From assembly GCA_965203325.1 (NCBI GenBank), contig OZ241875.1, forward strand, positions 1,856,001 through 1,920,000: 64,000 nt of DNA, read 5' to 3'. The translations under genes and the position numbers were made by a program. The DNA comes from a bacterium. Lineage in GTDB: Bacteria; UBA8248. The notes under the pieces were generated by a model. The model ran no database searches, was not told where the DNA came from, and worked only from the letters and a program-made list of their open reading frames with translations. Of the stretch, positions 1 to 64,000 are shown in pieces (the first letter of the stretch is position 1; each line of letters starts with the position of its first letter).

Positions 1-789
1 GAATAAGACTGCCGGTGTTCTCTTTGCGTCGAAATCAAAAATATCCGCAAGCCTCAATATCACAGCAACCAGTTGCAAATTAGCATATATACCGTCCCCA
101 CAAAGATAGCTTCTGTCGAGTTCCAAGAGTGAGAGAGCGTCATTATTGTGACTGAAGCAAATTTCTGCGAACTCGACAGTTAAATCGACATCTCTATACC
201 TTATTTTTTCAAACCAATGTTTTTCAATAATGTCCCTTGCTCGTTCGGCATGTGTAGCTCGAATGTAATCGGAAACAATGTAATTTTTCAGCAAATCCGC
301 TTCGCTATTTTTCCCCTGCGCGATGTACGATTCAATCTGCGAGTTAAGCTCCGGCTTTGACAAATAGAATCTTTGAAATTTACTGAATTCATCGTTTTCT
401 TCATCTGATAACGATGGAGATATGTCCCAAACCTTTCTCCATGAAGTTACATCCTTTTCTTCAGCCGCCATTCCAATATCATGAAAAAATGCACTAAGTA
501 TCAACAACATCAATTCCGGGACTGAGAGTTCTTTAATTTTGCCCGGAGAAAGTAGCTTCTCCATTAACTTTAAAACACGGAATAGGTGGTCGCCATCATG
601 GAGAGTAAATTCTCCCATGTGCATTAGAATCGTCTTGGTTTTCTGGTATGCAAAAAACGTTGCTTTATCAACGAGAGATAAGACCTGACTGCCAGGAGAA
701 TTGCCCTCACATTTTTCCCTTAATGCGCAGTAAATAGCACTCTTGGGTAATCGCTCTTGTGTTTCCGCTTTCCAGTCATCGCAGCTCAT
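1..789 (-). CDS. HD-CE-type HD phosphohydrolase domain protein, N-terminal part (family usually fused to an Hsp90-like ATPase); runs off the window edge
   Basis: Not in the ORF track; translated by hand from ATG 789: MSCDDWKAET...EFTLHDGDHLFRV...LSAFFHDIGM...RATHAERA...LRLADIFDFDAKRTP, open to base 1; AT-rich; GAGG RBS. Confidence 0.75.
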   Translation of the reverse strand, partial: MSCDDWKAETQERLPKSAIYCALREKCEGNSPGSQVLSLVDKATFFAYQKTKTILMHMGEFTLHDGDHLFRVLKLMEKLLSPGKIKELSVPELMLLILSAFFHDIGMAAEEKDVTSWRKVWDISPSLSDEENDEFSKFQRFYLSKPELNSQIESYIAQGKNSEADLLKNYIVSDYIRATHAERARDIIEKHWFEKIRYRDVDLTVEFAEICFSHNNDALSLLELDRSYLCGDGIYANLQLVAVILRLADIFDFDAKRTPAVLF

Positions 790-930
790 GATGCCTCATT
801 TCCTCCTTTATGTACCTAATTGTAATTGCACATTGTTTTTGTTCGCCGAGCAAACACCGATATGTAAACATGGCGTCGGGTGGAGCCCCTCATTTTTGGT
901 AAATCAGAGTAGCACAGGCGGCGGCTGGGG

Positions 931-1600
931 GTGACACTTTTCGGACAGGACGTAGCCCCGACTGGAGAACAGTGCCACCACCAGTCAAAGAATCCCTTGA
1001 GGATCCGGTGCGCGGGTACGCTATCTGTGTGCAGACGTATGATGCCCCTTTGGCGTCCTGCGTCGGCGCGACCTAGTTATTGGGATGAGGTGATGAGCCG
1101 CCACCTTCCTGCCCCAAATACGGCTCAACGCTATGCAGGTGGCGTCTTCACTATGCAGGGCGACGACTCCGACATGTTGGCGGAGTGGGATAAGGCTGAC
1201 TGGCCGCTGCAGGAAGCAGATGTGGTGACATTGTTCACCGCTGATTTCCACTGTTTATGGCACCGATAACTGACTGGTGATGTCGACGGAGTGGAAGACC
1301 ATCCATATCATTCCGTACACTTCTTTATCCATAACCCCGCGCTGAAGATCCGGTCGAAGTAAGGAGACGGGCGAGGGGCGCCGCTCCGGAAAGGTGGGTC
1401 GGGCGAGAATCGAACTCGCGCAAATAAATTTGCAGATTCGGGTGACTGTCCGCTTAGCTATCGACCACAGTGCTTTTCGCATTTTGAACAGCATCCTGCT
1501 CAGCCTTAGGTCTAGATACGGAGTCTGGGATATGGGGTGGCTCGTGAAGTTCATTGAGGAGCGGGACGCGGTTGATGAGGTACCTTATGGCATTGTTCCT
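931..1600 (+). pseudogene. possible fragmented gene remnant, unknown product
   Basis: Short consecutive plus-strand ORF pieces (931-1269, continuation past TAA to ~1362, 1394-1621) with no recognisable family. Confidence 0.2.
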
Positions 1601-1602
1601 AC

Positions 1603-2442
1603 TCAACCTGACCAATCGTAGCGAAGGCGACGCAAAAAAGTTCGAGCGGTCACGAGAGCAACGTGCAGGCGGAAAGTGCTGTGCTCTTCGTCAGATAGCC
1701 CAGGATGTGGCCCCTCTTTGTGAAGCATCTTAAAAAGGCCGTTGATGTAGTTTTTTCCGTCACTCGTCCATTCATTTCGTGCGGATGATAGAAAATCGAG
1801 CTTTTCCAATAGAGCTCGACGGGATTCGGAAGTCTGGCGTTTTTGTGCTTCTTCCGGGCTAATCGAATGTGCGATTCCATCGAACAGGCTCTCAATAAAT
1901 GTCCGAATCTGGCTGTTGGCCGCTGCCCAATCGCCACGAGTATGGGCCTTGACCGCTTGATCCAGATGTCCCAACGGGATGGTAAAATTCTCTTCTTTGA
2001 GAAGTTTTCGTATTTCATCGTCCGCTTCGGGTAATTCCAACTCGGAATCAGCCGGTAGCGCGGACAATAATATCGGACGATCTTCGTCTTGAGCGAAAGA
2101 AATCACGTAACCGTCACGAGCAAGACCGCGCTTAAAGTCTGTCCTTAAATTTTTATGATAATGAGCAAGCGGTGGTCTCATAAATGTGAGTGCCTCTCGG
2201 ACAACTGCTTCACCAAGTGTCATGGAACCGTCAAATGTTTCGATGCTAAAGTTCGGGTTGTTTACAAGAATTCTAGCTAAAAGAGCACATTTCTTTTTGA
2301 CGCTGACTTTAGTGCTTTCGGTGATGTGATTCTCAAGGTTCAATCGTATAATCATTTGATCAAAATCGGCTTGGGTATGCCCTTCCAAGAGCTCGGTAGC
2401 CGCAACTAAAGTTGGTCTCGTAAATTTCATTTCATACCCCAT
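1603..2442 (-). CDS. hypothetical protein, Abi-C/HEPN-like C-terminal helical domain (putative defence)
   Basis: 279 aa AT-rich ORF; C-terminal 'GHLDQA..AH..GDWAAANSQIRTFIESL...LHKEGPHPG' resembles abortive-infection C-terminal domains. Confidence 0.5.
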   Translation of the reverse strand: MGYEMKFTRPTLVAATELLEGHTQADFDQMIIRLNLENHITESTKVSVKKKCALLARILVNNPNFSIETFDGSMTLGEAVVREALTFMRPPLAHYHKNLRTDFKRGLARDGYVISFAQDEDRPILLSALPADSELELPEADDEIRKLLKEENFTIPLGHLDQAVKAHTRGDWAAANSQIRTFIESLFDGIAHSISPEEAQKRQTSESRRALLEKLDFLSSARNEWTSDGKNYINGLFKMLHKEGPHPGLSDEEHSTFRLHVALVTARTFLRRLRYDWSG

Positions 2443-2706
2443 AAAATATTTCTATAGGTATCAGTCTTTCTTTCTCCAATCCCCGCTTTCCCCCTCAACT
2501 CCCTCATTCTGTTAAGTAGCGGCGTATTTACAAAAAGACGAGCATCTTTCATGCGTAAATGTTGCAATATATAATCTTTTTCACTGGCAACATATTCAGT
2601 TACAATCCCAATTCCAAGTCTGCAGCCTTTACGCGCTCATACACCATAAATCCACGGTCCTTCTGCCTTGAAGCAGGTACGTCCAGTTCCTTCTTGTCGC
2701 CAGTCT

Positions 2707-3876
2707 CTACCCTTCGTCCAGTAAGTCGGTCGCGATGCTCTGCGCTATCCGCTCCGCGGCCTCGCGCACCGTATCGCGCGCGAGATGCGCGTAGCGCGCC
2801 GTGGTCTGTATGTGGGAGTGGCCGAGCAGCTTCGCGATGACGGAAAGTCCTTCTCCCAGCGCCAGCGCTCTCGAGGCGTAGGAGTGACGCAGGTCGTGGA
2901 TCCGCACGTCGTCGAGCCCCGCCCGCACGAGGACCTTTCGCCAGACGTGATCGAGCCCGCTCAGGCGCGCGCCCGGCTTCCTGCCGGGGAAGACCCAGGG
3001 ATTTCCGGGAAGACGCGGAAGAGCGGCCAGGAGTCCGGCCGCTGCCGGCGGAAGCGAGACCACGCGCGCGCCCGTCTTGGAGTCCGCTAGCCTCAGTTCC
3101 GATTCCCCGAGCGCCACGTCCTCCCAGCGCAGCCCGAGGACCTCCGACTTCCGGCACCCGGTCAGCATCAGGAGCCTGATGGCGGCCACGGCATAGGCGG
3201 ACGCGCCGCCCTCCGTCTCCAGCGCGTCGAGTGCCAATCCCAGGCGTTCGAACTCCGCCTCAGTGAGGAACCGCTCCCGCCTGCGAAGGGGGTATTTCAC
3301 GACCCCGCGGCACGGGTTCGTTCCTTCGGGCAAAAGCCCCCAGTCGCCTGCCGCCTCGAACATCGAGGAGAGTACCCGCAGCGCCGCGTTCGCCGCCGCC
3401 GGCGTCTCGTGGAGCCCCCGGTGGAGCGCCGCCACCTGCGCCCTCTCGAGCGATGCGAGCGGAATCTTCCCCAGGGCGGGCAATACGTGCGCCCGCAGCG
3501 CCGCCCGGACCGCGTCGGCCGTGCGCGGCTTGCACCTCACCTCGACGTGTTCCGCCATGTAGCGCCCGGCGAGTTCGGCCACGGTGGGGCCGCCGGCGGA
3601 TCTCACGGGCGCGGCCTCCCCGCCCGCCTTGATCTGAGCGATGAGGAGCGCCGCGCGTCTTCTCGCCTCCTCGGAATGGATCACGCCGTGGCGGCCTACC
3701 GTCACCCGTCTCGGGCCCTCGGGCCCCCGCGCCTGCGCGATGTACACCTTGCTCCCCGTGGGGTAGACACGGACGCCGAAGCCGGTGAGCTCCTTGTCCC
3801 AGAACACCGTGTCCTTGTGGACCTCGAGTTTCCCCACCATCCGGTTCGAAAGCGTTTTCATGGCGGGCTTCGTCAT
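2707..3876 (-). CDS. tyrosine recombinase/integrase with N-terminal arm-DNA-binding (DUF4102-like) domain
   Basis: FWDKELTGFGVRV arm domain; catalytic TGCRKSE, KTG, HDLRH, LGH, RYAH; ATG 3876 overlaps the upstream integrase stop (ATGA). Confidence 0.93.
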   Translation of the reverse strand: MTKPAMKTLSNRMVGKLEVHKDTVFWDKELTGFGVRVYPTGSKVYIAQARGPEGPRRVTVGRHGVIHSEEARRRAALLIAQIKAGGEAAPVRSAGGPTVAELAGRYMAEHVEVRCKPRTADAVRAALRAHVLPALGKIPLASLERAQVAALHRGLHETPAAANAALRVLSSMFEAAGDWGLLPEGTNPCRGVVKYPLRRRERFLTEAEFERLGLALDALETEGGASAYAVAAIRLLMLTGCRKSEVLGLRWEDVALGESELRLADSKTGARVVSLPPAAAGLLAALPRLPGNPWVFPGRKPGARLSGLDHVWRKVLVRAGLDDVRIHDLRHSYASRALALGEGLSVIAKLLGHSHIQTTARYAHLARDTVREAAERIAQSIATDLLDEG

Positions 3877-5045
3877 CGCTCCATCCTCCCGTTCGTGACG
3901 TGAGCGCCGATGCTCTCGCCCACCCGGGCGGCCGCCGCCCGCTCGGCGTCCCGCATCAGGTGCGCGTAGCGCGCCGTCGTCGCCACCTCGCCGTGTCCGA
4001 GCAGCGCCCCGATCACCGGGAGGTTCTCGCCCAGCGCGAGCGCCCGGCTCGCATACGAATGACGCAAGTCGTGAAGCCGCACGTCCCCGAGTCCCGCCCG
4101 CGCCCGGAGGGGCTTCCAGTAGTGATAGAGGTTCGTGAGCCTGCCCCCTCCCCGCTGGGCGCGGAACACCCAGGGATTCCCGGACGCGCGCGGAACCCCC
4201 TCCAGCACTTCGAGCACAGGCCCCGTCAGCGGAACCATCCGCGGTCCCGTCTTCGTGTCTCTCAATCTCAGTTCCCCCGCCGCTCGGTCCACGTCGTCCC
4301 ACCTGAGACTCAGCACCTCGTCCCGCCGGCATCCCGTCAGGAGGAGAATCCTGATCGCCGCCACCGCAGGCGGCCACGACGTATCGTCTTCCCGCAACAC
4401 ACGGCCCAGGCGGCGGTATTCCGCAGGCGTCAGGAACCGCTCCCGCTTGCGCGTCCTGTAGCGGCGGAGCCTCCGGCACGGGTTCCGGCCGGGCGGCATC
4501 AGTTCCCACGCCTCGGCCAGCGCGAACATCCGCTTGAGCACGTCTATCGCGGCGTTCGCCGTCCCCGGCGTCGCGCGCAGGGCGTGCTGGAGCGCCGCGG
4601 CCTCCGCCTTGCCCACGTCATCGAGGTTCATCGAACCCAGCGCCGGCAGGATATGGTTGTCGAGCACGGAGCGGTACTTCGGCGCCGTGGACGGCTTGCA
4701 GCGGCTCGCGACGTACTCGCGCATGAAGCGTCCGGCCAGGTCCGCCACCGTGAGCGCGGGTTTAGCCTCACCGGACAGGGGCTCCTCGCCCCGCCTGATC
4801 CGGTCGATGACGGGCGCTGCGCGTTTCCTGGCTTCATCGCACGAGAGCGCCCCGTGGCGCCCGAGCGTCACGCGCACAGGCCCCCTGGGGCCTCTCGACT
4901 GCACCACGTAGGCCTTACGCCCCGTTGCGTGCACCCGCACCCCGAAGCCCGCCAGGTCCCGGTCCCAGAACACGACGTCCTTCTCCCTGACCGCGAGGGC
5001 GTCGACCGCGCGCTTGGTGAGCTTGAACTCGCTTCTTCTCGGCAT
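3873..5045 (-). CDS. tyrosine recombinase/integrase with N-terminal arm-DNA-binding (DUF4102-like) domain
   Basis: FWDRDLAGFGVRV; TGCRRDE, KTG, HDLRH, LGH, RYAH; GGAGG RBS before ATG 5045. Confidence 0.93.
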   Translation of the reverse strand: MPRRSEFKLTKRAVDALAVREKDVVFWDRDLAGFGVRVHATGRKAYVVQSRGPRGPVRVTLGRHGALSCDEARKRAAPVIDRIRRGEEPLSGEAKPALTVADLAGRFMREYVASRCKPSTAPKYRSVLDNHILPALGSMNLDDVGKAEAAALQHALRATPGTANAAIDVLKRMFALAEAWELMPPGRNPCRRLRRYRTRKRERFLTPAEYRRLGRVLREDDTSWPPAVAAIRILLLTGCRRDEVLSLRWDDVDRAAGELRLRDTKTGPRMVPLTGPVLEVLEGVPRASGNPWVFRAQRGGGRLTNLYHYWKPLRARAGLGDVRLHDLRHSYASRALALGENLPVIGALLGHGEVATTARYAHLMRDAERAAAARVGESIGAHVTNGRMER

Positions 5046-5239
5046 GGTTCCTCCAGGAAATATGTAATCAAACCGCATACGAGCGGCGTCAAACGAGAGC
5101 GTATTCAAGCATAAATTTGACGAAAACGCAAGAGGGAAAATTCGAAAGTTATGTTATTTAATCAAGTATTATCAGTTAGTTGCATCATCCAGGCGTAGCC
5201 AGTCGAACGATTGACATACCGGTCGATTTGAATTATATG

Positions 5240-5382
5240 TTTGTTCGTCATTCCGGCGAAAGCCGGAATCCATTTGCGGGTGCGAGTGAATACGCGGCGG
5301 CGTTTCATTCCCCGCCGATGCGCAGGAATCCGGGTGAAAGGCAAAAGGCGTAAAAATGGATTCCGGCTTTCGCCGGAATGAC
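5240..5382. repeat. inverted pair of REP-like palindromes GTCATTCCGGCGAAAGCCGGAATCCA (BIME-like), with a degenerate middle copy
   Basis: 5247-5272 and reverse complement at 5357-5382; same unit recurs at 60391-60538. Confidence 0.85.
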
Positions 5383-5403
5383 GACGATCCCGGAATTACA
5401 AAG

Positions 5404-5419
5404 CTTTTTCAACAGCCCC
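5404..5419. mobile_element. isolated IS1182-type terminal inverted repeat
   Basis: CTTTTTCAACAGCCCC matches the right end of the IS at 8482-8497 (15/16). Confidence 0.55.
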
Positions 5420-5480
5420 TGTTCAGGCGGATTTCGGACCTCTATTTGTATTTGCTGTTATCCCGTCTATAGTGGCCTCT

Positions 5481-5574
5481 TTATCCTTGTAAAATGAAAG
5501 TTTAATTTTTGATTTACTAGGATATTAAATAATTATCCTTGCAAATCAAAAGAAAATATTTTAATTTACAAGAA
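5481..5574 (+). promoter_or_regulatory. two tandem imperfect palindromes (putative operators) upstream of the AAA gene
   Basis: TTATCCTTGTAAAAT...ATTTACTAGG and TTATCCTTGCAAAT...ATTTACAAG, 52-bp period, AT-rich. Confidence 0.5.
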
Positions 5575-6752
5575 TGATATATCGACGCTCATACCAAAAC
5601 GTGCTGAACGCGCTCGACCGCCAGGCCGCCGTGGTCCTGCTCGGCGCCCGCCAGGTCGGCAAGACGACGCTGGCCCACGAGGTCGCAGAGGGATCGGAGG
5701 CGATCTATCTCGACCTGGAGTCCCACGCGGACCGCGTCAAGCTCGCCGACCCCGTGCTCTATCTCGGCGAGTACGAGGACCGCCTCGTCATTCTGGACGA
5801 GATTCACCGCGTCCCGGAGTTGTTTCAGGAGTTGCGCGGACTGATCGACCGGGGCCGCAGGCGGGGCAGGCGGACGGGCCGTTTCCTGATACTGGGATCG
5901 GCGTCGCTGGACATGATCCGTCAGTCGGGGGAGAGCCTCGCCGGGCGAATCGAATACGTCGACCTGAACCCGCTCGACGTGGCCGAGGCCGCGCCCGACG
6001 CGCGGGCCATGACGACGCTGTGGGTGCGCGGGGGCTTCCCGGACAGCTTTCTGGCCGAGGACGACGCCGACAGCATGACCTTCCGGCGCAACTTCATCCG
6101 CTCCTATCTGGAGCGCGACGTGGCGCAGTTCGGCCGGCGCATCCCGGCGGAGACGCTGGAGCGGCTCTGGACCATGCTGGCCCACAACCAGGGCGGTCCG
6201 CTCAACGCCTCGAAGCCGGCCGCGGGCCTTGCGCTCAGCGCGCCGACGGTGAGCGGCTATATCGATCTGCTGGTCGACCTGCTTCTCGTGCGCCGCCTGC
6301 GCCCGTTCCACGCGAACGTGAAAAAGCGCCTGGTGAAATCCCCCAAGGTCTACGTGCGCGACAGCGGCCTCCTCCACGCCCTGCTGGGCCTTGCGGACCA
6401 CGACGCCCTCGCGGGCCACCCGGTCGTCGGCGCGAGTTGGGAGGGGTTCGTCATCGAGAACCTGCTCGCCGTCGCTCCGCCGCGCACCATGGCGAGTTTC
6501 TACCGCACGCAGGCGGGTGCGGAGATCGACTTGCTGCTGGAAATCCCGGGGAAACGGGGCCCTTGGGCGATCGAGATCAAGCGCGGGCTCTCCGCAAGGC
6601 TCGGCAAGGGCTTTCATCACGCGCGCGAGGACGTACGGCCCGAGCGCGCCTTCGTCGTCCATCCGGGCGAGGAGCGCTACCCCGTCTCGAAGGAAGTGGA
6701 GGCGATCGGCCTGCGGGAGATGGTTTCTATCATCTTGCGCGGGGAGGAGTAG
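5574..6752 (+). CDS. AAA_14 ATPase with DUF4143 domain and C-terminal PD-(D/E)xK-like motif
   Basis: Walker A GARQVGKT, Walker B ILDEIH, GSAS, LAGR, GGFP, KSPKVYVRDSG, EIDL...IEIK. Confidence 0.92.
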   Translation: MIYRRSYQNVLNALDRQAAVVLLGARQVGKTTLAHEVAEGSEAIYLDLESHADRVKLADPVLYLGEYEDRLVILDEIHRVPELFQELRGLIDRGRRRGRRTGRFLILGSASLDMIRQSGESLAGRIEYVDLNPLDVAEAAPDARAMTTLWVRGGFPDSFLAEDDADSMTFRRNFIRSYLERDVAQFGRRIPAETLERLWTMLAHNQGGPLNASKPAAGLALSAPTVSGYIDLLVDLLLVRRLRPFHANVKKRLVKSPKVYVRDSGLLHALLGLADHDALAGHPVVGASWEGFVIENLLAVAPPRTMASFYRTQAGAEIDLLLEIPGKRGPWAIEIKRGLSARLGKGFHHAREDVRPERAFVVHPGEERYPVSKEVEAIGLREMVSIILRGEE

Positions 6753-6984
6753 GTGGAAAAACCCTTCTCCGCCTCATCCTGAGTAGCGGCGGAGCCGCGT
6801 ATCGAAGGTCAAACGCGATTGATGAGGGCTTGTTGAAAAACCCCCTGAGAGGGTAATGGCAACCCCCTTGAAAGGGAAATCCCATAACGTCAACCCCCCC
6901 TACCCCCCCTTGTCAGGGGGGCAAGAAAAACAAACCCCCCGCTACCGGCGGTGGGCGTCGCCTTTTTTTACCCCCCTGACAAAA

Positions 6985-8497
6985 GGGGCTGTTGAAAAAC
7001 CCCTGGTTTTGTGATCGTATGGATGTATCCCCCCTCGCCCGAGATGGGAGATTCCTCGATGTTAGACCGCAAGAGGCGCGGGCAGATGGACTTGTTCGTG
7101 GCCGGCCCGCTGGAGAAGTTGATTCCCTAAGATCACATATTGCGCCAGGTGGACCGCGTACTGGATTTGAGCTGGCTTCGCGAGGAAGTGGCGGAGTGCT
7201 ATTGCGCGGACAACGGTCGTCCGGGTCTGGACCCCGAGGTGGTGGTTCGGTTGATGCTGGCGGGCCTGCTGCTGGGCTACGCGCAGGACCGGCGTCTGCT
7301 TCGCGAGGCGCAGGCGCATCTGGCGGTCCGGTGGTTCATCGGGTACAGGCTGGACGAGGAGTTGCCGGATCATTCGAGCCTGACGCGTATCCGTCAACGC
7401 TGGGGGGAGGAGCGGTTCAAGGAGATATTTCGGCGCACGGTTCAGTCTTGCGTGGAGGCGAAGGTGGCGAAGGGAGAAGTGGTTCACATGGACGCGTCTT
7501 TGATACGCGCGGACGTGAGTTGGGAGAGCCTGGCGGAACGCCACGCGGAGAAGGTGGTGCGGGAGAACGACTCGGAGGATGAAGCGGGGAAGAAGGGCGG
7601 CGGCGGTTCGGGGCCTGTGAGCCGAACGGACCCCGACGCGCGCCTGGCGCGCAAGAGCGCTCGGGCGGGTTTCGAGCCGAGCTACAAGCACCACGCGGTG
7701 GTGGACGATGAGCGGGGGGTTGTCCTCGACGTTGCGGTGACGGAGGGGACGTTGAACGAGCGGGAGATGATGGAGCCGCAGCTGGATGCGGTTTGCGAGC
7801 TCACGGGGCGTGACCCCGCGGTGGTGACGGCGGATAGTGGCTATGCGTACTCGAAGGTGTATGCGGCATTGGAGCGTCGGGGCGTCGCCGCGCTGATACC
7901 GGCGAAGAAGGAGCCTTCCCAGAGCCGTGTTCCGCTGCAGTTGTTCCGCTACGACGAGCGGAATGAGGTGGTGAAGTGTCCAGGGGGCAAGACGCTGCGC
8001 CCCCGGAAGGAGACGGAGCGGGGGCGCTGGTATGTATCTAAGACGCGCGATTGCGCGGGCTGCACGCTCAAGGCCGATTGCCTGTCGGCGTCTCGCACGA
8101 GCAGGACGGTGCTGGTTCCGCATGAATACCCGGCGCTGTTGCGCGCGCGCCGCCGCCACGCGCGCCGGGGGGAGGAGGAGGGTCGGCTGTGGCGGCGCCA
8201 CATGGGTCGCTCGGAGGGCTATCACGGCGAGGCGAAGAGTCGGCACGGACTGGCGCGGGCGGTGCGCCGGGGTCTTGCGAACATGAGGATCCAGGCCTAC
8301 CTGACGGCGACTGCGGTGAACCTCAAGCGGCTGGCCGCCGCTTTTGCGGCGGGTATATTCGCTCTGTGGAGGGCCTAGGCCGCCCGGAGACGCCGAATGA
8401 GCGCATATCGCGGCCTCACGCACCGATTGGGCTTCCTCTCCCAGGCCGCGTGAGCCGCCATACATCCCGCTTCAAAACGGGGTTTTTCAACAGCCCC
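6985..8497 (+). mobile_element. IS1182-family insertion sequence
   Basis: 19-bp perfect TIR GGGGCTGTTGAAAAACCCC (6985-7003) / GGGGTTTTTCAACAGCCCC (8479-8497); GACAA on both sides (6978-6982, 8498-8502). Confidence 0.9.
7059..8378 (+). pseudogene. IS1182-family DDE transposase with in-frame TAA at codon 24
   Basis: ATG 7059 MLDRKRRGQMDLFVAGPLEKLIP*DHILRQVD...; TAA at 7128-7130; GRPGLDP, LPDHSSL, MDAS, TDPDA, ADSGY, EGYHGEAK motifs. Confidence 0.88.
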
Positions 8498-8620
8498 GAC
8501 AAGGGGGGTTGGGGGGGTTGCTTTCAAAGAGGGCGGTCGGGGGTTCGCGCGAAAGCGACCTTCCCGCTAAAGGCAATGTCCCCCGACGAGGGCTTTTTCA
8601 ACAACCTCAATGCGCGCGTC

Positions 8621-8983
8621 TCAAAGAAACTGCGCGTCCTCGATGATCGCCTCATCGAAGTTCACGCCCTCGACCTCGGCGCCGACGAGGTCCGCCTCCC
8701 GGAAACTCGCGCCTGCGACATCGGCATCATTCAAGAGAGCGTCTCGGAGAACGGCGCCCTCCAGATCGGCGTTTCGCAGATCCGCCTCGCGCATGTCCGC
8801 GCCCGAGAGGTCGGCGCCGCCCAGGTTCGCGCGCACCAGGCTCGCCCCTCTCAGATTGGCGTCCGTGAGGTCGCATCCGCTCAGGTCCGCCCAGGAGAGG
8901 TCTTCTCCTTCCATCGAGACGGGCTCGCCCTTCTGCGCTGCTTCTTCGATCAGTTGCTCCAGCTTCTCTCGCGGCATGTTCAT
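8621..8983 (-). CDS. pentapeptide repeat protein
   Basis: A(D/N)LxG repeats: ADLSGCDLTDANLRGASLVRANLGGADLSGADMREADLRNADLEGA. Confidence 0.9.
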   Translation of the reverse strand: MNMPREKLEQLIEEAAQKGEPVSMEGEDLSWADLSGCDLTDANLRGASLVRANLGGADLSGADMREADLRNADLEGAVLRDALLNDADVAGASFREADLVGAEVEGVNFDEAIIEDAQFL

Positions 8984-9193
8984 GACGGGAAAATCATAAA
9001 TCACATCGGCGAACTTGCAAGGACGGATTGACAAGATTCCGGCGCGAAGCCTACAAAGAGACCCACGTGCGGACACTTTGGAGATGCGCAAGCGCCACTC
9101 TTCGAAGAATTTTCATACTGAAAATGCGGTCTGAAACGGCAAAATACGGGCGGGGAAACGCGCTTCGTCGGTGAAAATCGAGGGGAGAATTCC

Positions 9194-10975
9194 ATGAAGG
9201 TGCAAAAGGCAGGCGTCGTCGGTCTGGGTACGATGGGCTCGAACATCGCCATCGTATGCGCCCGGGGCGGCAAGGAGACGGTCGTATTCGAGGCGAACGC
9301 GCAGGCGATGGAGGCCGGCATGGGACGGGTGCGCTCGTTCGTCGACGCGGGCGTCGAGAAGGGCAAGACCACCCCCGAGGAGAGAGACGCGATGATGGGC
9401 CGGATCCATCAAGCCGATTCGCTCTCGGGGCTCGAGGATTGCGAACTGGTGATCGAGGCCATCACGGAAGACCGCGAGGAGAAGAACAAGCTGCTCCGCA
9501 GCCTGAACGCCGTTCTGGACGAGAGCGCCATCATCGCGTCCAATACGAGCACGCTCTCCATCTCCCACATGGGGGCGGCGTCGGGGCGGCCGGCCCGGAC
9601 CATCGGCACCCATTTCTGCCTGCCAGCGGCTCTCAACAAGCTCGTGGAGGTCGTCCCCGGCCTGCTTACGAGCGATGAGACCATAGCCGCGACGAGCGCC
9701 TTTCTGGAAGAGATCGGGCAGACGCCCGTGACGGTCAAGGACTGGCCCGGCTTCGTGCTCAACTACTTCCTCGTGGCGTTCCAGAACGACTGCATCCGCT
9801 TGATCGAGTCGGGCTATACGAACCCGGCGGACCTCGACGCGGGCGTGCGGCTCGGCCTGGGCTACAGGATGGGCCCCATGCGCCTGCTCGACATCGAGGG
9901 GCTGGACATCCACCGCACGGTTTCGCTCTCGATGTACGAACAACTGAAAGACCCGCGCTACATCCCCCCGCCGCTGGTGGACCGCATGATAGACGCAGGC
10001 CATCTGGGCGCGAAAACGGGCAAGGGGTTTTACACCTATAAGTCCGCTGGCGTGTTCGGCGTCGCGGAACCCGAAGAAGACACCGCCAATGCGCGCGACC
10101 TCTCCCGCGGTCAGCCCATCGCGGACGCGGTGAAGAAAGTGGGCGTCATCGGTCTGGGCGCCATGGGGTCGGGCATCGCGCAGGTCTGCATCACCGCAGG
10201 GCTGGAAGTAACCGGCATAGAGGTGAACCCGGAGGCCCTCGAAGCGGGCCTCACCCGTATCCGCCGGAACCTGGACGGCGCGGTCAAGCGCGGCAAGATG
10301 GACGAGGCCCGGAAAGAGGCGACGCTCGCGCGCCTCGGCGGTTCGACCGATCTGGGAGAGCTTGCGGACTGCGACCTCATCATCGAGGTGATCGTGGAGA
10401 ACTTGGGCGCCAAACTCGAACTCTTCGAAAAGCTGGGAGAAATCGCGAAAGAAGGCGCCGTCATCGCGTCCAACACCTCGTGCCTCTCCGTAACCGCCAT
10501 GGCGGCGAAGACGAAAGCCCCCGAGCGCGTGGTGGGCCTTCACTTCTTCAACCCGCCCTACGCCATGCGGCTCGTCGAGGTGATCGAGGCCGTCCAGACG
10601 GCGCCCGAGATCACCGAGTTCGGAATCGCGTTCTGCCACCGCATCGGCAAGACGCCCATTCCCGTCAAGGACAGGCCGGGATTTCTGGTGAACCGCCTGC
10701 TCGTGCCCTACCTCAACCACGCCGCGCATGCGTATGACGAAGGCCTCGCGGACAGGGAGAGCATGGACAAGGCCATCAGCATGGGCCTCGGCCACCCGAT
10801 GGGGCCGCTCACGCTCATCGACCTCGTCGGAATCGATGTGCAGACTTTCGTCGCCGATTCGATGGCCGAAGAGCTGGGCGAGGCGAGGTTCTACGCGCCG
10901 CCCATCCTGCGGCGGATGACCTCGGCGGGGTGGCTCGGGAGAAAGACGGGCAAGGGTTTTTATGACTACGAATAG
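9194..10975 (+). CDS. 3-hydroxyacyl-CoA dehydrogenase, internally duplicated (two full NAD-binding + C-terminal units)
   Basis: Two GLGxMG Rossmann motifs, two SNTS, HF..P...LVE, GxKTGKGFY. Confidence 0.9.
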   Translation: MKVQKAGVVGLGTMGSNIAIVCARGGKETVVFEANAQAMEAGMGRVRSFVDAGVEKGKTTPEERDAMMGRIHQADSLSGLEDCELVIEAITEDREEKNKLLRSLNAVLDESAIIASNTSTLSISHMGAASGRPARTIGTHFCLPAALNKLVEVVPGLLTSDETIAATSAFLEEIGQTPVTVKDWPGFVLNYFLVAFQNDCIRLIESGYTNPADLDAGVRLGLGYRMGPMRLLDIEGLDIHRTVSLSMYEQLKDPRYIPPPLVDRMIDAGHLGAKTGKGFYTYKSAGVFGVAEPEEDTANARDLSRGQPIADAVKKVGVIGLGAMGSGIAQVCITAGLEVTGIEVNPEALEAGLTRIRRNLDGAVKRGKMDEARKEATLARLGGSTDLGELADCDLIIEVIVENLGAKLELFEKLGEIAKEGAVIASNTSCLSVTAMAAKTKAPERVVGLHFFNPPYAMRLVEVIEAVQTAPEITEFGIAFCHRIGKTPIPVKDRPGFLVNRLLVPYLNHAAHAYDEGLADRESMDKAISMGLGHPMGPLTLIDLVGIDVQTFVADSMAEELGEARFYAPPILRRMTSAGWLGRKTGKGFYDYE

Positions 10976-11046
10976 GCGCGCCCGCTAGCCGCCCCGGATT
11001 CCACGATGCGCATCGCCGCCACGTCCATCCAACGGGGAGAGGAGCG

Positions 11047-12000
11047 ATGAGCCGCGCATTCCCAAAACCCGTCGTCGTGGTGAGCAAGTGCCTCGAATTC
11101 GAGGCCTGCCGCTACAACGGCGAGCGAATCTCCTCATCCTTCATCGAACGCCTGAAACCCCACGTGCGCTTCCGGCCTGTCTGCCCCGAGGTGGAAATCG
11201 GCCTCGGTACGCCGAGGGACCCGATACGAATCCATTTGCAAGACGAGCGGAAGGCCCTCTACCAGCCGAGCACGCGCAAACACCTGACTCAGGACATGAA
11301 CGCCTTTTCGAAGCGCTATCTCGCAGGTCTCGAAGAAGTCGACGGCTTCATTCTCAAGGCGAAATCCCCGTCGTGCGCGATAACCGACGCGAAGATATTT
11401 CCCACAGCTGCTTCCGCGAACCATACCGCTCTGGGAGCGGGCCTGTTCGCTGGCGCCGCGCTGGAGAGATTCGGCGCGCGCGCTTTCGCCGACGAGGCCG
11501 GTCTGAACGAGCCGAGCGTTCGCGGGGGTTTCCTCACGAAAATCTTCGCGCTCGCCGCCTTCCGCGAAGTCAAAATCCAAGGGAGTATGAACGGACTCGT
11601 CCGCTACCACGCGGAGAACAAGCTCCTGTTCATGGCCTATCACCAAGAAACCATGCGCGAGATGGGCCGAATCGCGGCGAACCACGAAAAACATGCGTTC
11701 GGCGAGGCCGCCGCCCGATACGAAGACGCGCTCCTGCGGCTCCTCGTCCGTACGCCCGGCCAAGCCTCATGGGTCAACGCCCTCAACCACGCCTTCGGGC
11801 ATTTGTCCGAAAAAATCACCGCAAGTGATAAGGCGCACTTCCTGGCTACGTTTGAGGAATACCGCGCGGGGAGAATCCCGTTGGATGGGCCGCTCGATAT
11901 GCTTCGGGAGTGGAGTAAGCGCCTGGGTTCGGAGTACCTGGAGGCGCAGACGATGTTTGAACCTTACCCGAGGGAGTTGGATGGGGAGGACGCGGCATGA
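11047..12000 (+). CDS. YbgA-family protein (DUF523 2-thiouracil desulfurase-like + DUF1722)
   Basis: SKCL...CRYNG, PVCPEVEIGLGTPR, LKAKSPSC, YHAENKLLFMAY, YLEAQTMFEPYP. Confidence 0.9.
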   Translation: MSRAFPKPVVVVSKCLEFEACRYNGERISSSFIERLKPHVRFRPVCPEVEIGLGTPRDPIRIHLQDERKALYQPSTRKHLTQDMNAFSKRYLAGLEEVDGFILKAKSPSCAITDAKIFPTAASANHTALGAGLFAGAALERFGARAFADEAGLNEPSVRGGFLTKIFALAAFREVKIQGSMNGLVRYHAENKLLFMAYHQETMREMGRIAANHEKHAFGEAAARYEDALLRLLVRTPGQASWVNALNHAFGHLSEKITASDKAHFLATFEEYRAGRIPLDGPLDMLREWSKRLGSEYLEAQTMFEPYPRELDGEDAA

Positions 12001-12035
12001 GAGGAGCGGTCCGCCGTGTGCGGGCCGGTGGGCTG

Positions 12036-12818
12036 TTATTCGATCGAAAACGACCAGACGTAACCCAGGGAAACGCTCCATTCCGAGGCGTCGAACTCGT
12101 AGCGGAGCCTCGGTCTGTCCAAAGCCGAGCCGTCCCCCCCGCCGACGAAGTCGAAATCGTAGCGCGCGTAACTCACCCGCAAGTCGAACCGGCCCCGCGC
12201 GCCCCCGAACTCCACCCCGGCCCCGATCAGCCACGGGGTCGCGGTGACGTCCTCGCGCCTGACGCCCGATACCCCCCTCCCGTTGTCGTGCCCCGCCTCG
12301 ACCCGTGCTTCGAGCCGGCGCATTCCGGCGAGCAGATAGAGCGAGCGGCCCGCGCCCAGAAAATCCAGGGACTCAGGCGCGTAACCCGCCTTGACGTTGA
12401 AACCAAAGTCGCTGCGCTTCTCGAAGGTCCACGCCCCGGGCCAGACATCGTGGTCTTCCGTCCCGGTTCCCCTCTCCAGAAAACCCGATACACCCCCCTC
12501 GGGGTGGAACGCGGCCTCGACCTCGCCCGAAAGATAGAATCGACCGGGCAGCATGCGGCGGTATCCCGCGAACGCCCGGAGGGAGTGTATCGCGTCGCGC
12601 GCGTCGTCTTCCGCCTCCCTGTAGGAGGCCGGCGGCAAGTCGATGCCGACGGACTTGGCGTAATCCACCCGGACGCTCGAATGTTCGACCGCGATTCCGG
12701 CGTATACCCCCTCGGCGGCGTCCGCGGCCCGGCGCGCCGGGCCGGCCGTCAGGAAAAGCGTCAGGAGAACGGCGGCGGCGAAAAACCGCCGCGGGCGGCT
12801 CGAACCTCGCATGATCAT
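12036..12818 (-). CDS. outer-membrane beta-barrel protein
   Basis: Signal peptide, alternating strands (GVYAGIA, FNVKAGY, GAGVEF, DLRVSYA), C-terminal SVSLGYVWSF; start uncertain. Confidence 0.7.
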   Translation of the reverse strand: MIMRGSSRPRRFFAAAVLLTLFLTAGPARRAADAAEGVYAGIAVEHSSVRVDYAKSVGIDLPPASYREAEDDARDAIHSLRAFAGYRRMLPGRFYLSGEVEAAFHPEGGVSGFLERGTGTEDHDVWPGAWTFEKRSDFGFNVKAGYAPESLDFLGAGRSLYLLAGMRRLEARVEAGHDNGRGVSGVRREDVTATPWLIGAGVEFGGARGRFDLRVSYARYDFDFVGGGDGSALDRPRLRYEFDASEWSVSLGYVWSFSIE

Positions 12819-13163
12819 GAAAAATCTCCCGCGACAAAACGAAAAAAACATTCCCGGCGGCAGTATGACGACCGAGGAAGGCTTCGTCAAAACCCGAACT
12901 GCACCGAGGGTGACGAGGGAGGGGCGTGGGGGGCGGGCGCGCAGAGAGATTGCGGAAGGGGTGTTGGGGGTCGTAGGGGCGGACCCGTTTGTCCACCCGA
13001 GGGTGGGGAATTGCCCGTTTACAGGAATAAAGGTAGTCGCCATGCCGCCGCCGCGCGCGCCTTACGCCGAAGGCCGATACAGGGTATTATCCGGCTGCCG
13101 GTTTTGCTGAGAAATGAACCAACCCGCCCTTGCCCGTAGATGGACTCAAGGAGATTCTCCCGC

Positions 13164-16028
13164 ATGGAAAGGGCGTCCACGATAGAGCAAGTGTTCAATT
13201 TCGCGTTCGGCGACGTACTGCGCGGGAAGCATCCGCTTTGGATGGACGCCATCGGCGTCGAACAAACCCATGTCCTGCAAGGCTCGGCGGGCAAGCATCC
13301 CGACCTGATTCTCTCGCCTCCGGGAACCTCGCCAGTGGCGATTGAAACGGAATTCACCCCTGCTGTCACGGTGGAGGAAGACGCCGCTTCCCGCTTGGGC
13401 AAACGCCTGGCGAGCGACGGCAGAAGGATAGAGAACGCCGTTGCGATCCGGGTTCCAGCCGAATTGCGGACAGTCGAGCAGAGTGGAATCGCGGACGCCG
13501 TTAGGCAAGCGGATTTCACCTATTGCGTTCTTTCAGAAACGAAAACCCAAGATATCCAAAGGTGGCCCGAGCATGGCTGGCTCCAAGGCGACATCGACGA
13601 CGTGGCGAACTGCCTGGAATCGGTGAGCCTCTCCGAATCCCTGGTATCAAGGACTACGGACATTCTTGAGGAGGGAGTTACTCAGGCCGCCAACATTTTG
13701 AAGGAAACGGATGAGAGCGTACAGCAAAAAATCGCTGCGCATCTGCACCAATCGCCGGGGGAGCAGACCAACCGCATGGCGGTCGCCATCATCGCAAACG
13801 CCGCCGTGTTTCATACGCGCATAGAGGGACGGCAGGGGATTCCCTTGATTGGCGGATTAGAGGGTTCGACGGGATTCATCAATACGGAAGTCATCCGCTG
13901 TTGGCGGTGGATCATCGAAAACGTCAACTACTGGCCGATATTCAAGATCGCGTCTGATTTGCTAAGTAACATACCAACGGCGCAAGCGAATCAAGTATTG
14001 GACCTGCTATATAAGACGGCGTCCAAACTAGCGAATATGGGTGCTACGAGCCTGAACGATCTTTCCGGGCGCATGTTCCAGAAACTCATCGCCGACAGGA
14101 AATTTCTCGCCACTTTCTATACGCTGCCAGTGTCCGCCACATTGCTTGCCGAACTTACCGCCTCCCGACTGCAAACGGAATGGCAAAGCTCAGATGCAGT
14201 GAAGAGTTTGAGAGTCGCCGACCTCGCCTGCGGAACCGGAACCCTCATCGGCGCTCTCTACCACGCCATTCTGTCCCGCCACCGCCGGACGGGACGCGAC
14301 GACGCCGAGGTGCATTCCGCCATGGTCGAGGGCTCTCTCTACGCTTTCGACATAATGCCAGCCGCAACGCACCTGGCGGCCTCCACCCTGTCGAACGCCC
14401 ATCCGAGCGTCGTTTTCGGAACCACCAGAATCGTCACCATGCCCTACGGCTACGACGAAAACAGACATCCCCACATCGGTTCACTGGACCTCATGGATCA
14501 GGTATTCATCACGCCCCTTCTCAGCCTGGGGGAGGAGAGAATCGCCGGCCGCGGGAACGAGGAAACGCAAAAGATCGGCGTCGAGCACGAGTTGTTCGAC
14601 GTCGTGATCATGAATCCGCCCTTCACCAACCCGACCAACCACGAAAAGGCGGAAGTCCCGATCCCCTCCTTTGCGGGCTTCAACACTTCCGAGGACGAGC
14701 AGAAGGCCATGAGTTCGCGGCTGAAGCAGATGCGCAAGAGCCTCCCGCAGCCCGTCGGCCACGGCAACGCCGGACTGGCTTCGAACTTCATCGATCTGGC
14801 CCACGTCAAGCTGAAGCCGGGCGGCGTTCTGGCGCTGGTGCTGCCCGCCACCTTCGCCCAAGGCGAATCGTGGAACGCCGCTCGGAATCTGCTGGCGGGT
14901 CATTACGAGGACGTAACCATCGCAACCATCGCCGGCGAAGGCGCGACCGAGCGCGCCTTTTCCGCCGACACCGGCATGGCCGAAGTGCTGGTCGTCGCCG
15001 CTAAAAAGATCGACAAAGACCGGAAATCCACTTTCCAGTTCGTCAATATACTGCGTCGTCCGGCGCATCACGTCGAAGCGGTCGAGTTGGCGAAGTTCAT
15101 GGCCGGGGTGGACCGCCGGGCGGGTACCGGACGCATCGCCATCGGAAGCGAGGCCAGCAACGGCAGTTACGTGAACGCGAAACAATTCAGTTGCGGCTGC
15201 GCGGGCGTGGCGGAAGCCGACCTCAGCGGGTTCATGCTGTCGCTGTTAAGCGGAACTCTCGTAGCCCCTCGAACAAAGGCCGAGATGACCTTGCCCATCG
15301 CTCCGCTGGGCGCACTGGGAAGTCGAGGGCTGTTGCATCGAGATCTTGCCGGAGCGCCTCCGCGAGGGTTGTTCGACAAATCGCCTTTGCGGCCGGGGCA
15401 GGTTCCCACCTACCCCGCGCTCTGGAGACATGATGCGAGGCGCGAGCGCTCCTTTATGGTGAAAGAAGACTCCGAATTACTGGCGCGGAGGGGTTACGAG
15501 AGCAAGGCGGCCGACGCCTGGAAGCGCTTCGCCTCCCGACTCCACTTGACGCTCGACTTCCGAATCAACTCGCAAAGCCTGGCGGCGTGCCTGACGCCGG
15601 AGAAGGCCCTAGGCGGTAGGGCTTGGCCGAACTTCATTCTGGAGGATGGGGCGCACGAAATCCCCGTCCTGCTCTGGCTGAACTCGACGCTCGGGCTGAT
15701 GGGCTATTGGTGGGAGGGAACCAGGCAACAACTCGGACGGACAGTAGTAACAATTTCCGCCCTGCCCTCAATACCTTCAATCGACGTACGACAAGTCGAC
15801 AAGACAATGCTCGCAAAAGCCGACGCCTTGTTCGAGCGCTTCCGCGGCGCGGAGTTCCTGCCCGCGAATGAGAGCTACCACGACCCCGCCAGGAAGGCTC
15901 TCGACGAGGCCCTGCTCGTGGAGTTGCTCGGAGTTCCGAAGGATATCGCGGACGAATTCGACGTCATACGCCGCCAGTGGTGCGCCGAACCAAGCGTCCA
16001 CGGCGGGAAAAGCACGAAGCCTTATTAG
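13164..16028 (+). CDS. fused restriction-modification enzyme (Type IIG-like): nuclease + amino-methyltransferase + TRD
   Basis: N-terminal PDL...IETE; motif I DLACGTGTL; motif IV MNPPF; LKPGGVLALVLP; AAGGAG RBS before ATG 13164. Confidence 0.85.
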   Translation: MERASTIEQVFNFAFGDVLRGKHPLWMDAIGVEQTHVLQGSAGKHPDLILSPPGTSPVAIETEFTPAVTVEEDAASRLGKRLASDGRRIENAVAIRVPAELRTVEQSGIADAVRQADFTYCVLSETKTQDIQRWPEHGWLQGDIDDVANCLESVSLSESLVSRTTDILEEGVTQAANILKETDESVQQKIAAHLHQSPGEQTNRMAVAIIANAAVFHTRIEGRQGIPLIGGLEGSTGFINTEVIRCWRWIIENVNYWPIFKIASDLLSNIPTAQANQVLDLLYKTASKLANMGATSLNDLSGRMFQKLIADRKFLATFYTLPVSATLLAELTASRLQTEWQSSDAVKSLRVADLACGTGTLIGALYHAILSRHRRTGRDDAEVHSAMVEGSLYAFDIMPAATHLAASTLSNAHPSVVFGTTRIVTMPYGYDENRHPHIGSLDLMDQVFITPLLSLGEERIAGRGNEETQKIGVEHELFDVVIMNPPFTNPTNHEKAEVPIPSFAGFNTSEDEQKAMSSRLKQMRKSLPQPVGHGNAGLASNFIDLAHVKLKPGGVLALVLPATFAQGESWNAARNLLAGHYEDVTIATIAGEGATERAFSADTGMAEVLVVAAKKIDKDRKSTFQFVNILRRPAHHVEAVELAKFMAGVDRRAGTGRIAIGSEASNGSYVNAKQFSCGCAGVAEADLSGFMLSLLSGTLVAPRTKAEMTLPIAPLGALGSRGLLHRDLAGAPPRGLFDKSPLRPGQVPTYPALWRHDARRERSFMVKEDSELLARRGYESKAADAWKRFASRLHLTLDFRINSQSLAACLTPEKALGGRAWPNFILEDGAHEIPVLLWLNSTLGLMGYWWEGTRQQLGRTVVTISALPSIPSIDVRQVDKTMLAKADALFERFRGAEFLPANESYHDPARKALDEALLVELLGVPKDIADEFDVIRRQWCAEPSVHGGKSTKPY

Positions 16029-16108
16029 GAGCGCGACGCGGCAGTGGAGAAGATGAATCGGGGAGATTGAACTTGGCGATTACCGGATAATATCGAAGTA
16101 TCCCGAAT

Positions 16109-16984
16109 TCAAACAAAAGAATTTAAAGGAACGTGAATCCCGCTTTTCTCCTCTGCGGCGTAGAACTGTTCATCTATAACCTGAAACCTGAATCGAGCCG
16201 AATTGGGTAGGACGACGGATTTCTCAAGGGCATCCGCCGCGATTTCTTCAATGTTATCAATAATCCATTGTTGCGCCGAATCAAACCAATGAAGGTGATA
16301 ACTTACTTTTACATAATCAAGGACATTCGTTCCTGCGAATGTAACTCCTCCACCCGGAGGGTGATAAGAAATTCCATCTTCTACTTCTATGCAATAGTTT
16401 ATGTTTTTCTTCCGTAGAACCTTGATTTCTTTGTCGCTTAATTGGTTTCCCTGTATCCCGTTGAGACGAAATTGGCTTATTAAATCCGGCCAATTCTCGT
16501 GCATTATTTTCAGCAACTTCTGAGATGTGAAATCATCGTGTGAAAGAACATCAATAAAATATGCATTTTCTTCTTCGAAGCGACAATATAGCAAGGGGCC
16601 GGTGCGCTCCATGAACCCGTCCGCTTCTGCCCTCATCCCGAGATGAAGATGATGAATCCCCCAATCATTCAGCAAATGGTCATCGTAATTCGCATCCCGA
16701 ATCCTCCTGCTTAAGCAGGGGATGATATCACCACCGCTTTCGATAATGCGTTCGATCCTCGCCAGAGCATTGCAATGTTCGTGAGGGCAAGAGAAATTCT
16801 TCGACTTGAGTACTTGGCGAGGCTCTGGAGATATCAACCGCCTGCATACACCGAAGTAAACGCGCACCAATTCGCCATCATCGACAATACTGGCTACGTT
16901 ATATCCGATCCGGACGAGTTCAGCGCGCAAAAGTATCGCAAAATCATGAAATAGGTCCATCTCGACATATCTTGGCTCAGTCAT
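16109..16984 (-). CDS. conserved hypothetical protein (LLNDWGIHHLHLG motif; possible RelE-like RNase fold)
   Basis: 291 aa AT-rich ORF within the defence island; fold call is inference. Confidence 0.55.
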   Translation of the reverse strand: MTEPRYVEMDLFHDFAILLRAELVRIGYNVASIVDDGELVRVYFGVCRRLISPEPRQVLKSKNFSCPHEHCNALARIERIIESGGDIIPCLSRRIRDANYDDHLLNDWGIHHLHLGMRAEADGFMERTGPLLYCRFEEENAYFIDVLSHDDFTSQKLLKIMHENWPDLISQFRLNGIQGNQLSDKEIKVLRKKNINYCIEVEDGISYHPPGGGVTFAGTNVLDYVKVSYHLHWFDSAQQWIIDNIEEIAADALEKSVVLPNSARFRFQVIDEQFYAAEEKSGIHVPLNSFV

Positions 16985-17091
16985 ATTTCCACCTTAACGT
17001 CTGACCCATACGATAAAAAGCGGTCGGCGCTCGCGACCATATAGCGGAGGGGCTAGGATTTCGTCAAACTCAGGTTATCAAGTGAAGCGAA

Positions 17092-17116
17092 AGGGCGGCT
17101 CGCGAGCCGCCCCTAC
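17092..17116. repeat. GTAG-type REP palindrome
   Basis: AGGGCGGCTCGCGAGCCGCCCCTAC; near-identical copy at 60311-60338. Confidence 0.7.
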
Positions 17117-17298
17117 GGAAGATCAAAGCCCCTCCATCGCCGGCGAAGAATACTCCCTCCTTAAAAGCCAATCCCGAAGCGCGAGAAAAATGCGTAGGGG
17201 GTGGGTTCCGATCACTCCCGGAGTCAGATGCTTCCATAAACCGGAGGAGCGGAGAAAAGGGATATCCGCGTTTCATGTTTCGAAAAAAAGCAGACGGA

Positions 17299-17868
17299 TT
17301 ATCCGTTATCGTGCGCGTCAACGGCCAAAAGATGCTCGCGTTCATGGAGATTTTCGACCTCACCACGAACATCCGCCAAGTTGAGATGCGGCTTGATTTT
17401 GAAAACCTTTTCGGAGAGTTCATCCATTGAATTTCGAGAACCCCGCTCTTTCGCGCTCCGGTCCACAAAGACGATGGTGCTGATCATTTCCAGTTCGCCC
17501 GCGTTTCTGGAGCCGAACTCCTGTACTACCGAGGCGATATCCCGCTCGTATTTCTCAAGAAATTCCTGAGCGAGATTCTTCAATTGCTCGCCTTTGGGGC
17601 CGAGTGAATACTCATAACCATATCCGCCGGGAAAAGGAACCAGTGTCCCCTCGACCGCGTCCAACGCTTCGGCATAACTCAAGTCGTCCAGCACGCAGGA
17701 ATCGAAAGGGCCGTAGGTGTACAGCGTAAAGCGGTAGTCGAGCGGTACGCTTTTGAGTTCCTTCAAGAAATAAGCGAATTTCATCAGCGCGGTTCGCCCG
17801 GCTTTTCCCTTGCTTTTTTCAACCAGACTGCAAATCAGGCCCAGTCTCTTCCAAACGGAATCATCCAT
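17299..17868 (-). CDS. YwgA/SocA(DUF4065)-like winged-helix protein
   Basis: GRTALMKFAYFL...LDYRFTLYTYGPFD...LEMIST; overlaps the stop of the HD gene. Confidence 0.7.
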   Translation of the reverse strand: MDDSVWKRLGLICSLVEKSKGKAGRTALMKFAYFLKELKSVPLDYRFTLYTYGPFDSCVLDDLSYAEALDAVEGTLVPFPGGYGYEYSLGPKGEQLKNLAQEFLEKYERDIASVVQEFGSRNAGELEMISTIVFVDRSAKERGSRNSMDELSEKVFKIKPHLNLADVRGEVENLHEREHLLAVDAHDNG

Positions 17869-19141
17869 TGCCGCTCCCCCTTTCTCTCAGCCTCTGATTG
17901 GCTTTTTCCCGCTCTTCGGCTTTCACATATAACCTAATCTGATGAATCGGTTTGATGCTGCTCGCCACGGACGAAAAAGCTGAAAGCGGTTTTCTCTCGC
18001 GAACAGGATTTTCAGTGAAAATGGGAATATCGGAGCTACGAGTATTGTACCAGGATTTTTCCGCCGGGATTTCCGCAGCGACCAGTCCACCCAATTCCTC
18101 TCTTTGCTCCTTCAACTTTTCTTTATCCTCGGGGCTTGGTATTTCGGGCGTATGCCATATCTCCCGGTAATGATCCCGCTCAAGAATTCGCCGCCCGTGT
18201 TCGCCGCCTTCGCCATTTTTCATAGCGCCCAGCACCCGCCAATCGTCCCAATCGAGATATTCATCAAGATGGTCCGAAGTCGGCGGTGGGAAGCGCCCAT
18301 CGGGGAGAATTTTCTTGAGCGCTTCTTTGAGATGGTAGTCGTAGGCGACGCGGGTTTTATGAAAATAGACTTGCGTAAACATGAAGTAGCGAGCAAGAAT
18401 CAAGCCTTCCGCCGCGTGCAATCCGCCCTCGGACACCCCGAGGGCCGGACTTCCGCCATTCACGCCCGGAACCGCTTCGATTGTTTGGACAAGGCGCCGC
18501 CAATCGAAACGGCCATAATCGACTCCCGCATGATGCGAATCCCGGAGGAGATAATCCATCCGGTCCGCATCCATCTGGCTCGTTACGAGACCACGCCAAA
18601 ACAGCGCACTTTCGGTGTCTGCGCTTCCTTCCAGAAGCGCAGCGACATCATCGGCAGTAAATCCGTAATTGTTATTCGCGCGATGACTGCCGATGACATC
18701 CGCAAAGCGATGGCGTATGACAGTTGCGGAATACTCTTCATGCGCATACGGCTCTCCCGAGCCGGAATCCTCTTTGCGCGGAAAGATTTCTTCTCCGGCG
18801 TGTGAAAACGGGGAGTGGCCGACGTCATGAAGCAGCGCCGTCAATCGAACCAGGGCGCGATGTCTTCCAAGGCCCTCTTCGTTATAACCAAACGTACTTT
18901 CCAGCAGGTCTCTGGAGCGCTCCATAATTCCGTCATAAAGCAACGTCGCCATGTGCATGACGCCGAGCGAGTGCTCGAAGCGCGTGTGCATCGCTCCGGG
19001 GTAGACATAGTTCGTGAAGGCGAGTTGGCCGATGCGCCTCAGCCGCTGAAACGCAGGTTGGGAGACGACCTCCCTCTCCCATTCAGAAAGGGTGATGAAC
19101 CCGTAAATCGGGCACCTGAACTCGAATGTCTTTTGACTCAA
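17861..19141 (-). CDS. SAMHD1/YwfO-like HD-domain dNTP triphosphohydrolase
   Basis: FQRLRRIGQL, YPGAMHTRFEHSLG, LLHDVGHSPFSH, DADRMDYLLRD, ARYFMFTQVYFHK. Confidence 0.92.
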   Translation of the reverse strand: MSQKTFEFRCPIYGFITLSEWEREVVSQPAFQRLRRIGQLAFTNYVYPGAMHTRFEHSLGVMHMATLLYDGIMERSRDLLESTFGYNEEGLGRHRALVRLTALLHDVGHSPFSHAGEEIFPRKEDSGSGEPYAHEEYSATVIRHRFADVIGSHRANNNYGFTADDVAALLEGSADTESALFWRGLVTSQMDADRMDYLLRDSHHAGVDYGRFDWRRLVQTIEAVPGVNGGSPALGVSEGGLHAAEGLILARYFMFTQVYFHKTRVAYDYHLKEALKKILPDGRFPPPTSDHLDEYLDWDDWRVLGAMKNGEGGEHGRRILERDHYREIWHTPEIPSPEDKEKLKEQREELGGLVAAEIPAEKSWYNTRSSDIPIFTENPVRERKPLSAFSSVASSIKPIHQIRLYVKAEEREKANQRLRERGSGNG

Positions 19142-19659
19142 GAATTGCGCCGTTTCATCAGTTTTGGAGGGAGGCGGATTACAATTTTTCTTATTATATT
19201 CTAATTTATATCGTCATTTATTCTATGTCAACGAAATGAATCCCTATCAAAATCATCGGGAAAAGGCAGGAAGCAGTCCCCCCTCACCCCGCATTTCCCC
19301 GCAATTGCCGTACTCTGTGAAAACCCGGACTGCGCTATCGTGCGCGCGACGAAGAAAAGCGGTAATCGCCGCCCACGCGCCGTCATCAGAAAGGGGCGGG
19401 AATCGTTTCGAGGAGAGAAATCATGCTCATGGATTCGGGAATGACGATGGGAATGAAAATAATGATATTTCTTGAAAAATTCGATAAATTCACGGGGTTT
19501 TTCGATAAATTTCTGAAAAATAATGTCCAGATAAGCGATTGTAATCAAAAGGGTTATCACATAAATCTTAGTGTGGCGCACTCACATTCAGCGGCAAAAA
19601 AAGTTTTTCGCCTCCCGCGCATTTGCCCGCATTTGCCCGCAACAGGGTTCAGCCCCGCA

Positions 19660-20556
19660 TCACGGGTCAATCCTCGAGGGCAGGCCCCCCATCTCGCGCA
19701 GCACCTCGAAGAAGGCGACGGTGTCCTCTTCCGCGTAGCCCCGTTCGTAGGCCATCTGCAGGACCTGCGACCAGATGTTCGTGAACAGCATGGGCGAGCC
19801 GTGGAGCTGGCCCTGCTCCAGCATGAGGCGCGAATCCTTGAGGGAGGTCTTCACCTGGCCCTGCTTCGAGTAATCCGCGTGAATCATCTTGGGGCCCTTG
19901 TCTATCATCGTCTTGGAAGAACACGCGCCGTCTTTCAGCACCTCCAGCAGGGTGTCCATCTCCAGGCCCACCTTCGCGCCGAGCATCAGCCCCTCCGCCA
20001 GGGCGAGCCGGTTGCCCGCCAGGATCATGTTGATGACGAGCTTCGTCCGCGCGCCCGAGCCCACCGGCCCCATGTGGTAAGCCGCCCGGCTGAAGCCCGC
20101 GAAAACGGCGCGGCAGGCGTCGAAATCCTCCGCCTCCCCGCCCGCGATGACCACGAGATCCTTCGCCACGGCCATCGTGCTCGTCCCGCTCACGGCGGAA
20201 TCGAGGAAGCGGACCCCCCGCTCGGCCAAATCCTCTGCGAGGCGAACCGAGTCCTCTGGACGCGAGGTCGTCGTGTCGAGAAGGTAGAGGCCCTCTTTCG
20301 CACCCTCGGCGATGCCGCCCGGGCCGAAAGTGGCCTCTCTCGCGACGTCGCTGGTGGGCAGGGAGGTGATCACGAAATTCACGCCGCTGGCGGCTGCCGC
20401 GGGCGTCTCGACGGGGTGGCCGCCTTTTTCGCTTAAGTCGTCCATGCGCGCGAGGTCCACGTCGAAGCCCTGCACCTCGAAACCCGTCTCCCGCATGTTC
20501 TTGATGAAGGCCTGGCCCATCAGCCCCATGCCCACGATACCCACGCGTTGCGACAT
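19660..20556 (-). CDS. beta-hydroxyacid (3-hydroxyisobutyrate-type) dehydrogenase
   Basis: GMGLMG, FLDSAVSG, GSGARTKLVIN. Confidence 0.9.
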   Translation of the reverse strand: MSQRVGIVGMGLMGQAFIKNMRETGFEVQGFDVDLARMDDLSEKGGHPVETPAAAASGVNFVITSLPTSDVAREATFGPGGIAEGAKEGLYLLDTTTSRPEDSVRLAEDLAERGVRFLDSAVSGTSTMAVAKDLVVIAGGEAEDFDACRAVFAGFSRAAYHMGPVGSGARTKLVINMILAGNRLALAEGLMLGAKVGLEMDTLLEVLKDGACSSKTMIDKGPKMIHADYSKQGQVKTSLKDSRLMLEQGQLHGSPMLFTNIWSQVLQMAYERGYAEEDTVAFFEVLREMGGLPSRIDP

Positions 20557-20710
20557 TCTCGTATCTCCTATGATGGCGATGAATTTCGCTCTCTTTTAGG
20601 GCTTTCTCATCCCGAGGACAAGCGCCCTGGGGAACAGTTCGGATCTGACGGCGCGCCTTACCCATTGACGGCGCTTTCGGAACCATCCCCAGCCGTTGTA
20701 TTCTCTCGTT

Positions 20711-20807
20711 GGGAGCGCATCGGTGCTGGTGTGCCGCCTGGACTTCAAATCCAGTGGACGGGGCTAATCACTTCGTCGGTGGGTTCGACTCCCACGCGTT
20801 CCCGCCA
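20711..20807 (+). tRNA. selC: tRNA-Sec (anticodon UCA)
   Basis: 97 nt; 8-bp acceptor stem GGGAGCGC/GCGTTCCC, CTGGA-CTTCAAA-TCCAG anticodon arm, long variable arm, GGTTCGACTCC, GCCA end. Confidence 0.95.
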
Positions 20808-20823
20808 TTTCACACCCAAAACA

Positions 20824-21567
20824 TCACACGATGGTCAAACCGCCGTCGAGCACCAGAACCTGGCCCGTCATGTAGGACGAACGCGTCGTCACCAGATATT
20901 CCATCGCGTCGAGCACCTCATCCACCCGGCCGAACCTGCCCATGGGAGATTTGCGGTAGCGCTCCGCGAGGTTCTCGGGGTCGCCCTCTCCCTGGGATTC
21001 CCTGAGCTTCGTGAGCACCGGACCCGCCGCGATGGCGTTCACGCGGATGTTCGAATCCGCCAGCTCGACGGCCAGCGCGCGCGTGAGGCCCTCGACGCCT
21101 CCCTTGACGGCGACGTAGACCACGCGCTCCTTGGCAGGCGTGCGCGCGTAGAAGCTCGACATGTTGACGATGGCGCCGCCGCCCCGCTTTTTCATCTCCT
21201 CGGCCGCGCGCTTCGCGCACAGGATGCCGCCCTTGAGGCCCACGCCCAGCGCGAGGTCTATCGTGGCTTCCTCGATCTCCGCCAGGGGGCCGTTCCCCCG
21301 AATGACGGCGCAGTTGATGAGAACGTCCACGCCGCCGAATCTCGCCGCCACCGCGTCGAAGGCATCCTCGACGCCCTTTTCATTCGAGATGTCCGCACAC
21401 ACCCCGAGGATGGCGTCACCCGCTTCGGTTTCGAGCCTGCGCAGGCCCTCTTCTTCCACGTCCAGGGCCGCCACTTTCGCTCCCATGCCCGAAAACCTGC
21501 GCGCGGCGTCCGCGCCGATCCCTCGCGCTGCGCCCGTGATGACGAAAATTTTATCCTTTAACTCCAT
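20824..21567 (-). CDS. short-chain dehydrogenase/reductase
   Basis: TGAARGIG, YVAVK, IRVNAI, VLDGG. Confidence 0.92.
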   Translation of the reverse strand: MELKDKIFVITGAARGIGADAARRFSGMGAKVAALDVEEEGLRRLETEAGDAILGVCADISNEKGVEDAFDAVAARFGGVDVLINCAVIRGNGPLAEIEEATIDLALGVGLKGGILCAKRAAEEMKKRGGGAIVNMSSFYARTPAKERVVYVAVKGGVEGLTRALAVELADSNIRVNAIAAGPVLTKLRESQGEGDPENLAERYRKSPMGRFGRVDEVLDAMEYLVTTRSSYMTGQVLVLDGGLTIV

Positions 21568-21616
21568 GATGGATGTCCTGTGAAGCTCTGCCCGAAAAAA
21601 GGTGAAAAGCTCACGT

Positions 21617-22627
21617 TCAAAGCGCCATCACTCCCTCGCCCTCGGAAATCTCGATCCTCGTCCCCAGCTTCTTGGAGAGCGATGCGAGCGTGCCCAGTAT
21701 TTCCGCCGCTTTCGGCTCCTCCTCGCCGAGTAGCCGGGGGCTGCCGTCCGCTTCGATCAACACGGGTGATACCGCCACCCGGCTGAGCGCTCCGCCTCTG
21801 AGAGTCAACTTCAGGCAAATCGACTCGCGCGCTGTGGGCAGGAACATCGGGTGGTCGTGATCCAGAACGAAGTTGCCGAGCGCGTAGAAAACGGGCCGCC
21901 CGCGGTACACCTCGACCCCCTGCACGATGTGGGGATGGTGGCCGACGACGACGTCCACCCCCGCCTCGATAGCCGCGTGCGCCGCCGCCTGCTGGGAAAG
22001 CGTGAGCGTGCGGCTCTGGCTCGCGCCCCAGTGGAACGAGGCCAGAAGGAAATCGACCCTCGGCCGCGCGCGCTCGACGTCGGTGATCATCGCCGCCAAA
22101 TCCTCCTCGTTGAGGTAGGGAGGGCCGTAGAGCGCATCCTGCCGGATGGGCGCGACGCCGGGCTTTGAAGGGCCTGCGCCCCAGCCCAGGGGGAGTTCCA
22201 GCACGTAGGACAAGAACCCGTACCGCACGCCGCCTCGCTCGATGACGGCGGGCGTTCGCGCTTCCTGGATGTTCCTGCCCGCACCCGAATATGCGATCCC
22301 GTTTCGTTCGAGCAACTCCATCGTCTCGACGAAAGGTTCGACGCCAAAGTCCATGCAATGGTTGCTGGCGAACGCCAGGACATCGAAGCCGCCCTCGAGA
22401 TACCCCTGAATCATCTCCGGGTCGTGGCGCATCACGATCTTCCCGCTCGCGGGCGCGCCCAGGTGGGACATCGAGGCTTCCAGGCCGCCGAAGCGCAGAT
22501 CGGCCGCTTCCAGATACGAGGCGACCTTCGAAAAAGTATTCCGGGGTTCTGCGCGGTCGATCTCCATGTCGCCCACAACGACGAGCGTGGATTCTATATC
22601 CGAAAAATCCTGCGCTTCATCCGACAA
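21617..22627 (-). CDS. CapA-family (PGA_cap) metallophosphatase-like protein
   Basis: VGD, ASNH, FHWG, GHHPH, YALGNF; start uncertain (TTG 22627 or 22678). Confidence 0.85.
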   Translation of the reverse strand: MSDEAQDFSDIESTLVVVGDMEIDRAEPRNTFSKVASYLEAADLRFGGLEASMSHLGAPASGKIVMRHDPEMIQGYLEGGFDVLAFASNHCMDFGVEPFVETMELLERNGIAYSGAGRNIQEARTPAVIERGGVRYGFLSYVLELPLGWGAGPSKPGVAPIRQDALYGPPYLNEEDLAAMITDVERARPRVDFLLASFHWGASQSRTLTLSQQAAAHAAIEAGVDVVVGHHPHIVQGVEVYRGRPVFYALGNFVLDHDHPMFLPTARESICLKLTLRGGALSRVAVSPVLIEADGSPRLLGEEEPKAAEILGTLASLSKKLGTRIEISEGEGVMAL

Positions 22628-22696
22628 CGTCCACCCCCATCGTTGGAATACCGCGCATCCCTGCCCCCTTTCACTCAAAAGGACGCAGGGAACGCC

Positions 22697-23608
22697 CTAT
22701 TTCTTGTTTTCCCGTTCCAGGTAGGAGAGATACACGGCCGCGCTGTCCAGTTCTCCATTGCCTGCGCGCGCGCCTTCCCTGTACAGCGGCGCGCATGCGT
22801 TGCCTACCGGCGTCACGGCGCCGTTTCTCCTGGCCAGTCTGAGGCCAAGCCCGATGTCCTTCCGGATAACGTTCAGGGTGCTCCGGGGACGGCGATACCG
22901 GCCCCGCACCATGATGCCGCCGTGGCCATGGAACCCGCTCGAGTCGCCCGCGCGGCTTCTCTTGAGCGTGTCGAACAAAAAATCTTTCCCGAATCCGCTG
23001 CGTATCCCCAGCCTTAAGCCCTCGGCGATGACGCAACGCCCCATGGAGGTCATGTAGTTCACGACCACTTTCATCTTGGCCCCGGAACCAGACGGCCCGC
23101 AGTAAACCTGATCGGATAGCATCGTCTCCAGAAGCGGCGCCACCTTGTCGTAGGCCTTTTTGCTCCCGCCCACGAGAAACAAGCCTTCCCGATTCGTCAC
23201 GTGGTCGCTGTTGCCGCTTACGCTGGCGTCCAGGTAGGGAATTCCCCTCTTCCTGCAGAGTTCGGCTTGTTTTTTCGAATCCTCCGGATCCGACGTCGTC
23301 GTGTCGAGCACGACATCGGGCGCGGATTCGGGCGCGCAGGCCAGATAACCGTCTTTCCCGCGTGCCGTCTGAAGGGAGATTTTAGAGTTGGGAACGGAGA
23401 TGAATACGATGTCCGCCGCTTCGGCCACGGCGCGGGGCGATTCCAGGGCCTCACCCCCCAGGCGCCTGAACTTCCGCCTCGCCCCCGCCTGCACGTCGGT
23501 TCCCACGAGGCGATGACCGTCTGCGATGAGGTTTTTGGAAAACGCCTGTCCCATAAGACCCAGGCCGATGAAGCCGATGGTTATTTTCGTGTTCTTCTTT
23601 TTGGGCAT
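22697..23608 (-). CDS. beta-hydroxyacid dehydrogenase family protein
   Basis: GLGLMG, YLDASVSG, GSGAKMKVVVN. Confidence 0.9.
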   Translation of the reverse strand: MPKKKNTKITIGFIGLGLMGQAFSKNLIADGHRLVGTDVQAGARRKFRRLGGEALESPRAVAEAADIVFISVPNSKISLQTARGKDGYLACAPESAPDVVLDTTTSDPEDSKKQAELCRKRGIPYLDASVSGNSDHVTNREGLFLVGGSKKAYDKVAPLLETMLSDQVYCGPSGSGAKMKVVVNYMTSMGRCVIAEGLRLGIRSGFGKDFLFDTLKRSRAGDSSGFHGHGGIMVRGRYRRPRSTLNVIRKDIGLGLRLARRNGAVTPVGNACAPLYREGARAGNGELDSAAVYLSYLERENKK

Positions 23609-23665
23609 CTTGCCCCTCCCATCAAGAGATAATTTGGAAAAGCGCGAAGCAGGAGACGCAAGGGA

Positions 23666-24409
23666 CTACTCGCTTACGAGTTCCACTCTGTATCGGTGCT
23701 GGTCTCCGCGGTAATAGATTTGAGAGAATTCGACGGGCTCCCCGCTTTTGCTGTAGACGAAGGTTTCCACATACAACACCGGCGCCAGGACGCCGATGGA
23801 AAGATGGTCGGCGACGTCGCTATCGGCGATGCGCGCCTCGAACGTCTGCTGTATCTTGCCTAGCGGGATATTCAGTCGACTCTTCAGGATATGGAGCATG
23901 CTGCGGGTGCGTATATCTTCTTGCGGAATGTCTTTCGCAATCTTTTGGGGCAGATAATTCGTCACGTAGCAAAGAGGCGCTTCCTCCGCCATCCTGAGAC
24001 GCTGGACCATGGTCAGCTTCTCCCCGTCGCCCAGGCCGAAGAATTTCTGAAGCCGAGCCGAAGCGTCCACCTCCTCCGTCGAGATGACCCGCAGCTCCTC
24101 GCCGCCCGCGTCCTCCTCCCAGACGAGGCCGGTGAGTTGGATCATCTTCGATTTCACGCCTCCGTGGTTCACGAACGTGCCCTTGCGCCGCTCGCGCGTC
24201 AGGAGCCCTTCTTTCTCCAGTATGGCGAGGGCTTGCCGCAGGGTGACCCGGCTGACGCCGAAATGCTTGGAAAGGTCCAGCTCCTTCGGGAGTTTCATGC
24301 CCGCGAACAGTTCTCCGCTTTCAATTTTGCCGCGCAGGTGATTCGCGATTTGGTAGTAGTAAGGGATGAACTCGTTCGAAAACGGTTTTTCGGCGATCAG
24401 TTCCCGCAT
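23666..24409 (-). CDS. GntR-family (HutC/UTRA) transcriptional regulator
   Basis: PYYYQI...KLPKELDL..HFGVSRVTLRQAL...KGTFV; UTRA C-terminus PVEFSQIYYRGD. Confidence 0.93.
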   Translation of the reverse strand: MRELIAEKPFSNEFIPYYYQIANHLRGKIESGELFAGMKLPKELDLSKHFGVSRVTLRQALAILEKEGLLTRERRKGTFVNHGGVKSKMIQLTGLVWEEDAGGEELRVISTEEVDASARLQKFFGLGDGEKLTMVQRLRMAEEAPLCYVTNYLPQKIAKDIPQEDIRTRSMLHILKSRLNIPLGKIQQTFEARIADSDVADHLSIGVLAPVLYVETFVYSKSGEPVEFSQIYYRGDQHRYRVELVSE

Positions 24410-24521
24410 TCTCTCCTCGCTTTCACGTCCTCATAAACCAACGGGCTTCAGGTATCAAGCAAGGCGTAAGTTTCACATATCGCAACTTCGTTGAAAATCG
24501 GCATCTTCGCGAAAATAACAC

Positions 24522-24557
24522 TTGCGCTCCTTAATGGTATTAAATATAATACCATTA
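24522..24557 (+). promoter_or_regulatory. sigma70 promoter overlapped by a perfect inverted-repeat operator
   Basis: TTGCGC(24522)-17 nt-TATAAT(24545); TAATGGTATT-N6-AATACCATTA at 24532-24557. Confidence 0.75.
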
Positions 24558-24662
24558 TTCAAGATTTAATTGCTCATCTTGTTCAAGGCACCAGAGGCGA
24601 GAATTGTTTTCGTTGGCAGCGGGAATACATATTTCTTCGTTCACGTTTTGGGTGAGTTCCGC

Positions 24663-25415
24663 ATGAAACTCGAAGGACGCGCCGCGCTCGTCACCGGTGC
24701 TACACGCGGCATCGGCAAGGCTATCGCCCACGCATTGGCGCGAGAGGGCGCCAGTGTCGCCGTGCACTACCACGCAGGCGAGGCGGCGGCGCAGGAGGCG
24801 GCGAAAACGATTCGAGAAGCAGGAGGAAGCGCTTTCTGCGTTCAGGCCGACGTGAGCCGGCATGACGAGGTGAAGCGCATGTTCGGGGAATGCGAGAAGC
24901 AGATGGGCGGCGTGGACATACTCGTCAACAACGCGAGGCAACTGGTAAAGGGCAGAGCCTTCATGGAGATGAACTGGGAAGAGGACTACGAGCCTCAGAT
25001 TCAGGTGATGCTCAAGGGCGCTTTCCATTGCTGCCAGGCGGCGCTGCCGGGCATGCGCGAAAGGGGCTGGGGCCGCATCGTCAACGTCTTGTCCACCGTC
25101 CTGGGTGAGAAGCGCGCGCGAACGAATTCCTACGGTGCAGTCAAATCCGCCCTGCTCTATTTTTCGCAAAACCTGGCCGTGGAAACGGGTCCCTACGGGG
25201 TCACGGTCAACATGGTCTCGCCGGGCCTCACCGAAACGGAGCGGCCCATCCTCCATGCGGAGGATTATCAAAGAGAATACATCGACGCCATCCCGATGAA
25301 GCGCCTGGGGCGCTCTGAGGACGTCGGTGGCGCCGTGGTGTTTTTCTGCAGCGATGAGGCCGCTTACGTGACGGGCGTGAACATGGTCGTCTCGGGCGGT
25401 AAAGTAATCTTTTAA
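24663..25415 (+). CDS. short-chain dehydrogenase/reductase
   Basis: TGATRGIG, VNNA, YGAVK. Confidence 0.92.
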   Translation: MKLEGRAALVTGATRGIGKAIAHALAREGASVAVHYHAGEAAAQEAAKTIREAGGSAFCVQADVSRHDEVKRMFGECEKQMGGVDILVNNARQLVKGRAFMEMNWEEDYEPQIQVMLKGAFHCCQAALPGMRERGWGRIVNVLSTVLGEKRARTNSYGAVKSALLYFSQNLAVETGPYGVTVNMVSPGLTETERPILHAEDYQREYIDAIPMKRLGRSEDVGGAVVFFCSDEAAYVTGVNMVVSGGKVIF

Positions 25416-25442
25416 CGGTGCGCAACACGAAGGAGAGGAAAG

Positions 25443-26585
25443 TTGGGGTTATCGATCAAAGAGCGTGACCGCCGCCACGCGAATCTAAGAGCGGCAATGG
25501 AGCGCGAGGGTCTGGACGTTCTCGTCGTCTACGGCAACAGCGGACGCCAGGGGCCGCGCACGGGGAATCTGGCCTACGTCAGCAATTTCATCTCATTCTC
25601 CGGCCAGCAGATGCTGGTCTTCCCGCGAGAGGGGGAACCCATCCTGTTCGTGGGGGTGGAAAACCAGCGAATCGAATCCCTGCGAAACGGCTGGATCACC
25701 GACACCCGCTGCGAGGCCATGACGCCCGTTCCGAAGCAAGCATGCAACCACCTGAACGAGATCACCACTTCCAGTTCCAGAATCGGTATCTCTTCACTCG
25801 CCCTCATCCCCGTGGCCTGGCACCAGCAGCTTCTGGATCAGGTGAGCGCGAAAGAATGGGTGGAAGCGGGCGAACTCGTCTGGAAGCTGCGCCTCGTCCA
25901 AAGCGATGAGGAAGTCGAAATGTCGCGCCATGCGGCCCGGCTGGGTGATAAAGTATGGGATCACCTCTGCGGTTTCATACGTGAAGGGGTGACGGAACTC
26001 GACATGCGCGCCGAGATGGACCGGGTGATCATCCCCGAAGGGGGAGTTGAGAACTTCAACATGATGGGCCTGGCGAGCATGGCGAACGGCGGCGAAGCGC
26101 CCTGGGGCTACGTCATTCCCCAGACGGATCGCCCCATCAAGCAGGGCGACGCCGTCTTGCTGGAAATCTCCCCCCGAGTGCGGGGTTACTGGAACCAGAT
26201 AGTGCGTGTTCTTGCATTGGGCGAGGCGGAAAAGTGGCTGGTCGACGCCCACTTGGTTGTGCGCGAGGCGCGCGACGCCTCGCTGGAGCATCTTGGGCCG
26301 GGCAAGCCGATGGTCGGCATGGTCACGGCGATGAACGACGTTTTCGAGAAACACGGCTACGAGGTATGGCCCTACGGTCTGGTGCACCTCACGGGCCTGG
26401 ACCTCACGGATTACATGATCACGCCGGTATCCGAGGGAGAGTTGGAACCCGGCATGGTGGTGACGACGCATCCCATGTTCAACCTGGGCCCCAACCGCCA
26501 GATTTTCTGGGGTGAAACCTATCTGGTCACGGACGATGGCTATGAACCGCTGAACACGAGTACGGATGAATTGGTTTGTCTCTGA
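25443..26585 (+). CDS. M24 (creatinase/Xaa-Pro peptidase fold) hydrolase with non-canonical metal site
   Basis: Creatinase_N + pita-bread fold; ligand positions read E/Q/H/H/G instead of D/D/H/E/E. Confidence 0.8.
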   Translation: MGLSIKERDRRHANLRAAMEREGLDVLVVYGNSGRQGPRTGNLAYVSNFISFSGQQMLVFPREGEPILFVGVENQRIESLRNGWITDTRCEAMTPVPKQACNHLNEITTSSSRIGISSLALIPVAWHQQLLDQVSAKEWVEAGELVWKLRLVQSDEEVEMSRHAARLGDKVWDHLCGFIREGVTELDMRAEMDRVIIPEGGVENFNMMGLASMANGGEAPWGYVIPQTDRPIKQGDAVLLEISPRVRGYWNQIVRVLALGEAEKWLVDAHLVVREARDASLEHLGPGKPMVGMVTAMNDVFEKHGYEVWPYGLVHLTGLDLTDYMITPVSEGELEPGMVVTTHPMFNLGPNRQIFWGETYLVTDDGYEPLNTSTDELVCL

Positions 26586-26623
26586 CGGCTTGTTTGATTC
26601 TTACCTAAGAGGAGGAACAAGAG

Positions 26624-28138
26624 ATGAAAAGGCTTTGGCTCTGGATGGTTGTTCTATCGCTGTTGCTGCTCCCGGCGGGAGTGAAGGCGGCGCCCAAGGG
26701 GAAGGTGGTTCTGGGCATGGCCGGCGCGCTGACGACGTTCGATCCGCACACCTTCAGTTCCCTGCCGATTTCGATGCACCACCCGAACGTGTTCGAGACG
26801 CTGCTCGCGCGCGCCCCAGACGGCTCCATGACGAACCAACTCGCCGAGAGCTACAAGATGGTGGCGCCTACGGTTTGGGAGTTCAAGCTCAGGAAGGGCG
26901 TGAAGTTCAGCAATGGGGATCCCGTGAACGCTGCGGCCGTCAAGTTCAGCTTCGAGCGGATTCTCGACCCCAAAATGAAATCGAGGCAGTACCGCTACTT
27001 CAAGAGCATGGCGAAACTGGAAGTGGTCGATGAGCATACGGTCCGGATCCACACGAAAAAGCCCGACCCCATGCTTCCGCCGTTCCTGGCGATCTACGGC
27101 TTCATCGTGCCGCCCGACTACTACAAGAAACACGACAAGAAACACCTCTCGCGCAATCCCGTGGGCAGCGGGCCCTTCGTGATGAAGAAATGGCGCAAGG
27201 GCCAGGAAGTCGTCTACGAGGCGAACCCCAACGCCTGGAGAAAACCCAGGGTGAAGACGGCGGTCGTGAAGTTCATCCCCGAGTCCACCACGCGCGTCTC
27301 CGCGCTCATCTCGGGCGACGTGGACGTCATCGACAACCTGCCTCCGGCCCTGAGCGAGCGGGTCCGCGCGAGCGGCAAGACGGACGTCATCGCCAAGCAG
27401 TCGCCGCGCACGAACTACATCCTGATGGTGATCAAAGAGGGCGCGCCCTGGATGGACGTGCGGGTGCGCCGGGCCATGAACCTCGCCATCAACCGCCAGG
27501 CCATCACCAAGAACGTGATGATGGGCTTCGCCAAGTCGGTGGCGATCATCCAGGGTCCCGCGAGCTTCGGCTTCAACCCCGAACTCAAGCCCTATCCCTA
27601 CGACCCCGCCCAGGCGAAGAAGCTGCTCGCCGAGGCCGGATTCGCGAAAGGATTCTCCTTCGACGTGTACATCCCCCGCGGCCGCTTCATGATGGGCAAG
27701 GAAGCGCTCGAGGGCATCGCCGGACAGTGGGCGAAGGTCGGCCTCAAGGCGAACGTCCGCGTGATGGAGTGGGGCGCGATGAAGAAGATCATCTTCAGCA
27801 AGTACAAGAAGAAAGTGAAACCGTTCCTGTATTATCTGGCGCGGATGAACACGGCCTTCAGCGCCGAGCACATGTTCGCCGGCGCGATCAGCAGCCGCTC
27901 GGCTTACGGCGGATTCCGCGACAAGGCCGTGGACGCGATGATCAACGACGCGCGCTCGACGCTGGACAACAAATCGCGGGAGAAGAAATACCAGGAAATC
28001 GCCCGCGTACTGCGTCATGAGAAGGTGCCGATCGTTCCGCTGTATCAGACCTTCCGCATCTTCGGCGCGAACAAGAAGATAGACTGGAAACCGCGCGCCG
28101 ACGGAAAGCTGATAGCCGCCGAGGTCGGCCTCAAGTAG
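26624..28138 (+). CDS. ABC transporter substrate-binding protein, family 5 (Opp/Dpp)
   Basis: Signal peptide; FKLRKGVKFSNG, PVGSGPF, VRRAMNLAINR, YDPAQAKKLLAEAG. Confidence 0.93.
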   Translation: MKRLWLWMVVLSLLLLPAGVKAAPKGKVVLGMAGALTTFDPHTFSSLPISMHHPNVFETLLARAPDGSMTNQLAESYKMVAPTVWEFKLRKGVKFSNGDPVNAAAVKFSFERILDPKMKSRQYRYFKSMAKLEVVDEHTVRIHTKKPDPMLPPFLAIYGFIVPPDYYKKHDKKHLSRNPVGSGPFVMKKWRKGQEVVYEANPNAWRKPRVKTAVVKFIPESTTRVSALISGDVDVIDNLPPALSERVRASGKTDVIAKQSPRTNYILMVIKEGAPWMDVRVRRAMNLAINRQAITKNVMMGFAKSVAIIQGPASFGFNPELKPYPYDPAQAKKLLAEAGFAKGFSFDVYIPRGRFMMGKEALEGIAGQWAKVGLKANVRVMEWGAMKKIIFSKYKKKVKPFLYYLARMNTAFSAEHMFAGAISSRSAYGGFRDKAVDAMINDARSTLDNKSREKKYQEIARVLRHEKVPIVPLYQTFRIFGANKKIDWKPRADGKLIAAEVGLK

Positions 28139-28166
28139 TATCGATTCTATCATTCGAAGCGAAACT

Positions 28167-28212
28167 CCGGCCGGGGCGTGAATCAACCACGCCCTGGCCG
28201 GTGATTTTGATT
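28167..28212 (+). terminator. GC-rich hairpin after the SBP gene (attenuator/mRNA stabiliser)
   Basis: CCGGCCGGGGCGTG-loop-CACGCCCTGGCCGG followed by a T-rich tract. Confidence 0.6.
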
Positions 28213-28236
28213 TAACGTCTGCCCCTGGGTGGCTCA

Positions 28237-29154
28237 ATGGCCGGATATGTCTTTAAGCGCTTGATTCAGGCAATCGTCCTCCTCAAGTGCGTCATGATCA
28301 TCGTGTTTCTCCTGCTTCACATGACGGGCGACCCCGTCCTGGTGATGCTCGATACCGATGCGACCCACGAAGACATCGAGCACTTGAGGAAACTCATGGG
28401 GTTCGACCAGCCGCTCTACGTGCAGTACGGGCGGTTTTTCTCGAACGCCCTGCAGGGGAATTTCGGGGAATCCACCGAACACGGCGAATCGGCCATGGGC
28501 CTCGTTCTGGAGCATTTCCCGGCGACGATAGAGATGGCGGTCGGCGCCTTCGCATTCGCCGTGCTCATCGGGATTCCCTTCGGCTGTCTGGCGGCATTCA
28601 GAGAGGGTTCGACCTACGACAAGGGCTGCGTGGGAATCACGGTGCTGATGCAGGCGGTTCCCGATTTCTGGCTGGCGATCATGTTCATCATGTTCTTCTC
28701 GGTGACGCTGGGGCTTCTGCCCTCCTTCGGTCGCGGCGGGTGGGAGCATTTCATCATGCCGGCTTTCGCCGCCTCCACGTATCACCTCGCCCGGCTCGCA
28801 AGGCTCATGCGCTCACAGATGCTCGAGGTGCTGCGCCAGGACTACATCACCACGGCGCGGGCGAAGGGGTTGAGCGAAAAAATCGTGCTCATGGTGCACG
28901 CGCTCAAGAACTCCTCGATTCCCATCGTGACCGTCATGGGACTGGATTTGGGCATCCTTCTCGGTGGAACCGTGATCATCGAGGTCGTTTTCGCCTGGCC
29001 GGGGGTCGGGCGGTTGGTGGTCGATTCGATCGCGAACCGCGATTTCCCGATCGTCCAGGCCGCCGTGTTTCTGCTGGCGTCGGGGTTCGTGATCATCAAT
29101 CTGGCGGTGGATTTGGTTTACGCCTATCTCGATCCGCGGATAACGTACGAATGA
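28237..29154 (+). CDS. ABC transporter permease (OppB/DppB-like)
   Basis: QDYITTARAKGL, IEVVFAWPGVG, DPRI. Confidence 0.93.
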   Translation: MAGYVFKRLIQAIVLLKCVMIIVFLLLHMTGDPVLVMLDTDATHEDIEHLRKLMGFDQPLYVQYGRFFSNALQGNFGESTEHGESAMGLVLEHFPATIEMAVGAFAFAVLIGIPFGCLAAFREGSTYDKGCVGITVLMQAVPDFWLAIMFIMFFSVTLGLLPSFGRGGWEHFIMPAFAASTYHLARLARLMRSQMLEVLRQDYITTARAKGLSEKIVLMVHALKNSSIPIVTVMGLDLGILLGGTVIIEVVFAWPGVGRLVVDSIANRDFPIVQAAVFLLASGFVIINLAVDLVYAYLDPRITYE

Positions 29155-30056
29155 GAGAACAAGCGCTCGCGATTCAGGAAACGATGGAACTCGAAGCGCT
29201 CCCGGAGCGCCCGAGGGTATGGGCGTCGCTTTGGAAGGATAAATCCGCACTCCTGGGCTGCGTGATTCTCTTGTCAGTGGTTGTGATGGCTGTCTTCGCG
29301 CCGCTGCTCGCTCCCATGGACCCGCAGGCCCAACTCCTGGACAGAAATCTCAAGCCGCCCATGTGGTCGGACGGCCGGCAAATCTATCTGCTCGGCACGG
29401 ACCACCTAGGGCGGGACTTCCTAAGCAGGCTCATCTACGGCGCGCGCATTTCGCTGCTGGTGGGTTTTTTCGCCGTCCTGCTCACGGGATGCTTTGGCCT
29501 ATGCGTGGGTCTGGTGGCGGGTTATTTCGGGGGAAAGGTGGATTTCCTGCTCATGCGGCTCGTGGATCTGGTGCTCTCGTTTCCGTTCATATTGCTGGCC
29601 CTGGCGACCATCGCCATCGTGGGGCCGAGCCTCGTCGTGCTGATACTCGTGATGTCGATGCGCATCTGGGTCATCTACGCCCGCGTCGTGCGCGGCGAGG
29701 TGCTCACGCTGCGCGAGCAGGAGTTCGTCCAGGCGGCGCGGAGCATCGGCGGGAGTCATTTCCGCATCATCGTCCGCCACATTCTCCCGAACGTGCTGGC
29801 GCCCGTCATCATCATCGCCTCCCTGTATCTGGGGCGGATGATCATCATCGAGGCGGGCCTGAGCTTTCTGGGTCTCGGCGTGCCGCCGCCCACGCCCACC
29901 TGGGGCGGTCTGCTCAGCGACGGGAAGGTGCATCTCTACACCTCCTGGTGGGTCGTCACCCTGCCCGGTCTGGCGATTACGGTGACGGTTCTGGGGGCGA
30001 ACCTCGTAGGCGATTGGCTGAGAAACGTGCTGGACCCGCGTTTGAAATCGGTGTGA
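29151..30056 (+). CDS. ABC transporter permease (OppC/DppC-like)
   Basis: LGTDHLGRD, EFVQAARSIG, LSFLGLG..PP.P.WG; ATGA overlap with the upstream permease. Confidence 0.93.
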   Translation: MREQALAIQETMELEALPERPRVWASLWKDKSALLGCVILLSVVVMAVFAPLLAPMDPQAQLLDRNLKPPMWSDGRQIYLLGTDHLGRDFLSRLIYGARISLLVGFFAVLLTGCFGLCVGLVAGYFGGKVDFLLMRLVDLVLSFPFILLALATIAIVGPSLVVLILVMSMRIWVIYARVVRGEVLTLREQEFVQAARSIGGSHFRIIVRHILPNVLAPVIIIASLYLGRMIIIEAGLSFLGLGVPPPTPTWGGLLSDGKVHLYTSWWVVTLPGLAITVTVLGANLVGDWLRNVLDPRLKSV

Positions 30057-30085
30057 GTTCGTTACGGAATGAGGAGAGAAACAAG

Positions 30086-31117
30086 ATGAGCGATCCATTG
30101 AGGGTGGCCGTGGTCGGGCTGGGCCGCTGGGGCAACACCCTGGCGTCCTACATCGAGAGAACGCCCGGGATGAAGATCACCACGTGCTTCACCAGAACGC
30201 CCGAAAAACGAAAGGCGTTCCGTGAGAAATTCTCGTGCGGTGAGGAGGCGAGCTACGAGGCGGTGGTGCGTCACCCCGAGGTGGACGCCGTGGTCATCGC
30301 GGCACCCAACAACAAGCACGCCGAACTCGCGATGGCGGCGGCCGAGCAAGGGAAGCACGTGCTCGTCGACAAGCCGATCGCCGCCTCCATACCGGATGCC
30401 AAGAAGATGATCCGCGCATGCGAGGACGCCGGCGTCACCCTTGCTGTGGGCGCGAGTTCGAGATGGCTCCGGGGCCATCGCCTCTTCAAGCAACTGCTCG
30501 ATGAGGGAACCATCGGCACCCTGGCGATGGCCGAGACCAACTACTCGAACGACCGGGGGCTTCACTACACGCCGGACAACTGGCAATGGTACAAGGAAGG
30601 CTCCCCCGGCGGTCCGCTGCTCCAGGTGGCCATCCACCAGGTGGACAATCTCTTGTATCTCTACGGGCCGATAAAGCGCGTGTCCGCGGCGTTCAGCAAA
30701 ATAAAGACAAAATCGGAAATTCCCGACGTGAGCGTCGTGTGGTTCGAGTTCGAATCCGGCCTGCTCGGCACGCTGGGGACGAGCTTCATCAGCCCGCGCA
30801 CGCCGAACGGACGCTACACCTATTTCATGAACGCCTACGGGGATGAGGCGAACCTCTACCACGACAGGTGGGAAGGCATCAAAATCCTGCGACCGGACGG
30901 GGAGAAGCGAGAAGAGATCCCCTATGAGGAATACCCCAGGCAGGATTACCTGATAGAGGAGTTCAAGGATTTCGAAGGCGCCGTCCGGGAAGGTCGCCCG
31001 CCCGAGGTGGGCGGAGCCGAAGGACTCCACGTGCTCGGCGCCGTGTGGGCGGCCATGCGCTCATGGGAGCGCGGCGAGCCCGTGGAAGTGGCGGAGGTGC
31101 TCGAAGAAAACGAATAG
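30086..31117 (+). CDS. Gfo/Idh/MocA-family oxidoreductase
   Basis: VVGLGRWG, GKHVLVDKP, AIHQVD. Confidence 0.9.
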   Translation: MSDPLRVAVVGLGRWGNTLASYIERTPGMKITTCFTRTPEKRKAFREKFSCGEEASYEAVVRHPEVDAVVIAAPNNKHAELAMAAAEQGKHVLVDKPIAASIPDAKKMIRACEDAGVTLAVGASSRWLRGHRLFKQLLDEGTIGTLAMAETNYSNDRGLHYTPDNWQWYKEGSPGGPLLQVAIHQVDNLLYLYGPIKRVSAAFSKIKTKSEIPDVSVVWFEFESGLLGTLGTSFISPRTPNGRYTYFMNAYGDEANLYHDRWEGIKILRPDGEKREEIPYEEYPRQDYLIEEFKDFEGAVREGRPPEVGGAEGLHVLGAVWAAMRSWERGEPVEVAEVLEENE

Positions 31118-31171
31118 ACGCGAATGGCTCCGGCGGGGTAGACCCGCCCATCACTGGAAGGAAGGAGACCC

Positions 31172-32449
31172 ATGTACGACTACCGAATGACGGATGAGCA
31201 GAAAGAGTATCAGAGGATCGCGCATGAATTCGCGCGGGACGAAATCCGGCCCATCAGCCTGGAACTGGATCACAAAGAAGATCCGCTCGATTGCGCCTAC
31301 ATGCCCCATCTTCTCGAAAAGCTCGACAAGACGGGACTGAGGACGATGAGCATCCCGAAGGAATACGGCGGCGGCGGCGTTAACGACCTGCTCACGCACT
31401 GCATCGTAGGCGAGGAGATTTCCTGGGGCGACAGGGGCGCCACGGGGTTCATGCTCTCCTCCACGAAGATCTCCCACATCCTGAGCAGTGAACTCCTCGG
31501 AAACCCGGAGTTGGCGGACTACTGGATGCGCGAGTACGTGAGCGACCCCACGTTCTTGATCGGCACGGCCACGACCGAGCCGCAATCGGGTTCCGAGAAC
31601 CAGCTCCCCTATAACGGGGCGGACGGCGGATACCAGACCACCGCCGTGCTCGACGGGGACAACTACATCGTGAACGGGAAGAAGCACTTCATCTCCAACG
31701 TGGGCTGGGCGCGGCTCATGTTCACGTTCGTGCGCACGAACCCCGACGTGGGCGTCGAGCAGGGAGCTTCTCTTCTGATGGTCCCCACGGATGCGCCCGG
31801 CGTGAAGATGGGCAAGGTCCACAACAAGATGGGCTACCGCCTGAACCAGAACGCGGAGATCATCTTCGAGGACGCGATAATCCCCGCCAAGTACCGCCTG
31901 GGTCCCGAGAACTGCGGCGTCTCCTATATCCGGCGCCACCTGCGCGGCGACGCCCTCATCAACGCGGCGGGCCAGATTGGCGTGGCGCGCGCGGCGTATG
32001 AGAAATCCCTCGAATTCGCGCAAAGCCGCAAACAGAGCGGACGCCCCATTGCGCACCACCAGTCGGTCGGCATCAAGCTCGTCGACATGTACACGAAAAT
32101 CCAGGCGGCACGCGCCTACGTGCACTACGCGGCGTGGCGTCAGGACATGCGCCACGAGATTCCCATCGACCCGCCCATGACGCTCACCGCCAGCGCGTTC
32201 GCACACGAGATCTCCTGCGACGTCACGAAGATGGCGATGGAAATACACGCGGGCGTGGGCGTTCAGCGCGAGAATTTTCTCGAAAAATGGTTCCGCGACA
32301 CGCACAACATGCTTTTCTCGAGCGACGGCGGCAACAACATGAAGAAGGTGCGCGCAATGTACGCCATCACCGGCGAGTGGGGCGCGCGGAGCGAGGACGA
32401 GAACCCCGTTCCCGGCGGCGCATACGTCGCGGTCGGAGACGGCCTCTAA
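31172..32449 (+). CDS. acyl-CoA dehydrogenase-family flavoprotein
   Basis: IPKEYGGGG, TEPQSGS, NGKKHFISN, KMGYR, R.QSGRPI; usual YEGT reads SDGG. Confidence 0.88.
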   Translation: MYDYRMTDEQKEYQRIAHEFARDEIRPISLELDHKEDPLDCAYMPHLLEKLDKTGLRTMSIPKEYGGGGVNDLLTHCIVGEEISWGDRGATGFMLSSTKISHILSSELLGNPELADYWMREYVSDPTFLIGTATTEPQSGSENQLPYNGADGGYQTTAVLDGDNYIVNGKKHFISNVGWARLMFTFVRTNPDVGVEQGASLLMVPTDAPGVKMGKVHNKMGYRLNQNAEIIFEDAIIPAKYRLGPENCGVSYIRRHLRGDALINAAGQIGVARAAYEKSLEFAQSRKQSGRPIAHHQSVGIKLVDMYTKIQAARAYVHYAAWRQDMRHEIPIDPPMTLTASAFAHEISCDVTKMAMEIHAGVGVQRENFLEKWFRDTHNMLFSSDGGNNMKKVRAMYAITGEWGARSEDENPVPGGAYVAVGDGL

Positions 32450-32478
32450 ACCCCATCACCATCAAGGGAGGAAAAAGG

Positions 32479-32859
32479 GTGGCCTCACGAACCCATCACG
32501 TGCACCACGTCGCCAAGGACCCCCAAGCGGCGGCGGATTTCTACATCAACCACTTCGGCGGCGAGCTGTTCACGCCCGAGATCGAATACCGGGGCTCCCC
32601 CTACATCAGCGTGATGCTGGGCGAGGTGGAGATCCGCATTCGCGGCTTAAGGGCCGACGAGGACGATTCCATGGCGAAGGTGGGCCGCGGCCTCCACCAT
32701 TTCGGAATCCAGGTCGAAGGCATCGACGAAGTGGCGCAGCGCCTGGAAAAAGCGGGCGTCGTCTTCACGAAAAAACCCGGAGACGGCGTTCTGGGTTCGC
32801 GCACGGCCTTCATCATCGCGCCCGACAACGTCGTGATCGAACTGGTGGAAGAACCCTAA
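32479..32859 (+). CDS. VOC/glyoxalase-family protein
   Basis: HHVH, HHFGIQV, APDNVVIELVE; GTG start after GGAGG. Confidence 0.88.
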   Translation: MASRTHHVHHVAKDPQAAADFYINHFGGELFTPEIEYRGSPYISVMLGEVEIRIRGLRADEDDSMAKVGRGLHHFGIQVEGIDEVAQRLEKAGVVFTKKPGDGVLGSRTAFIIAPDNVVIELVEEP

Positions 32860-32892
32860 GAACGATTCGTTTACACACAGGAGAAAGACCTG

Positions 32893-34113
32893 ATGCCGGG
32901 ATTCGCGCGGGGCCAATTCAACGTCGACTACGAGGAGCGCGTCGACGTGGGCGCGCTTCGCCGAAAGCGCGTGGACAAGGCGCAAAAGGCGATGGCCGAG
33001 CAGGACATCGACGCCCTTTTCCTCTGGAAGGTGGAGAACGTGCGCTACCTCACGAGCATGCGCTCCTCATTCCTGGCGCACCGGGAAGGTACACGAAACG
33101 CCGTCATCCTCCCGCAGGAGGGAGGAGCGCACATCATGACGAACGGCGGGGAGATACCCCGCGTCTCGCGCGACATGCCCTGGATAGAGAAATTCCATCA
33201 CTTGGCGAAGATGGAAGAACAGCCCCTCGTGGACAAGATGATCCGCGAGACGCTTCGCCCCCTCTTCGAGGAGTTGGGCCTCATCGGCAAGCGGGTGGGC
33301 CTGGATCTCATGACGTTCATCCAGTTCAGCGCCTACCAGAAGCATCTGGGCGACGTGGAGTTCGTGAACGGCGATTCGTTCATGCACAAGGTGCGCCGGC
33401 ACAAGATGCCCGAGGAGGTCTACATGATCCGCGAGGCCTGCGCGATCGCCGACGCCGTGAACGAGGAGGCCATGGACAGCGTACGGGCGGGAAAGCGCGA
33501 ATGCGACGTGGCGGCGGACGCGATGAAGGTGCTCCACCACTACGGGGGCGAAATGGCGCATCTCGTATCCCCCTTCGTCGCCTCGGGCGAGCACATGTCG
33601 CCGCCCTACCGCTTCGCGAGCGACAAGATCATCCGAAGCGGCGACCTGGTGTTCATCGACATCGGCGCGCAGTGGAACGGATATTTTGGCGACGTGGCCC
33701 GGACGATGATCTGCGCAAAACCCTCCAAACGGCAGAAGGAAATCTACACCGCCGTGCATGAATCCCTGCAGTTGGGACTTGAGCGCACCCGCCCCGGTTT
33801 CACGAACAAGCAGGTGGCAGAGCGAATCTGGGAGACGGGCGAGAAGTACGGCTTGAGAAAGAATTGGTTCTCGCTCAGCATCGGCCACGCGGTGGGCACA
33901 TCGCCCAACGAGCCGCCCTACATCGGGGAACCCGACCCCGATTCAGAAGAAGTCGACTTGGAGCCCGGCATGGTCTTCGCCATCGAGCCGCTCATCTGGG
34001 TGCCGGACGTCCCCGGAGGCGGCGGCGTGCGCATCGAGGAGACGGTGCTCATCACCGAAGAGGGGCATGAGGTGCTGACGCGCTCGCGCATGGACGACCG
34101 CCTGCTGCTCTGA
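32893..34113 (+). CDS. M24 Xaa-Pro aminopeptidase-family metallohydrolase
   Basis: IDIG...GDVART, GHAVG, AIEP, VRIEE: full D/D/H/E/E set. Confidence 0.9.
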   Translation: MPGFARGQFNVDYEERVDVGALRRKRVDKAQKAMAEQDIDALFLWKVENVRYLTSMRSSFLAHREGTRNAVILPQEGGAHIMTNGGEIPRVSRDMPWIEKFHHLAKMEEQPLVDKMIRETLRPLFEELGLIGKRVGLDLMTFIQFSAYQKHLGDVEFVNGDSFMHKVRRHKMPEEVYMIREACAIADAVNEEAMDSVRAGKRECDVAADAMKVLHHYGGEMAHLVSPFVASGEHMSPPYRFASDKIIRSGDLVFIDIGAQWNGYFGDVARTMICAKPSKRQKEIYTAVHESLQLGLERTRPGFTNKQVAERIWETGEKYGLRKNWFSLSIGHAVGTSPNEPPYIGEPDPDSEEVDLEPGMVFAIEPLIWVPDVPGGGGVRIEETVLITEEGHEVLTRSRMDDRLLL

Positions 34114-34268
34114 GGCGTGTCGCCTCGCCCAGGCCAATCACCGGAAAACTCCCGAATATTCAAAGCGGCGACTTGCCTGCTGCGACACTCGCTCCCGATT
34201 GAAGGCGAGTCGTACGGGGCGTAGAATGCCGCGCGTTGTCCCTGTCCAAGTCATTGAGGAGGCTCGCC

Positions 34269-35369
34269 TTGACGCTTTTCGACAGAACAGAGCTCGGCGT
34301 CGCCGTCGTGGGCGCAGGACGCATCGGCACACACCGCTCGCGCCTCGCGGCGCAACACCCCGCCGTCCGCTTCCTGGCCATCTCGGACGCCGAGCCCGAA
34401 CGCGCCAAAGCGCTCGGCGCGCGCGTGAACGCGCAGGTAACATCGGGCAGCAACGAGGAGGTGATCTCCCATCCAGAGGTAGGCGCCGTCATCGTCTCGA
34501 CTTCCGAGTTCGCCCACGTGGAGCCGGTACTTCAGGCGCTCGAACTCGGCAAGCCCGTGCTGGTGGAAAAGCCCATCGCGATGACGCTGGAGGATGCCGA
34601 CAGGCTTCTCACCACAGCGGAAAAATACGAGACCGACCTCCGCGTGGGCTACATCATGCGATACAAGCGGCGCTATTTCCTGGGGAAAGAACAGATACAG
34701 CAGGGCCGCCTCGGAAGACTCATCGGCGCTACGGGCCGCGTATTCAACACCAGGGCGCAGGCGTTCGAGATACTCAAGCGCTCGGCCGACGCCACGCCCG
34801 TTCTCGACGTCCTCACCTACTGGGTCGATATGATGTGCTGGTTCATGGAAGGAAACCCGCCCGTCGAGGTCGTCTGCCGGGGAGGCGGCTTCGTCTTCAA
34901 GGAGGCGGGGTACCCCAAGGTGGACGACGTGAGCTGGTCGATCATGACCTTCGCCGACGGGGCGACCGTGAACCTCGGCATCTGCTACGCCCTGCCCGCG
35001 AAATATCCCACCGCCGGGCAGAGCATTCGTCTCGAAGTCATCGGCACGGACGGCGTGATGCTCTTCGACGAGGACCACAAGGAGAACATCCTCTACACCG
35101 AGAAGGGCTATCCGCACGCCTACGTTCCCGACCACCACCTGCCGATGGTCTTTCTCGGCAGCACGTCGTCTGGCGACTGGGCGCTCGACACCATGTACGG
35201 CCCCATCGGCGATGAGACCAGGAGTTGGCTCGACCACCTCGCCACGGGGCGACCCTGCCACCTCGCCACGGCGGAGGACGCGCGCCAGACCCTGGAGGTG
35301 ACCATCGCCATGGAGGAATCCGCACGCACCGGCGACGCCGTAAAACTCCCCCTGGGGGAGGGACACTAG
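34269..35369 (+). CDS. Gfo/Idh/MocA-family oxidoreductase
   Basis: VVGAGRIG, GKPVLVEKP; TTG start after GAGGAGG. Confidence 0.9.
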   Translation: MTLFDRTELGVAVVGAGRIGTHRSRLAAQHPAVRFLAISDAEPERAKALGARVNAQVTSGSNEEVISHPEVGAVIVSTSEFAHVEPVLQALELGKPVLVEKPIAMTLEDADRLLTTAEKYETDLRVGYIMRYKRRYFLGKEQIQQGRLGRLIGATGRVFNTRAQAFEILKRSADATPVLDVLTYWVDMMCWFMEGNPPVEVVCRGGGFVFKEAGYPKVDDVSWSIMTFADGATVNLGICYALPAKYPTAGQSIRLEVIGTDGVMLFDEDHKENILYTEKGYPHAYVPDHHLPMVFLGSTSSGDWALDTMYGPIGDETRSWLDHLATGRPCHLATAEDARQTLEVTIAMEESARTGDAVKLPLGEGH

Positions 35370-35502
35370 CGATTATGCTTTTTTCCTTGAACAAACGGCG
35401 CGCGCCGTGCCATATCTGTATGCAGGCGGCGAACCCGGCGCCGCGCCCGGCGCAAGGTGAAGAGAAGGCGTGGAAAACTACCCCGGTGAACGAGCCTTGG
35501 AC

Positions 35503-37029
35503 ATGAGCCAAACGAATCCGTTTCACGCCAGAAAAAGCGGGATTCTGCTCCACCCCACCTCGCTGCCGAGCGAGGCGGGCTTCGGCGATTTAGGCCCCGG
35601 GGCGTTCGAATTCGTCGACCAACTCGCATCCTCCGGCCAGAGCTGGTGGCAGATGCTGCCCGTATGCCCCACCGACGAGACGGGCTCCCCTTACGTTTCC
35701 TCTTCCACGTTCGCGGGAAACCCCCTGCTGATATCACTCGGCAGGCTCGCCGAAGAGGGCCTCCTCTCCACGAAAGATATGGAAGACCGCTGTCAGAGCG
35801 GCGGCGGGGACATCGAACCGGCGCAGGCGCTCCAGGCCCATGAATCACTGCTGGCCAAGGCGTTCGAGGCGTTCTCGAACGACGGCGGGGCGAATGTCGC
35901 GGGATTTACGGCGTTTTGCGAGGCGCAGGCCGGCTGGCTTGCCGATTACGCGAGGTTCCGGGCGCTCAAGCGTGCGCACGAAGGTTCCCCCTGGTGGGAG
36001 TGGCCGGAAGACGCAAGAGACCGCAATCCCGATGATCCCGGGTTCGAGGAAAACATTCGCTACACCCAATTCGAGCAGTTCATCTTCGACCGGCAATGGC
36101 GCGCGCTAAAAGACTACGCCGCCGGAAAGGGGATCGGCTTCATCGGCGACATTCCCATCTACGTCGCCCATGATTCAGCGGACGTATGGGCGCGGACGCA
36201 ACTGTTCGAACTCGACGAATCACGTCGCCCGCGCGCCTACGCCGGCGCGCCGCCCGATTACTTCAACCAGGATGGCCAGCACTGGGGGAATCCCCTCTAC
36301 GACTGGGCCGCGCACTTTGATGAGAATTTCGCCTGGTGGAAGATGCGCCTCGCCGTGAACGTCGCCCGTTTCGACGCCTTGCGCCTCGATCACTTCATCG
36401 GCTTCGCGCGGTTCTGGGCGATTCCGGCCGATGCGGAATCACCCAAAGACGGCGCCTGGCGCGAGGGGCCGGGCGAGGCCTTTTTCAGCGCGCTGGAGGA
36501 GGAATTGGGCTATCTGCCACTCATCGCCGAGGACCTGGGTTCGGTGGGCGACGACGTCCACGCCCTCAGGGACCGATTCGGCCTGCCCGGCATGCGCGTC
36601 TTGCAGTTCGCCTTCGACGGCAGCCCGGACAACCCGCATCTCCCCCACAACATTCCCGAGAACGCGGTGGTCTACACCGGCACGCACGACAACGACACCG
36701 CCCAGGGCTGGTTCCACGGCGCCGACCCGATTCTCCGAAACGAAACGCCCGCCGGCTTCGCCATATCGCGCGCCACGGCGCTCAGGACCTTCGGGGGCGA
36801 GCCTGAGGACATTCACTGGTCGATGATCCGCGCGGCGATGAAATCCGGGGCCGCGCTCGCCATCATCCCCGCCCAGGACGTGCTCGGCCTCGGCAACGAG
36901 GGCCGCATGAACCGCCCGGGCGTCCCGCAGGGCAACTGGGTCTGGCAAATGCGCGCGGGCGCATGGAACGGGGAAATCCAGGAGAGACTCCTGGGTCTCA
37001 CGCAGCGCAGCGGCCGGGCGCCTGAGTGA
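35503..37029 (+). CDS. malQ: 4-alpha-glucanotransferase (amylomaltase, GH77)
   Basis: SGILLHPTSL, WQMLP, GDIPIYV, GAPPDYF, WGNP, LRLDHF, AEDLG, YTGTHDNDT. Confidence 0.95.
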   Translation: MSQTNPFHARKSGILLHPTSLPSEAGFGDLGPGAFEFVDQLASSGQSWWQMLPVCPTDETGSPYVSSSTFAGNPLLISLGRLAEEGLLSTKDMEDRCQSGGGDIEPAQALQAHESLLAKAFEAFSNDGGANVAGFTAFCEAQAGWLADYARFRALKRAHEGSPWWEWPEDARDRNPDDPGFEENIRYTQFEQFIFDRQWRALKDYAAGKGIGFIGDIPIYVAHDSADVWARTQLFELDESRRPRAYAGAPPDYFNQDGQHWGNPLYDWAAHFDENFAWWKMRLAVNVARFDALRLDHFIGFARFWAIPADAESPKDGAWREGPGEAFFSALEEELGYLPLIAEDLGSVGDDVHALRDRFGLPGMRVLQFAFDGSPDNPHLPHNIPENAVVYTGTHDNDTAQGWFHGADPILRNETPAGFAISRATALRTFGGEPEDIHWSMIRAAMKSGAALAIIPAQDVLGLGNEGRMNRPGVPQGNWVWQMRAGAWNGEIQERLLGLTQRSGRAPE

Positions 37030-37107
37030 GGGCGGCTCGGCGCGCTATTTGATTCGAATGACTGAGAGAGGAAAGTTTTGCGTGGCGCAAAAACGAGCGC
37101 GCATCAT

Positions 37108-37653
37108 TCACGACTCCGACAATACGCTTCTTAGCCGAGCAACGAACTCAACGGCCTCCTGCGCCTCGTCAAAGCTGATATGCGGTTTTCGCTCGACAAT
37201 TTCAGCCGCCATTGCATCGGGAGCTATTTCCTTTTTCTCTTTCGAGACATAATACGCTGTGGCGTATCTCTCCAAGGCCCTTGCCTTCATCGGCGCGAAT
37301 TTATCCACGATTTTTTGAACTTTATGGGCATATTTCTCAATGGGTTTCGGGTATGTTTTCTTCAAAAGTTCCGCCCTCTCGCCGGGTACCAGTTTCGGTC
37401 CATACGGCCTCTGTTGCGGACGCGGTTTCAAAAAATCGTTCGCCCACATCCAGGATATCTCGTCGCTCAGGTCAAAGGAATAGGGGCCGTGCTTATATAG
37501 AATGAAATCGAATGCCAGCGGGACTTCCAACAGATCTTGCAGAAAATAAGTCACCTTCTGAACGTGCGTTTCCCCGCACCAGCTGTCGGCGTCTCTCAGT
37601 CTCTCGGCCAAAGACAATAAAACGGCGGCCCTCTCGAATCGCTCCATGGCCAT
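37108..37653 (-). CDS. YwgA/SocA(DUF4065)-like winged-helix protein
   Basis: GETHVQKVTYFL...FDFILYKHGPYS...LERYAT; ATG overlaps the TAA of the HD gene (TAATG). Confidence 0.7.
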   Translation of the reverse strand: MAMERFERAAVLLSLAERLRDADSWCGETHVQKVTYFLQDLLEVPLAFDFILYKHGPYSFDLSDEISWMWANDFLKPRPQQRPYGPKLVPGERAELLKKTYPKPIEKYAHKVQKIVDKFAPMKARALERYATAYYVSKEKKEIAPDAMAAEIVERKPHISFDEAQEAVEFVARLRSVLSES

Positions 37654-38972
37654 TACTCCTTTCCGGCAAACGAAAGGATTTCCTCTCGCTTCCCACTCAA
37701 CCAAACATCGGCTTGTTCTTTCATTTCAGGTGAAACGAAAACATTCTCACAAGACGCCAGCGGAATGTTCGAGAATGTTTCTTTTTCACTCGCCGCTTCC
37801 GAGATTCTCGCGCCTTGTATGAGAACCGGAAAAAAGCTTTTTCTCCTGTCTTGAGTTCTCTGAATATGTTTCACATTTTGCTCACCGAATTTCCCGGATG
37901 CCGCTTCATATATTTTCCGACCCGGTTCCAAGAATTTCCGGTCCTCGGCGGCAGGTCTATAGATACTCTTGAAATGCCGACGACGAACGATGCGCTCGGC
38001 GTGCGCATGGGCGGGATGAGATTTATCTCCGGCAATGGATAACATAGCGGATATTACTTCAATATCCGTATATTTCAAATGGCCTTCATAATCTGTGGGA
38101 AACATTCCCCCCTCCAACCAGGAATTCAAGAAATCTACCAAATGCTGATCGTAAATGAGCCGGACGGAATGAAAATAAATCTGTGAAAACATGAAATATC
38201 GCGCAAGCAGCAACGCCTCGGCGGATTCCAAGCCGCCTTCCTCGACACCCAAAACCGGTTCCTGAGAACCATCCGCCCCCTCTTTCGGCAGTATCCTCAT
38301 CGTATCGATTAAGCGGTGATGATCGAATTTCCCGTAGGCAACCCCCGCGTGATACGAATCCCGAAGCAGATAATCCATCCTGTCGGCCCCGAAAACATCC
38401 CCCGTGATGATTTCCGATAAAATGCTCTCCCATTCATTCAACTCGACACTCATATAATCTTTCGATTTCTTCGCTCCAATCGCCAGTTTCGCCACGTCTT
38501 TCGGCTGCACGCCAATGTCTTCCCAAATACCCGCCATTTGCTCGCTCAAAATGATTTCCATCGTTATTCGTTCATGATCCCAGCCGCCCGGCAAGAGTTC
38601 TTCTGAAGCATGGGAAAACGGCAGATGGCCCAGATCATGGTATAACGCCGCGAGTCTTAATGTTCTTCGCCATTTCAGATGATCGAGGTCCCTATGCTTT
38701 GGAATAATACTCCTGACAGAAGCGGATTCCTGATAAACGTTCTCCGGTTCCGTCACGACATCATAAATCCTGCCGGCGAGTTCCATTACACCGAGTGAAT
38801 GCTCGAACCTCTTGTGGGTTGCACCCGGGTAAACGAGATAAGTCAGGGCCAGTTGGTGAATATGGCGCAATCGCTGAAACGGGAGCGAATCAAGAATTTT
38901 CCGCTCATCAGAATCCAGTCTGATGAAAACATGGATGGGGTCTCGTATTTCGTGTGTTCTTTTTCTCGCCAT
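37653..38972 (-). CDS. SAMHD1/YwfO-like HD-domain dNTP triphosphohydrolase
   Basis: IRDPIH, FQRLRHIHQL, YPGATHKRFEHSLG, YHDLGHLPFSH, ADRMDYLLRD, ARYFMFSQIYFH. Confidence 0.92.
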   Translation of the reverse strand: MARKRTHEIRDPIHVFIRLDSDERKILDSLPFQRLRHIHQLALTYLVYPGATHKRFEHSLGVMELAGRIYDVVTEPENVYQESASVRSIIPKHRDLDHLKWRRTLRLAALYHDLGHLPFSHASEELLPGGWDHERITMEIILSEQMAGIWEDIGVQPKDVAKLAIGAKKSKDYMSVELNEWESILSEIITGDVFGADRMDYLLRDSYHAGVAYGKFDHHRLIDTMRILPKEGADGSQEPVLGVEEGGLESAEALLLARYFMFSQIYFHSVRLIYDQHLVDFLNSWLEGGMFPTDYEGHLKYTDIEVISAMLSIAGDKSHPAHAHAERIVRRRHFKSIYRPAAEDRKFLEPGRKIYEAASGKFGEQNVKHIQRTQDRRKSFFPVLIQGARISEAASEKETFSNIPLASCENVFVSPEMKEQADVWLSGKREEILSFAGKE

Positions 38973-39118
38973 AGAAGAACTATATCATATTTTCGTATAA
39001 TTATCGCCATAAAAATTACGAATATCAAATCTGGTCAGTCGATAAAATGAAGACACAAACGACATGGCGTGGGTAGAACCAACATAAAAAATATTCTTGA
39101 CGGAAAATCAACTCCCCC

Positions 39119-39646
39119 TCACATAACCGGCGGTATCTCGAAGGCGTTGAGCGTCATGGAGATGGCCGAGTAAAAGCCCACGAGGGCGGTCAAGTCGACC
39201 ACGCCCTTCTCGCCGAGCAGAGAGAACGCCTCCTGATAAACGTCGTCGGACACCTCTTTGGTTTCGAGCAATTCCTTGCAATACCGGTGAACGCAAAGTT
39301 CTAGATCCGTGCCTTCGGTAGGCGTCTCCTGCGCCATCACGGCGGCCACAAGCGCGGGCGTAAGACCGCTGTCCAGAGCCTGCGCCTCGTGGGCGGAGAA
39401 AGCATAAGTCGCCCCCCAATGGCGCGTGGTGATGATGATGGCGAGTTCGCGGATGTCCTCTGTGATGACGCTTTCCTCATAATAAAACTTCATGAGATTG
39501 CGAAGGGCGATGACAAGGCCGGGGCTGCGCACCCAGACGCCGAAAGGCCCGCGCACGCCGCCACGCTGGTTGGCGATGAGTTCCTCATAGGCATCTCGTT
39601 GACGGGGCGGCATGGATTCGGGTTCAAGCGGTGCGAGACGGCTCAT
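39119..39646 (-). CDS. carboxymuconolactone decarboxylase/AhpD-family protein
   Basis: RGPFGVWVRSP, RELAII, Y.FSAH, LGEKGVVDLTALVGFY. Confidence 0.85.
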   Translation of the reverse strand: MSRLAPLEPESMPPRQRDAYEELIANQRGGVRGPFGVWVRSPGLVIALRNLMKFYYEESVITEDIRELAIIITTRHWGATYAFSAHEAQALDSGLTPALVAAVMAQETPTEGTDLELCVHRYCKELLETKEVSDDVYQEAFSLLGEKGVVDLTALVGFYSAISMTLNAFEIPPVM

Positions 39647-39734
39647 CGGCGGTTCTCCTTATGGCGTCGTTCATTCAGAAATTTTGCTACAATGGCGAAA
39701 ACATTCGTTTCTCTCATTCATAGCGAGGTATCTC

Positions 39735-40160
39735 ATGAACTTCGAAGATGCAAGACCGTTTATGGAGAAAAACCACAAGGGCATGGTCACGAGCTTAAGG
39801 CCGGACGGCACGGCGCAATCGAGCATCATCGTCTGTGGGGCGTATGAGGATTGCGCCGCGTTCGTCATCGTGCGCGGCTGGTCGGTCAAGCTCAAGAACC
39901 TGCGCAAGAACCCCCAGTGCACGGTGCTCTACGTCACCCCCGACTGGCGCACCTGGGTGAGCGTGGAGGGCAAGGCCAGACTGTTCGACTACGAAAACAC
40001 CGAAAAAGAGGAAATGCGCGTGATGTTCCGCGAGGTGTTCCGCGCCTGCGGGGATTCGAACCACCCCGACTGGGAGGAATACGACCAAGCGATGATAGAC
40101 CAGGGCGCGGTCGCCGTACTGGTCACGCCTGAGCGCGTCTACGGGCGTCTGCCGGCTTAA
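39735..40160 (+). CDS. PPOX-class (pyridoxamine 5'-phosphate oxidase-like, possibly F420-dependent) protein
   Basis: TSLRPDGTAQSS, KLKNLRKNP, WVSVEG, HPDWEEYDQAM. Confidence 0.85.
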   Translation: MNFEDARPFMEKNHKGMVTSLRPDGTAQSSIIVCGAYEDCAAFVIVRGWSVKLKNLRKNPQCTVLYVTPDWRTWVSVEGKARLFDYENTEKEEMRVMFREVFRACGDSNHPDWEEYDQAMIDQGAVAVLVTPERVYGRLPA

Positions 40161-41086
40161 TTCTCGATCGACTCCAGGAAAGCGGCGATTCCCTCCTCGA
40201 GCGAGAAGCTGTGCCGCCAGCCGGTTTTTTTCGCAAACGCGCGCGCGTCGAGGCCGATTCTGAACACCTCGCCCGGGCGCAGGGGCGCTTTTTCCACGCT
40301 CACGGGGTTTTTCCCCATGCGGCGGCAGAGGATCTCGAGCAGCGCCTCGACTTCGGTGATGACGCCGGTGCCGATGTTGTAGACGCCGCCGTCCGCACCG
40401 CCCTTCCCCGCCGTGAGGAACGCTTCGACCACGTCTTTCACGAAGACGTAATCGCGCCCTGCGCGTCCGTGCCCGTATAGGGTGAGGGATTCTCCTTTCG
40501 TGAGTTTTTCCGCGAAAATCGATATCACGCCCGCATCGAGCGTCGCGCGCTGCCTCGGCCCATAGACGTTGGCCAGACGCAGCGAGACGACGGGAAGCCC
40601 GAAATGCGCCCCGTAGAAGGCGAGATACCGCTCGCCCGCCACCTTGCTCATCCCGTAGTGCGAAGCGGGGGCGAGGGGGCAGCTCTCGTTCACGATTTCC
40701 TCTTCCGGATCGCCGTAGCACGCCCCGCCCGTGGCGGCGTAGACGACCCGTGGTGACGCATCCATGCTCCTGGCCGCCTCGAGAACACTCAGCGTGCCCA
40801 TGACGTTCGCCCGCGCGTCGAGTTCGGGTTCGGCCAGGCTGTGCGTTACGCTCGACTGGGCTGCCAGATGATGGATGACGGCGGGACGCGCCTCTGCCAC
40901 CAAGCGGCGCATGAACTCCGCATCGGCCACATCGCCTTCTCGGAAAACGGCGCCCGGCGGGACATCCTCCACCAGGCCGGACGCGAGATTATCCACCACC
41001 CAGACGGTATCGCCCGCCTCTAGACAAGCTTCCGCCACATGGGAACCGACGAAGCCTGCGCCTCCCGTCACCAATACGTTCGCCAT
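40157..41086 (-). CDS. NAD-dependent epimerase/dehydratase (UDP-glucose 4-epimerase-like)
   Basis: VTGGAGFVGS, YGMSK, LRLANVYGPRQ, RDYVFVKD. Confidence 0.92.
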   Translation of the reverse strand: MANVLVTGGAGFVGSHVAEACLEAGDTVWVVDNLASGLVEDVPPGAVFREGDVADAEFMRRLVAEARPAVIHHLAAQSSVTHSLAEPELDARANVMGTLSVLEAARSMDASPRVVYAATGGACYGDPEEEIVNESCPLAPASHYGMSKVAGERYLAFYGAHFGLPVVSLRLANVYGPRQRATLDAGVISIFAEKLTKGESLTLYGHGRAGRDYVFVKDVVEAFLTAGKGGADGGVYNIGTGVITEVEALLEILCRRMGKNPVSVEKAPLRPGEVFRIGLDARAFAKKTGWRHSFSLEEGIAAFLESIEN

Positions 41087-41259
41087 CTCGGATCCTCAAC
41101 CTATGTCATATCGAAACCGATATTTCAGTATGAAACCAACCATCATGGATTGCGGCGCGGATTTCAACCACGGGCCACGTTTTGCCGGAACCGCCCGCTC
41201 CTGATAGCCTTGGGCGCAAGTTCCAAGGCAAATGAGTTCGTTGCAAGGAGAAATCCGGT

Positions 41260-42252
41260 TTGGCCAGATACCTCGTCACGGGCGCTGCGGGCTTCATCGC
41301 GTCCAGGGTGTGCGAATTCCTGTTGGATGATGATCACGCCGTCGTGGGTATCGACGACATGAACGACGCCTACGACACCCGACTGAAGGACTACCGCCTC
41401 GCGCGCCTGAAGGCGCGGCCCGGTTTCGTTTTTCACGAAGCCGACATCACTCGTTCCGACACCCTGCGCGCGCTGTTCGCAGAAAACGCCGGAGGCGGCG
41501 CCCCGCCTTTCGACGCCGTTCTGAACCTGGCCGCGCGCGCTGGCGTGCGGCAATCCATCGAGAATCCCTGGGGCTATTTCGAGACCAACGTCACCGGCGC
41601 ACTGAACCTGCTCGAACTCTGCAAGGATTTCGGCGTCACCAAGTTCGTGCTCGCCTCCACCTCGAGCGCCTACGGGGCGGATACGCCCTCGCCTTTTCGG
41701 GAGGACGCCCCGACCGACAGGCCGCTTTCCCCCTACGCGGCTTCCAAGAAAGCGGCCGAGGCGCTCTGCCACACATACCACCACCTGTTCGGGATCGACG
41801 TGAGCGTGCTGCGCTACTTCACCGTCTACGGCCCGGCGGGGCGGCCCGACATGAGCCTGTTCCGCTTCACGCAGTGGATAGCCGAGGAAAAACCCGTTCT
41901 CGTCTATGGCGACGGTAAGCAGTCGCGCGATTTCACCTACGTGGACGACATCGCCAGAGGCACGATAGCGGCCATCAGGCCGGTCTCTTATGAGATCATC
42001 AACCTGGGATCGGACGAGCCCGTCGTCTTAAGCGACGCCATCGCCCGCATCGAAACCCTCACGGAGAAGAAGGCCCGGATTCGTTATGAGGAGAGCAACC
42101 CCGCCGACGTCAAGGCCACCTGGGCGAACATCGACAAGGCGGAAAGACTCCTGGGCTGGCGACCCCGAGTGAGGCTCGCAGACGGCCTCGCGCATCTGGT
42201 GGAGTGGTACGCCGCCAACCGCGAATGGGCGAAAGAGGTGCGCACCGACTAG
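41260..42252 (+). CDS. NAD-dependent epimerase (UDP-glucuronate 4-epimerase-like)
   Basis: VTGAAGFI, LAARAGVR, YAASKK, RYFTVYGPAGRPDM, RDFTYVDD. Confidence 0.92.
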   Translation: MARYLVTGAAGFIASRVCEFLLDDDHAVVGIDDMNDAYDTRLKDYRLARLKARPGFVFHEADITRSDTLRALFAENAGGGAPPFDAVLNLAARAGVRQSIENPWGYFETNVTGALNLLELCKDFGVTKFVLASTSSAYGADTPSPFREDAPTDRPLSPYAASKKAAEALCHTYHHLFGIDVSVLRYFTVYGPAGRPDMSLFRFTQWIAEEKPVLVYGDGKQSRDFTYVDDIARGTIAAIRPVSYEIINLGSDEPVVLSDAIARIETLTEKKARIRYEESNPADVKATWANIDKAERLLGWRPRVRLADGLAHLVEWYAANREWAKEVRTD

Positions 42253-42354
42253 TAAAACCGTTCTCTCCGGCGAATTTTCCCCGACCGTTACCCCTTCGGG
42301 GCGCGATGCACTAGACTCACTGAATACTTTCACCTGTATACGGCAGGAGACGAC

Positions 42355-43395
42355 ATGAAGGCGATGGTATTGGCGGAGCCGGGCGCGCCGTTCGTTCTGG
42401 AAGAACGGCCCATCCCCGTGGCGGGGCCGGGCGAGGCCGTGGCGCGCGTGCTGGCCTGTGGTTCGGGGCTTACAATCGAGCATACCCGGGCGGGCCGCAT
42501 GGGCGGGAATTTCCCGCTCGTGATCGGACACGAAATTACCGCAGAGATCACGCAGGTGGGCGCGGGCGTGGAGGGCCTCAGCGAGGGCGCGCCCGTGACG
42601 GCGTATTATTACTTCACCTGCGGGCGCTGCCGCTGGTGCCGCGTGAACCGCGAGACCCTGTGCGAGAACCTCGCCGGGCAGGTCGGCCGCCAGGTGGACG
42701 GCGGCTACGCCGAGTACATCAAGCTGCCCGCCCGGAATTTCATCCCCCTGCCCGAGGGGCTGGACTACAAGGCGCACCCCGCCGAGGTCGGCGTCATCTC
42801 GGACGCCATCGCCACGCCGTATAAGGTGTTACGCCACGCAGGCGTGCGCCCCATGGAGAACGTTGCCGTGGTGGGCGCGGGCGGCGGCGTGGGAATCCAC
42901 ATGGTGATGATGGCGCGCTGGGCGGGCGCGCGCGTCATCGCCGTCGACGTGACGGCGGACAAGCTGGGCAAATGCCGCGACATGGGCGCGCACGACGCGG
43001 TGGACGCCTCTCAAGAGAACCTGGGCGAGGCGTTTCGGGATTTGACCGGTGGCGCGGGCGTGGACGTCGTCGTCGATTTCGTCTGCACCGCTGAGGGGGT
43101 CGAGGGCGGCCTGCGCGGGCTGGGCAAGGGGGGCCGCTTTCTCGCCATGGGGGCGAACCGGATAGAACGGTTTCCGTTCTCTCCGCGTGAGTTGCTCCGC
43201 GAGGAGCAGCAGATCATGGGCAGCCGCTACGCCAATAAACAGGAGGTCATCGACTCGCTCGAACTCGTGGCGCGCGGCGATGTCTGGCCCCTGGTGAGCG
43301 AGACCTATCCGCTCGAAGAAGCCAACCTCGTGCACGAGCGCTTGCGTGAGGGCCGAGTCACCGGACGCGCCGCCCTAGTAATGTCTCAAGAATAG
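42355..43395 (+). CDS. MDR-family (Zn-type) alcohol dehydrogenase
   Basis: GHE, structural CGRCRWC...C, GAGGGVG. Confidence 0.88.
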   Translation: MKAMVLAEPGAPFVLEERPIPVAGPGEAVARVLACGSGLTIEHTRAGRMGGNFPLVIGHEITAEITQVGAGVEGLSEGAPVTAYYYFTCGRCRWCRVNRETLCENLAGQVGRQVDGGYAEYIKLPARNFIPLPEGLDYKAHPAEVGVISDAIATPYKVLRHAGVRPMENVAVVGAGGGVGIHMVMMARWAGARVIAVDVTADKLGKCRDMGAHDAVDASQENLGEAFRDLTGGAGVDVVVDFVCTAEGVEGGLRGLGKGGRFLAMGANRIERFPFSPRELLREEQQIMGSRYANKQEVIDSLELVARGDVWPLVSETYPLEEANLVHERLREGRVTGRAALVMSQE

Positions 43396-43418
43396 AAGAC
43401 GCTTTCAGGCGAGGCCGC

Positions 43419-44879
43419 TCAACCCAAACCCACCGCTTCCTCCCCGAAGCGCTCGATCGTCTCGAGCGTCTCGCGCACGTCGTCCCAGGTCGTGTTGTGG
43501 TTGATGATGCAGAACCGGAGCGCGAACTTCCCCTTGAGAAGGGTAGAGGACACGAACGCCTTGTCGTCCCAGAAGATGCGGGCGAGAACCGATCTGTTGA
43601 CCTCCTCCAGCGCTTCCTCGTCCAGGCCGGCCTCCGCCGGATTGACCCGGAAGCAAACGATGCCCAGCGAGACGGGCGTCAGCATCTCCAGAACCGGACT
43701 CTCTCGAACGTACTCTTGCGTCTTATCGGCAAGTTCCATCCCCCTCGAGACGGCGCGCCTGAACGCGTCCATCCCGAAAGTCTGGACCGACATCCAGACC
43801 TTGAGCGCCCGGAACGAGCGGCTCAGCTGCAGGCCGCGGTCCGAGAAGTTCGGGTGGTTCGCGCCCCATATCGTGTCCTGAAGAATATCGTGCCGAACCG
43901 CAAACGCCTTTTCGAGCGTTTTCACGTCCTTTACGAGCAGCGCGCCCGCCTCGTAGGGCTGGAAGAACCATTTGTGCGCGTCCATCCCGATGGAATCGGC
44001 GCGCTCCATGCCGCCGAGGAGCTTTTTGCCCCGCTCGGTGACGGTCGCGAAGCCGCCGTAGGCGGCGTCGACGTGCAGCCAGATGCCCTGCGCCTCGCAG
44101 AAATCCGCCATCTCCCCCAGCGGGTCGATAGCCCCCGTGCTGACTGCGCCGGCGTTGGCGCACACCGCGATGGGGTGAAGCCCGGAAGCGCGGTCCTCGG
44201 CTACGGCGCGTGCGAGCACCTCCAAATCCAGGCGGAAGCGCGCGTCGCTCGGGAGTAGCCTGATGCGCTCGGGCCGGACCCCGATAATGCGCGCCGCGCG
44301 AATGTGCGCGCTGTGGCTCTGGTCGCTCATGTACACGCTCGCGCGGTCGGGATGACCCGCCGCTTCACGCGCCGCGACGAAGGCGTCCAGGCTCGCCGCC
44401 GAACCCCCGCTCGTGAAAAGCCCGCCCGCGCTCTCGGGATAGCCGATCCAGCGTCTAAACCAGTCGATGACGACCAGTTCGAGTTGGCTCGGGCCGCTCG
44501 CGACCAGCCAGGTGCATTGATTGATATGGAAGCCCGAGGCCATGAAGTCGGCCAGCACCCCGGGCCAGGTGGGCGAGGTTGAAACGAACGCGAGGGAACG
44601 GGGATGGTCCAGACGTAACGAAAACGGGAGAATATCGCGCGCGGCGCGCTCTAAAACCTCCGCAGCAGGGCGGCCGGCCTCGGGCGGCGCCTCCATCAGT
44701 TGCTTTTCGAGCTCCTGCTGAAAATCCCCATCCCAGGCGCCCTCACCGGGAAGGGTTTCGATTCGCTCCACCAGGAGTTCCGCTGCCCTGCGCGCCAGAT
44801 CGAGCATCTGTTCGGGCGCCATCCGGAGTCCATCGCCCTCCTCAGCCTGCGCTTCTCTTCTACCTTCCGATTTCTCCAT
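43419..44879 (-). CDS. PLP-dependent group II aromatic amino acid decarboxylase-family enzyme (copy 1)
   Basis: SGGS, HVDAAYGG, DAHKW (PLP lysine), QLSRSFRALK. Confidence 0.92.
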   Translation of the reverse strand: MEKSEGRREAQAEEGDGLRMAPEQMLDLARRAAELLVERIETLPGEGAWDGDFQQELEKQLMEAPPEAGRPAAEVLERAARDILPFSLRLDHPRSLAFVSTSPTWPGVLADFMASGFHINQCTWLVASGPSQLELVVIDWFRRWIGYPESAGGLFTSGGSAASLDAFVAAREAAGHPDRASVYMSDQSHSAHIRAARIIGVRPERIRLLPSDARFRLDLEVLARAVAEDRASGLHPIAVCANAGAVSTGAIDPLGEMADFCEAQGIWLHVDAAYGGFATVTERGKKLLGGMERADSIGMDAHKWFFQPYEAGALLVKDVKTLEKAFAVRHDILQDTIWGANHPNFSDRGLQLSRSFRALKVWMSVQTFGMDAFRRAVSRGMELADKTQEYVRESPVLEMLTPVSLGIVCFRVNPAEAGLDEEALEEVNRSVLARIFWDDKAFVSSTLLKGKFALRFCIINHNTTWDDVRETLETIERFGEEAVGLG

Positions 44880-45095
44880 TACGCATCCCCACCTCTTTGT
44901 GACATCGGAATAGAATATGGAGCGGCTTCAAAGAGACTCATGAAGAGCCCTGCTCCAAGCGCCCTGTTCTACCCAAAAGGATACACATCACACAGATAGC
45001 GAACGATATTCGATTCCTTTCAGTCCCGTTTCCGGTGACTTGACCGGCAAATATCCAACCGCTACAGAAATCGGGAAACGCAGGGAAACGACCTC

Positions 45096-46562
45096 CTAAC
45101 CATTTTCCTTTACCAAAGCCTCCCCTCCGAAGCGCTCGATCGTCTCGAGCGTCTCGCGCACGTCGTCCCAGGTCGTGTTGTGATTGATGATGCAGAACCG
45201 GAGCGCGAACTTCCCCTTGAGAAGGGTGGAGGACACGAACGCCTTGTCGTCCCAGAAGATGCGGGCGAGAACCGTTCTGTTGATCTCCTCCAGCGCTTCC
45301 TCGTCCAGGCCGGCCTCCGCCGGATTGACCCGGAAGCAAACGATGCCCAGCGAGACGGGCGTCAGCATCTCCAGATGCGGGCTTTCGCGAACGTACGCCT
45401 CGGCACGCTCGGCCAACTCCATGCCCCTGGAAACAGCGCGCCTGAACGCGGCCATGCCGAAGGTCTGCACCGACATCCAGACCTTGAGCGCCCGGAACGA
45501 GCGGCTCAGTTGCAGGCCGCGATCCGAGAAGTTCGGGTGGTTCGCGCCCCATATCGTGTCCTGGAGAATGTCGTGGCGCACCGCGAAGGCGCGCTCGAGC
45601 GTTTTCACGTCCTTCACGAGCAGGGCGCCCGCCTCGTAGGGCTGGAAGAACCACTTGTGCGCGTCCATCCCGATCGAATCGGCGCGCTCCATGCCGCTGA
45701 GGAGTTCCTTGCCCCGCTCGGTGACGGTCGCGAAGCCACCGTAGGCGGCGTCGACGTGCAGCCAGACCCCCTGCGCCTCGCAGAAATCCGCCATCTCCAC
45801 AAGCGGATCGACGGCCCCCGTACTGGAGGCGCCCGCGTTGGCGCACACCGCGATGGGGTGGAGCCCCGCCGCGCGATCTTCCGCCACGGCGCGCGCGAGC
45901 GCTTCCATGTCCAGGCGGAAGCGTTCATCACACGGAAGAAGCCTGATGCGCTCGGGCCGAATACCGATGATCTTTGCCGCGCGGACGTGCGCGCTGTGAC
46001 TCTGATCGGCCATGTAGACGCTCGCGCGCTCGGGATGACCCGCCGCTTCGCGCGCCGCGACGAAGGCGTCCAGGCTCGCCGCCGACCCCCCGCTCGTGAA
46101 AAGCCCGCCCGCGCTCTCGGGATAGCCGATCCAGCGCCTAAACCAGTCGATGACGACCAGTTCGAGCTGGCTCGGGCCGCTCGCGACCAGCCAGGTGCAT
46201 TGATTGACGTGGAAGCCCGAGGCCATGAAGTCGGCCAGCACACCGGGCCAGGTGGGCGAGGAGGGGATGAAGCCGAAGAAGCGGGGATGATCGTTGCGCC
46301 CCGTGAGGGGAAGTATCTCACGCGCGGCGCGCTCCAGAACCTCCACCGCGGGCCGTCCGTCCTCGGGTGGAGCCTCCATCAGTTGTTTTTCGAGCTCCTG
46401 CTGAAAGTCTCCGTCCCAGGCGCCTTCCCCGGGAAGGTTTTCGGTTCGCTCCACCAGGAGTTCCGCCGCCCTGCGCGCCAGAGCGAGCATCGACTCGGGC
46501 GTCATGCGGAGGCCGTCGTCTCCAAAGTCCGACGCCTCTCTTCTCTCGGAACTCACCATCAT
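45096..46562 (-). CDS. PLP-dependent group II aromatic amino acid decarboxylase-family enzyme (copy 2)
   Basis: HPRFFGF, SGGS, HVDAAYGG, DAHKW; highly similar paralogue of 43419-44879. Confidence 0.92.
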   Translation of the reverse strand: MMVSSERREASDFGDDGLRMTPESMLALARRAAELLVERTENLPGEGAWDGDFQQELEKQLMEAPPEDGRPAVEVLERAAREILPLTGRNDHPRFFGFIPSSPTWPGVLADFMASGFHVNQCTWLVASGPSQLELVVIDWFRRWIGYPESAGGLFTSGGSAASLDAFVAAREAAGHPERASVYMADQSHSAHVRAAKIIGIRPERIRLLPCDERFRLDMEALARAVAEDRAAGLHPIAVCANAGASSTGAVDPLVEMADFCEAQGVWLHVDAAYGGFATVTERGKELLSGMERADSIGMDAHKWFFQPYEAGALLVKDVKTLERAFAVRHDILQDTIWGANHPNFSDRGLQLSRSFRALKVWMSVQTFGMAAFRRAVSRGMELAERAEAYVRESPHLEMLTPVSLGIVCFRVNPAEAGLDEEALEEINRTVLARIFWDDKAFVSSTLLKGKFALRFCIINHNTTWDDVRETLETIERFGGEALVKENG

Positions 46563-47042
46563 GCCTCCACTGTCGTCCGGAACGATTGAAATACGTCGTG
46601 GGTCCAAGACGCCGGCGCAGGGCCCCGCCTCGCTCAACTCCCTTCACCGGAAGCTCGGACTTAAAGCGGAAATACCGGGATTTCTTCGATTCTATATCTA
46701 ACCACTATGGCCGACCGGCGTCATCCAGTCAAGAAAACTCCCAGGTATTCCATTCCCGCCGGAGCGCCGGCGGCATCCGGTCCAAGGCGCCGAAAGCGGT
46801 ATTGCGCCAGAAACATGACTATGAGTTGCCAAACATGAAGAAATTCTATATCGTAGGGAGCGCATTTCTTGGAGATGCAGTTCTGAATGACTACGTTGCC
46901 TATCCAGGAATTCGGTGGATGGGCTTGCGTTTATGTGAGATAATAAGGTATTACCCTAGGCACGTTACGTTTGTTGCCCATGCATACACTCTCGGGGTGT
47001 AGGGTCAGAGGAATCTCACGCTGTTGGGAGGCAGAGCCAAGC

Positions 47043-47381
47043 ATGGAAATTAAGACTGAGCAGGAAAGCGGGACGTTGGTCGTGCAGGTTGACGGCCGCA
47101 TCGACGGCGCCACCGCCCCGGATTTCGAGAGCACCATCAAGAACGTAATCAGCGAAGACGACCGCGCCGTCATCGTTAATTTCGAGGGAGTCTCGTATAT
47201 CAGCAGCGCCGGCCTCCGCGCCGTTCTTCTCGTCGCCAAGCAGCTTAGTCAAAGCAACACGAAGTTCGCCCTGTACGCGCTCGGAGAACTGACGCGCGAG
47301 GTTTTCGAGATATCCGGCTTCGACCGCATCATTCAGATCCACAACTCGAAAGCGGACGCCCTCGCCGCGACCGCGAACTGA
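47043..47381 (+). CDS. STAS-domain anti-sigma-factor antagonist (RsbV/SpoIIAA-like)
   Basis: VDGRID, VSYISSAGL phospho-Ser motif, VFEISGF. Confidence 0.92.
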   Translation: MEIKTEQESGTLVVQVDGRIDGATAPDFESTIKNVISEDDRAVIVNFEGVSYISSAGLRAVLLVAKQLSQSNTKFALYALGELTREVFEISGFDRIIQIHNSKADALAATAN

Positions 47382-47389
47382 CGGCCGGA

Positions 47390-47417
47390 GGCGAAGAAGG
47401 AAAAACCTTTTTTCGCC
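47390..47417. terminator. hairpin between convergent STAS and kinase genes
   Basis: GGCGAAGAAGG-AAAAA-CCTTTTTTCGCC. Confidence 0.5.
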
Positions 47418-47525
47418 GTCTGACCTCCTGGATTCGCGAGTCGCGGCTTTCGCCGTGCCCCCCCAACCATCTTTCGTCTTCCTCGATATTTTCTCGAATC
47501 TTTTCGGGCAGGAAGTCAGCGCGGA

Positions 47526-49715
47526 TCACCGCGGCAATTCGACGATCATTTCCGTGAATTCGTCCGGCTCGGTTTCGACCCGTATGTTTCCCCCATGCTG
47601 ACGAATAATGTCGCTGGATAGAGAAAGGCCGAGCCCGGTGCCCTTGTCCGTCGGCTTGGTCGTGAAGAAGGGGTTGAATATCTTCTCGACGACCTCAGGC
47701 GGCATCCCGCTCCCGTTGTCGCGAATGCGGACCTCGATGCCGTCCGGCCTGCACCTGGTAACGAGCTTCAGCGTGGGATCGTAGCGCGGCGCATCTTCGA
47801 CAGAGGCGACTTTTTGCCGTTTCTCATGGGTGGCGTAGCAGGCGTTGCTCACCATGTTCAGGAAGACGCGGCCCAGATCCTGCGGAATGACCTCGCATTC
47901 CACCATATCCGGATCCAAATCCCAATCGAGCGTGAGGTTGAAATTTGGGTCTGCCGCCCGTGCGCTGTGGTAGGCGAGGCGCGCGTGTTCGTCGAGCAGG
48001 GTGTTGATGTTGGTCGGCTGCGCCTCTCCCGAACCCCTGCCCATCTGGAGCATGCTCTCCACGATGTTGTTGGCCCGCTCCCCGTGTTCGCGGATGCGCT
48101 GGAGGTTGCCGGTGAGGTCTTCTCCGATTTCGGTGATGAGCTCGATCGGATCCTCTTCGTCCTGCTTTTTCTCCTCCTTGTCCTCCTGCGGTTCCTGCCC
48201 GTTTTCCTGCCCGTTGCCGCCGTGAGCCGCCATCTTCTCCAACTCTTCCATCAACTCCTCCATCAGCTCTTCGGAGACTTCCGAGAAGTTCTTGATGAAG
48301 TTCAGCGGATTTCTGATCTCGTGAGCCACGCCCGCCGTCAATTCACCGAGCGCCGCGAGTTTTTCGCGCATGACAATCTGATCCTGCGCCTTTTCCAGAT
48401 CGCCGAGCGCGCTTTCGAGTTCCTCGTTTTTGCCCTTGATCTCCTCGGCCAGTTTCTCCACCAGGTTGAGGCGCTGCACCTCCAAGGCATGGCGGCGGAA
48501 GATTTCGAGCGCTGCGGCCATTTCCGCGACTTCGTCCTGCCCGCCGATATCGACTTTCTCCTCCAGATCGCCGTCGGCCATGCGGCGCATGCGGTCCGAG
48601 AGCCGACCGAGTCGACGCGAAAGCACACGGCCGATGAACAGCCAGCCGATCAGCACGGCGCCGATGAAACTGATGGCGCTCAGCGCGAGCAGGATGTTGC
48701 TGCCGGTGCTGATGGCCTGGGCGGAATCCTGGGTGGCCTGCTTCGCGCTCTTGCGGGCCGTGCCCACCAGCGTTTCGGTGGCGGCCAGAATTTTCGCTTC
48801 CTGAGATTCGTGAAACGCGAGCAACTCGCCCTGTTTCCTCTCGAGCGCCAGTTCACGCGCGCGCAGATTGAAACCGCCATCCTCCCCGATGCTCAACTCG
48901 ATCATCTGTTCGAAGAGAGGCTCGAGAGCCGCGCGCACCGGAACCTTTCCAAGCGCGTTCATACGCCGCCGGATACCGCGCGCCGTGGCCTCGAAGCGCT
49001 CGCGCAACGGCTCGATCTGGGCGGCGTCCGATACGCTGAAAGCGGTGGCGAGAAGCTGGGTCGCGATAGTGGCGTCCGACCGCAAGCCGGCGATGTAGCG
49101 GTAGAGGTTAAACCCCTCCTCCGAGAAGTGCTTTTCACGGGGAACGGGCGCCGCGTCGATTTTGCCGTAACCCGTCATCGCGTAGAACAACTGATCGTCG
49201 ATGGCGGGAACCATGACGTTGTTCAGCTCCTTGCGCACCCATGTGAGCTGGAGTTGCAGGGTATCGCGCAGATCGGTGAGATCGAAGCGCTGCAGCACCA
49301 ATCGTTTGATGGCATTGAGGTTCTCTATCAGCACGTCTCCGAGCTTCTTGATGCGCAAGGAGATTTCCTCATTCCCTTCCTGGCGAATCAGCGCCGCAAG
49401 CGCCGTCTCGAACGCCTCCTGGTCCTTGGCGACCTCGGTGGCTATTTGGTCCAGGATGTCAGGGTTCACCACTGCGGCCAGCCGCGGCGCGGCGGCCACC
49501 AGGGCGGTGCTCTCCTGGGCGATTCCGAAGGCGCTCGCCAGGAACGGGACGGTGCCTTCGTTCACGCGGTTCTGCACCTCGCCCACGAACCCGAACGAGA
49601 CCCATGCAACCACGCTCGCGATGACGGTGAGAGAAGCGGCGGCGCCGATGCTGAGGTAGAGTTGCGTCGATATCTGGTAACGCTTGTCCAGGAGGTTCTT
49701 CAGCGCGCTTTTCAT
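47526..49715 (-). CDS. membrane sensor histidine kinase (large helical TorS-like periplasmic domain, HAMP, HisKA, HATPase)
   Basis: Two TM segments, HAMP (DEVAEMA), AHEIRNP, NMVSNA, DNGSG, FFTTK, GTGLGL; TorS resemblance judged by eye. Confidence 0.9.
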   Translation of the reverse strand: MKSALKNLLDKRYQISTQLYLSIGAAASLTVIASVVAWVSFGFVGEVQNRVNEGTVPFLASAFGIAQESTALVAAAPRLAAVVNPDILDQIATEVAKDQEAFETALAALIRQEGNEEISLRIKKLGDVLIENLNAIKRLVLQRFDLTDLRDTLQLQLTWVRKELNNVMVPAIDDQLFYAMTGYGKIDAAPVPREKHFSEEGFNLYRYIAGLRSDATIATQLLATAFSVSDAAQIEPLRERFEATARGIRRRMNALGKVPVRAALEPLFEQMIELSIGEDGGFNLRARELALERKQGELLAFHESQEAKILAATETLVGTARKSAKQATQDSAQAISTGSNILLALSAISFIGAVLIGWLFIGRVLSRRLGRLSDRMRRMADGDLEEKVDIGGQDEVAEMAAALEIFRRHALEVQRLNLVEKLAEEIKGKNEELESALGDLEKAQDQIVMREKLAALGELTAGVAHEIRNPLNFIKNFSEVSEELMEELMEELEKMAAHGGNGQENGQEPQEDKEEKKQDEEDPIELITEIGEDLTGNLQRIREHGERANNIVESMLQMGRGSGEAQPTNINTLLDEHARLAYHSARAADPNFNLTLDWDLDPDMVECEVIPQDLGRVFLNMVSNACYATHEKRQKVASVEDAPRYDPTLKLVTRCRPDGIEVRIRDNGSGMPPEVVEKIFNPFFTTKPTDKGTGLGLSLSSDIIRQHGGNIRVETEPDEFTEMIVELPR

Positions 49716-50899
49716 CTCTTCTCCGGCCGCCGGATTTTTTCGGTCGGGATGTAGCGGCCGCCCTCGCCGACGACGGTGAGGAAAACGGCGTCCGAACCCT
49801 GGTTGTCGTCTTTGCCGAAGCGGAGCTTGAATCCGCCGAGGTCGATGGTGGCCGCGCGTCGCAGGCTTTTCAGAAGACAGTTGCGGTCGGGCTTGCGCCC
49901 GCACAACTCGAGGGCGCGAATGGCCAGTCTGCCGGCCATGTAGCCCTCGAATGAGACGAAGCTGGGAGTCGCGCCGGGTTTGTGAGCCTCCAGGTCCCGC
50001 CGGTAGTCGGCCGCGATCTCGAGATTCTCCATCGTCGGGAACGGAACCACCTGCGTGACGTAGATACCGACGCCGGCGGGGCCGAGTTCACGTACGAGCG
50101 CATTGCTGCCCACGAAGGATATTGTTACGAAAATCGGATTGAACCCCGTATGGCGCGCCCACGCGATGAAGGAGGCGACCGGTTTGTAGGCCCCCACGAG
50201 GACCACCGCTGCGGGGTCCGCGCGCCTGATGTCGAGCAGGGCCGTTTTGACCGCCGTCGTATTCCGTGGATAGACTCCGGTGACCGCCGGTTTCAGTTTG
50301 CGCCGCTCCAGGGCGCGGCGAACGCCCCGGTAGCCCGCCAGACCGAAAGAATCGTTCTGGTAGAGCACGGCGATCTTCTTGACGTCCAAGTCCTTGATCA
50401 GGCGATCTACTATCTCCTCGGTCTCCTGGAAATAGGAGGCCCGCAGGTTGATCACGTTCTTCCATTTGGGATCGCGCAAGAAGGCGGCGCCGGTGAAGGG
50501 CGCGATGTAGGGGACGTTCGCTTTTGCGGCGACCGGCGTGGCCGAGCGCGAGGTGGGCGTACCGACGGCCCCGATGAGCGCGAAAACCTTGCTCTGCTCT
50601 ATCAGCCGGCGGGTGTTCAGGATGGCGGCTTCGGGTTCATACGCATCGTCGAGGGATGTGAGTTCGAGCCGGCGTCCGTGAACGCCGCCGCGCTCGTTCG
50701 CCGTGCGAAAGGCGGCTTCGACCCCGAGACGCATTTCCTCGCCCAGAGCACTCGCGGGACCGGTGAAGGCGGCGGATTGACCGAAAAGAACCCGGTCAGG
50801 AGAAACCCCGGGCACGGCCGCCTGCGCCCCCGACGCCGAGCAGATTATCGCTGCAGCAAGGAGGATAAACGTCCGGCGGATTCGGAGCGGGAGGCTCAT
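49712..50899 (-). CDS. periplasmic binding protein (Liv/Peripla_BP_6 type), no cognate permease
   Basis: Signal peptide; GQSAAFTG, GGVHGR.LEL..LDDAYEP, GAVGTPT, RASY. Confidence 0.9.
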   Translation of the reverse strand: MSLPLRIRRTFILLAAAIICSASGAQAAVPGVSPDRVLFGQSAAFTGPASALGEEMRLGVEAAFRTANERGGVHGRRLELTSLDDAYEPEAAILNTRRLIEQSKVFALIGAVGTPTSRSATPVAAKANVPYIAPFTGAAFLRDPKWKNVINLRASYFQETEEIVDRLIKDLDVKKIAVLYQNDSFGLAGYRGVRRALERRKLKPAVTGVYPRNTTAVKTALLDIRRADPAAVVLVGAYKPVASFIAWARHTGFNPIFVTISFVGSNALVRELGPAGVGIYVTQVVPFPTMENLEIAADYRRDLEAHKPGATPSFVSFEGYMAGRLAIRALELCGRKPDRNCLLKSLRRAATIDLGGFKLRFGKDDNQGSDAVFLTVVGEGGRYIPTEKIRRPEKR

Positions 50900-51315
50900 T
50901 CACTCCTCCGCTTGACAAGGCGCATATGGTTCTTGTTCTCCTCCCGTCGATAAGTCACATCGTCCATCATCGTCCGCACCAGGTGGATACCGAGCCCGCC
51001 CACGGCGCGGTCTTCGATGCCCGAGTCGGTGTCCGGTTCGGGCGCGTCGGTCAGGGGATCGAACGGACGGCCGTCGTCGATGATATCGATGATCACCGCC
51101 TCCGCGTCCGAGATGAGTTCGATGCTGATTTCCCCCTCTCCGCCTTCGCTGCCATGATGTACGACGTTGAGAATCAACTCTTCGAGCACGAGGTCGACCT
51201 GGAATTCGATGTCGGGCGGCCAGTCCTGCTCCCGGCTGAATTCCCCGATGGCGGACTGGATGCGCGGGAGATCCGAGGCCTCGAATCCCATTGTCAAAGA
51301 AAGTTTCGCGCTCAT
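50896..51315 (-). CDS. RsbW-like anti-sigma factor / Ser kinase (HATPase_c_2)
   Basis: EELILNVVHHG, DDGRPFDP, GGLGIHL. Confidence 0.92.
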   Translation of the reverse strand: MSAKLSLTMGFEASDLPRIQSAIGEFSREQDWPPDIEFQVDLVLEELILNVVHHGSEGGEGEISIELISDAEAVIIDIIDDGRPFDPLTDAPEPDTDSGIEDRAVGGLGIHLVRTMMDDVTYRREENKNHMRLVKRRSE

Positions 51316-52529
51316 TCACTCACTCCACGGCGAAAAAGGGTCAGGCAAGTAATATCATCGAATTGAGGCGCTTTGCCCGCGAATTCCTTTACATCCTCAA
51401 AAACCTTCGTGTTGATCTCCCGGGCCGAGGCCGGCGACGCCCCCCCCAGAATCTCCCGGAGGCGGTCGAGGCCGAACTGCTCGGTCTTCTCGTTCTCCGC
51501 CTCCGTGACGCCGTCAGTGTAAAGGACGAGGGCGTCACCGGGGGCGAGAGTCGCATTGTACATGTCGTAACTGAACTCGGGCGCGATCCCGAGGGCGACG
51601 CCCGGATCCTGGGAAAGCAGGCTCGATGAGCCGTCGGCGTGAAGGACGAGCGGGGGGTTGTGCCCGCCGTTGGCGTAGACGAGTTCCCCGGACGTGGAGT
51701 CGTAAATGGCGAAAAAAACGGTGACGAACATCGCGGCCTCGTTGTTCTCCTGAAGCAGGCGGTTCACCTCGCTCAACACATCACCGGGCCGGAGCAGACG
51801 GTTCACCTCACCGAGCACATCGCCCGGATTGGCGCGAGCGACAGCGACGCTGTTGAGCAGCGTGCGGCTCGACATCATGAAAAGGGCGGCGGGCACCCCC
51901 TTGCCGGAAACGTCGGCGACCGTGATGCCGATGCGGCCATCGGACAGGTCTATCACGTCGAAGAAATCACCCCCTACGTCGCGGGCGGGCTCCATGCCCC
52001 CGAATATCTCGTAGTGGGGGCTTTCGGGGAATTTCGTCGGCAGAATCGATTGCTGCATCTTGCTGGCCAGGTCGAGGTCGCTCCTCAGGGCGACCAGCTT
52101 GTCGCGCGCCTCGAGCGCTTCGCGCAGCATGGCGAGGTGCTCCAGGGTCCGTTCTATGGTGATCCGCAAATCCTCGAAATCGATCGGCTTGGTGACGAAG
52201 TCGAAGGCGCCCCTGTTCATCGCCGTCCGGATGTTCTTCATGTCCCCGTACGCCGAAACCACTACGGAGCGCACGTTGGGGTCAACCGAGGGGATTTGCT
52301 TGAGCAGGGTGAGGCCGTCCATCTCCGGCATGTTGATGTCCGTGAGCACCATGTCGATAGGGTCGCCGCCATCGTTATCGTTCAAGCGCTCGAGCGCTTC
52401 GACCCCGTTGCGGGCGAAGACGAACGAATAGCGGCCTCTTCGTATCTCGCGCCGCATGCGCTGCAACACGAGCTGCTCGAGATCGGGCTCGTCGTCGACC
52501 ACGAGTATCCTGTGGGGTTCCTCCATCAC
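51312..52529 (-). CDS. REC + SpoIIE/PP2C phosphatase (RsbU/RsbY-like)
   Basis: VVDDE, TDINMP, KP; VGGDFFD, ADVSGKG, YTDGVTEA, DDIT. Confidence 0.93.
   Translation of the reverse strand: MMEEPHRILVVDDEPDLEQLVLQRMRREIRRGRYSFVFARNGVEALERLNDNDGGDPIDMVLTDINMPEMDGLTLLKQIPSVDPNVRSVVVSAYGDMKNIRTAMNRGAFDFVTKPIDFEDLRITIERTLEHLAMLREALEARDKLVALRSDLDLASKMQQSILPTKFPESPHYEIFGGMEPARDVGGDFFDVIDLSDGRIGITVADVSGKGVPAALFMMSSRTLLNSVAVARANPGDVLGEVNRLLRPGDVLSEVNRLLQENNEAAMFVTVFFAIYDSTSGELVYANGGHNPPLVLHADGSSSLLSQDPGVALGIAPEFSYDMYNATLAPGDALVLYTDGVTEAENEKTEQFGLDRLREILGGASPASAREINTKVFEDVKEFAGKAPQFDDITCLTLFRRGVSE
51754..51827 (-). repeat. 39-bp-period in-frame tandem duplication in the PP2C domain
   Basis: PGDVLGEVNRLL-R-PGDVLSEVNRLL. 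Confidence 0.85.
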
Positions 52530-52966
52530 TGTCTCCCTTCCGCCAACATCTTGTCGCGCGCCTCGAAGGCTTCCCGCATCGACTTGAGATGCTCCAAAGA
52601 CTTCTCGATGGTAAGCCGCAAGTCCTCGAAATCAATCGGCTTGTTCAGGAAATCGAATGCGCCCCTGTTCATCGCCGTCCGGATGTTCTTCATGTCCCCA
52701 TACGCCGAGACGATGACACAGCGGAGCTTGGGGTCGAAAGCGGGGATTTGCTCGAGCAGGGTGAGGCCGTCCATCTCCGGCATGTTGATGTCCGTAATGA
52801 CGATGTCGATTTCATCGTCATTGTTTAAGCACTCTAGCGCCTCGACCCCGTTGCGGGCGAAGACGAACGAATAGCGGCCGCTGCGAATTTCGCGCCGCAT
52901 GCGCTGCAGCACCAGACCTTCAAGATCGGGTTCGTCGTCGACTACGAGTATCCTGTGCGAATCCAT
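52526..52966 (-). CDS. single-domain response regulator, close paralogue of the REC of the downstream phosphatase
   Basis: VVDDE, TDINMP, SAYG, KP. Confidence 0.92.
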   Translation of the reverse strand: MDSHRILVVDDEPDLEGLVLQRMRREIRSGRYSFVFARNGVEALECLNNDDEIDIVITDINMPEMDGLTLLEQIPAFDPKLRCVIVSAYGDMKNIRTAMNRGAFDFLNKPIDFEDLRLTIEKSLEHLKSMREAFEARDKMLAEGRQ

Positions 52967-53359
52967 CGTCCGGGTCTCTCCATCGCTTAGGCTTCATCCG
53001 ACCAACGATCGAGCACTTTCGAATTCCAGCTAAATGTATATAAGACTCACGCGGCGCGCAACTCATTTCTCACTCCGCCTCGTGCCCGAACGAACCTGCG
53101 CGGCGGCCTGCAACCCCCTGAAACCATGGCTTCACCGGCGACCGCTCCCGGCATGAGGCCGCTCGGCCGCCGGATTTCGTCCATACCGGTTTCTCTTCCC
53201 GCGAGCATCCAGACCTCCTGAACCCATGAGGCGATTCCGCGCCGAATGTGGGTAAAGCGGCGAAAATTTCATCCGCCGCCCGGTTGTCCAGGCCCTCGGG
53301 TTCGCGTATCTTGGTGGACGAAGCGCCGCCATGCGCGAACCACCAGAGGAATCCCTGCT

Positions 53360-53947
53360 TTGACCCGTAAACCCAAAAGCAAAAAGAAAGGCGCAAGAGC
53401 CGCCGGAAGAAGGGCTCCGCGCCCGGCGAGAACCATTGGCTCGAAGAAGAAAAGCGCCGCCCCGTTCGTGTGGGCGATCGTCATCGCCGCGGTCGCAATC
53501 GGCATCTACTACTTTACGGGCGCATCGGCGAACAAGGCGCGCGACGTGCCTTCCCTCGGCAACCGCCACATCCGCGTGGGCACGAGCGGCGCCGTCGCCT
53601 ACAACACGGACCCTCCCACCTCGGGGCCTCACTATCCGACCATCGTCCCCTGGGGCGTACACTGGAAGCCGATCGACAAAGGCTTCCAGGTCCATAACCT
53701 CGAAGACGGCGGCGTGCTCGTGCAGTATGGCTGCGGCGATTGCCCCGAACTCGTGAAAAAACTCGAGAAAATCGTACGCGGCTACCCGAAGTTCGTCATC
53801 CTCGCCCCGTACCCGCCGATGAAACACAGAATCGCGCTCACCGCCTGGGGCAAGATAGATACGCTGGAGACTTTTGATGAGAAGCGCATCACCGCCTTCA
53901 TCGACGCCTATCGAGGCCTCGACCACCACCCGCGGGGGAGGAGATAG
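53360..53947 (+). CDS. DUF3105-family membrane-anchored protein
   Basis: TM helix, YNTDPPTSGPH, VHNLEDGGV, IALTAW; start uncertain. Confidence 0.85.
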   Translation: MTRKPKSKKKGARAAGRRAPRPARTIGSKKKSAAPFVWAIVIAAVAIGIYYFTGASANKARDVPSLGNRHIRVGTSGAVAYNTDPPTSGPHYPTIVPWGVHWKPIDKGFQVHNLEDGGVLVQYGCGDCPELVKKLEKIVRGYPKFVILAPYPPMKHRIALTAWGKIDTLETFDEKRITAFIDAYRGLDHHPRGRR

Positions 53948-54054
53948 GGGTTCGGAAGAGAATGACATGCTTCGGTTGACGACTTCTTTTCGCCGGTCGA
54001 TTCGGAGGCGGCCGCCTCGCAAGATGCGTTGGGGATGACTCCCGGGCGCGCGCC

Positions 54055-55827
54055 TCAACCCCCTCCGCCGCCGGCCGCGCCCGGAACCTCCACGCGCAGG
54101 GTCACGATGTCCGTGTCGTGGTATTGCTGGTGGTGAACCGAAGACGCGAGGTGGCGCAGCAGTCTGAGCGAGACTTCGCGCTCAATCGGGGAGCCTGCGG
54201 TCTGCTCGCCGAGCAGCGCGATTTTGTCCTGGAGGTTCTCCTCTCCGCCCGCGGCGACGAACTCCAGCACCGCGCCGCCGTCTTCTTTATGCGCCACCAT
54301 GAGCAGACGCCGCCGCTTGCGGCTCTCGTCGGCTTCGTCGGGGCGCAGGAGCGTCAGCAGCGTTTCCTCGCCCGCGGCGTCGAGGCGATGCGCCATCGCC
54401 TCATCCCAGCCGCTGGCCGAGGCGAACTCACCGAGAAACTCCCTGATCTTCGGCAAGGCGGAGATGTCGAACGCCACCTCGATACGGCTGCGGCGCGGTT
54501 CGGTGAATTCGACGAACAAGGTCATGATCATGGCGACGAGGCCGCCGGCCGTCATTCCGTTGTTCAAAAGGCCGCCCGCGAACGTCGAGAAATACTCGGG
54601 ATATATGACGCCGTTCTGGAAGCCGACACCCGCCCAGAACGCGACGCCCGCCACCAGCCCCTTGCGGTAGTCGATCCCGTCGTGAACGACCATCCGCATG
54701 CCGACCACGAAGAGCATCGCCAGCAGCACAGTAATGTAGGCCGCGGCGACCGGCCCTGGTATCGCCAGTACCACGGCGACCAGCTTGGGAAGAAACGCCA
54801 GGGCGAGGAACACCAGCCCGGCGGCGACTCCCACGCTGCGCGCGCCGACGCCGGTGAGTTCGGTGACGGACACGCTCGTCGAATAGGTCGTGTTCGGCAC
54901 CGTCGCCAAAAGGCCGGAGAGCAGGTTGCCCACTCCGTCGGCGGCCACCGCGCCCTGCACCGCCTTGAAGTCCACCGCCCGGGGCCGCCGCCAGGATACG
55001 CGCTGGATGGCGGCGCCGTCGCCGACCGTCTCGATGGCGCCGATGAGAGTCACGAAAATGAATCCCGGCAGAAGCGTCCAGAAAACCGGCCCGAAGCTCA
55101 AGTCCAGGCCCGGCCATGCGCCCCGTGGAAGACCGATCCATGAAGCTTCAGCGACGCGGGCCGTATCGTAGATGCCGAAATAGAGTCCGACGAGCGAGCC
55201 CGCGGCCACGCCGATCACGGGCGCCCACAGGCGCAGCGCGCCCGTCGCCTTGAGCGCGATGCCGACGATGACCACCGCCGACACGAACGCGCTCAGCGGA
55301 GCAGCGAGCGGGGAAGCGTCCTTGGGCGCGTCATCGAGCATGCCGAAGACGATGGGCATCACCGTCACCGCTATCAGCATGATGACGGTTCCCGCGACGG
55401 TCGGCGTCAGCACCCGCCGGAACAGTGAGAGACGCTCCGAGAGCACGAACTGAAAAAGCGAGGAGGCGAGGACGAGCGTGGCGAGCATCCCCGGCCCGCC
55501 CTTGGCGAGCGCCGCGATGCAGACCGCGATGAAAGCGCCCGATGTGCCCATGATGAGCACGTAGCCCGCGCCGAAGCGGCCGACCCGGAACGCCTGGAGC
55601 ATCGTGGTTGCGCCGCAGATCGCCACCGCGGCGAACACCGCCCACGAGAGATAGTCCTCGGTACCGCCGGCTGCGCGCACCACGATCGCGGGCGTGAACA
55701 CGATGCCGCCCACGCAGAGGACGGCGAGTTGCAGGCCGAGGCCGAACGCGAGCAGGGGCGGCGGTTTCTCGTCGGCCTCGTAGCGTACGTCGGTGTTCGC
55801 GCGCTGGTCGGCGTTTTCGGCGCTCAT
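54055..55827 (-). CDS. NCS2 (xanthine/uracil permease) family transporter fused to a C-terminal degenerate RsbW-like domain
   Basis: YEADEKPP..LAFGLGLQ, TPTVAGTVI, IETVGD, PNTTYS; ~150-aa soluble tail LPKIREFL..F....GW...EETLL...EVSLRLLRHL. Confidence 0.85.
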   Translation of the reverse strand: MSAENADQRANTDVRYEADEKPPPLLAFGLGLQLAVLCVGGIVFTPAIVVRAAGGTEDYLSWAVFAAVAICGATTMLQAFRVGRFGAGYVLIMGTSGAFIAVCIAALAKGGPGMLATLVLASSLFQFVLSERLSLFRRVLTPTVAGTVIMLIAVTVMPIVFGMLDDAPKDASPLAAPLSAFVSAVVIVGIALKATGALRLWAPVIGVAAGSLVGLYFGIYDTARVAEASWIGLPRGAWPGLDLSFGPVFWTLLPGFIFVTLIGAIETVGDGAAIQRVSWRRPRAVDFKAVQGAVAADGVGNLLSGLLATVPNTTYSTSVSVTELTGVGARSVGVAAGLVFLALAFLPKLVAVVLAIPGPVAAAYITVLLAMLFVVGMRMVVHDGIDYRKGLVAGVAFWAGVGFQNGVIYPEYFSTFAGGLLNNGMTAGGLVAMIMTLFVEFTEPRRSRIEVAFDISALPKIREFLGEFASASGWDEAMAHRLDAAGEETLLTLLRPDEADESRKRRRLLMVAHKEDGGAVLEFVAAGGEENLQDKIALLGEQTAGSPIEREVSLRLLRHLASSVHHQQYHDTDIVTLRVEVPGAAGGGGG

Positions 55828-56063
55828 GTCGTATCCTTCGCGGCTGGAAAATGGATCCGTCGCCGATCGCAAACCCTGTTTCGATGTCCTCGCAACGGAG
55901 CGTAAGTTTCTCACACCCTTTTCGGCCCCTCAAGAAAAAAGGCCCGCAAAGGATATCGACGGGCGAAAACCGACAAACCTGCGGTATTTTCAGGCGAATA
56001 TCGTGGTTTCGGGGGTTTTGGGTACGGAAATCGCACTTTTTTCGGTGCATGAATACATTTTTG

Positions 56064-56091
56064 TTGACGAAAGAAACGCAATATATATACT
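56064..56091 (+). promoter_or_regulatory. putative sigma70 promoter for the RiPP precursor
   Basis: TTGACG-16 nt-TATACT in an AT-rich intergenic region. Confidence 0.55.
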
Positions 56092-56240
56092 TTTCCGATA
56101 GCCTCTTTATCTTTTTTTAGGCGGAGGGACTGCAAGGCGAACTCTCTCCCGAACAAAGCGGCCGTGGCGCCCCGGCAGTGGAAAACGAGGGAACACCACC
56201 TCCTTTTCGGCCAGGGACATATTCCGGAGAACTCGAGGCA

Positions 56241-56528
56241 GTGAAAACTGTAGAGGAAGTACGCGAAGAGATTGTCAAAAAAGCAAGCGAGAACGAGGCA
56301 TTCCGCGCCGAATTGGTGGCCGACCCCAAGGTCGCCATTGAAAAGGAATTGGGAGTCACCATTCCCGAGGGGTTCAAGATCGGCGTGCACGAAGACAACA
56401 TCATGAGCATCAACCTGGTGCTGCCGCCGGCCGAATTGAGCGAGGAGGAACTGAGCGCCGTCGTGGCCGGAGCACAGATGTGGCAAGAATTCGCCAACGC
56501 CTGGAACAGCTTGAACCAAAACTCCTGA
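56241..56528 (+). CDS. NHLP (nitrile-hydratase-like leader) RiPP precursor, proteusin-type
   Basis: IVKKASENEAFRAELVADPK.AIE.ELG..IP...I.VHE......LVLPP.ELSEEELSAVVAG, then core AQMWQEFANAWNSLNQNS. Confidence 0.9.
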   Translation: MKTVEEVREEIVKKASENEAFRAELVADPKVAIEKELGVTIPEGFKIGVHEDNIMSINLVLPPAELSEEELSAVVAGAQMWQEFANAWNSLNQNS

Positions 56529-56723
56529 TACGATATATCCAAATAGAGCAACAGTCCATTCGGTCGGTTCGCCGAAAAGCCCCGGGAAGGGGATGGTTCG
56601 GGACGTCGCTTTGCGGGTTGGAACCGCGCTGCGGCCCGCTTCGCCGAAGGGAGGCCGGGGTGTCGCGCTTGCTCATCGCCGCGTTGCCCCCAATGTAGGC
56701 GTCCCGCTCGGAAACAGGGTTCG

Positions 56724-57821
56724 ATGATGTCTGAGAATTTCGGGGACGTCTTTCCAAGGTTGCGCCGCTTCGTTCCACCGGCCTTACTCGACGGCCCGTG
56801 GTGGGACCGCCTGGTGGAGCGCGTCGGTGAACTTCCGAGTTGGCTGACTCTGAATTACGCGGCCTTCGAGTTTCGGCTGGGAGACCCTGCGCCCGCCGCC
56901 GATTATTTCGTCTCGGTTGCGCCGGGGCGTCCGTCCATGGAGTATTACGTTCGTCTGGGCGAGGCCGCAAAACCCGACTCCGCGGAGGCGGCTCTCGGCC
57001 GCGTCTACGCTCTCATGAACGGAGCGGGCCCCCCTTCCGAATCATCTCTCACCGGCTGGTTCAGGGCGTCGATGCTCGAATACGACATCGCGGAAGTCCC
57101 CCCGGACCTGCGCCCGGCCCCGGGCGTGTTCCTGGCGCTCAAGCCTCAATCCGAACTGGATGAAGACGTCGCGGGCGCAAGAACGCCCCACCGCCTGGCC
57201 GCCACCATAGCGAACGCGGTCGGGTGGGAGGAGGACGAGGCGGAGCGTCTCGCCGTGGAGCGGGCCTTCGCCGCCTTGCCCGGCAGCGGCGTGGTGGATC
57301 AGATTGGCGCCGCCCCCGAGCGCGGGCCGCGCCTGATTCGCCTGATCGTGGACGGGTTGAAACTGCGCAACGTGCCCGCATTCCTGAAACGGCTGAAATG
57401 GGACGGCTCCACCCGGAAAGTGATGGACACGCTGGAGGAGATGCGCGATATGACGCCCATCTTCCGGATGGCGCTGGACGTCTCCGCGCACGGCGTGGGG
57501 CCGCGCCTGGGTCTCGAGATGTACAGGCCGAGAAGCCCCTCGGACCTCGACTACTGGCTGACTTCGGGGCGCAACGCCTGGCGTCCCGTCGTGGACTACC
57601 TCGAAGAGATGAAATGGTGTCTGCCGGAGAAGGGGGACGGCCTGCGGGCGTTCCCGGGAATCGAGAGGCTCTTCGAGGAAAAGGGCATGTCCATCCTCTA
57701 CAAGGGAATCAACCACTTCAAGCTCTCGATCGAGGGCGACGCCGTAGAAGCCAAGGCCTACGCCGCCCTCGCCTACTTCCGGCTCTACGCCGACTCGGAG
57801 GGTGAGTCGGAGCAGGGGTAA
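56724..57821 (+). CDS. putative RiPP maturase, probable ABBA-fold (aromatic/peptide) prenyltransferase
   Basis: Co-oriented directly after the precursor; FEFRL, LEYD, IRL, LDV..GPRLGLE, NHFKL, AKAY repeating strands with basic residues; fold is inferred. Confidence 0.55.
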   Translation: MMSENFGDVFPRLRRFVPPALLDGPWWDRLVERVGELPSWLTLNYAAFEFRLGDPAPAADYFVSVAPGRPSMEYYVRLGEAAKPDSAEAALGRVYALMNGAGPPSESSLTGWFRASMLEYDIAEVPPDLRPAPGVFLALKPQSELDEDVAGARTPHRLAATIANAVGWEEDEAERLAVERAFAALPGSGVVDQIGAAPERGPRLIRLIVDGLKLRNVPAFLKRLKWDGSTRKVMDTLEEMRDMTPIFRMALDVSAHGVGPRLGLEMYRPRSPSDLDYWLTSGRNAWRPVVDYLEEMKWCLPEKGDGLRAFPGIERLFEEKGMSILYKGINHFKLSIEGDAVEAKAYAALAYFRLYADSEGESEQG

Positions 57822-57873
57822 ATTTCGGTGGGCACCGGCGGGCGGCCCGTCATCCCCTGAAATTCTGCGCCTC

Positions 57874-58194
57874 CTACGAAATCGCGCCATCCCCCGCCGT
57901 GAGGACGACGTGCTCGGCCCGGACGCGCTCTCGGAAGCGCGCGGGGGTGGAACCCCAGACGAAAACGTCCACGCGAAACGGCAGGTTGCTCTCCTCGAAG
58001 GCTTCTTTCAGATCGGAAACCCGGCGGCTTTGGGCGGGATCTGCGAACACGACCATATCCAGATCGGATTTGGGACGCGCCTCTCCCCTGGCGCGGGAGC
58101 CGTACAGCCAGGCGGCGGTGTTCGGCAGATGCTTATCGAGCAAATCCAAAATGAGTGCGCGCTGCGCCTCGGTGATGTCGACCCGTCCGCTCAT
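57874..58194 (-). CDS. minimal nucleotidyltransferase (MNT) antitoxin
   Basis: LYGSRARG...SDLD, LPFRVDV; ATGA overlap with the HEPN gene. Confidence 0.9.
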   Translation of the reverse strand: MSGRVDITEAQRALILDLLDKHLPNTAAWLYGSRARGEARPKSDLDMVVFADPAQSRRVSDLKEAFEESNLPFRVDVFVWGSTPARFRERVRAEHVVLTAGDGAIS

Positions 58195-58610
58195 TTCCAA
58201 CTCCGTCCGCTCATGGTTCGGTAGAGGGCCGCTGCGTCCTCCATGAAGTCGCCCACTACCTCCAGGGCGGCTCGCGCCTTCTCGCCGCTGTAGGCGTGGG
58301 CGGTATCGACGCGCCCCTCCGCATAGCCCAGCCATCGTTCTACAGGAGCGGGTATCAAATCGTTCTCGAAGGCGAGCCTGAAGATGGGCTTGGGGCTGTT
58401 CGGAGAGTCCGCGACGCCCAGTTCTTCGACCAGGTATCGCTTGAGAACCTTCCAGAGGCAGTCGTAGCAGGTCTCGAAACGCCGGATGACCGACTCGGCC
58501 ACGGCTTCCTGGAGCAGTTGGGGTAGCGCCGCATCGAGATTCCGGTAATTCTCGTATTGCTCCTCAAGACGTCCGAGGGACATTTGAAAATTATCGTATT
58601 CAACCATCAT
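58191..58610 (-). CDS. HEPN (NTase_sub_bind/HI0074) toxin
   Basis: VIRRFETCYD..WK.LKRYL, SPKPIFR, R-X4-H (RVDTAH). Confidence 0.88.
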   Translation of the reverse strand: MMVEYDNFQMSLGRLEEQYENYRNLDAALPQLLQEAVAESVIRRFETCYDCLWKVLKRYLVEELGVADSPNSPKPIFRLAFENDLIPAPVERWLGYAEGRVDTAHAYSGEKARAALEVVGDFMEDAAALYRTMSGRSWK

Positions 58611-58860
58611 GCGCCTCACACCGCCCAAAAACCTTTATCCGCATCAAGTCTCAGCCATCATCCCAAACGGCATGGATTTGTCAAAGAACCTCGCCGCGCA
58701 TTTGCGGTGTGTGTCGAACGGTCGGGCGGGTTTCAGGGCGCGTTTCCCGGAGGCGTATGAGGAGGCGTCGAAATTCAGCCGGATTGACACCTCGGAAGGG
58801 CCTTTTTAGTATGGGGTCATTCTCGGGAAGGGGCGTCCGGATCATTGATAAGGAGTGGAT

Positions 58861-59331
58861 ATGCGAATCGGGAAACGGGTGTGCGCGCCGGCTTGCGCGG
58901 TGCTGATGGCGGTGATTCTTCTCCCCTCTTTTTCCGCAGGCCAGGACGAGCAGACGCTGCGCGGCGTGCAGAGGGTGCGCGTGCGAACGATGAAGAGCAT
59001 CAGCCGCGCGATGCGCCGGGTCAAGGTCTATACGAAAAAGGCGAACTACAAGCGCGTCGCGGCCGCGGCGGAGGAAATCGCGCTGCTCTCGGCGGCGATT
59101 CCCTACTTGAGCCCCAAGGGCAGCGCTTTCGGCAAGACGCGGATCAAGGCGGAAGTCTGGAGCCGGTTCGACGATTATACGAAAATCGCCAGGGATTCGG
59201 TCCAGATCGCGAGAGACCTCGCCAAGGCGGCCGGTGCGAAGGATAAGGCAGGCGTCTTGAAAGCGTTCAGCGCCCTGTCGGACAGCTGTACGCAGTGCCA
59301 CAAGCCGTACCGGAAGAAGAAAAGAAAATAG
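58861..59331 (+). CDS. cytochrome c' (class II cytochrome c)
   Basis: Signal peptide, helical bundle, C-terminal CTQCH..YR. Confidence 0.88.
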   Translation: MRIGKRVCAPACAVLMAVILLPSFSAGQDEQTLRGVQRVRVRTMKSISRAMRRVKVYTKKANYKRVAAAAEEIALLSAAIPYLSPKGSAFGKTRIKAEVWSRFDDYTKIARDSVQIARDLAKAAGAKDKAGVLKAFSALSDSCTQCHKPYRKKKRK

Positions 59332-59368
59332 ACCCGGCTACGCTCCATCAACAGATTCGAGGACGCGC

Positions 59369-60253
59369 TTGACGACACGGCCCACCATCCCCGGGCCCGA
59401 CCCGGATACGAAGCCGCCGACATTCGAGGTTCCCGAGGGAGCGGCGGATTGCCACTTTCATATCTTCGGGCCCGAGACGGATTATCCCTACGCGGAGCCG
59501 AGGCGCTACACGCCCGTCCAGGTACTGGAGAGCGACTACCGGAAGATGGCCGATGTATTGGGTCTCGCGCGTGGCGTCGTGGTGCAGGCGAGCCCCTATG
59601 GTGCTGACAACGCGCGAGTGCTCGAGGCGATTCGCGCCCTGGGGCCGGGCTATGTCGGCGTGGGCGTGGTGGATGCGGACGCCTCAGAAGAAAGGCTCGA
59701 TGAGCTGAACCGGCGCGGGGTCCGGGGCGCGCGCATCAACTCGGCCTCGGGCGGCAGGAGCGGAATCGAGCAGATGGAGGAGCTGGCCGCCAGAATCAAG
59801 GATTTCGGCTGGCACATGCAGTTTCACATACACGCTGAACAATTGGCTGAACTGGAGCCTGAGATAAGAAAATTGCCGGTCGACGTGGTGTTCGACCACA
59901 TGGGTCTTTTCCCCGCGGATTTGCCGCTGGCGCACCCTGATTTCCAGATGCTGCTGCGTTTGCTCGAAAGCGGAAACGCATGGGTGAAACTGAGCGGCGC
60001 CGAGCGGATATCCAGGAGCGGCCCTCCTTACCACGACGCCATCCCCGTGGCGCGCGCCCTGATCGACGCCGCGCCCGACCGGGTGGTGTGGGGCACGGAC
60101 TGGCCGCACACGAACGTGAAGCCCGTGATTCCCAACGACGGCGACTTGATGGACCTTCTCCCAGAATTCGCGCCCGATGAGAGGGTGCGCCGGAAAATAC
60201 TGGTGGATAATCCTTGTGCGCTCTACGGGTTCGGGGAACGAAAATCCCTCTGA
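59369..60253 (+). CDS. amidohydrolase_2 (LigI/2-pyrone-4,6-dicarboxylate lactonase-like)
   Basis: DCHFHIFG, VQASPYG.DN, FDHMG, WVKLSG, WGTDWPH. Confidence 0.9.
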   Translation: MTTRPTIPGPDPDTKPPTFEVPEGAADCHFHIFGPETDYPYAEPRRYTPVQVLESDYRKMADVLGLARGVVVQASPYGADNARVLEAIRALGPGYVGVGVVDADASEERLDELNRRGVRGARINSASGGRSGIEQMEELAARIKDFGWHMQFHIHAEQLAELEPEIRKLPVDVVFDHMGLFPADLPLAHPDFQMLLRLLESGNAWVKLSGAERISRSGPPYHDAIPVARALIDAAPDRVVWGTDWPHTNVKPVIPNDGDLMDLLPEFAPDERVRRKILVDNPCALYGFGERKSL

Positions 60254-60310
60254 GACGGGAAGCCCTGATTCCGTGATTTGGCGAATATAGTCGAGCGGAG
60301 AAGGGGGTCC

Positions 60311-60589
60311 GTAGGGGCGGTTCGCGAACCGCCCCTACAATGCGGATACGGTTATCTTTCGTCATTCCGGTGTCGGACCTGACCACCGCCGCCATTCCGG
60401 CGAAAGCCGGAATCCATTTTCAAGCAGAATGACAATACGCCGGCTTTTCATCTCTCCGTCATTGGCAGGAACAAATCAGAAAATAAAAAACAAAAGCAAA
60501 ACAAATGGATTCCGGCTTTCGCCGGAATGACGAACAAAACCGCACCGCCTTGCAGCGACCTCGGACAGGCACAGGGGCCTGTCCCTACA
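60311..60589. repeat. cluster of REP-like palindromes
   Basis: GTAGGGGCGGTTCGCGAACCGCCCCTAC (60311-60338); CATTCCGGCGAAAGCCGGAATCCATTT unit (60391-60419) and inverse 60503-60538; GACAGGCACAGGGGCCTGTCCCTAC. Confidence 0.85.
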
Positions 60590-60671
60590 GGCTCCTCTCT
60601 AATCGGCTCCATGCGCTGAATTACGAAATCAGGACTATTTCAATAACCTCAAGGCGAAAGGCCTTCGCGGG

Positions 60672-62123
60672 TCAGCTCCCCAGTTTCTCCCGGAGTATCT
60701 CCTGCAAGGCCTTGGGGTTGGCCTTGCCTCCGGTCGCCTTCATCGCCTGGCCGACGAAGAAACCCATGAGCTTCGTTCTTCCGCCCCGGTAGGCTTCGAC
60801 TTCTTCGGGGTTCGACGCGATCACATCATCCACGACGCTCTCGATGGCGCTCGTGTCCGTAATCTGCCTGAGTCCCTTCTCTTCCACGATGGCCTCGGGG
60901 TCCTTTCCGCTCTCCGCCATCTGGTCGAACACGGATTTCGCGATTTTCCCGCTGATGGTGCCGTCTGTGATGAGCGAGAGCATCCGGGCCAGCCGCTCGG
61001 GCGTTACAGGGCATTCCTCGATGGTGATCTTCCGTTCGTTCAACAGGCGCAACACGTCGCCCATCACCCAGTTGCTCGCCGCCTTGGCCTGTTCTTTTCC
61101 GGTCGCCGCAACGACCTGGTCGAAATAGGCGGCCAGTTCCTTCTCCGCCGTCAGCACTTCCGCATCGTATCGGGGGAGGCCGAACTCCTCCTGAAAGCGC
61201 TTGCTTTTGGCGTCGGGCAACTCCGGCAATTGCGCGCGGACTTCATCGAGCCATTTCGCATCCACGGTGAGCGGCACCAGATCGGGGTCCGGGAAATAGC
61301 GGTAGTCATGCGCGTATTCCTTCGACCGCATCCCCCGCGTCACGCCGCCAGATTCATCCCAAAGCCTGGTCTCCTGATGGATGGCGCCGCCGGCATCCAG
61401 GACTTCGCGCTGGCGCTTTTCTTCGTATTCGAGCGCGCGCCGAAGGTTTCTGAAAGAGTTCATGTTCTTGATTTCCACTTTCTCGCCGAATTTCTCCGAG
61501 CCTTGCGGCCTGAGGGAGATGTTGGCGTCGCAACGCAGGCTGCCTTCCTGCATGTTGCCGTCGGATATCCCCAGGTAGCGCACCAGGGTCCTGAGTTTCC
61601 GCATGTAGGATTCGGCGTCCTCGGGGTTTCTCAGTTCGGGCTCCGAGACGATTTCGAGCAGCGGCACGCCGGCGCGGTTGAGATCGGAATAAGAATGTTC
61701 CGGGTCTCCCAACTCGTCTCCATGAATCAGCTTGCCGGCGTCTTCTTCCATGTGGATTCTCGTGAGGTTGACGTTCACGTCCCGCCCGTCCCTGGTGACG
61801 AAATGAACGTTCCCCCCCGTGCAGATGGGCTCTTCGTATTGGCTGATTTGATATCCCTTGGGGAGGTCCGGATAGAAATAATGCTTTCGGGCGAACCGGC
61901 AGACCGGCGCAATCTCCGCCCCGACGGCCAGCCCGAGCCGCAGGGTGTATTCGATGACCTGCCGGTTCAAGACCGGCAGGACGCCGGGCAGCCCGAGGTC
62001 CACCGTGCAGGTATGTTCGTTCGGGCCTCCCCCGAACGCGGCGCTCGAGCCGCAGAATATCTTGCTTTCCGTATTCAGCTGGGCATGTACTTCAAGGCCT
62101 ATAACCGTTTCGTATGCCATCAT
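60672..62123 (-). CDS. gatB: Asp/Glu-tRNA amidotransferase subunit B
   Basis: IGLEVHAQL, RKHYFYPDLPKGYQISQ, HMEEDAGK, EGSLRCDAN, YRYFPDPDL. Confidence 0.98.
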   Translation of the reverse strand: MMAYETVIGLEVHAQLNTESKIFCGSSAAFGGGPNEHTCTVDLGLPGVLPVLNRQVIEYTLRLGLAVGAEIAPVCRFARKHYFYPDLPKGYQISQYEEPICTGGNVHFVTRDGRDVNVNLTRIHMEEDAGKLIHGDELGDPEHSYSDLNRAGVPLLEIVSEPELRNPEDAESYMRKLRTLVRYLGISDGNMQEGSLRCDANISLRPQGSEKFGEKVEIKNMNSFRNLRRALEYEEKRQREVLDAGGAIHQETRLWDESGGVTRGMRSKEYAHDYRYFPDPDLVPLTVDAKWLDEVRAQLPELPDAKSKRFQEEFGLPRYDAEVLTAEKELAAYFDQVVAATGKEQAKAASNWVMGDVLRLLNERKITIEECPVTPERLARMLSLITDGTISGKIAKSVFDQMAESGKDPEAIVEEKGLRQITDTSAIESVVDDVIASNPEEVEAYRGGRTKLMGFFVGQAMKATGGKANPKALQEILREKLGS

Positions 62124-62145
62124 CTCCCTCTATCGTTCATATGGT

Positions 62146-63618
62146 TCACAGCGGCGGGCGCGCTTCGTGGTGCGTCGTCGCGCTTTCGAACGCCGCCGCC
62201 GCTTGAAGAATCGTTTGTTCGGCAAAAGGTTTTCCGACCAGTTGAAGCCCTATCGGCAATCCTTCCGAGGTGAATCCGCAAGGCTGGCTGATGCCGGGAA
62301 GGCCGGCCAGGTTACACGGTATGGTCAGAATATCGGAGAGGTACATGCTGATGGGGTCATCGAGGCGCTCACCAATCTCGAAAGCGGGAGTCGGCGCCGT
62401 GGCCGACAGCACCACGTCGACGTTATCGAACGCGGTTTTGAAATCCCGGGAAATCAGTGTGCGGACTTTTTGCGCTTTCGTATAAAAGGCGTCGTAATAC
62501 CCGGAAGACAGCGCATAGGTGCCCAGCATGATGCGGCGTTTCACCTCATCGCCGAAGCCGGTTTTTCGGCTGGCCGCGTACATGCCGAACAGGGAACCGA
62601 ACGCGGAATCCCCTTCCTTGCGCACGCCGTAGCGGACCCCGTCGTAGCGCGCCAGATTGCTGCTCGCCTCCGCGGGGGCGAGGATGTAATAGACAGGCAG
62701 GGCGTATTGGGTATGAGGGAGAGAAATTTCGAGAATTTCCGCTCCCTGCTCCTCGAAGACGGCAATCGCATCCTGAACCGCCGCCTCGACCTCGGGGTCC
62801 ATCCCCTCGATAAAGTATTCTTCGGGAATGCCGATCTTGAGACCCTGAACCCCGGCCTCGATATTTTCCGTGTAATCGGGGACCGGTTCATCGGCCGAAG
62901 TGGAATCACGGGAGTCGTGACCGCTGACGGCGCCCAGCAGGATGGCGGCGTCCCGGACATTTTTCGCAAACGGGCCGATCTGGTCGAGAGAGCTGGCGAA
63001 GGCGATGAGCCCATAGCGCGAGATGCGTCCGTACGTGGGCTTCATGCCCACGACGCCGCAGCAGGAGGCCGGCTGGCGTATGGAGCCCCCGGTATCCGAA
63101 CCCAGGGAGACGACGCAGGAGCGCGCCGCGACGGCGGCGGCGGACCCGCCGCTGCTTCCTCCCGGGGTGGTTTTCAGGTTCCATGGGTTGTGGGTCGGCC
63201 CGAACGCGCTTTGCTCGCACGACGAACCCATGGCGAATTCGTCCATGTTCAATTTGCCGAGGATGACCGCGCCCGCGTCCTTGAGCCGGGCCACGGCGGT
63301 GGCGTCGTACGGGGCTTCGAAATTCTCCAGAAACCGCGAAGCGCAAGTGGTCTTCGTGCCCTTCATGCAGAGAAGGTCCTTGACGGCCACGGGGACCCCG
63401 AGAAGGGGGGAATCGTCGTCGCCGGCGCCGATTTTCTGATCGGCGGCGCGGGCGGCGACGATGGCCTCGTCCTCGAGAACGCTCAAATAGGCATGCACCC
63501 TCGCTTCGGTTTCGTCGATGCGTTCGAGATAGGCCCTGGCCAGTTCCTCTGCGCTGAATTCTTTGGCTCTCAGGTTTTCTGCGATTTCCGCGACGCTCAG
63601 ATAAAGCAACTCGTTCAT
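62146..63618 (-). CDS. gatA: Asp/Glu-tRNA amidotransferase subunit A
   Basis: [51 protein letters not shown]. Confidence 0.98.
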
Positions 63619-63806
63619 TCGCACTCCTCGTCGATGTGTCCGTCAATACGCATTGCTTCGGGAGAAAACACCACGGGCGGACGGCTCGTCAAACCCGGCC
63701 CCCCGGAATCTTCATCGGGGCATCGGAAAAAAGCCGCTCCCGGCGAGAGGGGCCCGGCATTCGATACGCCTCCTTGCCCGCCTGGACCCGAGCGTTCGTT
63801 TTTTCC

Positions 63807-63998
63807 TCATGGGCGCCGGAGCAGAAAAGTGGCGTAGCCGAGAAACTGCCTGCCACCGCCGTCGTGGTATATCTCGAGGTCCCGTTGCCATCCATCGAGC
63901 GTATCCTGGGCTTCGAGCGAGTCCGCATATTCGAGCCGGTTCTCGATAATGGCGCGGGCTTGCGGGGCAAGAAAAGTTTCCCAGGCGTTCTCCGATTC
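63807..63998 (-). CDS. 3' end of a probable class I SAM-dependent methyltransferase (partial)
   Basis: Hand translation ...ESENAWETFLAPQ...WQRDLEIYHDGGGRQFLGYATFLLRRP*; open to the window edge. Confidence 0.5.
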   Translation of the reverse strand, partial: ESENAWETFLAPQARAIIENRLEYADSLEAQDTLDGWQRDLEIYHDGGGRQFLGYATFLLRRP

Positions 63999-64000
63999 GT

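Follow-up and report, generated by a model that had tools for sequence, protein, structure and literature searches.

A two-gene NHLP cassette with a Cys-free, Trp-containing core and a candidate leader-dependent prenyltransferase of predicted ABBA fold

What does a 365-amino acid protein, belonging to a family without a name, do to the small precursor peptide encoded upstream of it? The two genes form a cassette in a 64,000-nucleotide stretch of bacterial DNA, referred to here as the window. The protein is proposed to be a leader-dependent peptide prenyltransferase. Prenylation gives peptides lipophilicity and bioactivity, and the enzymes that perform it are sought as biocatalysts. To our knowledge, the ABBA peptide prenyltransferases known until 2024-2025 were the leader-independent cyanobactin enzymes, and we know of only a few leader-dependent ones, MppC and NctPC.

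The precursor is a 95-amino acid NHLP open reading frame on the + strand, with a GTG start codon at 56241 and a stop codon at 56526-56528. The start is confirmed by the same MKT beginning in all 14 aligned orthologs. Residues 1-77 (56241..56471, + strand) compose the NHLP leader; the precursor scores 65.1 bits against TIGR03793 (cut-off, 50.9) and covers positions 2-77 of the 77 in that model. The leader is mostly invariant in the alignment of the 14 orthologs and terminates in ELSEEELSAVVAG, where L-S-E-E-E-L-S-A-V-V-A-G is followed by the core. Relative to the AG of this double-glycine-type site, Leu is found at -12 and -7 and Val at -4, a signature that is kept in 14/14 orthologs. In two reports, hydrophobic residues at -4, -7, and -12 in an L(X)4L pattern are described as a double-glycine/C39 processing signal (PMC12537861, PMC10858898). 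The 18-amino acid core, AQMWQEFANAWNSLNQNS, is encoded at 56472-56525 and, with its stop codon, occupies 56472..56528 on the + strand. It contains no Cys, and its computed unmodified M is 2137.93. The NHLP leader with a double-glycine-type end and the 18-amino acid Cys-free core are thus located where the original prediction had placed them, and the precursor is, by its family score and leader end, of the NHLP/proteusin type.

A putative sigma-70-like promoter, recognized by consensus only (TTGACG, 16 nt, TATACT; 10/12 consensus matches), is located upstream of the precursor at 56064..56091 on the + strand. It is the sole promoter-like site in 55900-58000, where shuffled sequences have a mean of 0.3, and the stretch upstream of the precursor has a GC content of 0.50 compared to 0.61 for the window. 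The precursor gene and the enzyme gene (56724..57821, + strand) are separated by an intergenic spacer of 195 nt (56529..56723, + strand). The spacer has 0 predicted terminator-like sites, which suggests that the two genes may be carried on one bicistronic transcript. The idea of an attenuator in the spacer was considered and dropped because no terminator is predicted and the spacer RNA folds no better than its shuffled versions do (z 0.50). Among the 43 window ORFs scanned (35 + 8), there are no YcaO, radical SAM, LanM/LanC, or C39 domains, no halogenase, and no PatA/PatG-type cyanobactin proteases; for these ORFs, the earlier claim that the window holds no other RiPP maturase is correct. No prenyl diphosphate synthase is next to the cassette. 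A role for the two-component and partner-switching genes at 46971-52966, by analogy to PalP, was also dropped, as these genes are on the opposite strand and beyond two unrelated genes.

The two genes occur together. The precursor is upstream of the enzyme in 16/16 ortholog loci, and in a survey of 23 genomes of the genus, the same 16 carry both genes and the other 7 carry neither, a pairing far beyond chance. The cassette adjoins a nucleobase permease in 12/15 ortholog loci. The ortholog in genome G014 has an in-frame TAG.

The AlphaFold (AF2) model of the 365-amino acid protein has a pLDDT of 92.8 and a pTM of 0.91. The order of its predicted secondary-structure elements is that of five alpha-alpha-beta-beta repeats, which corresponds to a 10-stranded antiparallel PT barrel. 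A Foldseek search of the PDB with the model returned 83 matches at E ≤ 1e-3, and among the matches listed, all were aromatic prenyltransferases. VIA re-alignment gave Z ≥ 8 for 131/999 chains, and the top match was MpnD, with a Z of 16.5 and an rmsd of 4.4 over 297 residues. When 48,161 PDB representatives were scanned independently, 19 chains had Z ≥ 8, every one of them an ABBA/DMATS aromatic prenyltransferase, and at rank 20 the score falls to Z 5.4. Judged by this model, the protein is of the prenyltransferase-barrel (ABBA) fold. The barrel was the point on which the original prediction had staked itself beforehand, and at high Z the confident model has no matches other than aromatic prenyltransferases. 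The prediction had also likened the protein to the cyanobactin F enzymes; the barrel itself stands, but the best structural neighbours are the DMATS-type indole prenyltransferases MpnD and CymD (Z 15.4) and not PagF (Z 12.0) or PatF (Z 12.1).

The fold has no counterpart at the sequence level. The 365-amino acid protein matches no Pfam or NCBIfam family. The prenyltransferase families considered for membership were Trp_DMAT (PF11991), PTase_Orf2 (PF11468), DUF5838 (PF19156), and the NCBIfam models, and even at E ≤ 1 the prenyltransferase Pfam families match 0/64 family members and 0/17 relatives. The family profile found no prenyltransferase among the PDB sequences; its sole match there was PARP14 (E 1.5), which was taken as chance. 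Language-model scores of 0.88-0.89 are the sole sequence-derived leads to a prenyltransferase. Because there is no sequence-level link, membership in the prenyltransferase superfamily rests on the predicted fold, and sharing a fold does not demonstrate a function. The family itself is large, with at least 975 representative clusters at E ≤ 1e-3, and every member with a returned name is called hypothetical. Fused, longer forms of the enzyme (640-2000 amino acids) were searched for and none were found, which is weak evidence.

Conservation within the family adds to the picture given by the fold. The motifs FEFRL (residues 48-52), IRL (205-207), HFKL (331-334), and AKAY (343-346), from which the barrel had been proposed, are present and on predicted beta strands, and E49, H331, K333, K344, and Y346 within them are invariant. 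These residues are part of a set of eleven charged or aromatic residues, with D60, E119, D121, R200, R203, and K303, that are invariant in eight paralogs at 31-43% identity. Most of the eleven are invariant or near-invariant in the 64 family members as well. Within the predicted strands, the invariant residues are arranged in i/i+2 pairs.

The paralogs are also found beside NHLP precursors. In the same genome, a full srp-type cluster is located ~1.23 Mb further along, where an srp-type LCCCW precursor adjoins a paralog of the 365-amino acid protein (31% identity). At a third locus, another paralog is beside a precursor with an AIYY core. The cluster of the srp paralog also encodes a leader-fused protein that matches SQHop_cyclase_C (28.4 bits; cut-off, 26.1). 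The cores of srp-type loci are LCCCW or LSCCW in 11/11. A related clade, whose loci were retrieved with a narrower clade alignment (A3), has arrays of NHLP precursors at 22/25 loci; 84 of the 109 parsed cores in these arrays end in W, and W is contained in 73 of the 75 distinct cores. A Trp, replaced by Tyr in a single case, is the only feature that the cores of all paralogous systems have in common. This genomic context supports a Trp-directed maturase that acts on an NHLP precursor.

Such a maturase need not be a prenyltransferase. The barrel could have been recruited for other chemistry, such as the use of another electrophile, cyclisation, or C-terminal tailoring, or it could be a non-catalytic scaffold that binds the leader. 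The position of the family outside every sequence-defined prenyltransferase family is in keeping with this, as are the lack of a prenyl diphosphate synthase adjacent to the cassette and the occurrence among the structural matches of PatF, an inactive ABBA cyanobactin protein that would be a parallel for such a scaffold. We consider this explanation unlikely. Eleven charged or aromatic residues that stay invariant at such low identity argue for a live active site, 19/19 strong structural matches are prenyltransferases, and a terpene-cyclase-like protein is encoded near the srp paralog. Moreover, prenyl donors are universal metabolites, and a dedicated gene is not required.

If the enzyme is a prenyltransferase, the core conservation points to its likely target. 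Only A-W-N-x-L (A87, W88, N89, and L91 of the precursor) is invariant in the core in 14/14 orthologs, which indicates Trp11 of the core (precursor W88) as the proposed modification site. Core positions 1-8 are variable among the orthologs, and W11 and L14 are invariant. The earlier observation that W4, F7, and W11 share one helical face is accurate in its geometry, as the three residues and L14 are inside an 80-degree arc of the helical wheel, but it does not carry over to conservation: W4 is kept in just 7/14 orthologs, and F7 is likewise not conserved. As W11 alone of the three is conserved, W4 and F7 are dispensable for the model. Most relatives carry their Trp or Tyr at the C-terminus; the conserved Trp here, in contrast, is internal, at a distance of eight residues from that end. 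N86, N89, N92, Q93, and N94 likewise show little or no variation among the 14 orthologs. Because the Trp is internal and N, Q, and S residues near it are conserved too, the target could be a different residue. If a prenyltransferase does act on this precursor, it might instead modify W4, the freed N-terminal amine, or an O or N of the Asn/Gln/Ser tail. Cyanobactin F enzymes modify Ser, Thr, Tyr, Arg, and His, and prenylation by cyanobactin enzymes extends to many side chains (PMC12715784); the model aligns at Z 12 with two F-family proteins, PagF and PatF. These alternative targets nonetheless appear quite improbable, given that W4 is missing from half of the orthologs, that the nearest structures are indole prenyltransferases, and that Trp (or, once, Tyr) is shared by the cores of all paralogous systems.

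Trp prenylation would be followed by removal of the leader, and the cassette itself has no protease and no exporter. The original prediction called for a search of the genome for a C39 peptidase-transporter, and the search was successful. There are exactly two C39 domains in the whole genome, both far outside of the window, and the two C39-ABC exporters (genome positions 3143602-3145812 and 3706813-3709389) sit in clusters that are paralogous to the cassette. The cassette-only relatives have one C39-ABC exporter each (3/3 checked). That the cassette is not a RiPP system but encodes an NHLP-like small, stable protein that functions in signalling or regulation with the 365-amino acid protein, without cleavage or export, would fit a cassette lacking both functions and the housekeeping-like vertical conservation beside the nucleobase permease. 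This is nonetheless very improbable: the cleavage signature of the leader is complete (L at -12, L at -7, V at -4, then AG), the N-terminal half of the core varies behind a conserved leader as in RiPP precursors, paralogs are found in clusters with C39 exporters, and a C39 exporter is present in every cassette-only genome checked.

Leader-dependent Trp prenylation, after which a C39 transporter from another part of the genome would cleave and export the peptide, is probably the function of this cassette. Prediction of the precursor-enzyme complex gave an ipSAE of 0.47 versus 0.15 for the best control, a mark reached by 116/157 solved complexes and 2/215 mismatches, although passes at ≤0.60 are wrong more often than right without a good prior. 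At least 60% of the contacts recur between runs, and the partner pLDDT is at least 69. This prediction gives weak support to binding of the precursor by the enzyme. In the proposed mechanism, the enzyme would recognize the folded NHLP leader of the precursor. The conserved basic and aromatic residues R200, R203, K303, H331, K333, K344, and Y346 would bind the prenyl diphosphate, and the acidic residues E49, D60, E119, and D121 would supply Mg2+ or base functions. The soluble PT-barrel enzyme would then alkylate the indole of core W11. A C39 peptidase-ABC exporter, provided in trans from elsewhere in the genome, would cut after AG and export the modified core. The end product would be a linear, amphipathic, Trp-prenylated 18-mer.

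This enzyme family is missed by domain-based cluster mining. In the accessible literature on proteusin/NHLP and prenylation and on the Srp genes, we found no account of it. A survey of sponge RiPP clusters notes NHLP-plus-cupin clusters and, in its accessible portion, no prenyltransferase (PMC9426513). Leader-dependent ABBA peptide prenyltransferases (MppC and NctPC) and prenylation of a C-terminal Trp in an NHLP system (PalQ) are already published. As a tentative proposal, to which we give somewhat less credence than to the function of the cassette itself, the PT-barrel family could be the class-defining maturase of a large, unrecognized group of leader-dependent Trp-prenylated NHLP peptides found in MAGs of several labelled phyla and in sponge metagenomes. 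This group would be composed of three kinds of systems: the two-gene cassette; the hypervariable, Trp-ending precursor arrays; and the abundant, highly transcribed srp clusters. Should the family prenylate its precursors, a missing step of the ubiquitous srp pathway would be assigned, and that pathway would end in a brominated thiazoline peptide that is prenylated and possibly terpene-cyclised. The hypervariable Trp-terminated arrays would, in the same case, point to a substrate-tolerant, leader-guided tool for Trp lipidation. For testing these ideas, the simplest system is the window cassette, which has a single precursor, a single enzyme, and a single conserved Trp.

Several known systems resemble the cassette in part. 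The DMATS/Orf2-type enzymes (MpnD, CymD, FgaPT2, NphB, and CloQ) are the closest structures, with Z scores of 12.5-16.5 over 262-305 residues that cover residues 1-354 of the window enzyme. They differ in acting on small molecules or free Trp, share 5-13% identity in the structural alignments, and belong to families (PF11991/PF11468) that the window enzyme does not match. The cyanobactin F enzymes PagF, PatF, and DciF have the same barrel fold (Z 11.1-12.1) and peptide substrates but are structurally further from the window enzyme than the DMATS type. They are leader-independent and act after proteolysis or macrocyclisation (PMC12715784). The cassette departs from the cyanobactin F type in its NHLP precursor and in the lack of PatA/PatG-type proteases among the scanned window ORFs.

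The published srp (sponge-derived RiPP proteusin) clusters include SrpE, SrpC, and SrpI (PMC10858898, PMC10286304). In the full srp-type cluster of the same genome, the LCCCW precursor is next to a paralog of the window enzyme. The window cassette, in contrast, is without YcaO, halogenase, Cys, or exporter and has an 18-amino acid core with an internal Trp; it has none of the features of srp membership, namely an LCCCW core, a YcaO cyclodehydratase, and a Trp brominase. In a review, NctPC is described as an ABBA P-domain plus cyclase that transfers geranylgeranyl onto Trp, and its P domain has little similarity to cyanobactin prenyltransferases (PMC13290415). ABBA-barrel prenylation of a peptide Trp is the point of likeness, and the srp-cluster paralog has a separate terpene-cyclase-like neighbour; compared by description only, NctPC is a P-C fusion, whereas the window protein is stand-alone with no cyclase nearby.

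PalQ of Paenibacillus alvei is reported to prenylate the C-terminal Trp of the NHLP precursor PalX, and the NHLP domain enhances catalysis (PMC10853753). The PalX/PalQ system is also a minimal cluster in which an NHLP-type precursor with a conserved Trp accompanies a single prenyltransferase, but PalQ has an all-alpha ComQ/trans-IDS-like fold, its target Trp is C-terminal, and its cluster includes a histidine kinase. MppC of Moorena producens is a leader-dependent ABBA Trp-C5 geranyltransferase (PMC12715784). Compared by description only, MppC acts on a lanthionine-cyclised heptapeptide that derives from a Nif11 precursor and belongs to a cluster with several enzymes, while the window cassette has an NHLP leader, a linear Cys-free core, and no other maturase. 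What MppC and the proposed system have in common is a soluble ABBA enzyme, one specific Trp, and a precursor with a long folded leader, which for MppC is of the Nif11 type with L(X)4L.

The cassette consists of two co-oriented genes on the plus strand: the 95-aa NHLP precursor gene (56241-56528) and the gene for a 365-aa protein with a predicted PT-barrel (ABBA) fold (56724-57821). A nucleobase permease gene (Xan_ur_permease, 54055-55914, minus strand) flanks the precursor on the side away from the enzyme, and a MntA/HepT-like toxin-antitoxin pair (57874-58628, minus strand) is convergent with the cassette. Because the permease is kept in 12 of 15 ortholog loci and the toxin-antitoxin pair in only 3-4, the unit is taken to be the two genes. 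A single sigma-70-like promoter match lies upstream (56064-56091), no terminator-like site was found between the genes, and the 195-nt spacer folds as RNA no better than shuffled sequence. The simplest reading is therefore that precursor and enzyme would share a bicistronic transcript.

The convergent pair, a MntA-like nucleotidyltransferase and a HepT-like protein (NTase_sub_bind / HI0074), resembles a type VII toxin-antitoxin module; the MntA ATG would overlap the upstream stop as ATGA if an internal Met (MSGRV...) is the start. A signalling group at 46971-52966 has no evident tie to the cassette. It encodes a STAS-domain protein, a HAMP histidine kinase, a periplasmic binding protein, an anti-sigma-type kinase-like protein, a response regulator fused to a PP2C/SpoIIE-like domain, and a single-domain response regulator. 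Near the window start (2710-8375, 13140-16025) are a phage-type integrase, an AAA/DUF4143 protein, a DDE transposase, and a 962-aa ORF without a Pfam match.

The 365-aa protein matches no Pfam or NCBIfam family. A word-indexed search returned 112 family clusters, none with a Pfam domain; only five carry a name, and all five names are "hypothetical". An exhaustive search yielded 975 representatives at E<=1e-3, 104 of them at E<=1e-30, and each of ten distant members looked up is unnamed or hypothetical. Among relatives, no prenyltransferase Pfam match was found even at E<=1 (0/17 and 0/64), and the family profile found no prenyltransferase among PDB sequences. Named language-model look-alikes, which are leads only, were Trp_DMAT, PTase_Orf2 and DUF5838 clusters at 0.88-0.89.

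An AlphaFold2 model built on a 64-sequence alignment (mean pLDDT 92.8, pTM 0.91, 304 of 365 residues at pLDDT >=90) has five alpha-alpha-beta-beta repeats. Foldseek against the PDB gave 83 matches at E<=1e-3; those listed are all aromatic prenyltransferases, including AmbP1, TleC, NphB/Orf2, IptA and PriB. Re-alignment of 999 chains placed 131 at Z>=8, led by MpnD (Z 16.5, rmsd 4.4 over 297 residues, model residues 2-353). An independent scan of 48,161 PDB representatives gave 19 chains at Z>=8, each an ABBA/DMATS prenyltransferase (MpnD, DMATS1, FgaPT2, FunA, AnaPT, CymD, NotF, AuraA, TleC, a 6-DMATS, CdpNPT, FtmPT1, NphB, EpzP, AmbP1, CloQ, PatF, PagF and DciF), with rank 20 at Z 5.4. The original prediction of an ABBA barrel thus agrees with the model, which matches only prenyltransferases at high Z. 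DMATS-type indole prenyltransferases are structurally nearer than the cyanobactin F enzymes cited with that prediction (MpnD Z 16.5 vs PagF Z 12.0).

In ABBA enzymes, Arg, Lys and Tyr residues arranged in a ring bind the diphosphate, with an acidic residue acting as base or Mg2+ ligand. Eight paralogs (31-43% identity) share invariant E49, D60, E119, D121, R200, R203, K303, H331, K333, K344 and Y346, along with structural Gly and Pro, and most of these eleven residues are also fully or almost fully conserved across the 64 aligned members. E49 (with R51), E119/D121, H331/K333 and K344/Y346 stand in i/i+2 register on predicted strands, which looks like the pattern of lumen-facing barrel residues. 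The motifs FEFRL, HFKL and AKAY, singled out from the start as resembling diphosphate-binding ABBA barrels, coincide exactly with these conserved strand positions. By analogy, these residues are candidates for a putative diphosphate/base site. The PT-barrel could instead serve other chemistry or a non-catalytic role; beside the strong structural matches, all to prenyltransferases, and the conserved residues, this reading is considered unlikely.

The precursor scores 65.1 bits against the NHLP leader model TIGR03793 (cut-off 50.9). Translation is assigned to the GTG at 56241 because all 14 aligned orthologs begin with an identical MKT. The leader (residues 1-77) ends in ...ELSEEELSAVVAG, with Leu at -12 and -7 and Val at -4 relative to AG, a pattern given in two sources as the double-glycine/C39 processing signature of NHLP precursors (PMC10858898, PMC12537861). 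The 18-aa core AQMWQEFANAWNSLNQNS follows at 56472-56525 and lacks Cys. Leader type, cleavage site and core are all as originally proposed. The proposed helical face also exists, since W4, F7, W11 and L14 fall inside an 80-degree arc, but W4 and F7 are not conserved and can be dispensed with in that model. Core positions 1-8 vary among the 14 orthologs (W4 is Trp in 7, otherwise Met, Pro or Tyr; F7 is sometimes Leu), while A87, W88, N89 and L91 of the precursor are invariant. This alignment makes core Trp11 (W88) the strongest candidate for modification. Prenylation at another residue, for instance W4, is considered quite improbable.

Among 51 genomes sampled from the phylum, 16 contain the family, all of them in the window's genus (this genome and 15 of 22 other members). 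An NHLP precursor lies just upstream of the enzyme in all 16 ortholog loci. A search with the precursor alignment found the same 16 of 23 genus genomes positive and the other seven without a precursor. As these genomes are kin, the coincidence cannot serve as a statistical test; what it shows is that enzyme and precursor are kept or lost together. That the pair is not a RiPP system at all is considered very improbable, even with no C39 gene in the cassette. In one complete relative (L018; G014, C1:726739-727818), the 365-aa ortholog has an in-frame TAG beside an intact precursor; the gene could be a pseudogene, or the TAG an error of sequencing. The most divergent ortholog locus (L025; G024, C8) has two precursors in tandem, and its genome has eight family matches, several with stop codons, and unusual cores (e.g. 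...YRLDIF, ...GTPWV). Most DNA sequencing runs that contain the stretch carry a sponge metagenome label, and the runs come from several studies.

The reading judged probable is leader-dependent prenylation of W88, followed by leader removal and export in trans. The enzyme would bind the NHLP leader, the core would extend to the barrel's open end, and an allylic cation from a prenyl diphosphate would alkylate W88. Precedents are the ABBA enzyme MppC, which depends on the complete Nif11 leader for geranylation of a single Trp at C5 (PMC12715784), and PalQ, whose activity benefits from the NHLP domain of PalX (PMC10853753). Complex prediction gave an ipSAE of 0.47 against 0.15 for the best control (runs agree in >=60% of contacts; partner pLDDT >=69). 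Of 157 solved complexes, 116 reach the mark, as do 2 of 215 mismatches, but passes <=0.60 are often wrong, so the result weakly supports binding. The leader would then be cut off and the product exported in trans. The genome search for a C39 peptidase-transporter that had been proposed found exactly two C39 domains, both within paralogous clusters; three relatives with only the cassette have one C39 exporter each, distant from it.

The window genome encodes four family members, three of them beside NHLP precursors. About 1.23 Mb past the window is a complete cluster (L038, G000:C1:3141333-3156455) of the srp type, the sponge-derived RiPP proteusins. Its genes encode, in order, a Trp halogenase, a 192-aa unknown protein, a C39-ABC exporter, an ABC protein, a 433-aa NHLP-like/SQHop fusion, a 798-aa desaturase/GlnE-like protein, YcaO, a PT-barrel paralog, and, facing the latter, a convergent 83-aa precursor with an LCCCW core. 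LCCCW with YcaO and a brominase corresponds to the published srp system (PMC10858898, PMC10286304). High transcription of srp precursors in sponges is reported in bioRxiv 10.1101/2023.06.09.544420. Each of the 11 srp-type paralog loci retrieved has this precursor, with LCCCW in 10 and LSCCW in one. In the 433-aa protein, an NHLP-like domain is joined to a squalene-hopene-cyclase-type repeat (SQHop_cyclase_C, 28.4 bits; cut-off 26.1). Such a terpene-cyclase-like neighbour would be pointless unless prenylation came first, and its occurrence together with a PT-barrel paralog suggests a (possibly cyclised) isoprenoid on the final srp product.

A third NHLP system (L039, G000:C1:3702719-3714420) has an AIYY-core precursor, after which come a PT-barrel paralog, HlyD, a C39-ABC exporter and an ABC protein; the fourth paralog is on the opposite strand, and the precursor also has a P450 and a methyltransferase as neighbours. 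Another clade, 41-43% identical to the window protein and traced at 25 loci, comes from MAGs labelled Gamma- and Alphaproteobacteria, Binatia, Spirochaetia and Vicinamibacterales. NHLP precursors occur in 22 of these loci (110 in total), and the neighbours are C39-ABC and ABC exporters, HlyD, and sometimes a JmjC/cupin protein or second paralog. Trp is the last residue in 84 of 109 parsed cores; with duplicates counted once (75 cores), it is terminal in 54 and present in 73. Across the paralogous systems, an aromatic residue, nearly always Trp, is thus the one constant of the hypervariable cores. Within this clade, loci L040-L063 each have up to ~12 NHLP precursor genes around one or two PT-barrel genes, with hypervariable cores of 8-27 aa mostly ending in DW or NW and a recurrent JmjC/cupin protein nearby. 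At 66-98% identity, the clade recurs in MAGs labelled as different phyla, which suggests that it spread horizontally.

In the literature searched, no description of the family was found; the 2021 srp paper, Hubrich 2024 or the MppC supplement may already give an annotation for the srp homolog. The accessible text of a sponge RiPP cluster survey gives NHLP-plus-cupin clusters and does not note a prenyltransferase (PMC9426513). The strict partnership of the family with NHLP precursors appears to be new, as do a sequence family without detectable similarity to defined PT families and the minimal two-gene form with a putative internal target Trp. Prenylation of cyanobactin RiPPs by ABBA enzymes is established. 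Prenylation of leader-bearing lanthipeptide precursors by the ABBA enzyme MppC has been established since 2024-2025 (PMC12715784), and NctPC does the same according to a review (PMC13290415); MppC or NctPC might belong to the family of the 365-aa protein. PalQ, in contrast, prenylates the C-terminal Trp of an NHLP precursor and has an all-alpha fold unrelated to that of the 365-aa protein (PMC10853753).
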